Positions 1 through 64,000 of a stretch of DNA of 64,000 nucleotides are shown one piece after another. The notes under the pieces were generated by a model that was not told the DNA's origin, ran no database searches, and saw nothing but the letters and a program-made list of their open reading frames with translations. The DNA comes from an uncultured delta proteobacterium (GTDB taxonomy: Bacteria > Myxococcota_A > Polyangia > Fen-1088). Both the position numbers and the translations under genes were made by a program. Position 1 is the first letter of the stretch, and the number at the start of each line of letters is the position of its first letter. The stretch lies in assembly GCA_963796685.1 (NCBI GenBank), contig CAWCMR010000022.1:1-64000 (forward strand), in the 5' to 3' direction.

Positions 1-115
1 AAGGGTAATCTCGTGCCGGCCGGGAGACGGAGCTTCATGTCATGTTGGTCCCATTGGCCGCAAAATGTGCCTCTATCCTATTTCAAGCCTCGTCATCGGA
101 TGGGCTTGACTCTCG

Positions 116-145
116 TTGTTTGTATTCCGGAGCGCGTGATATAAA
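116..145 (+). promoter_or_regulatory. Candidate sigma70-type promoter for the giant TPR operon
   Basis: TTGTTT(116-121)-N18-TATAAA(140-145) with extended -10 TG at 137-138, in an AT-rich stretch; RBS GGAGGA at 233-238 downstream. Confidence 0.4.
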
Positions 146-248
146 AACGCTCCATTTTCCGCGGTTTTGACCCAATTCGGGCTGGAGACGACAGCCACCC
201 GGCTCCGCTTCATTTTTGGCCCCATTCATTCCGGAGGAACACGTGGGC

Positions 249-10637
<10,389 letters not shown>

Positions 10638-10640
10638 GTT

Positions 10641-12203
10641 GTGATGCCGGTCGCGCTGGTAGTGGTTCTGGCGGGCGTGGCCGGCGCCTGCGTGGGCCTG
10701 TGGTTTGCCCTCCGGTCCCGGGCAAGGGGCGATCAAGCTCGCCATGCCCGCATCCAGGAGATCGAACGGATTCGCGCCACCGCCGAGCGCGAGGGGCAGA
10801 CCGCGCGCATGCAGATCGAGGTCACGGCGCGCGAGGAGGCGCTGACGATGCGTGGCGAGGCCGAGGTGGCGCTGCGCCGCAGCCAGGTCGAGCTGGCCGA
10901 GGCCGAAGCGGCCTTGGCCGGCAGGTCGGTGCTCGCCGACGAAGAGACGCGCGCGCTCGAAGAGATTCGCAAGCAGTTGGCGGACCGCGAGATCCCGCTG
11001 GCCGAGATCGAGCGAGCCACGAAAGGGTTGGGGGACGAGCTGGCCGCGTTGCGTGCGCAGCAGCGCAGCGGACTGGAGCGCGTGGCCCAAACCACCGCGC
11101 GGCAAGCGGCGCAATCCTTGGTCGACGCCGATATCGAGGAGGCCCGCGTCTCGGCTGCGCAGCTCGTGCGCAACGCAAGCGAAGGCGCCTCGGCCTCGGA
11201 GGTCGCCCGCGCCGCCAAACGCCTGATGGGGATTTCGGCGGGGCGCATGGCCGACCACTTCTATTCGGAACGTGCCCAATCCATCATCGCCCTTCCCGAG
11301 AGCCGCGGCGATCGGCCTGTCATGACGGCAGACGACCTCAAGCTGGTGGAAGGAGTCGCGGGGGTCAGCCTGGCTTTCACGGATGAGGGCGACGCCATTC
11401 GCATCGAGGGTCTCGATGGCGTGGGCCGCGAGGTGGCCCGTCGCTGCGTGGGCCGCATGTTGCGCAGGCCCGGGCTGCAAGGCGAGGCCTTTGCCAAGGT
11501 GGCTCGGGAAATTGCCGCGGAGGTGGATCGCGAAATCGTGGATTTCGGGCAGCGAGGTTTTGCCTTGATGAAGCTCCCGCGCGCACACGCCGACATCGTC
11601 CGGCTCGTGGGCCGGCTCAACTTCAGAACCAGCTACTCGCAGAATCAGTGGCAGCACAGCGTGGAGGCGGGCTTCCTTTGCGGGATGTTGGCCGCCGAGC
11701 TCGGGCTTGACGTCAAGATCGCCCGGCGAGCGGCGCTGCTGCACGACATCGGCAAGGCGCTCACCCACGAGCTCGACGGATCGCACGCGGTCATCGGTGC
11801 CGACTATGCCCGCCGGCTAGGCGAAAGCGAGATCGTCGCCAACGCCATCGGCGCCCACCACACGGACGAACCGTTCGCCAGCCCCTACGCGCACTTGGTT
11901 GCGGCCGCCGATGCCATGTCGGGTGGGCGCCCCGGCTCCCGCCGCCAGACCGAGGACAACCACATGGCCAAGCTGGCCGAGATCGAGCACATCGCGCGCA
12001 GCTTTCGCGGCATCGCCGAAGCCTTTGCCGTCCAGGGCGGACGCGAGGTTCGTGTCTACGTCGAGGAGGAGCACGTGAGCGATGCCGGTGCCACCAAGCT
12101 GGCGTCCGACATCGCCGAGGTCATTTCGCGCGAGATGACCTTCCCCGGGCAGATCAAGGTGACGGTCATCCGCGAATTCAAGGCCGTGGAGATGGCAAGT
12201 TAG
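10641..12203 (+). CDS. rny: Ribonuclease Y-family HD phosphohydrolase with degenerate KH domain
   Basis: N-terminal TM helix, coiled coil, RTSYSQNQWQHS, LLHDIGKA, SHAVIGA, AHH, AADAMSGGRPG, C-terminal FPGQIKVTVIRE. Confidence 0.88.
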   Translation: MMPVALVVVLAGVAGACVGLWFALRSRARGDQARHARIQEIERIRATAEREGQTARMQIEVTAREEALTMRGEAEVALRRSQVELAEAEAALAGRSVLADEETRALEEIRKQLADREIPLAEIERATKGLGDELAALRAQQRSGLERVAQTTARQAAQSLVDADIEEARVSAAQLVRNASEGASASEVARAAKRLMGISAGRMADHFYSERAQSIIALPESRGDRPVMTADDLKLVEGVAGVSLAFTDEGDAIRIEGLDGVGREVARRCVGRMLRRPGLQGEAFAKVAREIAAEVDREIVDFGQRGFALMKLPRAHADIVRLVGRLNFRTSYSQNQWQHSVEAGFLCGMLAAELGLDVKIARRAALLHDIGKALTHELDGSHAVIGADYARRLGESEIVANAIGAHHTDEPFASPYAHLVAAADAMSGGRPGSRRQTEDNHMAKLAEIEHIARSFRGIAEAFAVQGGREVRVYVEEEHVSDAGATKLASDIAEVISREMTFPGQIKVTVIREFKAVEMAS

Positions 12204-12209
12204 GAAGCC

Positions 12210-12461
12210 ATGCGACTGAACATCCCCCCCATCATTCCCTATGCCGTGGGCGCGCTGCTCGTGCTCTTCGGTACGCTGCGCGTGAAGTACCTCGGGGCAC
12301 CGCGCACGCCGCGCTTGACCGAGGAAGACAGCGAAACATCCACGAACCCCGCGCCCGTCCGTGGCAAGGAGCAGCGCCGTCACATCCGCATGGGCGTGGT
12401 GTGGGTGCTGCTCGGGCTCTTTCTGGTGATCTCGACCTACGTGCAGTCGCACCGTCGCTAG
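12210..12461 (+). CDS. Small two-TM membrane protein (83 aa)
   Basis: Starts 6 nt after rny with a GGA RBS; two hydrophobic segments flank a polar loop. Confidence 0.7.
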   Translation: MRLNIPPIIPYAVGALLVLFGTLRVKYLGAPRTPRLTEEDSETSTNPAPVRGKEQRRHIRMGVVWVLLGLFLVISTYVQSHRR

Positions 12462-12469
12462 AGGATCTG

Positions 12470-13369
12470 TCAGGCCTTGGGCCACAGCCAGGCGGCTCCG
12501 CGAACACCGCTGGAGTCGCCGTACTTGGCCTTCACGATGGGCGTCGTCACCTTGTCGGAGAACACGTACTTGGGCAGCACGAGGGGAACCTCGCGATAGA
12601 GGCGCGCGATGTTGGACACGCCGCCGCCCAGCACGACGAAATCGGGGTCCAGGACGTTGATGATGACGGCGAGCGCACGCGCCAGGCGGTCTTCGTAACG
12701 GACCATGGTGGCCAGTGCCGCCGCGTCGCCGCTCTCCGCCCGCGCGGCGATCTCCGGTGGCTTGAGATCCTGTCCCGTGGCCAGGCGATGGTCGCGCGAA
12801 AGGCTGGGGCCCGCGAGGAAAGACTCGTTGCAGCCAGGTCGGCCGCAGAAGCAGGGATGCCCGGGTCGTTCGTCGTCGCGTGGCCAGGCCAGCGGGTTGT
12901 GGCCCCATTCCCCGGCGATGGCGTGCTGGCCGGTGAGCAGGCGGCCGTGGACGACGATGCCGCCTCCCACGCCCGTCCCGATGATGACCCCGAACACCAC
13001 CTGGCCACCCGCACCGGCGCCATCGGTGGCTTCGGACAATACGAAGCAGTTGGCATCGTTGGCGACGCGAACCTCGCGCTCGAGGACACGGCTGAGATCT
13101 TTGTCCAGCGGATGTCCGATCAGCTCGACCGTGTTGGCGTTCTTGACCAGACCCGTGGGAGGCGAGATGGCGCCTGGAATGCCCACGCCGATCGTGCCTT
13201 TCTCGCCGTACGCCTTCTCGATGTCCGAAACCAACGAGGCGATGGCCTGCACGATGGTTGCATAGCTTCCCTTGGGTGTTGGGACGCGCAGGCGCTGTCG
13301 CTCGGCTCCCTCTTCATCAATGGCGATACCCTCAATTTTGGTGCCACCGAGATCGATTCCAATTCTCAT
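12470..13369 (-). CDS. mak: ROK-family sugar kinase (manno/fructokinase Mak-like)
   Basis: IGIDLGGTK ATP motif, ANDANC, GTGVGGG, GEWGH..CxCG..GCxE zinc site. Start taken at MRIGIDLG. Confidence 0.85.
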   Translation of the reverse strand: MRIGIDLGGTKIEGIAIDEEGAERQRLRVPTPKGSYATIVQAIASLVSDIEKAYGEKGTIGVGIPGAISPPTGLVKNANTVELIGHPLDKDLSRVLEREVRVANDANCFVLSEATDGAGAGGQVVFGVIIGTGVGGGIVVHGRLLTGQHAIAGEWGHNPLAWPRDDERPGHPCFCGRPGCNESFLAGPSLSRDHRLATGQDLKPPEIAARAESGDAAALATMVRYEDRLARALAVIINVLDPDFVVLGGGVSNIARLYREVPLVLPKYVFSDKVTTPIVKAKYGDSSGVRGAAWLWPKA

Positions 13370-13532
13370 TTTTGCCGTTACTGTACACTTGAGCCACGCG
13401 GTTTGGGCACCCACTAAAGTGTAATCTGATGAATTCACAGGCGTCGCAGGTCAAGTTACACTCGAAATCAACCGAGCGTCTGAGCGTCGGCGGGCTCGGT
13501 CCGACCTAACCCGCCGCGTGAGAGAGGACCGG

Positions 13533-14159
13533 ATGCCTAGGCACGCGTCATTCATCAACTCGACTGCGCATGGCGCAGCGCTGGTGGCACTGTTCCTTTG
13601 CGGCCTTTCCGCGTGCAGGAGAGCCTCTGCCCCGATGGTCCTGCAACAGCCCGTCAGGGCGCAACACGCGATGCGCTACAAGGGTGCCGAGGTCGGCTAT
13701 CGAAGCCAGGCCGGGTCGCCCATTGCACCGTCCGTGATTGCCGACGATCCGCCGCCAGTCCCAACCCAGCCGGCGCATGAGCAGCCGTCCAGGGCTCGGG
13801 CGACGCTCAACGGGGATCCGAACGGACTTACGCGCGACACCCTCAATCGGTCGATTCAAGGAGCTATGGGGTCGTTGGCCGCTTGCTTCTCCTCCCTGAC
13901 GCAAGATCCAATGGTGTCGGTTTCTTTCGAGGCGGATCCCAACGGCAGGCCCAGCCTAGTCCGCGTGGGAGGTGCGCCTCCGGACGCAGAGCACTGCATT
14001 AGAAGTGTGGTGCAGGACATTCGTTTTCCGACCTTCGATGGCAAAGGGGTGCAGGTCGACCTCCCGCTTTCCTTCCACCGTGTGACACGTCCAGCGCAGC
14101 AAGGAAATCCAGCCGGGGCGCAGCCTCCCACGGCTCCGCCGCTGTTCTTGGAACCTTAG
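13533..14159 (+). CDS. Lipoprotein with AgmX/PglI (TonB-C-like) C-terminal domain
   Basis: Lipobox LSAC, Pro-rich linker, C-terminal LAACF..V.V.F..DPNG...CI...V..IRFP pattern. Confidence 0.65.
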   Translation: MPRHASFINSTAHGAALVALFLCGLSACRRASAPMVLQQPVRAQHAMRYKGAEVGYRSQAGSPIAPSVIADDPPPVPTQPAHEQPSRARATLNGDPNGLTRDTLNRSIQGAMGSLAACFSSLTQDPMVSVSFEADPNGRPSLVRVGGAPPDAEHCIRSVVQDIRFPTFDGKGVQVDLPLSFHRVTRPAQQGNPAGAQPPTAPPLFLEP

Positions 14160-14220
14160 AACACCGAACCCGCCCCACCAGATCTTGGCGTTGCCGAGAG
14201 GATGTCCAATCCCTCCCATG

Positions 14221-14246
14221 AGGGCGGGTTTGAAACCCGCCCCTAC
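14221..14246. repeat. GTAG-type REP-like palindrome / probable bidirectional terminator
   Basis: GGGCGGGTTT-G-AAACCCGCCC-CTAC (reads GTAGGGGCGGGTTT... on the minus strand), between convergent genes. Confidence 0.6.
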
Positions 14247-14440
14247 TAGAAGCGCATGCCGCGCTTGGCGCGGAACATGAACCATCGGTACGTCAGGTAA
14301 ACCGCTCCGCCCAAGGTCAGCAGCCCAAAAACCGGGGCGTGGTAGACGAACAGCGCTCCCGCACCGGCCCACGCTGAAAGGGCGAACAGGCCCTTCTTTT
14401 TGGCTTCCGCTTTGTCGCGCGACATCAGGCTCTGGGTCAT
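14246..14440 (-). CDS. Small two-TM membrane protein (64 aa)
   Basis: GAGAG RBS, two hydrophobic helices, basic C-terminal tail (FRAKRGMRF). Confidence 0.7.
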   Translation of the reverse strand: MTQSLMSRDKAEAKKKGLFALSAWAGAGALFVYHAPVFGLLTLGGAVYLTYRWFMFRAKRGMRF

Positions 14441-14564
14441 GGCGGTCTCTCGTCACCAGAATCATGTAGCCTGCTCGGCCTTGGCGCAAGATGCAAACGA
14501 GCCCGTGCAGGCCCATTGCACACGCCGCCGGACCCGTGGTATTTGCGGTGCAAAGGAGAACGCC

Positions 14565-14996
14565 ATGCGATTGCTGCTCTCGATCGTTTCAGTGTTCGGC
14601 TTGGTGACCTTTTTCTCACCAACAACCGAGGCAAAGCCCAAGAAGGCTGACTCCCAAGTAGAGGCCGAGCCAGCCGCCGCCGCCACGGAAAACAACGCGT
14701 GTGGGTGCTACCGGGACAAGGACGACAAGTGTCACTGCATCAAGGTGAGCAAGGCGAAGCTCAAGTGCCAGTGCGAAAACGACTGCGAGCCCCCGGAATG
14801 CGTGGCCAAGCGCCAGCACGATGAGGAGAAGGCGGCAGAGCTGGCCCTCAAGAAGGCGAAGGAAAGAGACAAGAAGGCGCAGGTAGAGGCCAAGAAGGCC
14901 CAAGCTCAGCGCGACAAGGAGAGAAAGGCCGAGGAGGCCAAGAAGGAAAAGGAAAAGGCGAAGGAGAACTCCGATCCGGCCTGGAAACTGGAGTAG
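14565..14996 (+). CDS. Secreted Cys-rich protein with Lys/Glu/Ala coiled-coil tail
   Basis: RBS AAGGAG, signal peptide ending TEA, CGC..CHC..CQC..C....C cluster, then K/E/A-rich helix. Confidence 0.75.
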   Translation: MRLLLSIVSVFGLVTFFSPTTEAKPKKADSQVEAEPAAAATENNACGCYRDKDDKCHCIKVSKAKLKCQCENDCEPPECVAKRQHDEEKAAELALKKAKERDKKAQVEAKKAQAQRDKERKAEEAKKEKEKAKENSDPAWKLE

Positions 14997-15056
14997 GCGC
15001 TCGATTTCGAGTGCGTCAGCGTTTGACCAGCCATTCCGAATAGTCGCGTCGTAGGG

Positions 15057-15098
15057 CAGGGATCGACGGATTGCGCCGTCGATCCCTGTTTTGATTTT
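15057..15098 (+). terminator. Intrinsic terminator
   Basis: Perfect 13-bp stem CAGGGATCGACGG / CCGTCGATCCCTG with 6-nt loop, followed by TTTTGATTTT. Confidence 0.8.
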
Positions 15099-15190
15099 GG
15101 GCCAGCTTGTGCCAGCATCGTCCGCCCCGCAGGCGGGGGATGCCATTTCACACCGAAGAACCGGCATCCGCGCAGGAGACAAGACACGAA

Positions 15191-16855
15191 ATGAAGAACG
15201 CAGGACTCGACAAAGATTCACTCCAGATGCTTCTCGATACCATCGGGTCGTTCGGCAAGCAGAAGCTGCCCGCCAAGGTTCGCCTCGATCTCGACGAGCG
15301 GGATGAGTTCCCGCTCGGGCTCATCGAAGAGCTTCTGGGACCCGAGATCGGCTTGCACCTGCTCTTCATCCCCGAGGAGCTGGGCGGCCTCGGCGGCTCG
15401 GCGTACGACGTCTATCGCGTGTCCGAGGACATGGCTCGCCTCGACCTTGGCGTGGCCACCGCGTTTCTCGCCATCTTTCTCGGCACCGACCCCATCGTCG
15501 TGGGCTCCACCGAAGAGCAACGCAAGCACTGGCTTCGCCGCATCGGCGACGAGGGCCTGATTGTCGCCTACGCCGTGACCGAGCCCCTGGCGGGCAGCGA
15601 GCTATCCGCCATCCGCACCAAGGCCGACCGGGTCATCGAGAACGGCGAGATCAAGGGCTACAAGATAAACGGCACCAAGCAATTCATCTCCAACGGCGGC
15701 TTCGCCCAACTCTATTCCGTGCTGGCCGCCGCTCCCGAAGGACCGACCTTTTTCCTGGTCGAGAAGGGCACCCCCGGGCTCGTGCCGGGCAAGCACGAAA
15801 ACAAGCACGGGATTCGCTCGTCGAACACCTCCCCGGTCACCTTCGAGGATGTGTTCGTGCCCAAGGAGAACCTCCTCGGCGGGGTCGAGGGCAAGGGCCT
15901 CATTCACGCCCAGTCGGTATTCGGCTTCACGCGTTTGATGGTGGCGGCGTTCGGCTTGGGTGGCGGCGTGCAGGCCATGCTCAAGGCCATTCGCTACTCG
16001 CGCGAGCGCGTGCAGGCCGGCTCCACCCTGGCCGAAAAGCAGGGCTACATGGACAAGCTCATCGTCCCCCATGTGGTCAAGCTGGAGGCCGCCCGCGCCT
16101 ATATCGAGGAGGTGGCGCGTCGCTTGGACGCCGGCGAGCCCGAGCTGCAAACCGAAGGCGCCATCGCCAAGCTCTTCGCCACCGAGGAGGGCAATGCCGC
16201 TGCCGACGCCGCGGTCCAGGCCCTGGGTGGGTACGGTTATACCAAGGAGTACGAGGTCGAGAAGGTTCGCAGAGACGTGCGCATCACGACCATCTACGAG
16301 GGGACGAGCGAGATCATGCAATGGACGGTGTCGCGCGATCGCTGGCGCGTCCACCTGCAAGAGCGCGGCGGCTTCTATCGCCGCATGGCCGAATCGCTGG
16401 ACAGCCTGCACCGCGAGGATGCCCAGGTAGGCGCCGACGTGGCGGCCCTGGCGGTGCGAGCCGTGCTCGAAACCACCGAGCGCTGCCGCGTCTCTCGCCT
16501 CACGCGCCACCAGCACGTGCTGTTTCAGCTCGGCGAGCTCATGACCCGCGCGGAAATCGCGGCCAATTTCGCCCACTACGCTGCCGGCCGTGGCGCCGCG
16601 AAGTACGAGCCCTTCTTCGCGCCCAAGGTGGTCAAGGACATGTCCCGGATCTGCGCGCGCGAGGCCGCGCTGGACGTGGTGGCAGGGGCTGTTCGCCTGG
16701 TGCGTGGCATGGACGCCGTGGACGACGCGGGCATGGCGGACTTCGAGCGTTCCCTGCAGACGCACGCTGTCTACGCTGCGGCCAAAGGGCTCATGGCCGA
16801 CATGGACACCGTCGCCAAAGCCATCGTGGAGCAAGACGCGGCGCGACCGCAGTGA
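15191..16855 (+). CDS. Acyl-CoA dehydrogenase with C-terminal extension
   Basis: AYAVTEPLAGSE, INGTKQFISN, KHGIRSSNT, QALGGYGY, IYEGTSEI (catalytic Glu); extra ~170-aa helical C-terminal domain. Confidence 0.92.
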   Translation: MKNAGLDKDSLQMLLDTIGSFGKQKLPAKVRLDLDERDEFPLGLIEELLGPEIGLHLLFIPEELGGLGGSAYDVYRVSEDMARLDLGVATAFLAIFLGTDPIVVGSTEEQRKHWLRRIGDEGLIVAYAVTEPLAGSELSAIRTKADRVIENGEIKGYKINGTKQFISNGGFAQLYSVLAAAPEGPTFFLVEKGTPGLVPGKHENKHGIRSSNTSPVTFEDVFVPKENLLGGVEGKGLIHAQSVFGFTRLMVAAFGLGGGVQAMLKAIRYSRERVQAGSTLAEKQGYMDKLIVPHVVKLEAARAYIEEVARRLDAGEPELQTEGAIAKLFATEEGNAAADAAVQALGGYGYTKEYEVEKVRRDVRITTIYEGTSEIMQWTVSRDRWRVHLQERGGFYRRMAESLDSLHREDAQVGADVAALAVRAVLETTERCRVSRLTRHQHVLFQLGELMTRAEIAANFAHYAAGRGAAKYEPFFAPKVVKDMSRICAREAALDVVAGAVRLVRGMDAVDDAGMADFERSLQTHAVYAAAKGLMADMDTVAKAIVEQDAARPQ

Positions 16856-16955
16856 CCTTCATACCCGAGAAGCAAGCGCAGACGAGCGGCGCGATCGGGC
16901 TGGACAACCCGCCTGGATCCGCTACCCGCGATCCAATCTGGAGGAGAAAAAGTAG

Positions 16956-19900
16956 ATGAGTAGTTCGACACGAGATCCGGCCGACCGAGCGGTCGCGGTG
17001 GTGGGCTTGGGCGCCATCTTGCCCGACGCCCCCGACGCACAGCACTTCTGGCAGAACGTGGTGGCCGGCCGGAGCTCGATCACGGATGTGACCCCCGAGC
17101 GTTGGAATGCCTCGGATTACTGGGATCCCGATCCCAAGGCACCTGGCAAGACCTATTCGAAGGTCGGTGGCTGGGTTCGAGGCATCACGTTCGAGTCGAC
17201 CAAGCTCAAGATTCCACCGCGCGTGGCCTCGGCCATGGACGAAGGTCAGAAGTGGGCACTTCTGTGCGCGGGCGAGGCCTTGCGCGATGCCGGCCACCCT
17301 GATCGTCCCCTCGACAGCGATTCGACCGCCGTGATCATCGGCAACGCCATGGGCGGCGAACGGCACTACGAGACCGTGCTGCGTCTTTCGTTTCCCGAGT
17401 ACGCCAGAGCGCTCTACGAAACCGCGGCCTTCAAGGGGCTGCCAGCCAGCGCGCGCGAGGCGATCCTGGCCGAGTTCGCCGGCGAAATCGCCCGGCGCTT
17501 GCCCGACACCACCGAAGACACCATGCCGGGCGAGCTGACCAACATCGTTGCCGGTCGCGTGGCCGCGGTCTACAACCTGCGCGGCCCCAATTTCACCACC
17601 GACGCCGCGTGCGCGTCGGCCCTGGCGGGCGTGCAGGCCGCCGTCGACAGCCTCGTCGACCACCACTACAACGTAGCCCTGACCGGCGGCATGGATCGCA
17701 ACATGGGCGCCACCACCTTCGTCAAGTTCAGCAAGATCGGCGCGCTCTCGCCCGACGGCTCGCGCCCCTATTCGGCTGGCGCAAACGGCTTCGTCATGGG
17801 CGAAGGTGGCGCCTTCTTCATTTGCAAGCGCCTGGAGGATGCCGAGAAGGCGGGCGACAAGATCTACGCGGTCATCCGCGGCGTGGGCGGAGCCAGCGAC
17901 GGCAAGGGCAAGGGCATCACCGCGCCCAACCCCATCGGGCAACGTGTGGCCATCCAGCGCGCCTGGAAACGCGCCGGGCTCGATCCGGCGACCATGACCC
18001 TGCTCGAAGGGCACGGCACCTCGACCCGCGTGGGCGACGTGTCCGAGATGGAAAGCGCGGCCAGCGTGTTGATGGAGGGCACCCCCATCAAGCACAAGAT
18101 CGCGCTCGGTTCGGTCAAGTCGCAGATCGGCCACCTCAAGAGCGCGGCCGGCGCCGCGGGTCTGCTCAAGGCGGTGCTGGCCTGCCATCACAAGATCCTG
18201 CCGCCGTCCATCAACTGCGACGTTCTCAGCCCGGCCATCCCGTTCGACAAGATTCCCTTCGAGGTCAACACCAAGGCGCGACCGTGGGAGCGTCCGTCGT
18301 TTGCGCCCCGGCGCTGCGGCGTCTCGGCCTTCGGCTTCGGCGGCACCAATTTCCATGTCGTGGTCGAGGAGTACGTGCCGGGCTTGCTGACCAGGCGACC
18401 GACCATGGTGCAGGTGCCGAGTGCTTCCACCGCCTCGTCGCCAGCCGGCGGTGCTCAGGTGGCGGGAGCAAGGCAGGGCACTGACGACCGGCCGACCATG
18501 CTCGGATTCATGCTCGCCCTGAGCGGCACCGATCCGGGGGCACTGCGTGCACAAGCCATCCAGGCCATGGCCGACGCCAAGGCCGGCAAGGTCCCCGACC
18601 GCACCCCGCCGGGGGCGCAGTTCCTTGCTGCGCCGGCCCGCTTGGTCATCGCCTTCGATGAAGCGGGCGATCTCGTCAAGAAGTGCGAGCTGACCATCGA
18701 GGCCCTGGACAAGAACGATGTCCGCAAGTGGCGGGTTCTGCAGACCAAGGGCATTCACCTCGGCCGCGGCCCGGCCGGCAAGGTCGCGTTTCTGTTCCCC
18801 GGGCAGGGCTCGCAGTACGTCAACATGCTCGCCGATGTGCCCGATCCCATCGTGCGCGAGACCTTCGCGGAGGCCGACCGCACCATGGAGCCCATTCTCG
18901 GGCGCCCGCTCACGAGCTACGTCTACAGGAACGCCAACGATGCGGCGGCCATGGAGGACGCCGAGGAGGCGCTCAAGGATACCACCATCTGCCAGCCGGC
19001 CATGGTGGCCACCGACATCGCGATCATGCGCATGCTGGGCAAGCACGGCGTGTTCCCCGATATGGTGATGGGGCACAGCTTGGGCGAGTGGGCGGCGGCG
19101 GTCGGCGCGCGCATGCTCAACTTCTCCGAGGCGCTGGTCGCGGTCAGCGCGCGGGCGCGGGCCATGGCGTCGGTATCGATCGGCGACAAGGGCAAGATGG
19201 CGTCGGTGCTCGGGCCGACCGACGAAATCGTGCGGCGCCTACCCGAGATCGGCGGCTACCTCACGCCGGCCAACATGAACAGCAAGAAGCAGACGGTGAT
19301 CGCCGGCGCCAGCGACGCCGTAGATCGTGCGGTCGATTATTTCAACAACCTGGGCATGACCGCGCAGATCATCCCCGTGTCGCACGCCTTCCACAGCAAG
19401 GTGGTCGCCCCGGCCGCGGACGCCCTGTACCGGACCATCTGCGAAATGCAGATTGCCCCGCCGAGCATTCCGCTGATTGGCAACATCGACGGCCAGCTCT
19501 ACCCCACGGACAACATGGAAACCATCAAACGGCGCTTGGCCGACCAGATGGCGTCGTCGGTCCAATTCGTCAAAGGTATCGAAACTTGCTACGGCGAGGG
19601 CGCGCGCATCTTTCTCGAAGTCGGCCCCAAGCGCGCTTTGCAAGCACTGGCCGAAAGCGACCTTGCGGACAAGCAGGACGTCCTTTGTCTATCCACCAAC
19701 CACCCCAAGCGAGGCGGCGTGCGCTCGTTCCACGATGCCATGTGTGGCCTCTACGCCGCGGGTATCCCCAGGCCGGAGCAGCTGTCTCGCCTCCCAGAGC
19801 TCCGCGCCGCCGCCGAAGGCACCAAGAGCGCGGTCCCCAGCGAAAACCCCACGTCAGCGAATGGAGCCCCCATCGTCATGAGCACGGATCGAACACGTCC

Positions 19901-22900
19901 AACCGCCACGGCCGGCCAGACCGACTACGAGAGTCTGGGACGACTTTTTGCGCGATTTCTCGATGAAGGCATGGCGCTCTACAAAGGCGGGGAAGCCGCC
20001 GCGCCCGCGCCCACCGCACAGGCGGGCCCCATCGTCATCTCCGGCGTGGGACTGGGCCTGCCCGGCGAGAGCCGCCGTGTCTTCGACGACGGCAACATCG
20101 ACCGCATCTTGGCCGGCGAATCGTTCATCGAGCCGGTGCCGCAGAAGCTGCGCGAGCGCATGCTGGGCAAGAACATCGTGCGCCTGCACAAACGCGAGCT
20201 CGGCGAGCCGAGCCTCGAGCCCATCGCGTCTGCAGACGAAGTCATCCGACTGGCCGGGCGCAAGGGCACCTTCGATTTGAACCAGGAGTTCGGTGTCGCC
20301 AAGGAGCGCACGGAGGTTTTCGATACCACCTCTGCGCTCGCCATCGCGGCGGGCATCGAAGCTTTGCGCGACGCCGGCATTCCGCTCGTGCGCAATTACC
20401 GGCGCACCACCACAGGCAGTTACCTGCCCGACCGCTGGCGCTTGCCACTGGCCATGGCCGACGAGACCGGGGTGATCTTCTCGTCGGCCTTCCCCGGCTT
20501 CGACAACATGGCACGGGAAATCACGCGTTTCTACGAGGCGCGCGAGCAGAAGACCGAGTTCCAGTTCGACCGGCGCTTCATCTTCCAGGTGTTGTCCATG
20601 GGTCACGCCCAGTTTGCCGAGATGCTCGGCATTCGCGGTCCCAACACCCAGGTCAATTCGGCCTGCGCCTCCACCACCACGGCCATCGCCATCGCCGAGG
20701 ACTGGATTCGTCTCGGCCGTTGTCGGCGCGTGATCGTGATCGGCGCCGACGAGCTCACCTCGGACAACCTCATGGAGTGGATGGGCGCGGGATTCCTTGC
20801 CACTGGCGCCGCCACCACCGAGAACGTGGTCGAGCGCGCGGCCCTGCCGTTCGATCGCCGCCGCCACGGCATGCTCATGGGCATGGGCGCGTGCGCACTG
20901 GTCGTCGAATCCCAGGATGCCGTCGCCGAGCGCGGAATGCGCGGCATGGTCGAGGTGCTGGGCACCGAAATCGCGAACAGCGCTTTCCATGGCTCGCGTC
21001 TCGACGTGGCCCATATCGAAGCCGTCATGGAGAGATTCGTGTCGACGGTCGAGCGCAAGCACGGGCTCGAACGCCACGCCATGGCCAAGGAGCTGGCCTT
21101 CATCTCCCATGAGACCTATACGCCGGCGCGTGGCGGCAGCGCCGCGGCCGAGGTGTTCGCCCTGCGCAAGACCTTCGGCGCGTCGGCCAACGACCTGGTC
21201 GTGGCCAACACCAAGGGCTTCACCGGGCACCCGATGGGTGTCGGCATCGAGGACGCCATGGCGGTCAAGATTCTGGAAAAGCAGATCGTGCCGCCGGTGC
21301 CCAATTTCAAAGAGCCCGATCCCGAGCTCGGCACGCTCAATCTCTCCAAGGGCGGACACTATCCGGTGCGCTTTGCCTTGCGCCTGGCCGCCGGCTTTGG
21401 CTCGCAGATCGCCATGTCGCTCTTCCGGCGCGTTCAGGGAGTCGAACAGCGCGTGGCCGACCGGGCGACCTACCAGCGCTGGTTGTCGGAGGTCTCCGGC
21501 TACGACAACCCCAGCGTCGAGGTTCAACAGCGGACCCTGCGTATCAAGGACGAGGGGCAGCCGCGGCGCGAGCCGGCGCCGTCGCGCTGGTTGACGGGTA
21601 CGGGGCCACGCGCGGCGTTTGTGGCGGCTCCGGTGGCGGTGACGGTTCCCGTGGCGGTGCCGGCCACGGCCACGGCCACGACCACGACCACGGCCAAGGG
21701 CACGGGCACGGGCTCTGCCGTGGGCACGGTAAGCGGTGAGGCGATTCTCGACAAGGTTCTCGGCATCGTGGCCGAGAAGACGGGCTATCCGCGCGACATG
21801 CTGGATCCCGATCTGGATCTCGAGGCGGATCTCGGCATCGACACGGTCAAGCAGGCCGAGGTGTTCGCGATGGTGCGCGAGACGTTCAACATTCCTCGCC
21901 AGGACAACCTGAAGCTGCGCGACTACCCGACGCTTCGCCATGTGGTTGGCTATGTGGAACAGAGCACGGGGGCAGTGGCTTCGGTACCTGCGGGGACTTC
22001 GGCCCCCATTCCCACCGTGCCTACCCCCTCTTCTACACCTTCGACGACGGCTCCGGCTGCCGGAGCTGCCGCAGATTCCGTTCTCGACAAGGTTCTCGGC
22101 ATCGTGGCCGAGAAGACGGGCTATCCGCGCGACATGCTGGATCCCGATCTGGATCTCGAGGCGGATCTCGGCATCGACACGGTCAAGCAGGCCGAGGTGT
22201 TCGCGATGGTGCGCGAGACGTTCAACATTCCTCGCCAGGACAACCTGAAGCTGCGCGACTACCCGACGCTTCGTCATGTGGTTGGCTACGTCGAGCAGAG
22301 CAGAGGCGCGGTGCCGGCTGCGGCCACGGTTTCGGAGCCGGCCACGGTTCCTGCCACCGCCACCGCCCCAGCCCCCGTGGCCGCCAGTGCCCCAGTCACC
22401 GCCACTATCCCGGCAAGCGGCATCGTCGCGAAGGTGCTGGCCATCGTGGCCGAAAAGACCGGCTACCCCAGCGATATGCTGGAGCTCGATCTCGATCTCG
22501 AGGCTGACCTCGGCATCGATACGGTCAAGCAGGCCGAGGTGTTCGCGATGGTGCGCGAAACGTTCAATATTCCTCGCCAGGACAACCTGAAGCTGCGCGA
22601 CTATCCGACGCTTCGTCACGTGATCGGTTACGTCGAGCAGAGCCAGGGCGGCACCACGGTCGCAACCGTGCCGGCTGCTTTGGTGGAAGTCGCGGTGCCG
22701 CCCGTCGCGCAGGCGACGGTTGCCCCATCCGCGGTGACGGTGGAACCAACGACTGCCCCCATCGCGGCCACTCCCATTGTTCCGCCGGCCGAGGCCGCGC
22801 CCCCGGCACCAGTGACCTCGGACAGCGATCCGATCGTCGCGAAGGTGCTCGCCATGGTGGCGGCCAAGACCGGCTATCCCAGCGATATGCTGGAGCTGGA

Positions 22901-25727
22901 TTTGGATCTGGAGGCCGACCTCGGCGTGGACACGGTCAAGCAGGCGGAGGTCTTCGCCATGGTGCGCGAGGAGTTCAACATCCCACGCAAGGACGACCTG
23001 AAGCTGCGCGACTATCCGACGCTTCGTCACGTGATCGGGTTCGTCAAGCAGAGCCTCGGTGCTCCGGATGCGGCGCCTGCGCCGGCCGTCGAAACCGTGC
23101 CGGATGCTGTGCCCGCGCCAGCGCGCGCCGCGGAGCCTTCGCCTGCACCGACGGCCGCCCCGCCCCCCGTGGCGATGGCCCCAGCCATCGTGGTGTCGGA
23201 AGCAAATCCGTTCGAAAGCGGTGTGCTTCGCCGTCCCGTGGTGACCCTGCGCCCGCCGCTCGCCGCCTGCAAGCACACGTCGGTGCGCCTGGAGAAAGGC
23301 AGCCGCGTGGTCGTGGTCACGGATCGCGACGGAGCCGGCCGTCTGCTTTGCGACGAGCTCGAACGTCGCGGGGTTCAGGTCCTGCGCATCGATGCTCGGC
23401 CCGAGCGCGGTGAAATCGAGAATGCCCTGCGCGAGTGGGCCGCCGCGGGTTCGACCACGGGCCTGTATTTTCTCGCCCCGCTCGACGCTTGCCCCTCGTT
23501 GCACGAGATGGATCTGGTCGAGTTCCGCAAACAGTACTGCGATCGTGTGCTGCTTCTGCACGGGGCCGTGCGCGGGCTCTACGATGCGCTCGCCAACCCT
23601 GGCACCTTCCTCATCACGGCAACCCGCATGGGCGGCCACCACGGCTACGGCCAAGGAGGCGCGCGCAATCCCATCGGCGGCGCCGTCGTCGGATTCACCA
23701 AGGCCACGAAACGCGAGCGGCCCGAGGCCCTGGTCAAGGCCGTGGACTTCCCCGAGGACATGCCGAGTGAAGTGGTGGTGCGCGCTCTGCTGGACGAGAC
23801 CGAGCGCGATCCGGGCGCCATCGAGATCGGGTACCAAGGTAACCTGCGCGTGACCGTGGGCGTGCAGCTCTTCACGGCCCCGCCCAGCGACGCCAAGACG
23901 CCCGTCTCCATGAATGCGAACGCCGTGTTCGCGGTCACCGGTGGCGCCGGCGCCATCACCGTGGCCATCGTGCGCGACCTGGCGGCCGCTTCGCGCGGCA
24001 CCTTCTACCTGCTCGATGCGCGCCAGATGCCGCCCGAGAGCGAGCGTCCCTTGCTCGAAAAGGTCATCAAGGATCGCGAGGGCGCCAAGCGCGAGGTGTT
24101 CGAGCGCCTGAAGGCCGAGAAGGGCCGCGCCACCCCGGCGCAGGTCGAGGAGAAGCTCTTCGATCTCGAACGGCAAGCCGGCATCCTCGAAGCCCTGCGT
24201 TCGGTGGAAGAGGCGGGAGGTCGCGCCTTCTACCGCCAGGTCGACGTGCTCGACGGCCACGCGGTCAAGGCCGTGGTGGAGAACATCCGCCAGCAAAGCG
24301 GCAAGCTCGACGTGGTTCTCCACGCCGCGGGCCTCGAACGCAGCCGCTCGCTCGACCGCAAGCCGGTCGAGGAATTCGATCTGGTCTTCCGCGTGAAGGC
24401 CGACGGGCTTTTCAATCTGATGGTGGCCACGCGCGACCTCGACGTCAAGGCCATGGTGGTCTTTTCCTCGGTGGCGGGGCGCTTCGGCAACGCGGGTCAG
24501 GCCGATTACAGCGCGGGCAACGACTTCATGTGCAAGGCAGTCTCGTGGTGGGCGGCGTCGCGGCCGAGCTCGCTCGGCATCGCCCTCGATTGGACCGCGT
24601 GGGGCGGCATCGGCATGGCCACGCGCGGAAGCATCCCCGAGATCATGAAGCGCGCCGGGATCGATATGCTCGATCCGGCCGAGGGCTTGCCCGTCATTCG
24701 CAACGCGCTTCTCGCCGGCTACTCGGGCGAGGCGGTGGTGGGCCGTCGTCTCGGCATCCTGGTCACGCCTCTCGACGCGGACGGGGGGCTCGAAGTCGAC
24801 GGCAGCCTGCAGGCTCGCGCCAAGGACAAATCGCTGCCCTTGCCTTTCGCGCAAGTCAGCCACCATCTGCACGAGGGTCTGGTGGCCGAGATGCGGCTCG
24901 ATCCCAAGGTCGAGCCCTTCCTCCACGATCACGCCATCGACGGCATTCCCGTCCTGCCCGGCGTGATGGGCATCGAGACCTTCGCCGAGGCGGCCTGGTT
25001 GCTCGTGCCCAGCCATCACGTCGTGGGCCTGGAGAACCTGCGCTTCCTCGCGCCCATGAAGTACTACCGCAACGAGCCGCGGGCAGCCATCGTGCGGGCG
25101 CGGGCGGTGCTGGGCGAGCCCGGCCTCGTGCGCGTCCACACCACGCTGTCGTCGGTGCAGACCATCGTGGGACGCGAACCCGAAGAGAAGTTGCACTTCT
25201 CGGGCGTGGTCGTGCTGGCGCCGACGGCGCTGGAAACGCAGCACGTGCAGGCCTTCAATCGTACCCAACCCGAAATCGGGCGCGAGGCCATCTACCGCGT
25301 GTACTTCCACGGCCCCGCCTACCGCGTGCTCGATCGGGTCGAGAGCGCGGGCCAGAACCAGGTCATCGGTTGCATGACCGCGAATCTGCCCCTCGATACC
25401 ACCAACCCCACCCACGCCAGCCTGGTGGGACCGCGTCTCATCGAGCTGTGCTTCCAGACCGCAGGCGTGTGGGAGATCGGCAAGACCGGGCAGCTTGCCC
25501 TGCCGGCCGCGGTCGATCGGGTGATCGTGCGCGATCCCTCGGCGGGCAGCGGTCCGCTGGTTGCCGAAGTGACCGCCCACCCGAGCGCCGACGGACTCTC
25601 GTTCAGCGCCCGCGTGCGCGACGGCGAAGGCAAGGTTCACGTCGAGCTCGTCGGGTATCGCACCTCGCGCATGCCGAATACGCTGCCCGAAGACGAAGCG
25701 GGCCCGTTCCGCAACGTGGTCGTCTGA
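16956..25727 (+). CDS. Iterative type I PKS / PfaA-like lipid synthase, KS-AT-KS-ACPx4-KR-DH (2,923 aa)
   Basis: KS1 DAACAS/EGHGT/QIGHLK; AT FPGQG, GHSLG, HAFHS; KS2 NSACAS/SHETYT/FTGHPMG; four LEADLG(I/V)DTVKQ ACPs; KR TGGAGAI..YSAGN; DH HAIDGIPVLPG..HGPAY..ELCFQ. RBS GGAGGAG. Confidence 0.93.
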   Translation: MSSSTRDPADRAVAVVGLGAILPDAPDAQHFWQNVVAGRSSITDVTPERWNASDYWDPDPKAPGKTYSKVGGWVRGITFESTKLKIPPRVASAMDEGQKWALLCAGEALRDAGHPDRPLDSDSTAVIIGNAMGGERHYETVLRLSFPEYARALYETAAFKGLPASAREAILAEFAGEIARRLPDTTEDTMPGELTNIVAGRVAAVYNLRGPNFTTDAACASALAGVQAAVDSLVDHHYNVALTGGMDRNMGATTFVKFSKIGALSPDGSRPYSAGANGFVMGEGGAFFICKRLEDAEKAGDKIYAVIRGVGGASDGKGKGITAPNPIGQRVAIQRAWKRAGLDPATMTLLEGHGTSTRVGDVSEMESAASVLMEGTPIKHKIALGSVKSQIGHLKSAAGAAGLLKAVLACHHKILPPSINCDVLSPAIPFDKIPFEVNTKARPWERPSFAPRRCGVSAFGFGGTNFHVVVEEYVPGLLTRRPTMVQVPSASTASSPAGGAQVAGARQGTDDRPTMLGFMLALSGTDPGALRAQAIQAMADAKAGKVPDRTPPGAQFLAAPARLVIAFDEAGDLVKKCELTIEALDKNDVRKWRVLQTKGIHLGRGPAGKVAFLFPGQGSQYVNMLADVPDPIVRETFAEADRTMEPILGRPLTSYVYRNANDAAAMEDAEEALKDTTICQPAMVATDIAIMRMLGKHGVFPDMVMGHSLGEWAAAVGARMLNFSEALVAVSARARAMASVSIGDKGKMASVLGPTDEIVRRLPEIGGYLTPANMNSKKQTVIAGASDAVDRAVDYFNNLGMTAQIIPVSHAFHSKVVAPAADALYRTICEMQIAPPSIPLIGNIDGQLYPTDNMETIKRRLADQMASSVQFVKGIETCYGEGARIFLEVGPKRALQALAESDLADKQDVLCLSTNHPKRGGVRSFHDAMCGLYAAGIPRPEQLSRLPELRAAAEGTKSAVPSENPTSANGAPIVMSTDRTRPTATAGQTDYESLGRLFARFLDEGMALYKGGEAAAPAPTAQAGPIVISGVGLGLPGESRRVFDDGNIDRILAGESFIEPVPQKLRERMLGKNIVRLHKRELGEPSLEPIASADEVIRLAGRKGTFDLNQEFGVAKERTEVFDTTSALAIAAGIEALRDAGIPLVRNYRRTTTGSYLPDRWRLPLAMADETGVIFSSAFPGFDNMAREITRFYEAREQKTEFQFDRRFIFQVLSMGHAQFAEMLGIRGPNTQVNSACASTTTAIAIAEDWIRLGRCRRVIVIGADELTSDNLMEWMGAGFLATGAATTENVVERAALPFDRRRHGMLMGMGACALVVESQDAVAERGMRGMVEVLGTEIANSAFHGSRLDVAHIEAVMERFVSTVERKHGLERHAMAKELAFISHETYTPARGGSAAAEVFALRKTFGASANDLVVANTKGFTGHPMGVGIEDAMAVKILEKQIVPPVPNFKEPDPELGTLNLSKGGHYPVRFALRLAAGFGSQIAMSLFRRVQGVEQRVADRATYQRWLSEVSGYDNPSVEVQQRTLRIKDEGQPRREPAPSRWLTGTGPRAAFVAAPVAVTVPVAVPATATATTTTTAKGTGTGSAVGTVSGEAILDKVLGIVAEKTGYPRDMLDPDLDLEADLGIDTVKQAEVFAMVRETFNIPRQDNLKLRDYPTLRHVVGYVEQSTGAVASVPAGTSAPIPTVPTPSSTPSTTAPAAGAAADSVLDKVLGIVAEKTGYPRDMLDPDLDLEADLGIDTVKQAEVFAMVRETFNIPRQDNLKLRDYPTLRHVVGYVEQSRGAVPAAATVSEPATVPATATAPAPVAASAPVTATIPASGIVAKVLAIVAEKTGYPSDMLELDLDLEADLGIDTVKQAEVFAMVRETFNIPRQDNLKLRDYPTLRHVIGYVEQSQGGTTVATVPAALVEVAVPPVAQATVAPSAVTVEPTTAPIAATPIVPPAEAAPPAPVTSDSDPIVAKVLAMVAAKTGYPSDMLELDLDLEADLGVDTVKQAEVFAMVREEFNIPRKDDLKLRDYPTLRHVIGFVKQSLGAPDAAPAPAVETVPDAVPAPARAAEPSPAPTAAPPPVAMAPAIVVSEANPFESGVLRRPVVTLRPPLAACKHTSVRLEKGSRVVVVTDRDGAGRLLCDELERRGVQVLRIDARPERGEIENALREWAAAGSTTGLYFLAPLDACPSLHEMDLVEFRKQYCDRVLLLHGAVRGLYDALANPGTFLITATRMGGHHGYGQGGARNPIGGAVVGFTKATKRERPEALVKAVDFPEDMPSEVVVRALLDETERDPGAIEIGYQGNLRVTVGVQLFTAPPSDAKTPVSMNANAVFAVTGGAGAITVAIVRDLAAASRGTFYLLDARQMPPESERPLLEKVIKDREGAKREVFERLKAEKGRATPAQVEEKLFDLERQAGILEALRSVEEAGGRAFYRQVDVLDGHAVKAVVENIRQQSGKLDVVLHAAGLERSRSLDRKPVEEFDLVFRVKADGLFNLMVATRDLDVKAMVVFSSVAGRFGNAGQADYSAGNDFMCKAVSWWAASRPSSLGIALDWTAWGGIGMATRGSIPEIMKRAGIDMLDPAEGLPVIRNALLAGYSGEAVVGRRLGILVTPLDADGGLEVDGSLQARAKDKSLPLPFAQVSHHLHEGLVAEMRLDPKVEPFLHDHAIDGIPVLPGVMGIETFAEAAWLLVPSHHVVGLENLRFLAPMKYYRNEPRAAIVRARAVLGEPGLVRVHTTLSSVQTIVGREPEEKLHFSGVVVLAPTALETQHVQAFNRTQPEIGREAIYRVYFHGPAYRVLDRVESAGQNQVIGCMTANLPLDTTNPTHASLVGPRLIELCFQTAGVWEIGKTGQLALPAAVDRVIVRDPSAGSGPLVAEVTAHPSADGLSFSARVRDGEGKVHVELVGYRTSRMPNTLPEDEAGPFRNVVV
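21745..23050 (+). repeat. Four tandem ACP-coding repeats separated by Ala/Pro/Thr/Val linkers
   Basis: 21745-21937 is identical to 22081-22273 (193 bp); copies 3 and 4 (~22425, ~22835) are more diverged. Confidence 0.9.
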
Positions 25728-26425
25728 TGTTCCGCTACCGTCTGGTCCATGCCGGCGAGTTTCCGTCGCTTGTGCAAGGCCAGGCGTGGCCGGATCTGCT
25801 CAGCCCGCGCGAGGAGAAGATGCTCGCCCGGCTCGGCCACGCGCCGAGAAGGCGCAAGTGGCTGCTGGGCCGGACCGCGGCCAAGCGTCTCGTGCGCGAT
25901 ATGCTGGGCGAGGAGCAGGTGCCGGAGAAGGAAATCAGCGTCCTCAACCAACCCTCGGGTGAGCCCTTCGTGCTCCTCGAAGGCAAGGGTGGCTGGGAAT
26001 ATCCCATCTCGATTTCGCATCGGAGCGAGGTCGGCATGGCCGCCGCACCGCTGGAGCGAACTGCGCGCATCGGTGCCGACGTGGAGACCGTGGAACCGCG
26101 CGATCCCGCGTTGGTGAGACAGTTCTACACCGAGGGTGAAGCCCAAGTCGTCGAGGCCGCGGGCCGCGATCGCGACGAGAGCGTGGCCCGCATCTGGAGC
26201 GCCAAGGAGGCGGTCTTGAAGCTCCTCGGCCTCGGCTTGCGCCTCGATACGCGCGGCGTGCTGGTGAACCTGGCCGGCGAGGCATTTGCCGGATGTCCCG
26301 AGGGCTGGCAGCCCGTCGGCGTGCGTGTGGTCGCCGAGCTGCCACGCCAGAGCATGCTCGACAACTTGCGGGTGGTGTGGCGGCGCGAGGCGGGCCACGT
26401 GCTGACAGTGGCGGTGGCTGGGTAG
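25727..26425 (+). CDS. Sfp-type 4'-phosphopantetheinyl transferase
   Basis: TGATG overlap with the PKS stop; RRRKWLLGR, ISISH, IGADVE, WSAKEAVLK motifs. Confidence 0.9.
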   Translation: MFRYRLVHAGEFPSLVQGQAWPDLLSPREEKMLARLGHAPRRRKWLLGRTAAKRLVRDMLGEEQVPEKEISVLNQPSGEPFVLLEGKGGWEYPISISHRSEVGMAAAPLERTARIGADVETVEPRDPALVRQFYTEGEAQVVEAAGRDRDESVARIWSAKEAVLKLLGLGLRLDTRGVLVNLAGEAFAGCPEGWQPVGVRVVAELPRQSMLDNLRVVWRREAGHVLTVAVAG

Positions 26426-26455
26426 GTAGGCTCGCTGTCACCCCGGCTTCGCGCG

Positions 26456-27796
26456 CTACCGCGCGAAGAGATCCTCGTAGCGCCCCGGTTTGCCCTGGGT
26501 CCACGGATGGTAGCTGTTGATGAAGTCCACGCGCTCGCCGATGGGCGGATGGCTGGCTCGGAAGAGCTTGTAAAGCAGGCCAGGGCGGGGCACGGTCAGG
26601 TTCTGCTGCTGGAGGGCCACGAAGGCGGTGGCGGCGGCGCGGTTGTCGTGGGTGAGCTCGAGACCGAAGCGGTCGGCCTCGTGCTCGTGGTAGCGCGAGA
26701 AAGCCAGCGCAGCGGGCGTGATGACCAGCGAGAACAAGGTCAAGAGCAACATGAGCAGGGGCAGCGAAGCGACGTCCGAGAGCTGATGCAAGCCCATGCG
26801 GCCACCGAAGTGGCCGAGGACGAAGCCGGACAATCGATGGGCACCGAACAGGCCGACGAAGGTGAGCACCGTCGATAGAATCACGCTGGTCCATACGTGG
26901 CCGAGCACGTAGTGGCCGAGCTCGTGGGCGACCACGTAGCGGACCTGTGCCGGCGACAGTCGGGCGATGAGCGTATCCCACAGCACGATGCGTTTGCTGC
27001 CGCCCACGCCGGTGACGTAGGCGTTGACCTTGGCGGTGTCGACGCTCTTGTCGACCTCGAACACGCGTGCGCCTTCGACCCCTGCGCGTCTGGCCTCGGC
27101 CAGTACCTCGGATTCGAGCACCTTGTCTTTCATGGGCCCGAACTTGTTGAAGAGCGGCGCGATCCACAGCGGCGTGACGACGAGGGTAAGGATGTAGAAG
27201 GGCAGGGCCAGAGCGCTGGTCCACAGCCACCAATGCTGGGGGCTCTTGGCCAGCAGGAGATAGGGTACCCACAGCACGAGCACGCCGACGAGCAGGCCGA
27301 TGCCGAGACCTTTGGCCTGATCGCTGGCCCACTTGGAAAAGCGCTGGGTGGAAAGGCCGTAGGCGTGCTCGCGCGCAAAGCCGACGTAGAACGACAGCGG
27401 CAGCTCGACGACGAAGAGCAGCACCGACAACAGCACCAGGTAGATGGCCAAGGTCGGATAGAAACGGCCACCCGTGACCTGGTTGGCCAAGGTGCGCAGC
27501 CGGGCCGAGAGCCCGGTGAAGAGCAGGAGCAAGGGAAGGGCGATCGATAACCCTTGCTCGACGGCCCAGAGGATATTGTTGCCGCGGTGATAACGCAGGG
27601 CCTTTTCCGACGGGGCGGGCACCTCGACGGGGGCGTCGCTTGCCGCGGTGCTGGCCTCGACCTTGTGGACGACGGGTGGCGGCGAGGGGGCGGCAACTGC
27701 GGGCTGGTCGTCGGGAAGCACGGCCTTCCCGGCGGCGAAGCTCCATAGACCCGTGATGGCCGCAAGGCCGAGCGCGGTCCCGAGCATGGTGGGCAT
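26456..27796 (-). CDS. M48 family (Ste24-like) membrane zinc metallopeptidase
   Basis: Multiple TM helices, NAYVTG, VAHELGH, SRYHEHEADRFG, SHPPIGERV. Confidence 0.9.
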   Translation of the reverse strand: MPTMLGTALGLAAITGLWSFAAGKAVLPDDQPAVAAPSPPPVVHKVEASTAASDAPVEVPAPSEKALRYHRGNNILWAVEQGLSIALPLLLLFTGLSARLRTLANQVTGGRFYPTLAIYLVLLSVLLFVVELPLSFYVGFAREHAYGLSTQRFSKWASDQAKGLGIGLLVGVLVLWVPYLLLAKSPQHWWLWTSALALPFYILTLVVTPLWIAPLFNKFGPMKDKVLESEVLAEARRAGVEGARVFEVDKSVDTAKVNAYVTGVGGSKRIVLWDTLIARLSPAQVRYVVAHELGHYVLGHVWTSVILSTVLTFVGLFGAHRLSGFVLGHFGGRMGLHQLSDVASLPLLMLLLTLFSLVITPAALAFSRYHEHEADRFGLELTHDNRAAATAFVALQQQNLTVPRPGLLYKLFRASHPPIGERVDFINSYHPWTQGKPGRYEDLFAR

Positions 27797-27881
27797 GGGG
27801 AGACTATAGCGCACGGGATGGGCACCCGACCGGACGCGGAAATCGGACCCGACCCATGTTGAAGGTTGCCCACGATCTGCC

Positions 27882-28670
27882 ATGTTTGCAGGTGTGGCTC
27901 GCCTCCTTCATGCCAGCACCGAAGATCCGCGCCCTTGTTCGTATCTGCCGGACATCGCGGCCTCGCTCGAGCACCGGGTGATGTTGGACGTTTCGCCCGA
28001 GGAGGTGGACGAGCTCTTGCGCCGCGGATGGCGTCACTTCGGCCCGGGTTGGTTCCGCCCGGCCTGCGGCGGATGCCAGGCATGCCTCTCCACGCGCATC
28101 GTGGTGGACGCTTTTTCTCCGAGTCGCAGCCAGCGCCGCGTACAGCGTCTGGCCAGCCGGTTGCGCCCCCGGATTGGCAAGCCCATCATCGACGAGGCGC
28201 GCTTGGATCTGTTCCACGCCTGGCAGCACGACCGCGTGCAAGCGCGCGGCTGGGAAATGTCGGACCTTTCCGTGCAGGACTACTTCATGCGCTTCGCGTT
28301 CCCGGCGCGATTTGCGCTGGAAGTCGCCTATTACGACCAAGCTGCCGACGACCGCCTGGTCATGATTTCGATTTGCGACAAGACACCGCAGGCGTGGAGC
28401 GCCATCTTCTGCTTCTACGATCCGGCCTACGCGCGTATCTCGCCTGGGATCGCCAACATTCTCAGCCTCGTCGAGCTTGCACGCGCCACGTCGCGACCCT
28501 ACGTCTACCTTGGCTATTGCGTCTTGGCCTGCCAGTCGCTGCGCTACAAGGCCGCCTTTCACCCCCAGGAGCTTCTGATTGGATTGCCCGGCGACGACGA
28601 AACGCCGCGTTGGGAGCGCATCGCGCCGCCGGCCGGACCTGCCTCGCGATTCGAGCCGCGTGGTGGCTGA
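27882..28670 (+). CDS. ate: Ate/Bpt-type aminoacyl-tRNA-protein transferase (N-degron pathway)
   Basis: PCSYLP, GWRHFG..FRPACGGCQAC, FYDP, YVYLGY, YKAAF.PQE motifs. Confidence 0.88.
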   Translation: MFAGVARLLHASTEDPRPCSYLPDIAASLEHRVMLDVSPEEVDELLRRGWRHFGPGWFRPACGGCQACLSTRIVVDAFSPSRSQRRVQRLASRLRPRIGKPIIDEARLDLFHAWQHDRVQARGWEMSDLSVQDYFMRFAFPARFALEVAYYDQAADDRLVMISICDKTPQAWSAIFCFYDPAYARISPGIANILSLVELARATSRPYVYLGYCVLACQSLRYKAAFHPQELLIGLPGDDETPRWERIAPPAGPASRFEPRGG

Positions 28671-28730
28671 AGGGTGCTTCGCCGTGGAAGCGTCTACGTT
28701 TCACGAATCCGGTCTGATACCTTTCCTTCC

Positions 28731-30223
28731 ATGAAGACCTGGATTCACGGAGTGCCCGGCCGCGCCTTCTTACCCATCGCCCTGACCCTCTTCGGTGCCG
28801 GCCTGCTCGGCTGCGCCACGGGGCGAGGGCGCGGCGCCACGCCGATGGCAGCACCGGCCTGCGATTGCCCTTGCGCGCGCAAGAGCGGCATCGCGCAGCC
28901 CCCCCTGACCGGCATCACGCCGGCCGGACCGCCCGCGCTCGAGAGTGCGGTGGTGCCGGCTACGGCCAAGGATCCGATTTGGGGCAGTCTGGAAGCGCCG
29001 GTCACCATCGTCGAATTCAGCGACTTCCAGTGCCCGTTTTGCGCGCGCGTGGACGAGACGCTCGCGGAATTGAGGCAGCTCTATGGGCCCGACCGGCTGC
29101 GCCTGGTGTGGAAGAACTATCCCTTGCCGTTCCACAACGATGCCAGGCCCACTGCGGAGGCGGCCATGACCGTGTTCGCCATGGGTGGGGCCGACGCATT
29201 CTGGCGATTCCAAGAGCTCGCGTTCGCCGACCAGGGCGAGTCTCGTCCGAGAGCTACGTACGCTGGGCCGTGATGGTCGGCTTGGACGGCGACAAATTCA
29301 AGGTGGAGCTTTCGGCCAAGCGCCAGGGGGCCAAGATCGACGAGGACGTGGCGCTGGCCACGCGGTTGGGCATCCGCGGCACGCCCGTGTTTCGCATCAA
29401 CGGCATCCCGCTCATGGGCGCCCAACCCATCGACACCTTCAGGAAGATCATCGATTCCCAACTCGAGGCCGCAAAGCAGCTGGTGGCGAATGGCACGCCG
29501 GCCAGCCAACTCTACAATGTCCTCTCTGCCAGGAACGCCCGGGCCGCTTCGCACCCGGTCGACGAGGAAAAGACCGAGGAAACCGAGGCACCTGAGCCGG
29601 AAGACACGACCATTTGGCGTGTACCCGTGGAGAAATCCGATCCCGCGCGCGGACCGGCCGATGCCCTGGTTACGCTGGTGCTGTTCAGCGATTTTCAGTG
29701 TCCGTTCTGCAAGCGGGTGGAAGAGACCTTGGCCGCTCTCGAACGGAAGTACGGGGCAGATCTGCGCATCGTGTGGAAGGACTACCCGCTGCCTTTCCAT
29801 GATCGCGCAGTTCCGGCTGCGGTGCTGGCCAGGGTCGCCTTGGCGAAAAAGGGCATGAAGGGTTTTTGGCAAGCCCACGACGCGCTCTTCGCGGCTCAGG
29901 ACGATCTCGACCAAGCGGCTCTCAAGTCCATCGCCAAGGGACTCGGCTTGTCGTGGTCGGAGATCCAGCGGGCCATCGCCGACCATCGTTTCAGGAACAT
30001 ATTCGAGGCGTCCGAAGGCTTGGCCAAGACCCTTGAGGTCAACGGCACGCCGTGCTCGTTCGTGAACGGTTACCGGGTGGATGGGGCCGTGCCGACGGAA
30101 AAGTTCGTCGAGGTGATTGACACCCAGCTTGCCAAGGCCAGGGCGACGGCCGACGACCGAAGCTCGAAGGTCGGTTCAAAGGTCGGCATCCACGACACCC
30201 AGGCAGTCGGCCCCAAGCCGTAG
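28731..30223 (+). CDS. Lipoprotein with two DsbA/thioredoxin domains (frameshift at ~29240)
   Basis: Lipobox LLGC; two FSDFQCPFC..PLPFH..GTP domains split across ORFs 28674..29273 and 28865..30223. Confidence 0.85.
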
Positions 30224-30429
30224 CAAGACCCCACGCCGGGCTGTGCGTGACGCGTCGCTTTACGACCGCGGCCACGACCTTCTGCGGCTATCGCGGGATG
30301 ATGGCTCGGAGTTCTCTTCTTGTGGCCGGCGGATGGCGGTGAGAAAATGGCAAGATCCTGCATTTCCGCGCCGTCCGCTCGAAATCCAGCGAAGCTTCGG
30401 TTTCCAAACTCCTTCCCGGACTACAGCTC

Positions 30430-31265
30430 ATGACGATTCGTTTTGCACTCGTCGCCATCACCTTCCTTTTGATCGCTGGCTCCGTGCGGGCGGAGGATTG
30501 CCCGAACGACATCCCCGAGGACAACGTTCTCCGGCGCGCGCAGGCCAAGAAATGGTTCTCCAAGGGCCAGACGTTGTCGAGCAATGGCGACGACATCGCC
30601 GCGTTGAAAGCCTACCAGTGCTCGCTGCGTTTCGTGCCCCATGGATTCACCGCCTACAACATCGCGCAGATCGCCGAACGCATCGGCGATTTGGAAGTGG
30701 CCATTGCCAGTTACAGCCAGTACCTGCTGCTCGTCCCGGATGCCAAGGACGCGCAAGAGGTGAACGACAAGGTCATTGCGCTCAAGGAGCGTCTCGAGAG
30801 GGCAAAAGAGAAGGAAAAGGAGATTTTCGCGGCGCCAACGGGCGGGGCGGGGGGGAGACGGCGCAGAAAGGCCCGACCAGGGCGCCCGTGGTCGCAGCGG
30901 TCAAGCCGGTCGGATCCATCGACGAGAAGCCGGCCGCGACGAACTATCGCACGGCGGCCTGGATCGTCTACGGCGGCGCGGGCGTCGCGCTGGTAGGGGG
31001 ATTGATCACGAATCTCATGGCCCGCAGCAAGATGGACACCTGTAACTCTCTGTACAAGAAGGATCCCAGCAACATCTCGCCGGCCGAAGCCGCGTGCAGC
31101 GATGCCAAGCCGCTTGCCTATATGTCCTATGGACTCTTCGGCCTGGGCGCGGCCGCCGCCGTGGTGGGCACGGTCCTCGTGCTGCGCCCCACCGAGTCCA
31201 GCGAGGTCGCCCTGAACCTCTCGCCCGGCGGAGGTCTGTCGCTAGGCTGGGCGGGGAACTTCTAG
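30430..31265 (+). CDS. Secreted TPR protein with C-terminal membrane segments (frameshift in G-run at ~30850)
   Basis: Signal peptide, TPR-like AYNIAQIAERIGD..AIASYSQYL, then AAWIVYGG.. hydrophobic tail ending in aromatic F in the alternate frame. Confidence 0.75.
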
Positions 31266-32017
31266 CTCCCCTGCCAGTAGCGGATCTTGCCCGTGTCGGC
31301 GTGGATGAAGTGGGTACGCGGATAGTAGCCCACGCCCCCCATGTGTAGTCCACGCACGAATTCGCGCAAAGTCTCTGTGGTCACCCCGCGAATGCGGAAG
31401 TCGACGGCGGTCCCTTGCGTGTGCTGGCTTTCGCGGGCCACCTGGTGCCCCTTCTTTCTCAGCATCAGATTGTACTTGGGCGAGCGAAAGCCCGACACGA
31501 TGTCCACCCTTGGCGCGTGGAATCGAAGCGCCGCGGCGGCCAGAATGCCAGCGAGCCGCGCGTCGACTTGGGTCGATTGTTTGGTGTAGTGATCGCGCAG
31601 AAAGATCCGGAAACGACCCTTGTAGGGCTGGCCGGCGATGAGCGGCAGGGCATCGCGGTTCCAGAGGTTGAACAGGGTCGTGATGGGGGTGATGCGCGTG
31701 CCGACGGGCTGCATGGCCTCGTCCAGGCGCGCTTCCGCCTGCCCGGTGACGGTGTGCGGGGCCCTGGGGCGCGCCGCGGTCGGCTTGCGCTTTGGCGCCA
31801 ATTCGGCGTCGCGCAAGTGCACGTTCGGCCGCCACATTTTCTCGAGCAGCCCGATCTCCTTCTTGCTGCGCTCATGTAGCGGAGGCGCGAAGTGCGGCGC
31901 ACGTTCGTCGGACAGCGAAACCAGAGATTCAGCGGGGATGACGGGGTCGACTTCGGCCTGTCCCGCGAGCGTGGCGGGGAGCGCGGAAGCGCAAAGAAGA
32001 GCGATCACGACGTGCAT
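31262..32017 (-). CDS. YcbK/DUF882 M15-family peptidoglycan peptidase
   Basis: Signal peptide; SGFRSPKYN, SQHTQGTAVD, GGVGYYP..FIHADTG. Confidence 0.85.
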   Translation of the reverse strand: MHVVIALLCASALPATLAGQAEVDPVIPAESLVSLSDERAPHFAPPLHERSKKEIGLLEKMWRPNVHLRDAELAPKRKPTAARPRAPHTVTGQAEARLDEAMQPVGTRITPITTLFNLWNRDALPLIAGQPYKGRFRIFLRDHYTKQSTQVDARLAGILAAAALRFHAPRVDIVSGFRSPKYNLMLRKKGHQVARESQHTQGTAVDFRIRGVTTETLREFVRGLHMGGVGYYPRTHFIHADTGKIRYWQGS

Positions 32018-32115
32018 GCCGGCTTATCATACCCGGTAGACGTAGCGTGCGATATCGGCCAGGATAGCAGACCCCAGGTTGGCGCGGGCCATCCAATCAC
32101 AGCGAGGCAGACACC

Positions 32116-33288
32116 ATGTTCAAGATTCAGACACTCAACAAGATCGCTTCCATCGGACTCGACGAGCTTCCGCGTGATTTCTTTGAAACCGCATCCGAGA
32201 TCCTGAACCCCGACGGCATCTTGGTGCGTAGCGCGGACATGCACGCCCTCGATCTGCCCGCCTCGCTCAAGGGCATCGCCCGTGCCGGCGCCGGCGTGAA
32301 CAACATTCCCATCGACAAGTGCTCCAAGCGCGGCATCGTCGTGTTCAACACCCCGGGCGCCAACGCCAACGGCGTCAAAGAGCTGGTCATCGCGGCCATG
32401 CTGCTCGCCTCGCGCCGAATCGTCCCCGGCGTCGAGTGGACGCGCGCGCTCAAGGGCAAGGGCAAAGAGGTCGGCCCCTTGGTCGAGAAGGGAAAAAAGG
32501 ACTTCATCGGTCCCGAAATCAAGGGCAAGAAGCTCGGCGTGGTAGGCCTGGGCGCCATCGGCGTCATGGTGGCCAACGATGCCCTGGCGCTGGGCATGGA
32601 CGTGGTTGGTTACGATCCGTACATCTCGGTCGAAGCGGCCTGGGGTCTTGCCCGCACGGTTCGGCGCGCGACCAGTCTGGATCAGTTGCTGTCCCAATCC
32701 GACTACATCACCCTGCATGTCCCGTTGGTGGATGCCACCAAGGGCATGCTCGGGCGCGAAAAATTCGCCATCATGAAGAAGGGCGTGCGCATCGTGAACC
32801 TGGCGCGCGGCGGCCTGGTCAAGACCGTGGATGTCAAAGAGGCACTGGCCTCCGGCCAGGTGGGCTGCTACGTCACGGACTTTCCCGAGGACGATCTGCT
32901 CGACGAGAAGAACGTCATCCCCATCCCGCACCTCGGCGCCTCTACCCCCGAGGCCGAGGACAACTGCGCGATCATGGCGGCGCGCCAGATGCGCGACTTC
33001 CTGCAGTTCGGCAACGTGAAGAATTCCGTGAATTTTCCGAGTTGCGAGATGCCCTACATGGGACGCCCTCGCCTCATCGTGGGCAACGCCAACGTACCCA
33101 ACATGGTCGGCCAGATCACCACCGTGCTGGCGGCGGACAAGATCAACATCATCGATATGATGAACAAGAGCGCCGGCGACCTTGCCTACAACATCATCGA
33201 CGTCGACGGCGAGGTCACCGCGTCGATGGTCGACAAGCTGCGCAAGATCGATGGCGTGACGATGGCGCGGCTGATCCCCAAGATGTAG
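32116..33288 (+). CDS. serA: D-3-phosphoglycerate dehydrogenase with C-terminal ACT domain
   Basis: RAGAGVNNIP, NTPGANA, GLGAIG, NLARG, PHLGAST, ACT domain NVPNMVGQI. Confidence 0.93.
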   Translation: MFKIQTLNKIASIGLDELPRDFFETASEILNPDGILVRSADMHALDLPASLKGIARAGAGVNNIPIDKCSKRGIVVFNTPGANANGVKELVIAAMLLASRRIVPGVEWTRALKGKGKEVGPLVEKGKKDFIGPEIKGKKLGVVGLGAIGVMVANDALALGMDVVGYDPYISVEAAWGLARTVRRATSLDQLLSQSDYITLHVPLVDATKGMLGREKFAIMKKGVRIVNLARGGLVKTVDVKEALASGQVGCYVTDFPEDDLLDEKNVIPIPHLGASTPEAEDNCAIMAARQMRDFLQFGNVKNSVNFPSCEMPYMGRPRLIVGNANVPNMVGQITTVLAADKINIIDMMNKSAGDLAYNIIDVDGEVTASMVDKLRKIDGVTMARLIPKM

Positions 33289-33449
33289 GGCCAGACCAGG
33301 CTCCAAACTGCTGGCTCTGCTCTCGTCGTGCGACATGCAGGCGGCTTGGCACCACCGCACGTAGGGCACCGTCGGTCCCTGCGATTCTCGCACATCTCCG
33401 GAAGCATCGGCAGGGTCCGGATCGGCATCCATCAAAGTGGAGCAGCCAA

Positions 33450-35562
33450 GTGTACACTTCGCCCGCGAGGTCATCCCGCAATATTTGGCGCGGCAAACTG
33501 CAGCTTGCCGCAGCGGCGGCTTGCCTTGCTTTCTTGCCGCCGGGCTGCGCTTCGCGATCGCAGTCGCAAGGCGACGGCGCCATCGCACCCGATGGCTCGC
33601 CCGTCGGCGGCCCCGATCTGGCCCCCGCCTTCGAGCCGGTCTCGCCATTTGCCTACGTAGCCAAGGTCAAGAACGTACTGGTCGGTTTGCCACCGACGGA
33701 CGACGAGGTCGCCCAAGTGATCGCGGATCCCACTCAGCTCAAATCCCTGCTCGCCGGTTGGATGCTGCTTCCGCAGTACACGCAGAAGATGAAGCGCTTC
33801 TTCGAGCTGGCCTTTCAGCAGACCCAGATCTCGACGGCAGATTTCGCCGATCAGGTCTATCCCGGGCAGATTGCCCTCAACGCGACCACGACGCCGTTGC
33901 TGTTGCAAAACATCGAGGAGAGCTTCGCGCGCACCATGCTCGAGCTTATCGCCGAGGGACGGCCGTTGACTGAAGGAGCTACCACGCAGCGTCTGATGCT
34001 GACCACCGCGCTCAAGAGAGCTCTACGCCTTCCTCGATGTCTGGCAGGTCGACGACGCCGGCAAGGTCACCGACCGCTTCAAGCAGTCCAACCCCAAGCT
34101 GTCTATCACGGTCGAGGCCGCCCAGGGTCCCATCCCGATCTCCGACACTCTGGATGCGAGCAGCCCGAGCTACATGCATTGGTACGATCCCGACGTGGCC
34201 GGAGAGGACGCGCAGGTTGCCGACTGCGTGCAGGACCCCGTCGTCTACCCGGCCAATGCGCAAGTCCTCCACTACCTGCTGTATGGCTCTCTCGACAACC
34301 GCAAGAGCGCCAGCGGAGCGGCTTGCCCGCAGTCGGGCGGCACTTCGGCGGCGCCTCAGCTCACGACAAGCGACTTCTCCGACTGGGCCATGGTCACCCT
34401 GCGTTCACCAGCAGCCGGGGAATCGACCACGCCGTTTTACGACTTGCCCACCCTGCGCTCGGCGAGCGAGCTGGTCCTGTCGATCCCCCGCGTGGGCTTC
34501 TTTTCCACCCCGGCGTTCTTCGCCAACTGGCAGACCAACATCAGCAATCAGATGCGCGTGACCATGAACCAGACGCTCATCGTGGCCCTTGGCGCATCCG
34601 TGGACGGATCCGATTTGACCGTGACGCCGGGCAATCCCCCGCCGGGCCTCGATGTCGCGCACGCCTCCTCACCCGACTGTCTTTATTGTCACCAGTCTCT
34701 GGATCCGACACGCTCGATTCTGGCCGCGACCTATTCCTGGAACTATCACGACCAGCTGGACCCCACCTACCAGGCAGAAAAGGGTCTGTTCGCCTTTCAA
34801 GGGATCGTCCAGCCGGTCGGCAGCATCGCCGATCTGGCCGGCACGCTGGCCCAGCACCCGCTGTTCGCCCAGGCCTGGGTGCAAAAGCTCTGTGCCTATG
34901 TCAACTCCGGAGCCTGCAGCAGCTCCGATCCGGAGTTCCAGCGCCTGGTCGGCTTGTTCCGGTCCACCGGCTATTCGTGGAACGCCCTGGTCACCGAGTT
35001 GCTGTCGTCGCCCCTGACCACACACGCCAGCGAGACGGTGACTTGGGATACTCAGGGTGAAGTTCTCGCGGTATCGCGACGCGATCACCTGTGCGCCGCG
35101 CTCAATGCGCGCCTGGGCTTCGTCGACGTGTGCGGGCTCGATGCCACCACCAAGAAGCAGCAGCAGTCGAGCATCGTCCAGTTGGTTTCGGGCCTGCCTT
35201 CCGACGGCTATGGCCGCGGGGCCACCATGCCCGTGCTGCCCAACAACCCGACCCTGTTCTACCGCGCTGCCACCGAAAACCTGTGCGAGGCCATCGCTGC
35301 CGACGTCATCGACGTGCCGGGTGCGAAACGCATCGCCGGTGTCGCGGCATGGGCGAGCGGAAACCCCGACGCGGCCATCGCCGATTTCATCGCCACCGTC
35401 ATGGCTCTCGTGCCATCGGATCCGCGCTCGGCACCGGCCACCGCCTTGCTCAGGGGACACTACGACGCGGCTGTCGCGCAAGGGGCGAGCGCATCGGACG
35501 CGCTCAAATCGACCTTCGTCACCGCCTGCCTCGCCCCGTCGGCGGTTTCCATCGGATTGTGA
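33450..35562 (+). CDS. Exported lipoprotein of unknown function with a single CxxCH (frameshift at ~34017)
   Basis: GTG start after GGAG, signal ending in Cys, YVAKVKNVLVGLPPT, GFFSTPAFFANWQTN, CLYCHQSLDP; joins the 32319 ORF frame to ORF 34174..35562. Confidence 0.75.
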
Positions 35563-35570
35563 GAAGGCAC

Positions 35571-36881
35571 ATGATCACACGTCGACAGAGCTTGCAGGCG
35601 ACGCTGCTAGGGACCGGTTGGATCGGCCTGCGCGCGCTGGCGACCGGTTTGCCAATCTCGTTCCTGCTGGCCCCGAGGCGCGCCTTCGCGGGGGGCGCGG
35701 TGCCTGCATGTCCCAACCCGAAGGCGCAATACATCGTGTTCAACACCTCGGGCGCCGGGGATCCGATCAACGCGAACGTGCCCGGCACCTACGATGACCC
35801 CAAGATCGTTCACAGCACCGATCCGGCTCTCGCTCCGACGGCCTTGACCCTCTCCGGGCAAGCGACGACCGCGGCGGCGCCCTGGTCGACCTTGCCGCAG
35901 AACGTGCTCGACCGGACCTGCTTCTGGCACCTCATGACCAACACCCCGGTGCATCCGAAGCAACCCGACGTGCTCAAGTTGATGGGCGGAAGCAACGCTG
36001 GCGAAATGCTGCCTTCGCTGCTCGCCAAGCACCTGGCGCCTTGCCTCGGAACCATCCAGACCCAGCCCATCAGCCTCGGTGCGACCACGCCCTCGGAGGG
36101 GTTGACCTACGATGGCTCGCCTCTGCCGATCATTCCGGCGCTCGCGCTCAAGGCGACCTTGACCAGCCCGGCCGGTGCCCTGACCGACCTGCAGCCGTTG
36201 CGCGACCAAACCTTGGCCCAGCTCTACGATCTGTACAAGAACGGTGCGACCTCGGCACAGCGGGCCTTCATCGACTCCATGGTCACGTCGCAACAGCAGG
36301 TACGCAACATCAGCCAGGACCTGCTTTCCGCGCTCTCGTCGATCAAGGACAACAGTGCAGCCTCGCAGGTCTTGGCCGCAGTCACGCTGATCCAGATGAA
36401 GGTCACGCCGGTGGTAGCGGTTCACATCCCGTTCGGCGGCGACAACCACCGCGACATCGGGCTCGCTGGCGAAACCAGTCAAACCGTCTCGGGCGTCGCG
36501 ACCATCGCGTCGCTCATGCAACAGCTGTCCTCGGCGGGGCTGTCGGACGGCGTGACCCTGATGTCCCTCAACGTGTTCGGCCGCACCATCGGGCCCAGCA
36601 ACACCGACGGCCGGCAGCACAACCCGAACCACCAGGTCTCGCTCACCATCGGAAAGCCGTTTCGCGGTGGCATCGTCGGGGCGGTTGCTCCGGTGCAGGG
36701 GGACTATGGAGCGACTGCGATCGACTCGAAGACGGGGCGCGGCGGCCCTGGCGGCGACGTTAGCGCGCTCGACTCGCTCGTCGCGTTCGGGTCCACCATG
36801 CTCGCTGCCGTCGGCGTGGATGCGGCAGCGATTGCCAAGGACATCCCCTCCGGCCAGGTAATCGCGGGGGCTCTGCTGTAG
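35571..36881 (+). CDS. Tat-exported DUF1501-like protein
   Basis: MITRRQSL twin-arginine signal, GAGDP, GGDNH, NVFGRT, DGRQHN; starts 8 nt after the partner gene. Confidence 0.75.
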   Translation: MITRRQSLQATLLGTGWIGLRALATGLPISFLLAPRRAFAGGAVPACPNPKAQYIVFNTSGAGDPINANVPGTYDDPKIVHSTDPALAPTALTLSGQATTAAAPWSTLPQNVLDRTCFWHLMTNTPVHPKQPDVLKLMGGSNAGEMLPSLLAKHLAPCLGTIQTQPISLGATTPSEGLTYDGSPLPIIPALALKATLTSPAGALTDLQPLRDQTLAQLYDLYKNGATSAQRAFIDSMVTSQQQVRNISQDLLSALSSIKDNSAASQVLAAVTLIQMKVTPVVAVHIPFGGDNHRDIGLAGETSQTVSGVATIASLMQQLSSAGLSDGVTLMSLNVFGRTIGPSNTDGRQHNPNHQVSLTIGKPFRGGIVGAVAPVQGDYGATAIDSKTGRGGPGGDVSALDSLVAFGSTMLAAVGVDAAAIAKDIPSGQVIAGALL

Positions 36882-36945
36882 CCCCGCGGAATTCTTGGCG
36901 GTTGCCCTCGGATTCAGGGCCGGCGCAAACGCCGCGCGACAGGAG

Positions 36946-38112
36946 CTACACGACGATGCGCTCGCAGTTGGCCGCGAGGGCCTCGGCTTCCTTGACCACG
37001 TCGAGCTTGGCCTCGGCGGCTTCCACGTCGGCCAGTCTGGCCGCGGTGGCGGGGTGCGTGGGAATGAAGAGCGAGCAGCAGTCCTCATAAGGCAGAGACG
37101 ACGTGTCGTAGGTCCCGATCTGCCGCGCCAGCGCGACGGTCTCCATCTTGTCGTAGGTCAGCAGCGGACGCAGCACGATGTGGCGGGCGGCGTTCTCGAT
37201 GTTGGCCATGTTGATCAGGGTTTGACTTGCCACCTGGCCCAGGTTCTCGCCGGTCACGATGGCATCGGCGCGGGCTCGCTTGCACAAGAGGTCGGCCACG
37301 CGGACCATCATGCGCCGGTACAGCACCACCGCCAGCTCGGCCGGGCCGGCCTCACGCAGTCGCTGCTGCGTCTCGGTGAAATGGGCCACGTGCAGGGTCG
37401 TGGCCACTTGCCAGCGCGAGAGAATTCGCAGCAGCGCGACGACCTTGTCCTTGGAGCGCTCGCCGGTGAAGGGCGGTGAGTGAAACGTAAGCGCTTCCAG
37501 GGCCAACCCGCGCTTGGCCGCCAACCAGCCCGCCACGGGCGAGTCGATGCCGCCCGAGAGCAAGAGCAGTCCGCGCCCCGACACGCCGACGGGGAGCCCG
37601 CCGGGTGCCCGGCGAATTTCGGCGAAGATGTAGACCGTGCTCTGCGCGACCTCGATGCCGATGCGCAAACTGGGCTTGTGCACGTCCACGCGCATGGAGA
37701 GGGCATCGATGATGGCGCCGCCGACATGGCAGTCGATGTCGTGCGAGCGCAGGGGAAACTTCTTGTTCGAGCGGCGGGTCTCGACCTTGAAGCTGCGGCC
37801 GAGGTCGGGGTTTCGCGCGATGGCCGCCTTGGCCTCGCTGACCGCGGTGGCGGTGATGGCTTCGAGGTTGGGCTCGGCCTCGGCGCCAGCCGAGACCGAA
37901 ACCAGACCGAAGACGCGTTCCAGTCGGGAGCACGCATCTTCGCGCAATTCGTCGGGCACGCGCACCAGGATGCGGCCATAGGGGGTCGAGACTTTTGCGT
38001 CGGGCAGGTCGCGCACGGCCCGGCGCACGTTGTCGGACATGGCGCGCAGGAAGAACCCCCGGTTGCCCCCCTTGAGGAAGAGCTCACCGAAGCGGCAAAG
38101 AATGGAGATCAT
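36946..38112 (-). CDS. thiI: tRNA 4-thiouridine synthase ThiI (short form, no rhodanese domain)
   Basis: FGELFLKG.NR, THUMP domain, GGLPVG, LLSGGIDSPVA PP-loop, GENLGQVASQT, RPL, PYEDCC. Confidence 0.93.
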   Translation of the reverse strand: MISILCRFGELFLKGGNRGFFLRAMSDNVRRAVRDLPDAKVSTPYGRILVRVPDELREDACSRLERVFGLVSVSAGAEAEPNLEAITATAVSEAKAAIARNPDLGRSFKVETRRSNKKFPLRSHDIDCHVGGAIIDALSMRVDVHKPSLRIGIEVAQSTVYIFAEIRRAPGGLPVGVSGRGLLLLSGGIDSPVAGWLAAKRGLALEALTFHSPPFTGERSKDKVVALLRILSRWQVATTLHVAHFTETQQRLREAGPAELAVVLYRRMMVRVADLLCKRARADAIVTGENLGQVASQTLINMANIENAARHIVLRPLLTYDKMETVALARQIGTYDTSSLPYEDCCSLFIPTHPATAARLADVEAAEAKLDVVKEAEALAANCERIVV

Positions 38113-39269
38113 CGATCTCGATTTACCACTTGATGGACTACTTTTGCGACCTCGGCGATCGCTTGAGCGAGGGCGTGCGCCGCTGGTTCGACGTCCTCGG
38201 TCATGGACAGCCGCGAGAGCGAGAAGCGCAGGGCTCCGGTGGTAGGGGCAATTCCTAGCGCACGCAGAACGCGACTTTGCTCCCGCGCGTGCGACGAGCA
38301 GGCCGCGCCCTCGGAAGCGAAGACGCCGCGCGCTTCCAGCGCGTGCAGGACCGGCTCGGCGGGGAAACCGGGCAGAAGGATGCTGGCGATGTGAGGCGCC
38401 CGGGGCACGGGCAGGGGCACCGCCGGCCTGGCCTGCGGAACCGCGGCGAAAATGAGATTCTCCAGGCGGTCGCGCAGCGCGCGCACGCGGGTCGCGGCCC
38501 CGACCTCCTTGCGCGCCTGTGCCGCCGCCACGCCGAACCCGACGGCCGCAGGCAGATTCTCGGTGCCCGAGCGCAGGTCGCGTTCTTGTCCGCCGCCGCC
38601 GTAGAGCGGGGCCAGCCGCTTGCCCTTGCGCAGCCAGAGCGCTCCGATGCCCTTGGGGCCATGCAACTTGTGGGCGGAGATGGCGATGGAGTCGGCGCCC
38701 TTGGTGCGCACGTCGAGCGGCTCGAGCCCGGCGAACTGGACCGCGTCGACGTGAAAATGAATCTTGCGCCCGAGGCCGCGCAGGGCGCGGCCGATGTCCG
38801 CCACCGGTTGCAAGGTACCGATCTCGTTGTTGACCAGCATGACGGCGACCACCGAGGTCTCGGGTCTGACCGCCGCCAGCACGGCGTCCGGCGTGACGCA
38901 TCCATCCGACCCGGGCGAGACCGTATCGATCTGCCAGCCCTCGTCGGCAAGCAGGCGCGCGGAATTGAACACGGCCGCGTGCTCGATCGCACTGACCACG
39001 AGGTGGCGCGCTCGGGAGGCCCGCGTCGCGCCGACCACACCGAGAGCGTTGGCCTCGGTGCCACTGCCGGTGAAGATGAGCTCCTCGGGCTCGGCGTGCA
39101 TCAGCGCAGCGACCTCCTCGCGTGCCGAGGCCAGCGCCCTGGCCGCTGCCGCGCCCAGCCCATGCAAGGAAGACGGATTGGCGAAGTGCTCGCGCATGGC
39201 GCGGCTCACCGCCTCGATGACTTCGGGCGAGGGCTGGGTGGACGCAGCGTTGTCGAGGTAGATGGCCAT
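38109..39269 (-). CDS. iscS: Cysteine desulfurase (IscS/NifZ type) coupled to thiI
   Basis: IYLDNAAST, FTGSGTEAN, HVDAVQ, SAHKLHGPKG (PLP Lys), RSGTEN, SEGAACSS; 4-nt overlap with thiI. Confidence 0.9.
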   Translation of the reverse strand: MAIYLDNAASTQPSPEVIEAVSRAMREHFANPSSLHGLGAAAARALASAREEVAALMHAEPEELIFTGSGTEANALGVVGATRASRARHLVVSAIEHAAVFNSARLLADEGWQIDTVSPGSDGCVTPDAVLAAVRPETSVVAVMLVNNEIGTLQPVADIGRALRGLGRKIHFHVDAVQFAGLEPLDVRTKGADSIAISAHKLHGPKGIGALWLRKGKRLAPLYGGGGQERDLRSGTENLPAAVGFGVAAAQARKEVGAATRVRALRDRLENLIFAAVPQARPAVPLPVPRAPHIASILLPGFPAEPVLHALEARGVFASEGAACSSHAREQSRVLRALGIAPTTGALRFSLSRLSMTEDVEPAAHALAQAIAEVAKVVHQVVNRDR

Positions 39270-39343
39270 TCTTTGCAAGTGGCAGCATACCCTCGACACC
39301 GCGGAGCTGCACCCCGAACGGATGGCGGCCTTCGGACGCGCTC

Positions 39344-40537
39344 TTAGACCGGCAGTGCTTGCAGGGCCGCGACCACGTGCTCCTGTTCCATCTCCGTCAT
39401 ACCGTGGAAAAGCGGGATCATGATGGTCCGGTCGCGCGCCTCTTCCGAATGGCGCAGGCGCAGGCAACTGCCGTGGAGGTGGAGCTCGGAGCTGCACGGC
39501 TCGGGGCCGCAGGACCAGGGGGTGCTCCTATAGGCGGGCTCCATGTGCGCGTTGCCCACGCCCCGGCGGGTGGCCACGCCGCGATCGAGCAGGTGCTGCA
39601 TGATCTCCACCTGCGATAGACGAGCGCCGGCACGGATTCGCAAGGGGTAGCTCTGGAAATTGGCCCGCATCCATGGCAGCTCGCGCGGGGGCACGAGGAG
39701 GGAATGGTCGTCGAGGGCAGCGCGGTAGCGTTCGGCGAGCGCCCGCCGGGTGGCGATGGTCTGTCGCAGGCGCCCGAGCTGGGTGCGTCCCATGGCCGCC
39801 TGCAGGTCGGTCATGCGGAAGTTGTAGGCCGGTTCGCCGAAGGATTCGAAGACCACGCGCTGGCTGTCGTGACGGAGGGTGCTCGACACCGACATGGCGT
39901 GCTGGCGAAGTTGGCGCAGGCGAGTAGCCAGCGATTCGTCGGCGGTCGTGATCATGCCGCCGTCGCCGGTGGTGATGACCTTGCGTGGGTGAAACGAGAA
40001 ACACGCGAGCAGGCCCTGTGGCCGGCCGATGGCTTGCCAGAGACCATTCACTTTCATCTCGCTGCCGATGGCGCATGCCGCGTCCTCGATGACCGGGATC
40101 CTGTGGCGGCCTGCGATGTCCAGGATGGCTGGCAGCTCGCACGGAAAGCCAAGTTGGTGCACGCACAGAATGGCACGTGTTTTCGGGGTCAACGCGGCTT
40201 CGAGCCGACTTGCATCCATGCCGTAGGTGGCGGGATCGATGTCCACGAAGATCGGGCGCGCGCCCACCGCGACCACGGCGTTCGCGGTGGCGATGAAGCT
40301 GTGGCTGACCGTAACCACGTCGTCGTCCAGGCCCACGCCCAGGGCGCGCAGACAGAGCTCGAGCGCGGCCGTGCAGCTCGACACCGCGATGGCGTGGGAC
40401 GCGCCGACGGCACTGGCCAGCTCGCTCTCGAACGCGGCGACCTCGGGGCCTTGCGCCACCCAGCCCGAGCGGATGACGGCGGCGACCGCCAAGGCCTCGG
40501 CCTCACCCAGGTCCGGACGCACGATGGGGATCTGCAT
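39344..40537 (-). CDS. DegT/DnrJ/EryC1/StrS nucleotide-sugar aminotransferase
   Basis: AVSSCTAAL, IEDAACAIG, FSFHPRKVITTGDGG, YNFRMTDLQAA. Confidence 0.9.
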   Translation of the reverse strand: MQIPIVRPDLGEAEALAVAAVIRSGWVAQGPEVAAFESELASAVGASHAIAVSSCTAALELCLRALGVGLDDDVVTVSHSFIATANAVVAVGARPIFVDIDPATYGMDASRLEAALTPKTRAILCVHQLGFPCELPAILDIAGRHRIPVIEDAACAIGSEMKVNGLWQAIGRPQGLLACFSFHPRKVITTGDGGMITTADESLATRLRQLRQHAMSVSSTLRHDSQRVVFESFGEPAYNFRMTDLQAAMGRTQLGRLRQTIATRRALAERYRAALDDHSLLVPPRELPWMRANFQSYPLRIRAGARLSQVEIMQHLLDRGVATRRGVGNAHMEPAYRSTPWSCGPEPCSSELHLHGSCLRLRHSEEARDRTIMIPLFHGMTEMEQEHVVAALQALPV

Positions 40538-40621
40538 GCAACGAGGATCGCCCGCTGGGAGCGCGGGTTCAAGTTATTGCCGCATGACGGGAGTCAACCC
40601 ATTCGGTGCCCAAAGGCAAGC

Positions 40622-41149
40622 TCACGAAACCGGCACGGGCAGCTTCAACATGATGCCGCCTGTGAAGACGAGCCCCATTCCCATCACCGCCTGTACCCGG
40701 GCGAAGGGAAACAACGGCGACGCCCAAAGATGGGTGCCTCCGTGAACGTAGTTGGCCCACAGGGTCGCCTGGCCGCCGTAGCGAGGCACGTCGCCCGTAA
40801 CATCGATGACGAAACCTGGGTCGAGCCCCAGCAACACGTTGTGCACGCTTCCTCCGAGCACCACGGCGGGCTGCGCTTCGAAATAGAGACGGCCTGGCAC
40901 GAAACCCGCGGCAGCACCCAAGCCCCAGGTCCCCGAATATTGCGCCATCGCCACTTCGCCCCCAAAACGCATGGAGCCGTCCAGGCCGAGCTCGAAGCTC
41001 GGGCCCGGGGTGATGAAGCCAACGGGCCGCCTTGGGCTGCCCACCTCGGCTTGCGCCGGTAGGCCCACCAAGGTGAAGGCGGCCAGTGCCGCAAGCTCAA
41101 TTCCCACGGCCGTGCCGAGGGATTTACGCATGGAGCGCCAGGGTTGCAT
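40622..41149 (-). CDS. Hypothetical exported protein, probable small beta-barrel
   Basis: GAGGTG RBS, signal peptide ending AQA, alternating Gly/aromatic beta-strand pattern. Confidence 0.6.
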   Translation of the reverse strand: MQPWRSMRKSLGTAVGIELAALAAFTLVGLPAQAEVGSPRRPVGFITPGPSFELGLDGSMRFGGEVAMAQYSGTWGLGAAAGFVPGRLYFEAQPAVVLGGSVHNVLLGLDPGFVIDVTGDVPRYGGQATLWANYVHGGTHLWASPLFPFARVQAVMGMGLVFTGGIMLKLPVPVS

Positions 41150-41343
41150 GGGAAGCACCTCACCACTATGGACACCGCAAGCCGAATTTCCGCAACCAGA
41201 AAGGTTCTTTTGTAGCGTGCTGGCGCGACGATCGGCACCATCGTCGAATCTTCGCCCCTTGACGGTAATGCACATACGCTCATCATGCTCGTCATTCAGC
41301 TCGTGCCCGGCCGTGTGGAGCCGGGAGAACAAGGAGGAGGAAG

Positions 41344-41919
41344 ATGCGCATGACAATCAAAACTATGGGGCTTGCTGCGACCTTGTTGACAGGCGTTGTT
41401 TCACTCGCCCTGGCTCAGGGAGCGGGAGTCAATGCGTTTCGCGGGGCAGGAAGAGGTACCGTGGAGGTGAACGAGCCGGTTTCGAACCTGACATCGGAGC
41501 AGAAGACGAAGATCGCGGCCTTGCGTGCCGCAGCCATGGAGAAGGTCGCGCCTTTGCGGGCTGAGGTTCACGCCAAGATGCTCGAGATGCGGGAGCTTTG
41601 GTCGGTTGAGAAGCCGGACCGCAAGGCCATTGTCGGAAAGCAAGCCGAGATGGACGCGATCCACCAGAAGATGCAGGCAATCTGGACCGACTTCGGACTG
41701 GACGTGCACGCGCTGCTCACGCCCGCGCAGAGAGCCGAGTGGGCCCAGAGCATTCCTGGCCGCGGCTGGGGTATGGGCCCGGGCATGGCGGGCGGTGGCG
41801 GTCCCAGGGGCCGGCGCGGTGGCGGCGCCGGGCGTGGACCAGGTCGTGGCATGGGAATGGGGCCGGGCATGGACGGGTGTCCTTGCGGATATCCCATGTG
41901 TCCGATGAACCAACCCTAA
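41344..41919 (+). CDS. Spy/CpxP/ZraP-family periplasmic protein with Gly-rich tail
   Basis: AAGGAGGAGG RBS, signal peptide, two LTxxQ motifs (LTSEQK, LTPAQR), C-terminal GMGPG repeats and CPC..C. Confidence 0.85.
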   Translation: MRMTIKTMGLAATLLTGVVSLALAQGAGVNAFRGAGRGTVEVNEPVSNLTSEQKTKIAALRAAAMEKVAPLRAEVHAKMLEMRELWSVEKPDRKAIVGKQAEMDAIHQKMQAIWTDFGLDVHALLTPAQRAEWAQSIPGRGWGMGPGMAGGGGPRGRRGGGAGRGPGRGMGMGPGMDGCPCGYPMCPMNQP

Positions 41920-41955
41920 CGCGACACGCGCCCCTGCGTGCCCAGCGCTAAGAGC

Positions 41956-42738
41956 TCACGATGGCGCCACGGCCACCGGCTTCTCGTGGTCCGACTTGCC
42001 CGCTCCGCGCGCCAGCGTAAAGACGATGCCGGTGAAGGCGTAGAGGGCCACCACGGTGTAGCCCGTGGGCAGGTCGAGGAAGTACGAGGCGACGATGGCG
42101 ATGAGGTTGAGCACCGTCCCGAGCCCCCAGGCGAGCAGCAGCTTTGTCCGGAACGAGCCCTTCATGCTCGACACGATGAAGGCGGGCGCGACCAGGATGG
42201 AGAACACCACGAGAACGCCCGCGAGGTTCACCGAGCTTGTCACCGTGAGCGAGAAGGTGCCGAAGAACAGCAGCTCTCGCCACGTGCCATGCAAGCGTCG
42301 TAGGGCCAGCCAGAGGACCGCTCCGATGGCCGCGTAGAGGACAGCCGTCTTGAGCACTGCGTGCATGGGTACGAAGAGAATGTCTGCGGCCACCAGGTGC
42401 TGCATCTCCTCCGCCCCGCGTGGCGCGCGGGAGAGTGCAATCACGGCGGCGCTCATGCCGAACGCGTACAGGAGCCCGATGAAGGCCTCGTGGTGGCGCG
42501 TGCGCTTGGTCGACAGGGCGATGAGAAAGGCGCCCGCCAGCGAGAAGGCGAGCGACACCGGGTACATGTACTTGCCGTCGAAGACCAGGATGGCGATGGC
42601 GGCGCCGAACGCCGCCATTTGTCCGATGCCCAAATCGGTGAAGATGATCCCGCGCTCGATGATGTGCAGGCCATAGTACGAGTGAATGCCGAGCAGCACG
42701 ACGGACAGAAGAAAGGCGCTGAACAGAACGTCGATCAT
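41956..42738 (-). CDS. Metal ABC transporter permease (ZnuB/MntB-like)
   Basis: GIH.Y.GLHIIERGIIF.DL, EAFIG..YA, GVLVVFSIL.AP; multi-TM; overlaps the binding-protein stop. Confidence 0.85.
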   Translation of the reverse strand: MIDVLFSAFLLSVVLLGIHSYYGLHIIERGIIFTDLGIGQMAAFGAAIAILVFDGKYMYPVSLAFSLAGAFLIALSTKRTRHHEAFIGLLYAFGMSAAVIALSRAPRGAEEMQHLVAADILFVPMHAVLKTAVLYAAIGAVLWLALRRLHGTWRELLFFGTFSLTVTSSVNLAGVLVVFSILVAPAFIVSSMKGSFRTKLLLAWGLGTVLNLIAIVASYFLDLPTGYTVVALYAFTGIVFTLARGAGKSDHEKPVAVAPS

Positions 42739-43637
42739 CGAAGGATGCTCGCCAGCAAGGTGTCGAAGAGGCTGAACATGTCCTTCGCCGCCGGCACCGC
42801 CGTCACGTCCTGGGGCAGCACCACCCACGGGATCGACATCTTTTGTGCCACGCCTTGCGGGGTTTTCTGCTCGTGGTAAGGGTCGGTGATGATCTTGTAG
42901 ACGGTACCGGGGGGGTTGGACTGGATCAGATCCTCGATATGTCGACTGGTCGGCGGAATACCGGGCTTCGGCTCAAGCTCGCCGACGATCTTCATTCCCG
43001 TGCGTAGCACGAAGTAATCGAACAGTCGGTGGTACTGGATGACGGCTTTGCCCCGCAAGGGCACGGCCTCCTTGTCCCATTCCGCGGACTTCACCTTCCA
43101 GCGCGTCAGGAAGTCGTCGAGGTTTTTCTGGTAGATGCCCGCGCCGCTACGGTCGACGCGGCCGAGCGCATCGGAGATGAAGCGCGCCAGGTTCGGGACG
43201 TTGTGCCAGTCGAGGATGAAGTGCGGGTTGCCTTCGGGATGGATGTCGCCCTCCGAGCGGCTGACCTTGTCGGGTTTCTCGATCAAGGTGACGGCCTGGG
43301 ATAGGTCGACCAGGCCCTCGGCCCCCGGCATGATCTTCGGGTTGTTGGCCTGGCGGATGAGCGGCGGTACGAATCCGATCTCCAGCGAGGCGCCGTTGAT
43401 GATCAGAAGATCCGCCTGGCGTAGTTTCCCGATGAACGAGGGGCGTGGCACCACGAAGTGCGGATCCTCGTCGCCCTTGGCCAGGGTGCTGACGTCGGCT
43501 CGATCCTTGGCGATTTCCCCGACCAAGGAGGCGATGTACGGATAGGTGACCACGACCTTGACTTTGGCTTGTGCAGGGCTGGCAAACGCAGAGCTGATCG
43601 CGGTGGCGATCAGAAGATGGATCATCGTGAGTTTCAT
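42735..43637 (-). CDS. Metal ABC substrate-binding protein (ZnuA/TroA cluster A-I)
   Basis: Signal peptide, EDPHF, DIHPEGNPHF, YHR.FDY, EPKPGIPP. Confidence 0.9.
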   Translation of the reverse strand: MKLTMIHLLIATAISSAFASPAQAKVKVVVTYPYIASLVGEIAKDRADVSTLAKGDEDPHFVVPRPSFIGKLRQADLLIINGASLEIGFVPPLIRQANNPKIMPGAEGLVDLSQAVTLIEKPDKVSRSEGDIHPEGNPHFILDWHNVPNLARFISDALGRVDRSGAGIYQKNLDDFLTRWKVKSAEWDKEAVPLRGKAVIQYHRLFDYFVLRTGMKIVGELEPKPGIPPTSRHIEDLIQSNPPGTVYKIITDPYHEQKTPQGVAQKMSIPWVVLPQDVTAVPAAKDMFSLFDTLLASILR

Positions 43638-43673
43638 GAACACTTCTCCTATTCAAGCAGCGGCGTGGCGGGT

Positions 43674-45119
43674 CTAGAACGAGTGCGCCCCGTGGGGGCC
43701 TACGGCGATGTTCATTTGGAGCAGGACTTCGTGAACGTCCTTGCGAGCCCCGTCCAAGAAGCGGGATCGGTCGTAATCGTATTGAAGCCGGAATCTGGAA
43801 AACTCGGTCGGGCTGTATTCCAGCATGGTGGTGTAGCGCTGGAGCATGTTGTCGAGCGACTGCTTCGCGCCATCAATGGTGTACGAATTCTGATCGAGCA
43901 GGTCGAAGCGAGCCCCCACACGCCAGCGCCCCGGTTCGTCGAACCGCCAGATGAGCTGGCTGTAGAAGCCCCCCTGTTTCTTGTCGGCCGAGTGCACGAG
44001 CCCGTCCGAGGCCAGGGCGAGATCCCCGGACGACAGCAACCCCATGTATTCGCTCAGCCAGGTGAGGCTCCGGTACGAGCTGATGAGGTACTTGTAGGTC
44101 AATTCTCCGTTGTAGAGAATCGTGCCCGGCGCGCTGAACGCCATATCGGTGGGCAGGTTCTGGATGCGCGTCTCGGTGGAGTGTCCGTACATGACCGACC
44201 CACCGAGCAGGAAGACGTTGTCGCCGAAATCGAACGAGGTCTTGAGCGAACCGACGACCATGGCCGGAACGAACGGTGCCTTGGACGAGAGAACTGTCCC
44301 GTTTTGCGCGGTCAGATCGTAGGCCGTGGCGTTGTAGAGCGGCGATTCATCGTTGACCCCTTGAAAGACCTCGACGTCGGCCTGCAGCAGAAAATCGACG
44401 GGCGCGGTCCAGGACAACCTGATCCCGGGGTTCTTCCACCCCTCTTCACCCATGTAGGCCTCATAGACCAGAGGCTGGTCGTAGAAGTCCCACTGGTGCT
44501 GGTGCATGCCATTGAGCCGGCCGAACGCGGAGAAAAACTTACCCATGCGCAATTGAAATCCGAATGGCAACTGGCGCGTGTCGACGTAGGTCTCCTCGAT
44601 GTCGAACCCGCTCGGGGTGAAGGTGACGACGCTGAAGAAATCGAAGTAGGGATCGACCGCGATGGAAAAGGCCAATTCGAGGTAGTTGAAGTCGATCCCG
44701 CGCAACTTTCCGGTGCGGTCCGATTGGGCGATGAATCCCGGAACCGTGAGGGTCTCGGCGGTTGCGTCGCTGAGGTTCGTGCCCACGAGGCCGAAGTCGG
44801 CGATCATGGAGAGATCGGGATTGAAGCGATTTTGGATGAAGGTCGCCGCGGTCGAGCGTGCCGATGGCACGGGAGTGCGCTCCGCTTCCGCGGCCTCCAA
44901 CGCCTCGATTCGGCGAAGAAGCTCCTCCTGGGAAGGCACCGGCTTCGAAGCGGCCGGCTTGCTCTGGGGCGTGGCTGGCTGCTTTTCCGTTGCGGCCGGT
45001 TTGTCTTCGACCGTGGCCGGTTCGACCGTCGTCGGGCTATCGGTTCCGCCAGGCGCTGGGGCAGCGCCTTCGGGCGACTGCGCGAACAGTAAGGCGGTGG
45101 TCAGGGCGAGATGAATCAT
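43674..45119 (-). CDS. Outer-membrane beta-barrel of metal-uptake operon
   Basis: Signal peptide, FNPDLS, ELAF...VDPYF, FGRLN.MH.H.WDF.DQP, PTEFSR.RLQY, C-terminal GPHGAHSF. Confidence 0.8.
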   Translation of the reverse strand: MIHLALTTALLFAQSPEGAAPAPGGTDSPTTVEPATVEDKPAATEKQPATPQSKPAASKPVPSQEELLRRIEALEAAEAERTPVPSARSTAATFIQNRFNPDLSMIADFGLVGTNLSDATAETLTVPGFIAQSDRTGKLRGIDFNYLELAFSIAVDPYFDFFSVVTFTPSGFDIEETYVDTRQLPFGFQLRMGKFFSAFGRLNGMHQHQWDFYDQPLVYEAYMGEEGWKNPGIRLSWTAPVDFLLQADVEVFQGVNDESPLYNATAYDLTAQNGTVLSSKAPFVPAMVVGSLKTSFDFGDNVFLLGGSVMYGHSTETRIQNLPTDMAFSAPGTILYNGELTYKYLISSYRSLTWLSEYMGLLSSGDLALASDGLVHSADKKQGGFYSQLIWRFDEPGRWRVGARFDLLDQNSYTIDGAKQSLDNMLQRYTTMLEYSPTEFSRFRLQYDYDRSRFLDGARKDVHEVLLQMNIAVGPHGAHSF

Positions 45120-45253
45120 GAACGCGTCCTCCGTGGTCTTGGAAATCGAACAGGAACGTCACTCCCATGGCGGGGGAGTCGTGACGTTCCTGCGACCGAA
45201 TCTTCCCCGTGGGCGGCTGGCGATGTGGGCGGCGCTCGTGGCCGCGACGACAA

Positions 45254-45688
45254 TCAAACCGCCGGGGGCGAGTTCTTGGGCGAAAGGACGATGAGGTCGA
45301 CCGTCGTGAACGGACCGGATTCGGACGAGAGAGGAATCGGGCGGGCAGCCTCGATACTCGAGGTGGCCTGGCGGGCAGGCGGGAGGAGGGCGAAGCGCTC
45401 GTGCGTGCTCGTGCAGATGAAGCAGTGGTCGTGGACACCCTCGGCCCTCGGCCCCGTCCCCTCGATGCAGGGGCGGCTGGAAGCATCTTCGGCATCATCG
45501 TCCGAGGGCAGCGCGTGCGAAGCTTCGTGCGGTTGCCCGGCGTGGATGATGTCGCCGTGCTCGGGGCATGTGACGTGGCGTACGACCATCAGGTGGCCAA
45601 GAGACAGGATCTGTGCGGCCAGCAACAGCAAGCCGGTGGCGTGCATGCCGGGCCCTCGTACCCGACCGCTGTTGCCTATTTTCCGCAT
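45254..45688 (-). CDS. His/Cys-rich leader protein, DUF2946-like
   Basis: One hydrophobic helix, H....H..CPEHG..IH, HDHCFIC, C-terminal SPKNSPPAV; first gene of the metal-uptake operon. Confidence 0.7.
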   Translation of the reverse strand: MRKIGNSGRVRGPGMHATGLLLLAAQILSLGHLMVVRHVTCPEHGDIIHAGQPHEASHALPSDDDAEDASSRPCIEGTGPRAEGVHDHCFICTSTHERFALLPPARQATSSIEAARPIPLSSESGPFTTVDLIVLSPKNSPPAV

Positions 45689-45695
45689 CGCAATG

Positions 45696-45724
45696 TTCTT
45701 AGGAGACGAATAGGGGTGTGTCAA
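45696..45724 (-). promoter_or_regulatory. Candidate sigma70 promoter, possibly giving a leaderless mRNA
   Basis: Minus strand: TTGACA(45724-45719)-N17-TAAGAA(45701-45696)-N7-ATG(45688); no Shine-Dalgarno sequence. Confidence 0.5.
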
Positions 45725-45975
45725 GGCGGCACGGACGGACACCGGGGTGATTCCATCGAGCTCGGGCGGGCAGCCGTTCTGGCAGAGCCCAGACGCAAAA
45801 CTCGGGAATGTCCGCGCACGCAGCTAGCCTAATCCAGTCTCTATACGGTATCGTTTTTAGACTTGAATTCAGACCTGTATGCGCCCGCCAGTTCCCGACA
45901 GAAGATGTGAGTCGGTAATAGGAGGTAACCTGCCCGGCCACACCCGCCGATAGTAGCGACCTCGTGCAAATGGGC

Positions 45976-46830
45976 TCACTTCCTGGTCGCTTCGTAGGCT
46001 TCTTCGAGAACGTCCAGCACGGCGTCGGTGGTCATGTCGTAGACGTAGGGACGGCCGTCGATGAACAGGCTGGGCGTGGCCTCGACCTTGTTGCGCAATC
46101 CCTCCTGCTTCGATTCCACCAGCGCGTCGCGCGTCTTGGGGTCGGCGAGCTCGCGTTCGAAGGCGGCGCGATCCATCCCCACGCTCGCAGCCCACTCCGG
46201 AAGCACGGCCGGCGAGAAGCTGTCGAAGCGTTTGTAGATCAGCAGGGTCATCGGCCAGAGATGGCCGAGCTTGGCCGCGCTCATCTCGGCCAGCCCGCCC
46301 TCGGTCGATCCCGGGTGACTCTTCAAGGGAAAGGGGCGCAGGTAGAGGCGCACCTTGCCGGCCAGCGGTCCGTCGGTGACGGCGGCGTACAGTGCCGGGA
46401 CCATGACCTTGCAGAAGGGGCAGCGCGTACACGCAAAGACCACGGCGGCGACAGGGGCAGTCGCCGAGCCCGCCCGGAAGGCATCGTCCAGCGTCAGCGA
46501 TGCCCGCGGGCCGGTGGGCAGCACGGACTGGGCGCGCCGTGACAGGGCATTCTCGATTTCCTTTGCGGTCTTGCCGGCCTTCACCTGGCGGCAGATGTCG
46601 GCGGCCAGGCGCGACACCACGGGCTTGGGCGGCTTGGCCGCGAGGCAACGCGCGAAGGTCTCGTCGCAGCCATCGTAAGGATGCAAGGTCGCGAAGAGGG
46701 ATTGCACCAGGGCTTTCTTGTCCGCGGGCAGGCTGTTGCAGGCGGCGCAGCCCTGGGCCCGGCTGGTTCGGCCAAGACCGACGAGCGCGACAGCGACGAT
46801 CAGCAACGAGAAGAGCGAGTGCTTTTTCAT
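45976..46830 (-). CDS. Exported DsbA-like oxidoreductase with Cys-rich N-terminal domain
   Basis: Signal peptide, CAAC, GC....RC, FACTRCPFC, FPLKSH, cis-Pro ATP motif. Confidence 0.8.
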   Translation of the reverse strand: MKKHSLFSLLIVAVALVGLGRTSRAQGCAACNSLPADKKALVQSLFATLHPYDGCDETFARCLAAKPPKPVVSRLAADICRQVKAGKTAKEIENALSRRAQSVLPTGPRASLTLDDAFRAGSATAPVAAVVFACTRCPFCKVMVPALYAAVTDGPLAGKVRLYLRPFPLKSHPGSTEGGLAEMSAAKLGHLWPMTLLIYKRFDSFSPAVLPEWAASVGMDRAAFERELADPKTRDALVESKQEGLRNKVEATPSLFIDGRPYVYDMTTDAVLDVLEEAYEATRK

Positions 46831-47324
46831 GATGGCTCCTGGCCGACGGCTTTCTTGCGTCGGCCGAACAGGCGATCCAGCCCCAGCGGACTGCGATCGA
46901 GGATGAAGATATAGACGGCAAGCAGCAGCCAGCTGGCGTCGCGCACGATGGTCTGCCACGAGATGGGATCCTCGGCAGAGCCCTGCGACGCGAAGCAGCC
47001 GCAGGACATGTCGAGGCCCTTGGCCACGGCGCTGGCGATGGCCACCGTGAACATGGCCAGCATGCCCATCGCCAGCAGTGCAGCGGCCCGGGTGCGAAAT
47101 CCCAGAATGAGCATCAGCGCCGCGGCCAGCTCTACCCAGGGCAGCACGATGGCCAGCAGGTTCACCAGGCCGAGCGGCAGGATCTGGTAGGTCGCGATGT
47201 CGAGCGCGAAGGCCGACGGTTCCAGGATCTTGTGCGGGCAGGCCAGGAGAAAAATGGCTCCGAGATACAGACGCGCGCCGAGGGCGAGCACGCCATGACC
47301 GCGCCAGTCGAGAAAGGCTCTCAT
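46827..47324 (-). CDS. MauE/DoxX-family membrane protein
   Basis: RL.LG.IF...KI..P..F...I.TYQ, LPWVEL, GLD.SCGCF. Confidence 0.88.
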   Translation of the reverse strand: MRAFLDWRGHGVLALGARLYLGAIFLLACPHKILEPSAFALDIATYQILPLGLVNLLAIVLPWVELAAALMLILGFRTRAAALLAMGMLAMFTVAIASAVAKGLDMSCGCFASQGSAEDPISWQTIVRDASWLLLAVYIFILDRSPLGLDRLFGRRKKAVGQEPS

Positions 47325-47828
47325 CGCGCACCTCGCATGGCCGCGGCCTTTTCCAACTGCGGCGCCCCGCCCGCGACGAAGCGCACGTTGCGGATCCCTT
47401 TGCCCGCGATCTCGCGTGCGAGCTGCTCGCCCGAGTCGGGTGCGCCGCCGTCGCCGAACACCACGACTCTAGCGGCTCCGGAGGATGCAATTCGATGCAC
47501 CAACCCGGGCGCGGTCGGCTCCAAATAGTCGTAGGGGACGGCCAGCGCGTTCGGTGGATGCCACCTTTGGTGCTCGACGGTCGAGCGCGCATCGACCAGC
47601 AAGGTGCGGGCATCCCACACCGACGGATCGTCGGCGGCGATGGCCTGCGCGTCGCCCGAGCCCTCGGGACAGGGAACGAGGATTCTGATACTCGGATCGT
47701 TGCACGAACGCGATTCTGTCGGGGCGAAGGGCGTTGGTCACCACGCCTACCGCCGAGCATGCGGCCAGGACGACGAGGGCGTCGCGCGCAGCCGTGCGCA
47801 ACGCGTGGGGCCTCGTGGCGCGAACCAT
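47321..47828 (-). CDS. Membrane-anchored rhodanese-like protein (frameshift at ~47683)
   Basis: N-terminal TM ..NALRPD, then LVDARS..H.PNAL.VP..VVVFGD..L.GG after frame correction. Confidence 0.75.
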
Positions 47829-47836
47829 CGCCGTCT

Positions 47837-48517
47837 CTAGTCCCGGCACGCCGCGCTCCTTTGCACGTCTTCGCCCTGGCGCAAGAGATCTTGCACCCGC
47901 TCTCCCAGCTCGCCGCCGCCGAGCCCGTAGTCGAGGGCCACGTGCTCGAACGGCGAGGCAGCGGCGGGGAGCCAGGGATCGGCGGTGAAGGTCCAGATCA
48001 GCCTGCACAGCAGGCGATGGTCCGTGTAGGCGTAGGGATGGGCCGTGCTGTCGCGCGAGGAGAGCTCGTAGAAGACACCAACCTTCAGCTGATCGATGAG
48101 CGGTGGCAGGAAAGCACTGGCCGACACCTTGAGCAGGATATCGCGGCGGTTCGTGGTGTACGCCGCCGAGTCGAAATAGCCCGCCGAGCGCGGATAGAGA
48201 TCGGCGCTGGTCAAGAGGCTGGGCGGAAGGCTGCAGCTCTCGCGGTGAAGCTCGGCGGCCGCAGCGATGGTGCGCAGGGCCCAGAAATCGTTGCCGTCAT
48301 CGAGATAGGCACGTGCCAGCAGGAGGCGCAAGGTCTCGGACATGGGATTGCGCTCGATGGCTCGCTTGAAAAGGGGAATGGCCTGCGCGCCCTGGCCGTG
48401 GGCCAGCAACGCGCGAGCCTGGTTTCCAACAGGCTCATCCGGCGCGACTTGCCCTCGCGCACGCGATCCCGCAAGTAGGCCGATCGTCATCACCAGAACG
48501 TAACCCCGCTGCTTCAT
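47837..48517 (-). CDS. Exported TPR protein with beta-strand C-terminus, possibly internally deleted
   Basis: Signal peptide, TPR-like AIPLFKRAIERNP..LLLARAYL, abrupt switch to beta-barrel-like tail; overlaps upstream gene stop. Confidence 0.6.
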   Translation of the reverse strand: MKQRGYVLVMTIGLLAGSRARGQVAPDEPVGNQARALLAHGQGAQAIPLFKRAIERNPMSETLRLLLARAYLDDGNDFWALRTIAAAAELHRESCSLPPSLLTSADLYPRSAGYFDSAAYTTNRRDILLKVSASAFLPPLIDQLKVGVFYELSSRDSTAHPYAYTDHRLLCRLIWTFTADPWLPAAASPFEHVALDYGLGGGELGERVQDLLRQGEDVQRSAACRD

Positions 48518-48867
48518 GGCGCATTCCCGATGGCGCCCTCGCTCGTCTCGCTTGCACGCGCGTCTACCGTGGTCATGGCGTCGAGCACCGCCGACGCCTC
48601 GGGTGTGGTCGACGCATCGGATGGCGAGGGCGCATCCGGCGTACTGGAAGCGTCCCGCGAAACACACACGCCGCTCGCCCCGCAGATTTGCGGCGCCGGG
48701 CAGTCGAGGCTCTGGTAGCAACGCCCTTTCACGCAGCCGACCGAAAGGCACAGGGCCATCGCCGACAGCCAGGGACGCACACGGTGCGGGTTGTATAGCT
48801 CGGGCGCTGCCGAGCTCCAGAGCGCGGTCACCCGTTTCCGCCGTTCCGTGGGAGCACGCGTGTTCAT
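48514..48867 (-). CDS. Short Cys-rich lipoprotein
   Basis: GGAGA RBS, lipobox SVGC, C....DC....C....C module, then xDA-repeat linker. Confidence 0.6.
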   Translation of the reverse strand: MNTRAPTERRKRVTALWSSAAPELYNPHRVRPWLSAMALCLSVGCVKGRCYQSLDCPAPQICGASGVCVSRDASSTPDAPSPSDASTTPEASAVLDAMTTVDARASETSEGAIGNAP

Positions 48868-48986
48868 CGTCAATTCTCCCTCGCAAGCAATAGTGAACAT
48901 TGGTGCACTACCGGTCAAGTGGAGACTCGGGCTGGGTCCGGTGCCGGGATGAGCGGACCCGTGCTGGTGCGACCAGCGGTGCCGGA

Positions 48987-50462
48987 TCAGTGTCCGTAGC
49001 CCGCGGCGACGATGTTGGCCTGGACGGCTTCGTCGGTCGCGGTCGATGAGGCACCGGAGGTCATGCACCCTTCGAAGAAGTTGCCCTGCGCGCTGTTGCT
49101 GTTGTCGCCGCCGATCCCCAGGATGATGGCCCCCTCCTTCTTCATGGGATTGTAGCCGGTGGTGGCGGGGCGCGAACCATCGTACAAGGTCGTCAGCGCA
49201 CCCGACTGCGAATTGCCGCTCTTGATTGCAAAGCTCCCGGATCTGCCCGTCACCATGGCCGTAACATAGGTGGAGGTCTGAGGCGTGTTGGTGGAGGTGG
49301 GCCCGAAGTCCTTGCCAGCAAAAAGACCGTTCTCGAGGTCCGCCATCACCCAGGGGCCCGTACCCGTGCCCTTGCCCCACCCCGTGCAGTTGCCGAAGTA
49401 GATGGCTTCCATGGTGCCGTTGCCGTTGTCCAGGTTGTTGGTCTCCGCGTTGCCGTAGTCGAAGCAGCACTGGTTGTTGTAGTAGTTGCCGCTGGTCACC
49501 ATGTACATGGACTCCGGCTCGTCCTTGACCGCGATGCCCGACGTCTTGTCGTTGCGATAGCCGACGCCGGCAGGAATGTGGACCCCGTACACCGTGTGGC
49601 CGCCCACGGTCAACTTGAGAGCGGTCGCGCTCGCTTCGTTATCGGGTGTGTTCTTGGCCCCGCCCGCGGGCGCCTTGGTGAGGTGGTTGCCCTTCCCGGA
49701 CTGGTCATAGATGATGGAGATGGTGCACGTCGTGCCGGAACAGAACGCGTCCTGCGCGGCCGAGTCGGCGAAACCTCCGGGGCCTAGGACTGCGATGTCC
49801 TTGGTGGTGCCGTCCGCCTTCTTGACCTGGTACAGGTTTCCGCTGTACGCGGCGGCAAGGGCCCTGATCGTACTGTGGGCTGCGACACACGGGGTGTTGC
49901 CGGCCGCGTAGATATCGCAAGGCCCGGTGACGGCGGTTGTCGAGCCGTCCGAACCGGCGTTTCCTCCCGAACCGCCCTGGCCACCCGTGGCGTCTGAGCC
50001 TCCGGTGGGCGCGTCCCGGACCGCGGCATCGGGTCTGGCGTCGCCGGGCGTCGCAGCATCCACGCGACTGCTGCCTCCGGAGCCGGCGTTTCCTCCCGAG
50101 CCGCCGCGGCCGGCAGAGCCACCGCCCGAGCCGATGCTGGTGCTGCCCCCGCCGCCGACGGTTCCGGCCGTGCCACCAGCGCCAGCACCGCCGCGCCCGG
50201 TAACCGCGCCACCAGTTTCCGTTGCCGAGCCTCCGCTCGAGGAAACCGCTCCGCCCGATGCCGTGGCACCAGCGCCGCCGGCCATTCCTCCCTGGGCTCC
50301 GGTGGAGCTTCCACCCTGCGAAGGCCCGACTCCACCCCCGCCGCCGGTTCCGCCCGAAGCCCCTCCGCGGCCCGACTCGATCGAGGGCGCCGGCGTGCTC
50401 GAGCAGGACGCGATCGCGGCCGCAAGACTCAGGACGAGGGCCACCAGAGAGGGATTCTTCAT
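48987..50462 (-). CDS. abfB: GH54 alpha-L-arabinofuranosidase B catalytic domain on a Gly-rich lipoprotein tether
   Basis: AAGGAG RBS, lipobox IASC, ~160-aa G/S/A linker, GPCDIY..PCVAAHS, CCFDYGNAE, GTMEAIYFG, WVMADLENG, GIGGDNS, FFEG. Confidence 0.9.
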   Translation of the reverse strand: MKNPSLVALVLSLAAAIASCSSTPAPSIESGRGGASGGTGGGGGVGPSQGGSSTGAQGGMAGGAGATASGGAVSSSGGSATETGGAVTGRGGAGAGGTAGTVGGGGSTSIGSGGGSAGRGGSGGNAGSGGSSRVDAATPGDARPDAAVRDAPTGGSDATGGQGGSGGNAGSDGSTTAVTGPCDIYAAGNTPCVAAHSTIRALAAAYSGNLYQVKKADGTTKDIAVLGPGGFADSAAQDAFCSGTTCTISIIYDQSGKGNHLTKAPAGGAKNTPDNEASATALKLTVGGHTVYGVHIPAGVGYRNDKTSGIAVKDEPESMYMVTSGNYYNNQCCFDYGNAETNNLDNGNGTMEAIYFGNCTGWGKGTGTGPWVMADLENGLFAGKDFGPTSTNTPQTSTYVTAMVTGRSGSFAIKSGNSQSGALTTLYDGSRPATTGYNPMKKEGAIILGIGGDNSNSAQGNFFEGCMTSGASSTATDEAVQANIVAAGYGH

Positions 50463-50572
50463 GCGCGTGTCTCCTTTTTGTCAGCCGGCTCGAATGAGGT
50501 GTCTTCCAAAGGGTAGTGGCGCCAGAATCGCATCTGGCTCGAAGATGGTGCAAGACAATCCACCCCTCGGGG

Positions 50573-50797
50573 CTACTCCGGCTTGAGCTCGCGATTCGGG
50601 TACAGGCTCTTGAAGAGCTGGACCAGCTTGCTGTGCCTGACCGGGTTGGTCTTGGGCAGCAAGGAGTTGCAGCCGGCGCAGAGATAGATCAGCTCCACCC
50701 CGGGCGTGCCGTTCACGAGCGTGTACGAGAAGCGGATGATGGTCGGCTTCTCGTCGCTTTCGGTGCCGCACACCTCGCAGCGGAAGGTATTCGACAT
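50573..50797 (-). CDS. Small putative zinc-ribbon protein (74 aa)
   Basis: CEVCG and LCAGCN pairs; fills the gap between co-oriented genes. Confidence 0.65.
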   Translation of the reverse strand: MSNTFRCEVCGTESDEKPTIIRFSYTLVNGTPGVELIYLCAGCNSLLPKTNPVRHSKLVQLFKSLYPNRELKPE

Positions 50798-50830
50798 GCG
50801 CGCCTGCCCAGTCGCCTGACCGGCGACGTG

Positions 50831-52054
50831 CTACGGGCCGGCGAATTGATAGAGCGCTTGGATTTCGGTGGCGCTCAAGGCACGGCCGTAGATGCGGAGC
50901 TCGTCGATCCGTCCGTCGAAATAGGGATCTGCAGTGAATTGCGACTTGCCCAGATAGGCGTAGTCGATCGTGCCCAGGTCCGAGGGCCGAAGCGCAATCG
51001 CGCTGGGTCCGGCGACAAGGGCGCCGTCCACATAGAGGCTGCCCTGTCCGGAGGCCAACACCACCGCCACGTGCTTCCAGGTGCCGGTCGCGAGGACGGC
51101 AGTGGTGAGCTTCTGCTCGCTACCGTACCCGTTATTGCTGATGGCGAAGGCGAGATTCGCAGGCGTGACGTCGTTCTGCGGTACGAGGTTCAGGTAGTGT
51201 GTCCCGGTCGCCGTGTTGCTCGACAGCTTGGCGTTGACGCCCACGTCGAAGATGCGCGCCCAGTTCTGGGAGGTGGTGACATTGACCCAGGTTGCGATGG
51301 TGATGTCCGTGACGTTGGCAAACATGGCTGGCGGCAGGGTAACGTAGGCTGAGCTCGCCTTGGCGAGAGTCAGCGCGTTTCCCACCTTGCCCGCCGCAAA
51401 GGCGTAGCCGGCGGCGCCCAGCGTCCCGTTGTTGTTCTTACCGGAGGAGTCCGGCAGGGTCGTGCCGGTGGCACTTTCGCATTTGTAGTAGGCGAGAAGG
51501 CCCACGAGCAACGGGTTCGCATCCGGTGGAGTGTCTGGCCCCGTGTCCGGTCCCACGTCTGGCCCCGTGTCTGGCCCTACGTCTGGCCCTACGTCTGGGC
51601 CTGTGTCGAGCCCCGTGTCTGGCCCCGCATCAGACCCGCTGTCCGTCTTGACGTCTTGGTGAGCCGTGTCCGGCCCCAGGTCCAACCCGGAATCGGCAGG
51701 CGGTCCGTCGGACGAATCGCCGGCTTCCTTGCCGTCTGCTCGACCGTCCTCCTTCTGGTCGGGGCCTTGGTCCGCTTTGTCGGCGGGCGCATCAGGCGTG
51801 GGTCCATCCGGTGCCGAGTCTTTCTCAACCGGCGTCGCGTCTCCGGACGGCAAGTCCGGGCCCGGCTGTATCGAGTCGTCGTTGGCGTCGGGCTGGTTGG
51901 GGTTGTCGGAGCAGTTGCCCGCCGTCGCGCACGCCTGGACTTTTTCGGGCTTGTTGAGGTTCACACACCCCGCGGCCAAGGCAGTCGCGAGGAGAAAGAC
52001 CAACTTTGCGAGTGGGACACGTGGCTTCGTCGAATCACGGTCTGACAATTTCAT
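50831..52054 (-). CDS. Lipoprotein with Pro/Asp linker and LamG-like jellyroll domain
   Basis: Lipobox AAGC, GLLAYY..E..G..L.DSSG..N.GT, TIATWV, WKHVAV, LYVDG, GRIDELRIYGRALS..EI. Confidence 0.85.
   Translation of the reverse strand: MKLSDRDSTKPRVPLAKLVFLLATALAAGCVNLNKPEKVQACATAGNCSDNPNQPDANDDSIQPGPDLPSGDATPVEKDSAPDGPTPDAPADKADQGPDQKEDGRADGKEAGDSSDGPPADSGLDLGPDTAHQDVKTDSGSDAGPDTGLDTGPDVGPDVGPDTGPDVGPDTGPDTPPDANPLLVGLLAYYKCESATGTTLPDSSGKNNNGTLGAAGYAFAAGKVGNALTLAKASSAYVTLPPAMFANVTDITIATWVNVTTSQNWARIFDVGVNAKLSSNTATGTHYLNLVPQNDVTPANLAFAISNNGYGSEQKLTTAVLATGTWKHVAVVLASGQGSLYVDGALVAGPSAIALRPSDLGTIDYAYLGKSQFTADPYFDGRIDELRIYGRALSATEIQALYQFAGP
51531..51628 (-). repeat. 12-bp tandem repeat encoding (GPD[T/V])n linker
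   Basis: About 8 imperfect units of CGTGTCTGGCCC / ACGTCTGGCCCT within the LamG gene. Confidence 0.8.
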
Positions 52055-52244
52055 AGGTTCTATCTTCTCCGACAATATGCCCTTGCGAAGTCCTGCCGGT
52101 GACCTTTCGCTCACGTGCCGTTCACACACGTGGTTGCGGTCACAACCCGTCTCGGATTACCAATAGGTCTATTTGTGGACGATATTGGCACGAGAAGTCG
52201 GAGCGGTCCATCGGGAGGATCCCCGGCATTTACGGGACGCGGCA

Positions 52245-53664
52245 TCACCGGTGCGGACGCTCTTCCCTGCCGATTGTGAAGGCCACCCAGCCATCGGGGC
52301 GATTCTGCGCGATGACGGACAACCGAAGCGCGCCGCACACAGCGCGCGTCAGGGCGAGCCCGAGACCGCAGTGCTCGCCGGTCCCGGAGCGAGCCGAATC
52401 CAAGCGGAAGAACCGAGCGAAGATCCGCTCCAAGCCGTCTTCGGGAATGGCGGGACCGCTGTCGCAGACCGCGAGCACATCCTCGGGCGATGCGACGCCT
52501 TCCACGATCACGCGACCGTTCTCGGCCGTGTATTCCACCGCGTTGGCCAAGAGATTGGTGAGCACGATGCGAAGCTTGTCGCGATCCGAGACGACCAACG
52601 CGCCGGCGGGCACCAGGTTCTCGAAGCGCAGGTTTCGCAGGCGCGCCTTCGCGGCAAACGGAGCAAAGGACTCGTCCACGAGCTCGCGAACCGCGATCTC
52701 CTCGTTCGCGATGCGCACCTGCTCTGCCTCGATACGGGCCAACATCAACAAGCTCTCGACCAGGCCGTTCATCTGCTCGACGACGTGCAGGGCGTCTTGC
52801 AGGGTTGCTTGGTACTCGGCCGCGGGCCTTTCGCGCGACCCGGTCACTTCCAGCATGCTGCGCAGGCCTGCAATAGGCGTGCGCAACTCGTGGCTCACAT
52901 CCGCGCTGAACTGGCGCTCGAAGGCAAATGCCCGTTCAAGGCGAGAGAGCAGCTCGTTCAGCTTGACCACCGCAGGGCGCAGCTCGCGCGGAAGATCCTC
53001 CACCGGCAGACGCTCGCCGAGGCGCTGCGCATCCATCGTCTCAATCCGCGCGGCCAACCGCGCGACGGGTGCCAGGCCATGTCGAATGGCGAACGTGCCG
53101 GCCAACGCAGCCAGGACCAAGGCGCTGAGCCCCGAAACCCAGAGTACCAAGCGCAGGGTCGCCAAGGTCGCGTCCACCTCGTCGGTGGCCCGCGCCACCG
53201 CGACCGTCAGGCGTCTGCCGGAGGGGCGAGGCGGCCCTTCCTCATCGCTTCGCGGCGGGAGGGAAGCCAGCAAGAGGCGCCCCTTGCGGCCATCCGGCAG
53301 CCTGGTGTCGTCGGTGATCGTACCCGCGAGCGATGAAGGTCGTCGTAGGTCGCTTCGACCGAGCGATGGCGAACGGGCGAGCACCGTGCCGTCGTCCATC
53401 CACACCTCGTAGTAGACCACGCCGTACTTGCGTTCGAAGTCTTCGAGCGCGCCAGGCTCGAACTCCCATGGTCCGCCCGCCCGCTCTTCGACCATGTTGG
53501 CAACCGCGCGCGCGTCCTGCGCCAGCCGCTCGTCGAACTGTCGCCACAGCGCCCGGCTGAAGGTGGCGTGCAGAACCAACGAGAAGTGCGCACAGCGACA
53601 GGCCGAGCACGCCCGCGACCGCGGCGGCGAGACGCAGCCCCAGCGAAGGCGCGGCCTTCGTCAC
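52245..53664 (-). CDS. Sensor histidine kinase (CusS/CzcS-like; frameshift at ~53588)
   Basis: TM-periplasm-TM-HAMP, H-box DVSHELRTP, NLLANA, DSGP, FFRLD, GLGL; N-terminus in ORF 53242..53664. Confidence 0.88.
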
Positions 53665-54335
53665 TCGCCTTCTCCGAGCACATACCCCTGTCCGCGCCGG
53701 GTGTGGATGAGCCTTTGGCCGTGGTCTTGCTCTATCTTCTTGCGCAGGTACCCGATGTACACATCGACGACGTTGCTCGAGGGCTCTGAAGCGAAGTCGT
53801 AGACGTGATCCCAGATCTCCGACCGACTGACCACCTGGCCGCGCCGAGCGGCGAGGTACTCGAGGAGCGCATACTCACGCGCCGACAGGACGATCGCCGT
53901 TCCCCCGCGGCGGACGGTGCGGGCCGATGTATCGATCTCGAGGTCCCCGACGTGAATCGTGTTGGCCGGCGACTGATAGCGCCGACGGATGATGGCCCGA
54001 ACACGCGCAAGCAGCTCGGCGAAGGCAAAGGGCTTGACCAGATAGTCGTCGGCGCCGAGATCGAGCCCCTTCACGCGGTCGTCGATCGTATCCCGTGCGG
54101 TCAGGATCAACACCGGGGTGGCCTGGCCGCGGCCGCGCAGCCGACCGAGAACCGCCAGCCCGTCCAGCTTCGGGAGCATCAGATCGAGAATCACGGCGTC
54201 GTAGCTCGTCGCCTCGGCGCAATCGAGGCCCGCCTCGCCATCGCTGGCGGTGTCGACCGCATAGCCCGCCTCGCGCAAACCTTGGCTCACCGAGCGGAGC
54301 AGGGGAAGGTAGTCCTCGATCAGCAGGAGGCGCAT
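53661..54335 (-). CDS. OmpR-family response regulator
   Basis: LLIED, LDLMLP, LTARD, GADDYLVKPF, SNVVDVYIGYLRKK, IHTRRGQGY. Confidence 0.93.
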   Translation of the reverse strand: MRLLLIEDYLPLLRSVSQGLREAGYAVDTASDGEAGLDCAEATSYDAVILDLMLPKLDGLAVLGRLRGRGQATPVLILTARDTIDDRVKGLDLGADDYLVKPFAFAELLARVRAIIRRRYQSPANTIHVGDLEIDTSARTVRRGGTAIVLSAREYALLEYLAARRGQVVSRSEIWDHVYDFASEPSSNVVDVYIGYLRKKIEQDHGQRLIHTRRGQGYVLGEGE

Positions 54336-54471
54336 CGCCCTAGGGTATTCCGGTTGGCGACTCGCCGCCATCGGCACCATGTTCCGTAATCCCGCGACAA
54401 GCTCAGGGACATCGCGAGGCGCCGGGCTAAAGGCCCCATTCTAAGCCTCTCGTCTGGCGGGGCGACGAAAG

Positions 54472-54619
54472 GTGGTCGTGGCCGCAGACGTCACCGTGGT
54501 CGTGGCCGTGGCCGGACATTTTGGACGCTCGGGCCATTGGGAATCAGCCAGCGGTCGGGGAAAAGTTGCTCGGTCACACGGCCACGACCACGACCACGAC
54601 CACGGCCACGAGCACGACC
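54472..54619. repeat. Inverted arrays of CACG(A/G)C hexamers
   Basis: CGTGGTCGTGGCCGTG (54495-54510) is the exact reverse complement of 54577-54592; the right arm has 7 tandem hexamers. Confidence 0.8.
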
Positions 54620-54761
54620 TTCGGCGGCTATCGCGGGATTAGGGGGCACCACGTTTGTGCGCGAGGGTGAGAAGAGCATGAGAGCCGGTCTCATCGTGCT
54701 CTCACGTTGCGATGGCATCCATAGGAGGCACGCGCGCAAGGTGCCCAAGGAAAGACTCGAG

Positions 54762-55999
54762 ATGAGCAGGCTCCGGTTCGCCACCACGTCGATTTTGGCG
54801 GCGCTCCTCGCGCCCCAAGTCGCGTGGGCTGGCGCGGTGTCGTTCGCCGAGGCGCGCGCCGCTGCGCAGCGGGTTGCGCCGGAGCTCCAGCTCGCAGAGC
54901 GTCGCGTGGATGTCTCCACCGCGGAGGTGCAGGTCGCGGGAGCCCTGGCCAATCCCACCTTGACCGTGTCGACAGCACGCGAGACCGCGCACCTTGCAAC
55001 CGCGGTTGGCGTGCCGTTACCGCTGTTCGGTCAGCGCGCCCTGTCCATCAAGGCCGCACGCGCGGACGCCGACGCTGTCAGTTTGGACGTCGAGGTCAAG
55101 CGTCGCGAGGCGAGATGGGGGGCAACGGTGGCCTGGGTCGACCTGTGGGAGGCCCAGGAGCGTGCCAAGCTGCTCGATTCTTGCTGCCAAAGACGCCGAG
55201 CGCCTCGTCCAAATCGCGACCGAACGCTTCGACGCCGGCACGGGACCTCGTCTCGACGTGATCCGAACCGGGGCCGATCGGGCCCGCGCCACGTCGGAGG
55301 CCGAGGCGGCCCGCCTGCTGGTGTCGGCGGCCGGCGCACGTCTGGGGCCATGGATTGGCGCACCCGCGGACGACGAGCTTACGGCCTCGGGAAAGCCCGG
55401 CTATTCCGAGGACATGCCCTTCTCCATCGCCAAGCTCGAGGAGCGGCTCTCGGACCATCCCACCCTGCATCGGGACCGGGCCGAGGTGATGGCGGCCACG
55501 ACGCACATCCAAAGCGAGGAACGCCTGCGTTGGCCCACGGTCACCCCCGAGGTCGCCGTAAACCAGTTCGATCCGACGTTGCCCGGACCAGACTTCATCC
55601 TCGGCCTGTCGTTCGACCTCCCGGTGCTCAACCTTCGGGCCGGGGCCACCGCGCGCGCACGGGCGCAACGTGCCCTGGCCGAAACGGCCAGCGACGCCGA
55701 CCGGCGGCGGCTGCTTGCCGAGATGCTCGATGCCTACCGGCGCACGCAAGGCGCGAGCCTGAGGCTGCGCGCTCTTCGCGAGCAGGTCCTGCCGTCGATG
55801 CAGGAGGCGAGAGACATGACCGAGGAGGGCTATCGCGCGGGAAGGGTGGATTCTCATTCGTCTCCTCGAGGCCCAGCGAGCCCTCCTCGATAGCCGCCTG
55901 GCGGAGGTGGAGGCAGCCGCATTCTGGAGCCGCGCGGTGGCCGATTTGGAGAGCGCGGCAGGCGCGGATTTCCAGGGGGGCGACTCGCATGCGCCGTAA
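54762..55999 (+). CDS. TolC/CzcC-family outer-membrane efflux protein (frameshifts at ~55178 and ~55851)
   Basis: Signal peptide, ALANPTL, ERFDAG..RLDV, LS.DLPV.N, EGYRAG.VDL..LLEAQR reconstructed over three frames. Confidence 0.85.
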
Positions 56000-57065
56000 C
56001 CTCGTGGTCCTCTGTTTGGCCGTCGTGGCATGCAAACGAGGCGCGGAGGTCGAGCCCGCGGCCGGGCCCAAGAGGGTGGAGTGCGCGCGGGTGCAGAGCG
56101 CGCTGGTCAAGGACGCGATCGAGGTCCGCGGCACGGTTGCGCCGCTGCCCGACCGCGACGCGCTGGTCGCTGCCCAGGTTGTCGGGCGCGTTCTGCACAT
56201 CGAGGTGCGGGAAGGGGATCAGGTTGCGGCCGGACAGGTCGTGGCGCGTATCGATGATGCGCCACTGGTGGACAGCGCGCACCAGGCCGAGGCCGCGCTG
56301 GCGCGTGCCCGGGCGGAGTACCAGAACGCGCAGACCACCCTGGCCCGGGTCCAGCGCGTGTTCGAGCACGGGATCGCCGCGCGCCAGGAAGTCGACGACG
56401 CGGCGGCGAAGGAGGCGTCCGCCAAGGCCGCACGAGCCGAGGCGGAGGCGGCCGCACGCCAGGCCCATCGCCAGATCGAGCGGGCAAGCGTACGCAGCCC
56501 GCTTGCGGGCGTGGTGCTGAAGGTCTTGCGCAAGACGGGCGAGCTCGTCGATGGCACGCCGGCCACGCCCATCGCCGAGATTGCCGATACCTCGGAGCTG
56601 GAGCTGGTGGCGGATGTGCCCGCCCAGGATCTCGTGCGTCTCCGTCGCGGGGCGCTGGCGACGTTGAAGCTGTCCGCCATGCCCGACCGCGAATTCAAGG
56701 CCTCGGTTTCGCGGGTCGCGCCGTCGGTGGATCGCGCGACCGGCTTGGGCACGATCCGCATCGCCATCACGCAGTCGGGGACCGTCGGGCCGCCTGTCGG
56801 TTCGTTCGGCGTCGCGCGCGTCGAGAGCGGCGAGCAACATCAAGCCACGCTGGTGCCGCAAGCCGCGGTTCGAACCGTCGTCGGAGCCGAGGGCGAGGTC
56901 GTGTTGTGCGGCGCCGACCACGTCGCGCACGTGCGCAAGGTCAGCCCCGGCCAGGCTTACGATAGCCTGGTCGAGGTTCGTGGCGAGCTCGGTGCCGGCG
57001 ATCGGGTGGCGGTCAAGCCGGTGCTCGGGCTGGCCGAGGGAGACGCGCTCGAGGCCGTCCCGTGA
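55989..57065 (+). CDS. RND periplasmic adaptor (MFP) lipoprotein
   Basis: Lipobox VVAC, V.GRV..IEVREGDQV.AGQ, hairpin, VRSPLAGVV, LVPQAAV. Confidence 0.9.
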   Translation: MRRNLVVLCLAVVACKRGAEVEPAAGPKRVECARVQSALVKDAIEVRGTVAPLPDRDALVAAQVVGRVLHIEVREGDQVAAGQVVARIDDAPLVDSAHQAEAALARARAEYQNAQTTLARVQRVFEHGIAARQEVDDAAAKEASAKAARAEAEAAARQAHRQIERASVRSPLAGVVLKVLRKTGELVDGTPATPIAEIADTSELELVADVPAQDLVRLRRGALATLKLSAMPDREFKASVSRVAPSVDRATGLGTIRIAITQSGTVGPPVGSFGVARVESGEQHQATLVPQAAVRTVVGAEGEVVLCGADHVAHVRKVSPGQAYDSLVEVRGELGAGDRVAVKPVLGLAEGDALEAVP

Positions 57066-60000
57066 AGGCATTCGGCGCGAAGGCATTCGAATGGATGGCC
57101 GGGCGCCGAGGCCTCGTGTGGTGCACCGCCTTGGCCGTCGCGCTCGGCGGCGTCCTGGTGGCGAGGCGCCTGCCGAGCGGCATCTATCCCGAGGTCGAGT
57201 TCCCGCGCATCGTGGTCGTGGCCCGGGCCGGCGACGCGCCTCCCGACGTCACCCAGGTCTCGGTGACCCGCCCGCTCGAGGCGGCGCTGGCCACCGTGCT
57301 CGGCGTGGAGCGCATCCGCTCCAAGACCATTCGCGGCTCGACCGAGATGTCGCTGCAGTTCGCGCCCGGCACCGACATGTGGCGCGCGCTTCAGCTCGTC
57401 GAGTCCCGCGTGGGAGAAGCCCGCTCGGGGCTTCCCCCGGGGGCCGAGATCACCGTCGAGCGCTTGACCACCACTTCCTTCCCGGTGCTCACCTACAACC
57501 TCACGGGGCCCATCGATTCGCGCCGGCTGCGCGAGCTCGGCGAATTCGTTCTCAAGCCGGCCTTTTCACGGGTACGTGGCGTCGGCCGCGTGGAGGTCCT
57601 CGGGGGCGACGTGCGGGAGGTCGAGGTGATTCTCGATCCCGAGCGCACCGCCGGTTTGCACATCAGCCCGGCGCAAGTCGCCGAAAAGCTGCGCGCGCAG
57701 AACGTGCTCCAGGCCGTCGGCCGCCTGGAGCAATCGCACTCGCTCGTCACCGTGATGGCCTCGGGCGAGCCGACCGGGCTCGACGACCTGCGCGCCATCC
57801 CGGTGGCCGTGGGACCCGACGGAAGCCCCATTCTCCTCGGCGCCATCGCCGAGGTGCGCGAGGGCGCGGAGGACCGGCTGCTGCGGGTCTCCGGGCCGGG
57901 GGGCGAGACGGCGCTCCTCAGCGTGGCCCGGCTGCCGGGCGCGAGCACCCCCGAGGTCGTGGCCAACGTCAAAGCCGCGGCTCGCGCAACCGCCGCCGCG
58001 CTGCCCAAGGGAGTCGCGCTCACGCCGGTCTACGATCAGGCCGAGCTGGTCGACGAGTCCATTCGCTCCGTGCGCGACGCCATCTTGATCGGCATCGCCC
58101 TGTGCGTGGGCGTGATCGCGCTCTTCCTGCGCGACTTCCGGGCCGGGCTGGCGGCCTCGCTGTCCGTGCCCCTGACCTTGGCGGCCACCTTCCTTCCCAT
58201 CGGGGGCCTCGGTCAGAGCCTGAACCTGATGTCGCTCGGCGGCTTGGCGGTGGCCATCGGGCTGGTCATCGACGACGCCATCGTGGTGGTGGAGTCCATC
58301 GGCCGGCACGTCGAGGAGGGGCTTGCTCCCGCGGTGGCCGCGCGCGACGGGACGCGCGTGTTGCTGGCCGCCCTCGTGGGCACCACGGCAACGACCGTCG
58401 TGGTGTTCTTCCCGCTCGCCTGGCTCGAAGGCGTGGTTGGCCGCTTCTTCTCCGCCCTGGCGGCCACGCTGTCGACGGCGGTGCTCATCTCGCTGGTCAT
58501 GGCGCTGACCGTGGTGCCGCTCGCCGCCGCACGCTGGATCCGACCACGGCCGGCGTCCAGCCATTCGGCGCGCTTGGCGAACGCGTATGAACGCGCGCTA
58601 GGCCCCTTCCTGCACCGGCCCTGGATCGGGCTGCTCGTCGCCTTTGGCCTGCTCGGGCTGGGGGCGATGGCGGCGGTCGAAGCCCCGTCGGGATTCCTGC
58701 CGACCATGGACGAGGGCGCCTTCGTGCTCGACTATTTCTTGCCGGCCGGGACGTCGCTTGGCGAGACCGATGCGGTGGCGCGCAAGATCGAGACCATTCT
58801 CGCGGCGACCCCCGAGGTGCGAACCTATTCTCGACGGACCGGGGCCGAGCTTGGCCCGGTCGCCGCGACGCAGGTCAACCGTGGCGACATCATGGTCCGC
58901 TTGAAGCCGCGTGCGCAGCGCCACCGTTCCGCCGACGAGGTGATCGCGGAGGTGCGCGCGAAGGTCGTCCGGGACGTGCCGGAGGCGCGCACCGAGTACA
59001 TTCAGGTGCTGCAGGACGTGCTCAACGACCTGGCGGGAACCCCACGGCCCATCGAGATCAAGATCTTCGGCGACGACTACGCGACCTTGCGGGCCAAGGC
59101 GCAAGAGGTGGTGGAACGCATCCACGACGTGCCGGGATTGGTGGACCTGTACCCGGGATTCGAAGGCCGTGCCCCGGAGCTGCGCTTTCGCATCGACGGC
59201 GCGGCGGCGGCGCGCGCGGGAGCAACCGCCGCCGACGTGGCAGGCAACCTCGATGCCTCGCTCCATGGCGTCGTCGCGTCGATTCTTGCGCAGGCCGGAT
59301 CGCCCCATCGGGGTGCGCGTGCGCTATCCGGACTCGGTTCGCTTCGACCCCGAGCGCGTGGTCGAGCTGCCTCTTCTCGTCGGCGCGGAGGGCGTCACCC
59401 GCATCTCGGCGGTGGCCACGCCCATCCACGCCAGCGCCGAGACTTCGCTCCTCCGCGAGAGCCTGCGTCCGGTCGTCATCCTGAGCGCCGACCACGAGAA
59501 CCGCGATCTCGGCTCCGTCGTGCGCGACGTGCAGAAGCGACTGCGCGGGCTCGTTTTGCCCGAGGGCTATGGCCTCGAGCTCGGCGGCCAGTACGAGGGG
59601 CAGCAAGCGACCCTTCGGGATCTTTCCGCAGTGATGGGATTCGGTCTCCTGGCCGTGTTTATCGTCCTCCTTGCGCAGTTCCGCCGCGCGCGCCTGGCGT
59701 TCGTGGTGCTCGTCTCGGTTCCGCTGGCGGTGGTGGGGGCGCTGGTGACCCTTTGGGTTCTGCAGATACCGCTCAACGCCTCCTCGCTCATGGGGTGCGT
59801 CTTGCTCGTGGGCTTGGTGGTGAAGAACGGCATCCTGCTGCTCGAACAGTTCGAGCGCCTGCTCGACGAGAACGGGCAGGACGTCGAACGGGCGCTCGTC
59901 CTTGCCGGGCGCATCCGCGTCCGCCCCATCTTGATGACCACGTTGGCCACCATCGCCGGGCTCGCCCCGCTGGCGCTTGGCCTGGGGGCGGGCGCGGAGA

Positions 60001-60140
60001 TTCAGCGCCCGCTGGCCGTGGCCGTGATCGGCGGCCTCGTCGTGTCCACCGCCGTGAGCCTGCTGGTCCTGCCGTCACTCGTGCGCCTCACGCACGCCCG
60101 GCTGCAGGACAGTGGTCGTGCTCGCGGCCTCGAAGCGTAG
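57062..60140 (+). CDS. CusA/CzcA-like RND efflux permease (frameshift at ~59283)
   Basis: VTRPLE, YDQA.LV..SI, LNLMSLGGLAVAIGLVIDDAIVVVE, FLP.MDEG, GLVVKNGILL, RVRPILMT, QRPLA.AVIGG. Confidence 0.92.
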
Positions 60141-60246
60141 CGGACTCTGCGGTTCATTTACACCTCGTCGCTCGAAAACCACAAAGAGGACATATCCCAC
60201 ACGCCCAACCGATGCCCGATGCTCCCCATACCCAGGCGATGCTTCC

Positions 60247-62450
60247 CTACGCACTGGCAGAAGTCGCGGCCGCCTCCCCTGTCGAGCCTGTCGAGCCCGC
60301 GCCAGGCGAAGAGTTTTTGCGCACGGCAAGGAGTGCGCGCATCGCCCACGCCAGCGCCAGGAACCATGACGACATCGTGAGCACGAGCCCCACCAGGAAC
60401 ACGGTCGGGAGATAACGGGTCGCGATGACATGGTGCCCTGCCTCGACCATCAGCGCACGCAGGCCCCCAGCGGCTTCGAACATGTAGCCGGCCGAAATGC
60501 CATCGATGCGCGCCCGCCAACCCGGGAAATACACCTCGTTGAAGACCAACATCGTGCGAACCGGGAGGTCCACGACGTACTCCACCCGGTCGGGAAGGTA
60601 GCGCGATATCGTGAACGTAACCGCAATGGCTTTCTTCTGAAACAGACTTCCATCCGCCGGAGGCGGTGCCTGCGCGAAGCCCACGATGCGTTGCCCGCTG
60701 ACGAGGAATGGCCGAAATCCTTTCGTCAGCAACCCGTCCAGCCGCTTCAGACGAAAGGGAGTATACGAGGGTAGATAGAACTTCTTGTTCAAGTACGCAT
60801 CGTTGGAACCGGGGTCGTCGATTTTTTGGGCATCCATGCGCGGAACCAGGGCCTTCGAGGGGTCGAAGTCGGAAACGTGAATGCTCATGCAGCGCAGGAC
60901 GTCGTCCTCGGGGGCCACGGCGAAGAGGCTTGCGTCCGAGCTGGCGTGCGTGCCGGAATCAAACGCGGCAATCAGCACAAGAGAGATGGCAGCGGCTCGG
61001 GGCCGCAGGAAGCGAACGACGGCAATCAGCGCAATCACCAGGACCATCAACTCCAGGTAGGTGGTGCCAAGAAAATAGTAGTCGAGGCTGGACGTAGGCG
61101 GGTAGATCACGTTCTTCAGCCAAAGGATCCCGACGAGCATCAATAGTGCCAGGCCAGCAAGAATGCCAATCAGCCGGCGCCGGGCCTCGGGCTCTTCGCG
61201 CAGATGGGCCAGACCGCCGCCGGCCAGCAGCCCTCCTGCCAGCGCCACCACGGCCCGGCTATCGGCGGCTGGAAAGCGGGATAGATTGAGCTTCGAGAAG
61301 AGGTCGTGCAGCGCCACGCGCGGGAAGGAGTACCGGCCAAGGCTCATCAGCAACGCGGCGAGAAAGCCAATGCCCAGTGCGGTGGTCGTGCGACAACGGC
61401 GGAAGAGGACCGCGTACAACACGAGGGCGAAAGCCACGATACCGAAGTACAACCCGCGCATCGAGATGTCGGTGACGAACCCATCGGAGGCCAGCCTGGT
61501 CGATGCACCGAAGACCAGGTGCCACAGATCCGGGGGCGAGAGGCTCTGGACCAAGGCCTCATCCGTGGTCATCGGCGAGCCACGCGTGAATGCGCCCGTG
61601 TTGGTCGCGATGGGTAGCCAGTGGCCGGCCGAAATCCCAGCGCCAAGCAGGAGACTGAGGCAAAGGCCCTTCGCAAAATGCTTGCGGCTTGACGGATCCC
61701 TGCACTGGCTGACGAACAGCCAGACCGACCAGCCGACGAACCATATCGGGCTGGTCAGGACAATGCCTGGGTAACCGCAAACCACCAGCAGCCCCAACGT
61801 GGCCCCGAGCAGAGGACAGGCCCATGGTTCGCCGTCGGCAAGCTTCTTGATGCTCAAGAGGACCCACGGGAAAACCGAGAAGGCATTGATGATATCCATG
61901 TGCTGGGCATTGCACAGTCGGGCACTCGTGAAATTGAAGGCAATCGCGGCCATGAGCGCCGCGGAGCGACGGGCCCATAGGCCATGGGCCAGAAAGTAGA
62001 CGCCGACCGAACCGAACAGGATCATCAGGAGCTCTGGCGCTGTGCCACCAGCGGGTCGTAGCCCCAAAGCAGGGAGACAATCCAGGTGACCGGCGACCAC
62101 AACTGAGACTGTGGATTGACGAGAAAGGGAGCTCCGGCGTGTCCGTAGGGAAACCAAAGCGGCAGGGCACCCGCCCGCAGGCTGTCGGAGATGAAGATCA
62201 GAAAGCGAGCGTACGAGTTGAAGAAATCGTAGGGGATTGCTACGGTCGGGATTCCGTTGGTGCCACGCATCCCGCGCTCCATCACGGCGATGTGCCAGAC
62301 GGAAAGCGCGGCGAGCGGGCCGAGGTGCCTGATGAGAGGGAGGCGAACCATCGCGCCGCGTAGCCGGCGGAAGATGGCCGCTGCGAGAGAGCTCCAGCCA
62401 GCCCTGTTCAACTCGAAAAGTCGAATCCGAAAGTGCGCACGTATGCTCAT
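60247..62450 (-). CDS. YfhO-like GT-C-fold membrane protein (frameshift at ~62030; start could be 62351)
   Basis: G.LPLW.PY...G.PF..NPQ, many TM helices, LYFG, SRFP, NEVYFPGWRARIDG..G.H.I..RY. Confidence 0.78.
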
Positions 62451-62603
62451 CCAGATCGCCAGAGCCTAACCGATTTGGTCAGGAGGGTGCGTGGAAGAAT
62501 GGGAGGGATGGAATGAAGGCGGTGGCGAAACCTCGAGAGGCGGCGGCGAGGCCTTGGCGCGATCGGGCCGGACTACATGTGGCGAGAGCTAGCTGCGTGA
62601 CCT

Positions 62604-63680
62604 TCACAAACGTTCGGCTGCGGCGCGGATTGCTGCTTCGCTGGGCGGGGTCACCGAGCCGCGCGGGTCGCGACCGTTCTGGAACTCGACCATCCAGCCG
62701 GGATACTCGGGGGGAAGCGCACTGGATTGGTCCAACAGCGCGACATGCGCGGGCGATAGGCGAAGGTCGGCCGCGCCCAGGTTGTCCGCCAACTGTTCGG
62801 TCTTCTTGGCCCCGATGATCACGCTGGTGACGAAGGGTTTGGTCAGCTGCCAGGCGAGGGCGATGCGCGCAACGGAAGCGCCGGTTTCGTCGGCGACCTT
62901 GCGTAGCGCCCCGAGCACGCGGGGTAGGCGTTCCATGTTCACGGGCGGAAAGTCGAAGTTGCTCCGGCGCGCATCCGCCGGGCCGTTTTTGTTGGGATCG
63001 AACTTGCCCGACAGAATCCCTCCGGCCAGCGGGCTCCACGGCAGAATGGCAAGTCCCTCGGCCTGGCACAGCGGTGCGATCTCGCGCTCGATATCGCGAC
63101 CGACCAGCGAGTAATAGACCTGGGCGCTTTGAAAGCGGGCGAGGCCGTTCTGTTCGGCAAAGGTGATGGCCTTCGCGGCCACCCAGGCCGGCAAATTGCT
63201 GAAGCCAAGATAGCGGGCTTTGCCCATACGGACGACGTCGTCGAGGGCGCGCAGGGTTTCTTCGATGGGCGTGACCGGATCGAAGCCGTGGATCTGATAG
63301 AGATCGACATGGTCAAGACCTAGCCGCTGCAGGCTGCCGTCGATACTGGCGAGAATGTGCGCGCGAGAGAGTCCGACCTGATTGATGCCCGGACCGATGC
63401 GACCGCGTACCTTGGTGGCCACGACGATCTGCTCGCGCGGGCGATTCAAGGTCTTGAGGGCCTCGCCGACCAGTCGTTCACTCTCGCCCTCTGAGTACAC
63501 ATCGGCGGTATCGATGAAGTTCACGCCAGTGTCCAGTGCCGCAGCCACCAACCCAAGCGACTCTTTCTGTCCCAGGCGACCAATGGCCTGCCACATGCCG
63601 CTTCCGCCACCAAATGTCATCGAGCCAAGACAAAGCTCGGAAACGTAAAGACCAGTCCTGCCAAGTAGGTTGTAGCGCAT
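62604..63680 (-). CDS. Aldo/keto reductase
   Basis: LGRTGL.VSELCLG, FIDTADVY..GESE, VATK, DLYQIH, YLGFSN, PWSPLAGG, IIGA. Confidence 0.93.
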   Translation of the reverse strand: MRYNLLGRTGLYVSELCLGSMTFGGGSGMWQAIGRLGQKESLGLVAAALDTGVNFIDTADVYSEGESERLVGEALKTLNRPREQIVVATKVRGRIGPGINQVGLSRAHILASIDGSLQRLGLDHVDLYQIHGFDPVTPIEETLRALDDVVRMGKARYLGFSNLPAWVAAKAITFAEQNGLARFQSAQVYYSLVGRDIEREIAPLCQAEGLAILPWSPLAGGILSGKFDPNKNGPADARRSNFDFPPVNMERLPRVLGALRKVADETGASVARIALAWQLTKPFVTSVIIGAKKTEQLADNLGAADLRLSPAHVALLDQSSALPPEYPGWMVEFQNGRDPRGSVTPPSEAAIRAAAERL

Positions 63681-64000
63681 GCTTTCGCTATGACGTGGAG
63701 CCAGCCCGGAGTCAAGGCTCGATCAAAGGTTGGGGCAAGCCTTTGCGTCTCTGCCGTCATCAGGCGGCCGCAGCCACCACATACTTGCCGAGTCGACGGC
63801 CAGAAGAAACGTCCGACGCCACTTTTCATTCGCCAAAGCCTCCGGGGCTGCGCCTACTGTCGCTTGCGGCGGAGGCGCACAACCCACACTGCCGCCAAGA
63901 AGAGCAAACCAGCGGTGCTGCTTCTGTCGCGGCCTCGGTGTCCCAACACGCACGTGCAGCCGCTATCGCTCGCTCTTTGCACCGCGGACGACGAGCCTCC

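Follow-up and report, generated by a model that had tools for sequence, protein, structure and literature searches.

Three co-oriented genes occupy positions 15191-26425 of the forward strand of the window, by which we mean the whole 64-kb stretch of DNA that was analysed. According to their open reading frames and their Pfam and NCBIfam matches, they encode an acyl-CoA dehydrogenase-fold protein (ACAD), a multidomain synthase, and a phosphopantetheinyl transferase (PPTase). The original prediction had set them between an upstream terminator and a convergent downstream gene and had read the synthase as KS-AT-KS-ACP4-KR-DH; the 13-bp hairpin and the M48 peptidase gene bear out the former, and Pfam and NCBIfam the latter. 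The features of the locus are:

15057-15098, forward strand: intrinsic terminator of the upstream unit, read in the sequence (13-bp perfect stem, 6-nt loop, and TTTTGATTTT tail)
15191-16855, forward strand: gene for the ACAD, a VLCAD-type acyl-CoA dehydrogenase-fold flavoprotein of 554 aa (Pfam, NCBIfam, PDB sequence matches, and AF2 model)
16956-25727, forward strand: gene for the synthase, an iterative PfaA-like type I protein of 2923 aa with the order KS1-AT-KS2-ACP x4-KR-DH (Pfam, NCBIfam, and alignment)
16986-18377, forward strand: KS1, residues 11-474, with Cys219, His353, and His393 (Pfam and alignment)
18789-19682, forward strand: AT, residues 612-909, with Ser708 in GHSLG and a HAFH motif (Pfam)
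20028-21440, forward strand: KS2, FabF-like, residues about 1025-1495, with the full triad Cys1237-His1385-His1425 (NCBIfam, Pfam, and alignment)
21729-23063, forward strand: four tandem ACPs, residues about 1592-2036 (PP-binding PF00550, four stretches)
23925-24605, forward strand: KR, residues 2324-2550, with Ser2504, Tyr2518, and Asn2522 (Pfam)
24852-25682, forward strand: PKS-type double-hotdog DH, residues 2633-2909, with His2659 in HxxxGxxxxP, Glu2830, and Gln2834 (Pfam and alignment)
25727-26425, forward strand: gene for an Sfp-type PPTase of 232 aa with a PF01648 ACPS domain
26456-27883, reverse strand: M48 peptidase gene, convergent with the cluster and forming its downstream border

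A consensus terminator scan caught only the inner part of the upstream hairpin (15068-15085). No signal of horizontal transfer was seen in the window, and with a GC content of 0.66-0.68 the cluster is similar to its flanks. Genes for an enoyl reductase (ER), thioesterase (TE), PfaB, PfaC, PfaD, ETF, acetyl-CoA carboxylase (ACC), or fab enzymes were found nowhere in the whole 64-kb window, which extends to its full length the lack of ER, TE, and pfaB/C/D genes that had been noted close to the cluster. Related loci were confirmed in species-representative genomes at least 582 times, and the best-scoring 80 of these were analysed; counts of conservation given below refer to these best 80 of at least 582 loci.

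The ATG of the ACAD gene is preceded by a GGAGA ribosome-binding site. The protein has the N-terminal, middle, and C-terminal domains PF02771, PF02770, and PF00441 (Pfam), with a weak second Acyl-CoA_dh_1 repeat and an extra helical domain of about 150 aa at its C-terminus, which is conserved and rich in Arg. The catalytic Glu, E370 in TIYEGT, is intact as had been claimed, and is kept in 75/75 loci among the best 80. In the AF2 model (pLDDT 89.8) the full-length fold matches 2z1q, 3owa, VLCAD, and ACAD9 (TMq 0.75-0.82), and this modelled VLCAD-type fold would suit long-chain substrates. The best PDB sequence match is MCAD (2e-61), and the core resembles ordinary acyl-CoA dehydrogenases; the PDB sequence matches also include the prolyl-ACP dehydrogenase 4irn. 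The top NCBIfam model is AcrC at 237 bits, far under its cut-off of 640. Membership of this superfamily would by itself predict oxidation of acyl-CoA with electrons passed to ETF.

For four of the five synthase pieces TIGR02813 (PfaA) is the best NCBIfam model, with scores obtained on separate pieces rather than on the whole protein (405.6, 178.8, 245, and 156.3 bits; equivalog cut-off 1010). The catalytic residues of the synthase are kept in every one of the best 80 loci that has the region in question: the Cys and both His of KS1 in 80/80, the AT Ser in 73/73, the KS2 Cys in 66/66, and each KS2 His in 62/62. We take the HAFH motif of the AT to be a malonyl-specific signature. An assignment of KS2 as a chain-length factor or KSQ was ruled out by the Cys kept in 66 of 66 loci among the best 80. 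At the DNA level, the ACP region is a 233-nt repeat in four copies that are 79-100% identical. Pfam and NCBIfam detected neither an ER domain nor a TE domain in the synthase, and no ER domain was found in any family member examined among the best 80, although KR and DH are intact. Because KR and DH are intact and yet there is no ER domain in the synthase and no ER gene in the window, any enoyl reduction would have to be supplied by another protein.

The ACPs are very acidic and still match the PP-binding fold family, but they lack the conserved Ser of the (D/G)xDS carrier motif: all four have Thr at the position of the phosphopantetheine Ser (Thr1630, Thr1742, Thr1856, and Thr1993). The same residue stands at the attachment position in 224/224 ACP matches from 60 loci (228/228 with the ACPs of the window), and the Ser of the PigH, CurA, and S. 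coelicolor ACPs falls at the same place in the alignment. No report of natural Thr carrier proteins was found in a literature search. The ATG of the PPTase gene overlaps the synthase stop codon as TGATG, and a PPTase homolog lies downstream of the synthase in 50 of the best 80 loci. The PPTase itself has weak matches to the HetI and AcpT models (NCBIfam) and matches the Sfp structures 1qr0 and 4mrt at E = 8e-6; its ISISH motif agrees with the hShxH motif given in the available text of PMC3098273.

The synthase and PPTase pair is a Type R secondary lipid synthase, a class catalogued by Shulse and Allen in 2011 (PMC3098273). In the available text of that paper, Type R consists of a single pfaA homolog with the order KS-MAT-second KS-like-ACP(3-6)-KR followed by a PPTase, its hosts include Koribacter, Solibacter, Roseiflexus, and Elusimicrobium, and in Koribacter an ACC gene sits between synthase and PPTase (PMC3098273). 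The window likewise has one KS1-AT-KS2-ACP4-KR(-DH) protein with a PPTase encoded directly downstream. The second KS is named a chain-length factor (CLF) in that text (PMC3098273), whereas KS2 here keeps Cys-His-His in every locus that has the region. Our comparison used MAGs of Roseiflexus sp., Solibacteraceae, and Korobacteraceae rather than the five genomes named in the paper; these hold full-length relatives of the same architecture (45-54% identity over the best aligned segment), and their loci show exactly the layout published for Type R in the text available. The pathway had been called uncharacterised at the outset, which holds for its product and not for the synthase and PPTase pair, which already stands in the catalogue (PMC3098273, as far as its available text goes). 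A literature search found no later report of a Type R product, nor any report of an ACAD or ETF partner of a Type R synthase. The word "dehydrogenase" is absent from the available text of PMC3098273, which is thus silent on the ACAD, ETF, EtfD-like protein, C-terminal DH, PfaD variant, and ACP Thr. Relative to that text, the conserved ACAD (with ETF and EtfD-like protein) as part of the Type R operon is new here.

An ACAD ortholog lies directly upstream of the synthase in 75 of the 78 testable loci among the best 80, the other two having less than 300 nt of upstream DNA. These ACADs are on the same strand, full-length or end-truncated, and share 49-90% identity; the gap to the synthase has a median of 92 nt and does not exceed 200 nt in 66 of the 71 measurable loci. 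The pairing spans at least six phylum-level groups (Myxococcota, Chloroflexota, Acidobacteriota, Actinomycetota, Binatia, and Pseudomonadota-labelled MAGs), and the same gene order in 75/78 loci means that the arrangement is not due to chance. Patristic distances of the ACADs and of KS1-AT are correlated (r = 0.95; 58 shared loci), with 0/999 Mantel permutations as high. The synthase-linked ACADs form one clade relative to three other ACADs from the loci, and among representatives at 50% identity there are five full-length ACAD clusters at 47-55% identity, the next full-length ones being at 37-41%, with a fall in bit score from 493 to 341 between the synthase-type clusters and the next full-length families. 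Both the synteny and the grouping proposed as checks in the original prediction thus came out in its favour, the ACAD belonging to a clade of its own that co-evolves with the synthase. ACADs are plentiful in these phyla and the window has no ETF gene, which would fit an ordinary beta-oxidation gene that happens to neighbour the synthase; however, adjacency across phyla at so short a spacing, the single clade whose tree mirrors that of the synthase, and the sharp drop to the next ACAD families make this explanation highly improbable, and it is effectively refuted by the synteny in the best 80 loci.

Of nine long proteins with both the ACAD and the synthase domain sets, P0243 and P0244 alone have the look of clean in-frame fusions; the other seven lose the alignment at the ACAD C-terminus or lack KS1, like frameshifted or chimeric calls, and the fusions are weak evidence at most. 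A complex prediction of the ACAD with ACP4, made with alignments, scored 0.31 (mark 0.32) and argues neither for nor against binding. Genes for TE, acyltransferases, or glycosyltransferases were not common neighbours beyond single lineages in the best 80 loci. A PlsC-like gene lies upstream in locus L039, outside the neighbour families that the 80 loci share.

The three loci that have upstream DNA and no ACAD (L031, L039, and L054) are also the only ones of the best 80 with a PfaD-type ER, which has the Pfam domains PfaD_N, NMO, and FabD_helical_ins and is encoded convergently, immediately after the PPTase; tblastn with PfaD gave no matches in the window or in the other 77 of the best 80 loci. 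The exchange is confined to Anaerolineaceae, which makes it a single evolutionary event, and the PfaD gene is on the opposite strand. Replacement by a PfaD-type ER where the ACAD is missing favours a role of the ACAD in enoyl reduction over one as a desaturase of starter or product, the other option named in the original prediction. The suggestion that the ACAD may supply the missing enoyl reduction is thus supported by synteny, co-evolution, and the PfaD exchange, all of them comparisons of sequences.

The family resembles Pfa polyunsaturated fatty acid synthases in its PfaA-like KS-AT-tandem ACP-KR-DH megasynthase and dedicated PPTase and, in three members of the best 80 only, in its PfaD-type ER. 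It differs from them in the second KS fused into the PfaA-like protein, in Thr ACPs in place of Ser, in the ER role that the ACAD has apparently taken over, and in having no PfaB or PfaC (KS-CLF plus FabA-type DH/isomerase) in the window and no such family conserved in the best 80 loci. Without the FabA-type DH/isomerase of PfaC, the system lacks the means to form cis double bonds.

The cluster had been described as self-contained, which does not hold for the family, since relatives add ETF, an EtfD-like protein, and ACC, none of which is encoded in the window. Among the best 80 loci, EtfB and EtfA genes adjoin the ACAD gene in 21 of the 65 that have at least 4 kb of upstream DNA (Acidobacteriota 13/18, Actinomycetota 3/5, and Binatia 1/1), and 17 of these 21 also encode an EtfD-like membrane FeS protein of about 700 aa, with about four N-terminal hydrophobic segments, two 4Fe-4S motifs, and CCG domains, that matches PDB 9ojn_A ("iron-sulfur-binding reductase") at E = 2e-83. 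The EtfB, EtfA, and EtfD-like genes are placed upstream in the Acidobacteriota, Actinomycetota, and Binatia loci; the window has no ETF or EtfD-like genes, and neither do its four closest relatives or 31/33 of the Chloroflexota loci among the best 80. ACC genes lie within the operon in 34 of the 47 loci of the best 80 with at least 7.5 kb of downstream DNA, which indicates a bulk anabolic pathway. As the window lacks the ETF, EtfD-like, and ACC genes that relatives carry, the gene for the electron donor must lie in another part of this genome.

Bcd-EtfAB, AcrABC, and CarCDE are ACAD-fold enoyl-CoA reductases that reduce enoyl thioesters physiologically in anaerobes. The present system is like them in its ACAD-fold flavoprotein, which is paired with EtfAB in related loci; AcrC, AcrB, and AcrA are among the top NCBIfam matches for the ACAD and the related-locus ETF subunits, and 5ol2, 4l1f, and 6fah are among the PDB matches of the same proteins. 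The best PDB matches of related-locus EtfA are bifurcating (5ol2_A and 7koe_B), whereas that of EtfB is 1o94_C, the non-bifurcating Methylophilus ETF, which is the opposite signal. Bcd, AcrC, and CarC are tetrameric ACADs of about 380 aa that act on short CoA esters in fermentation, in contrast to the 554-aa VLCAD-type protein linked here to a biosynthetic megasynthase, and, unlike in the Bcd-EtfAB type, the related-locus ETF is accompanied by the membrane EtfD-like protein. In this respect the genes correspond to mycobacterial FadE-EtfBA-EtfD, a beta-oxidation chain, and to VLCAD/ACAD9, which they match in their protein families and in the five-domain ACAD fold; those systems, however, are catabolic and unlinked to synthases, whereas here the set is embedded with ACC, synthase, and PPTase.

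The combination of ACAD, ETF, and EtfD is the classical oxidative chain of beta-oxidation, and it speaks against a reductive reading. The ACAD could instead be an acyl-ACP or acyl-CoA desaturase of the starter, an intermediate, or the final chain, passing electrons through ETF/EtfD to menaquinone while housekeeping FabI/K/V enzymes saturate the chain in trans. MbtN and TcsD are precedents for such desaturases; the intact catalytic Glu would serve oxidation equally, and carrier-bound acyl substrates are known for ACAD folds (4irn; NCBIfam has a model for the acyl-ACP dehydrogenase MbtN). Yet KR and DH give a 2-enoyl product in every round, which would make a 2,3-desaturase superfluous; a saturated substrate would require an ER, which the operon lacks; the three loci without an ACAD substitute a PfaD-type reductase and not another oxidase; and ACC in the operon signals bulk anabolism. 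We therefore regard a desaturase as unlikely.

Similarly unlikely, in our estimation, is a synthase on which no enoyl reduction takes place, making a polyene or a hydroxylated or unsaturated chain, with ACAD and ETF tailoring the released product or some cycles at the CoA level. In its favour, polyene-forming iterative PKSs such as enediyne PKSE have this same KS-AT-ACP-KR-DH composition and likewise lack an ER, the best 80 loci share no neighbouring gene for a TE or other release enzyme, and the core of the ACAD is like that of acyl-CoA enzymes. Against a polyene, the mutual exclusion of ACAD and PfaD implies that an ER is integral to the system, the ACAD and synthase are tightly spaced and co-evolve, and multiple tandem ACPs together with an ACC encoded in the operon characterise lipid-type Pfa/Hgl synthases in the available text of PMC3098273. 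According to the same text, the Hgl (heterocyst glycolipid) and Ars (phenolic-lipid) FAS/PKS systems are Pfa-like and iterative, and the long chains that they produce for specialised lipids are mostly saturated (PMC3098273). They are multi-gene systems with other reductive partners, and an ACAD/ETF partner is not described for them.

The best explanation of the locus is that a widespread operon for an iterative type I fatty-acid-like synthase is present here in its minimal, three-gene (Myxococcota) form; in this operon the ACAD would probably be a trans-acting, ETF-fed enoyl reductase. We infer the following cycle. The PPTase would arm the four tandem ACP domains and the AT would load malonyl units; KS1 and KS2, both predicted to be true ketosynthases, would elongate the chain, and KR and DH would turn each beta-keto group into a trans-2-enoyl thioester. 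The upstream-encoded ACAD would then work reductively, like Bcd, AcrC, and CarC, to saturate the enoyl intermediate, with electrons that it would receive from ETF. ETF, for its part, would be reduced by the menaquinol pool by way of the membrane FeS EtfD-like protein, or by a different ETF-reducing system. The enoyl/acyl-thioester couple lies at about -10 mV and menaquinone at about -74 mV; as the former is above the latter in potential, reduction driven by menaquinol would be downhill. The substrate of the ACAD would be ACP-bound, and the product would probably be a largely saturated long acyl chain, whose release would have to proceed without a TE encoded in the window.

More tentatively, the operon could represent a new kind of bacterial type I FAS, in which a dedicated VLCAD-type flavoprotein carries out enoyl reduction via ETF and the EtfD-like protein with electrons from menaquinol instead of NAD(P)H, and phosphopantetheine is borne on Thr, which would account for the strictly co-inherited PPTase. 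Where ACC is also encoded (Chloroflexota, Acidobacteriota, and Actinomycetota), such a synthase might provide a large share of the acyl chains, or even act as their primary source, and would then not be a "secondary" lipid pathway.

The invariant Thr, if modified, would constitute new post-translational chemistry for carrier proteins, and the Thr ACP with its cognate PPTase could be an orthogonal pair for engineering; ACAD, synthase, and PPTase together form the smallest set of genes to express heterologously. Although it has remained an orphan since 2011, the Type R synthase is very common, with at least 582 loci in species-representative genomes, and its carriers include phyla that dominate in soil and sludge (Acidobacteriota, Chloroflexota, Actinomycetota, and Myxococcota). 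As a member of the operon, the ACAD would complete the elongation cycle by its fourth reaction, which is otherwise missing, and these bacteria are predicted to pay for fatty-acid synthesis in a new way, with electrons derived from quinol or ETF instead of NAD(P)H.

Pfam and NCBIfam scans, run piecewise for the synthase, resolved the cluster at 15191-26425 of the window, whose GC content is high along its length (0.62-0.72), into the following features:

15057-15098: perfect 13-bp hairpin with T-tail, upstream of gene 1
15191-16855, + strand: gene 1, ACAD (VLCAD-type acyl-CoA dehydrogenase), 554 aa; all three acyl-CoA dehydrogenase domains, the C-terminal one with a weak second match
16956-25727, + strand: gene 2, synthase, 2923 aa
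synthase residues 11-474: KS1
synthase residues 612-909: AT, with GHSLG and HAFH motifs
synthase residues ~1025-1495 (20028-21440): KS2, FabF-like; top PDB relatives are FabF enzymes
21729-23063: ACP1-4 (four PP-binding domains)
synthase residues 2324-2550: KR
synthase residues 2633-2909: PKS-type dehydratase (DH)
25727-26425, + strand: gene 3, Sfp-type PPTase; start overlapping the stop codon of gene 2
26456-27883, - strand: convergent M48 peptidase gene, ending 30 nt past gene 3

The ACAD ATG is preceded by a GGAGA ribosome-binding site. The original prediction had described three co-oriented genes between a terminator and a convergent gene, with a KS-AT-KS-ACP4-KR-DH synthase followed by a PPTase and no ER, TE or pfaB/C/D gene nearby; gene content, order, borders and absences all match, and the description was therefore accurate. 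No ER, TE, PfaB/C/D, ETF, ACC or fab gene was found across the 64-kb window, which also contains no tRNA gene and, outside the three-gene cluster, no lipid-related gene.

The ACP-coding units form a 233-nt direct repeat in four copies (21745-23066); copies 1 and 2 share 97% DNA identity, suggesting recent duplication or gene conversion. Related loci have one to six ACP matches, some of the low counts belonging to synthases that end at a contig end. Three ORFs between RNase Y and the terminator (12401-13417, 13518-14159, and 14400-14996, the last with a tail rich in Lys and Glu) gave no Pfam or NCBIfam match; among the best 80 of at least 582 related loci they are syntenic only in the nearest Myxococcota relatives (L001-L004), and they probably lie outside the cluster. 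Upstream of RNase Y, 359-10637 encodes two TPR-repeat proteins of very large size, listed as 1978 and 1497 aa with overlapping ORF calls.

A protein search with the KS2 region gave over 4000 matches. The top 120 belong to Myxococcota/Deltaproteobacteria MAGs and Chloroflexota (Roseiflexus, Kouleothrix, Chloroploca, Anaerolineae, and Caldilineae); nearly all of these 120 that exceed ~2500 aa have the same domain families, and many of the shorter ones are partial. The synthase and PPTase form a pair that had been catalogued before, as an orphan: in its accessible text, the 2011 catalogue of secondary lipid synthases describes Type R as one pfaA homolog (KS-MAT-CLF-ACP(3-6)-KR) followed by a PPTase, reported from Koribacter (with an inserted ACC gene), Solibacter, Elusimicrobium, and Roseiflexus (Shulse and Allen, 2011; PMC3098273). 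The pathway had been proposed as uncharacterised, which does not hold for the synthase and PPTase, already listed there, but does agree with the product being given as unknown in the same accessible text (PMC3098273). The word “dehydrogenase” is absent from PMC3098273, and a literature search found no later work on the Type R cluster, its product, or an ACAD/ETF partner. As far as we searched, the new elements are the ACAD partner, the ETF, EtfD-like and ACC genes that accompany it, the mutual exclusivity of ACAD and PfaD, the ketosynthase nature of the “CLF”, and the Thr carrier site.

Whereas the second domain of Type R is labelled CLF in the accessible text of the catalogue (PMC3098273), the same domain here has a full Cys-His-His triad: an alignment of 17 sequences shows no variation at Cys1237, His1385, or His1425, and among the best 80 of at least 582 loci the Cys is present in 66/66 and each His in 62/62 of those having the region. 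Retention of the triad in every such locus rules out the CLF assignment; judged by sequence, the domain is a true ketosynthase, and two catalytically competent ketosynthases are therefore predicted in one synthase chain.

Related loci were obtained by scanning one genome per species with A1, an alignment of 17 full-length synthases; at least 600 stretches matched and at least 582 were confirmed, and all statements on loci cover the best 80 of these (L001-L080). They derive from Myxococcota, Chloroflexota, Acidobacteriota, Actinomycetota, and Binatia, the remainder being MAGs labelled Pseudomonadota, Bacteroidota or delta proteobacterium. The pairing of ACAD with this synthase architecture extends across these genomes: tblastn with the window ACAD placed a homolog (49-90% identity) directly upstream, on the synthase strand, in 75 of the 80 loci. 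Two others (L061 and L080) have <300 nt upstream and fell outside this judgement; no ACAD was found in L031, L039, and L054 despite 5.7-10 kb of upstream DNA. The median distance between ACAD and synthase matches was 92 nt (range 23-592; ≤200 nt in 66 of the 71 loci among the 80 with both ends measurable). In L048, the synthase match covers the C-terminal half only and the ACAD is 5 kb farther upstream, consistent with the usual order. Certain public predicted proteins (P0243-P0251) join the ACAD and the synthase N-terminus in one polypeptide; P0243 and P0244 look like clean fusions in one frame (linkers, 57 and 8 aa), and P0245-P0251 look like frameshift or chimeric calls. The ACAD and KS1-AT trees agree closely over 58 shared loci (patristic r = 0.95; 0/999 Mantel permutations as high), including in taxonomically odd placements, and the synthase-linked ACADs form one clade against three other ACADs in the loci. 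Within the best 80 of at least 582 loci, synteny and co-evolution rule out the ACAD as a chance neighbor of the synthase.

In L039 (Bellilinea), the PPTase is followed directly by a convergent gene whose 553-aa product carries PfaD_N, NMO (FMN oxidoreductase), and FabD_helical_ins domains, which identify it as a predicted PfaD-type enoyl reductase. Using tblastn, this protein matched only L039, L031 (86% identity), and L054 (74% identity) among the best 80 of at least 582 loci, with no match in the other 77 or in the window:

L031, 15027-16649, - strand: PfaD-type FMN enoyl reductase
L039, 19329-20990, - strand: PfaD-type FMN enoyl reductase
L054, 19249-20826, - strand: PfaD-type FMN enoyl reductase

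These Anaerolineaceae loci are exactly the three that have upstream DNA and lack the ACAD; thus, in this set the ACAD and the PfaD-type ER exclude each other as partners of a single synthase family, with a bona fide ER standing in the place of the ACAD in the one lineage without it. Their synthases retain the architecture, Thr-type ACPs and catalytic residues of the family, and form one clade, which groups with the Myxococcota clade of the window (SH-like support 97) in a midpoint-rooted tree without outgroup, where both clades are on long branches; because the three are one lineage, they represent a single replacement event. It is possible that the ACAD instead acts oxidatively, as a desaturase, with a housekeeping ER for reduction, but this would make it redundant with the DH and leave its replacement by a reductase unexplained.

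De novo clustering of the ORFs of the 80 loci, with Pfam and NCBIfam annotation of the clusters, revealed three operon forms:

Myxococcota near the window (L001-L004): ACAD-synthase-PPTase only
Chloroflexota: ACAD-synthase-PPTase, then carboxyltransferase (CT, 515 aa), biotin carboxylase (BC), and BCCP
Acidobacteriota, Actinomycetota, Binatia, and some “delta” MAGs: FeS protein-EtfB-EtfA-ACAD-synthase-ACC (single-chain)-PPTase

The PPTase was detected by tblastn in 50 of the 80 loci, and by ORF clustering in 45 of the 47 with ≥7.5 kb downstream; of the two misses, L041 has a tblastn match and L036 a truncated synthase match. ACC is present in 34 of the same 47 loci, either as a eukaryote-like single chain (BC-BCCP-central-CT, ~1880 aa) between synthase and PPTase (Acidobacteriota and Actinomycetota) or as separate genes for CT, BC, and BCCP downstream of the PPTase (Chloroflexota). 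The ORF clusters of the 80 loci contained no gene for release or tailoring, such as a thioesterase or acyltransferase, that was common beyond single lineages. A polyene or unsaturated product, tailored later by the ACAD, is possible, but the PfaD swap, like the ACC and tandem ACPs, favors a lipid-type reductive cycle. Representative in-operon genes are as follows:

L055, 17103-22733; L015, 11127-16802; L010, 19920-22969: ACC
L055, 2465-6420; L060, 4346-8264; L042, 4472-8279: FeS/CCG protein, EtfB, and EtfA

ETF genes occur in 21 of the 65 loci (among the best 80) with ≥4 kb upstream: Acidobacteriota 13/18, Actinomycetota 3/5, Binatia 1/1, Chloroflexota 2/33, Myxococcota 1/5, Pseudomonadota-labelled 1/1, and “delta” 0/2. 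As the window has no ETF gene, the ETF of this genome must be encoded elsewhere in it. In Acidobacteriota, Actinomycetota, and Binatia loci, the FeS/CCG protein, EtfB, and EtfA are encoded directly upstream of the ACAD; Solirubrobacterales and Anaeromyxobacter loci have the ETF genes on the opposite strand. The FeS protein (17 of the 80 loci; ~700 aa) has about four N-terminal hydrophobic segments, two CxxCxxCxxxC motifs and CCG domains, and matches PDB 9ojn_A, titled “iron-sulfur-binding reductase” (E = 2e-83); we take this to be the architecture of membrane ETF:menaquinone oxidoreductases (mycobacterial EtfD; the DUF224 protein of syntrophs). Two Ardenticatenaceae-type Chloroflexota loci (L029:4196-7770 and L056:4190-7778) encode a second, Bcd/AcrC-like ACAD (403 aa) with EtfB and EtfA just upstream of the synthase-linked ACAD. 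PDB rankings of the related-locus ETF subunits point in opposite directions: EtfA is nearest to bifurcating ETFs, which would favor NADH as the reductant of ETF, as in bifurcating systems, but EtfB is nearest to the non-bifurcating Methylophilus ETF; NADH could be an alternative donor.

The catalytic Glu of the ACAD (YEGT), originally noted as intact, is kept in all 75 ACAD-bearing loci of the 80. By PDB sequence match the core is nearest to MCAD and bacterial ACADs, with reductive Bcd (5ol2_C, 4l1f) and CarC (6fah_C) also listed; the top NCBIfam models, all far under their cut-offs, were AcrC acryloyl-CoA reductase, cyclohexanecarbonyl-CoA dehydrogenase, and Bacillus FadE. An AlphaFold2 model (30-row alignment; pLDDT 89.8, pTM 0.91) matches five-domain ACADs of the dimer type, namely 2z1q, 3owa, VLCAD, and ACAD9, from end to end (TMq 0.75-0.82), whereas 380-aa ACADs align to its core only. 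The C-terminal domain has family-invariant basic residues (R433, R439, H442, R486, and R490); the ACPs are strikingly acidic, DLDLDLEADLG preceding the attachment site. Against 1.84 billion representatives, five full-length ACAD clusters matched at 47-55% identity (493-615 bits) and the next full-length ones at 37-41% (≤341 bits), a gap from 493 to 341 bits that points to a distinct subfamily rather than a generic beta-oxidation enzyme.

All four window ACPs read DLG(I/V)DTVKQAE, with no Ser nearby; in HMMER alignments, the Thr (synthase residues 1630, 1742, 1856, and 1993 in ACP1-4) lines up with the Ser that bears phosphopantetheine in the ACPs of PigH, CurA, and Streptomyces coelicolor. It is invariant in the ACP alignment (A2) and occupies the carrier position in 224/224 ACP matches from 60 loci among the best 80 of at least 582. 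A literature search found no natural Thr carrier protein, and we know of none. Possibly, the co-inherited PPTase modifies Thr, which would account for the retention of a dedicated PPTase in the operon; another possibility is that Thr-type ACP domains work differently.

With no ER domain, the synthase domain set is predicted to carry each round only to the enoyl thioester. Comparative genomics (synteny, co-evolution, and the PfaD swap) supports the original prediction that the ACAD may supply the enoyl reduction, and we consider it reasonably likely that this protein is the enoyl reductase of the synthase cycle. The enoyl intermediate, probably ACP-bound, would be reduced by the ACAD with ETF-delivered electrons, passing from menaquinol via ETF and ACAD to the enoyl group, and irreversible decarboxylative condensation would pull the reduction forward. 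To our knowledge, all phyla concerned use menaquinone. The redox potentials are ~-10 mV for enoyl/acyl thioester, ~-74 mV for menaquinone, and -320 mV for NADH; given the first two, the menaquinol-to-enoyl route would be mildly downhill. By analogy with PUFA synthases, in which two KS domains split the chain-length range, KS1 and KS2 may divide it here. The product would probably be a long, largely saturated acyl chain.
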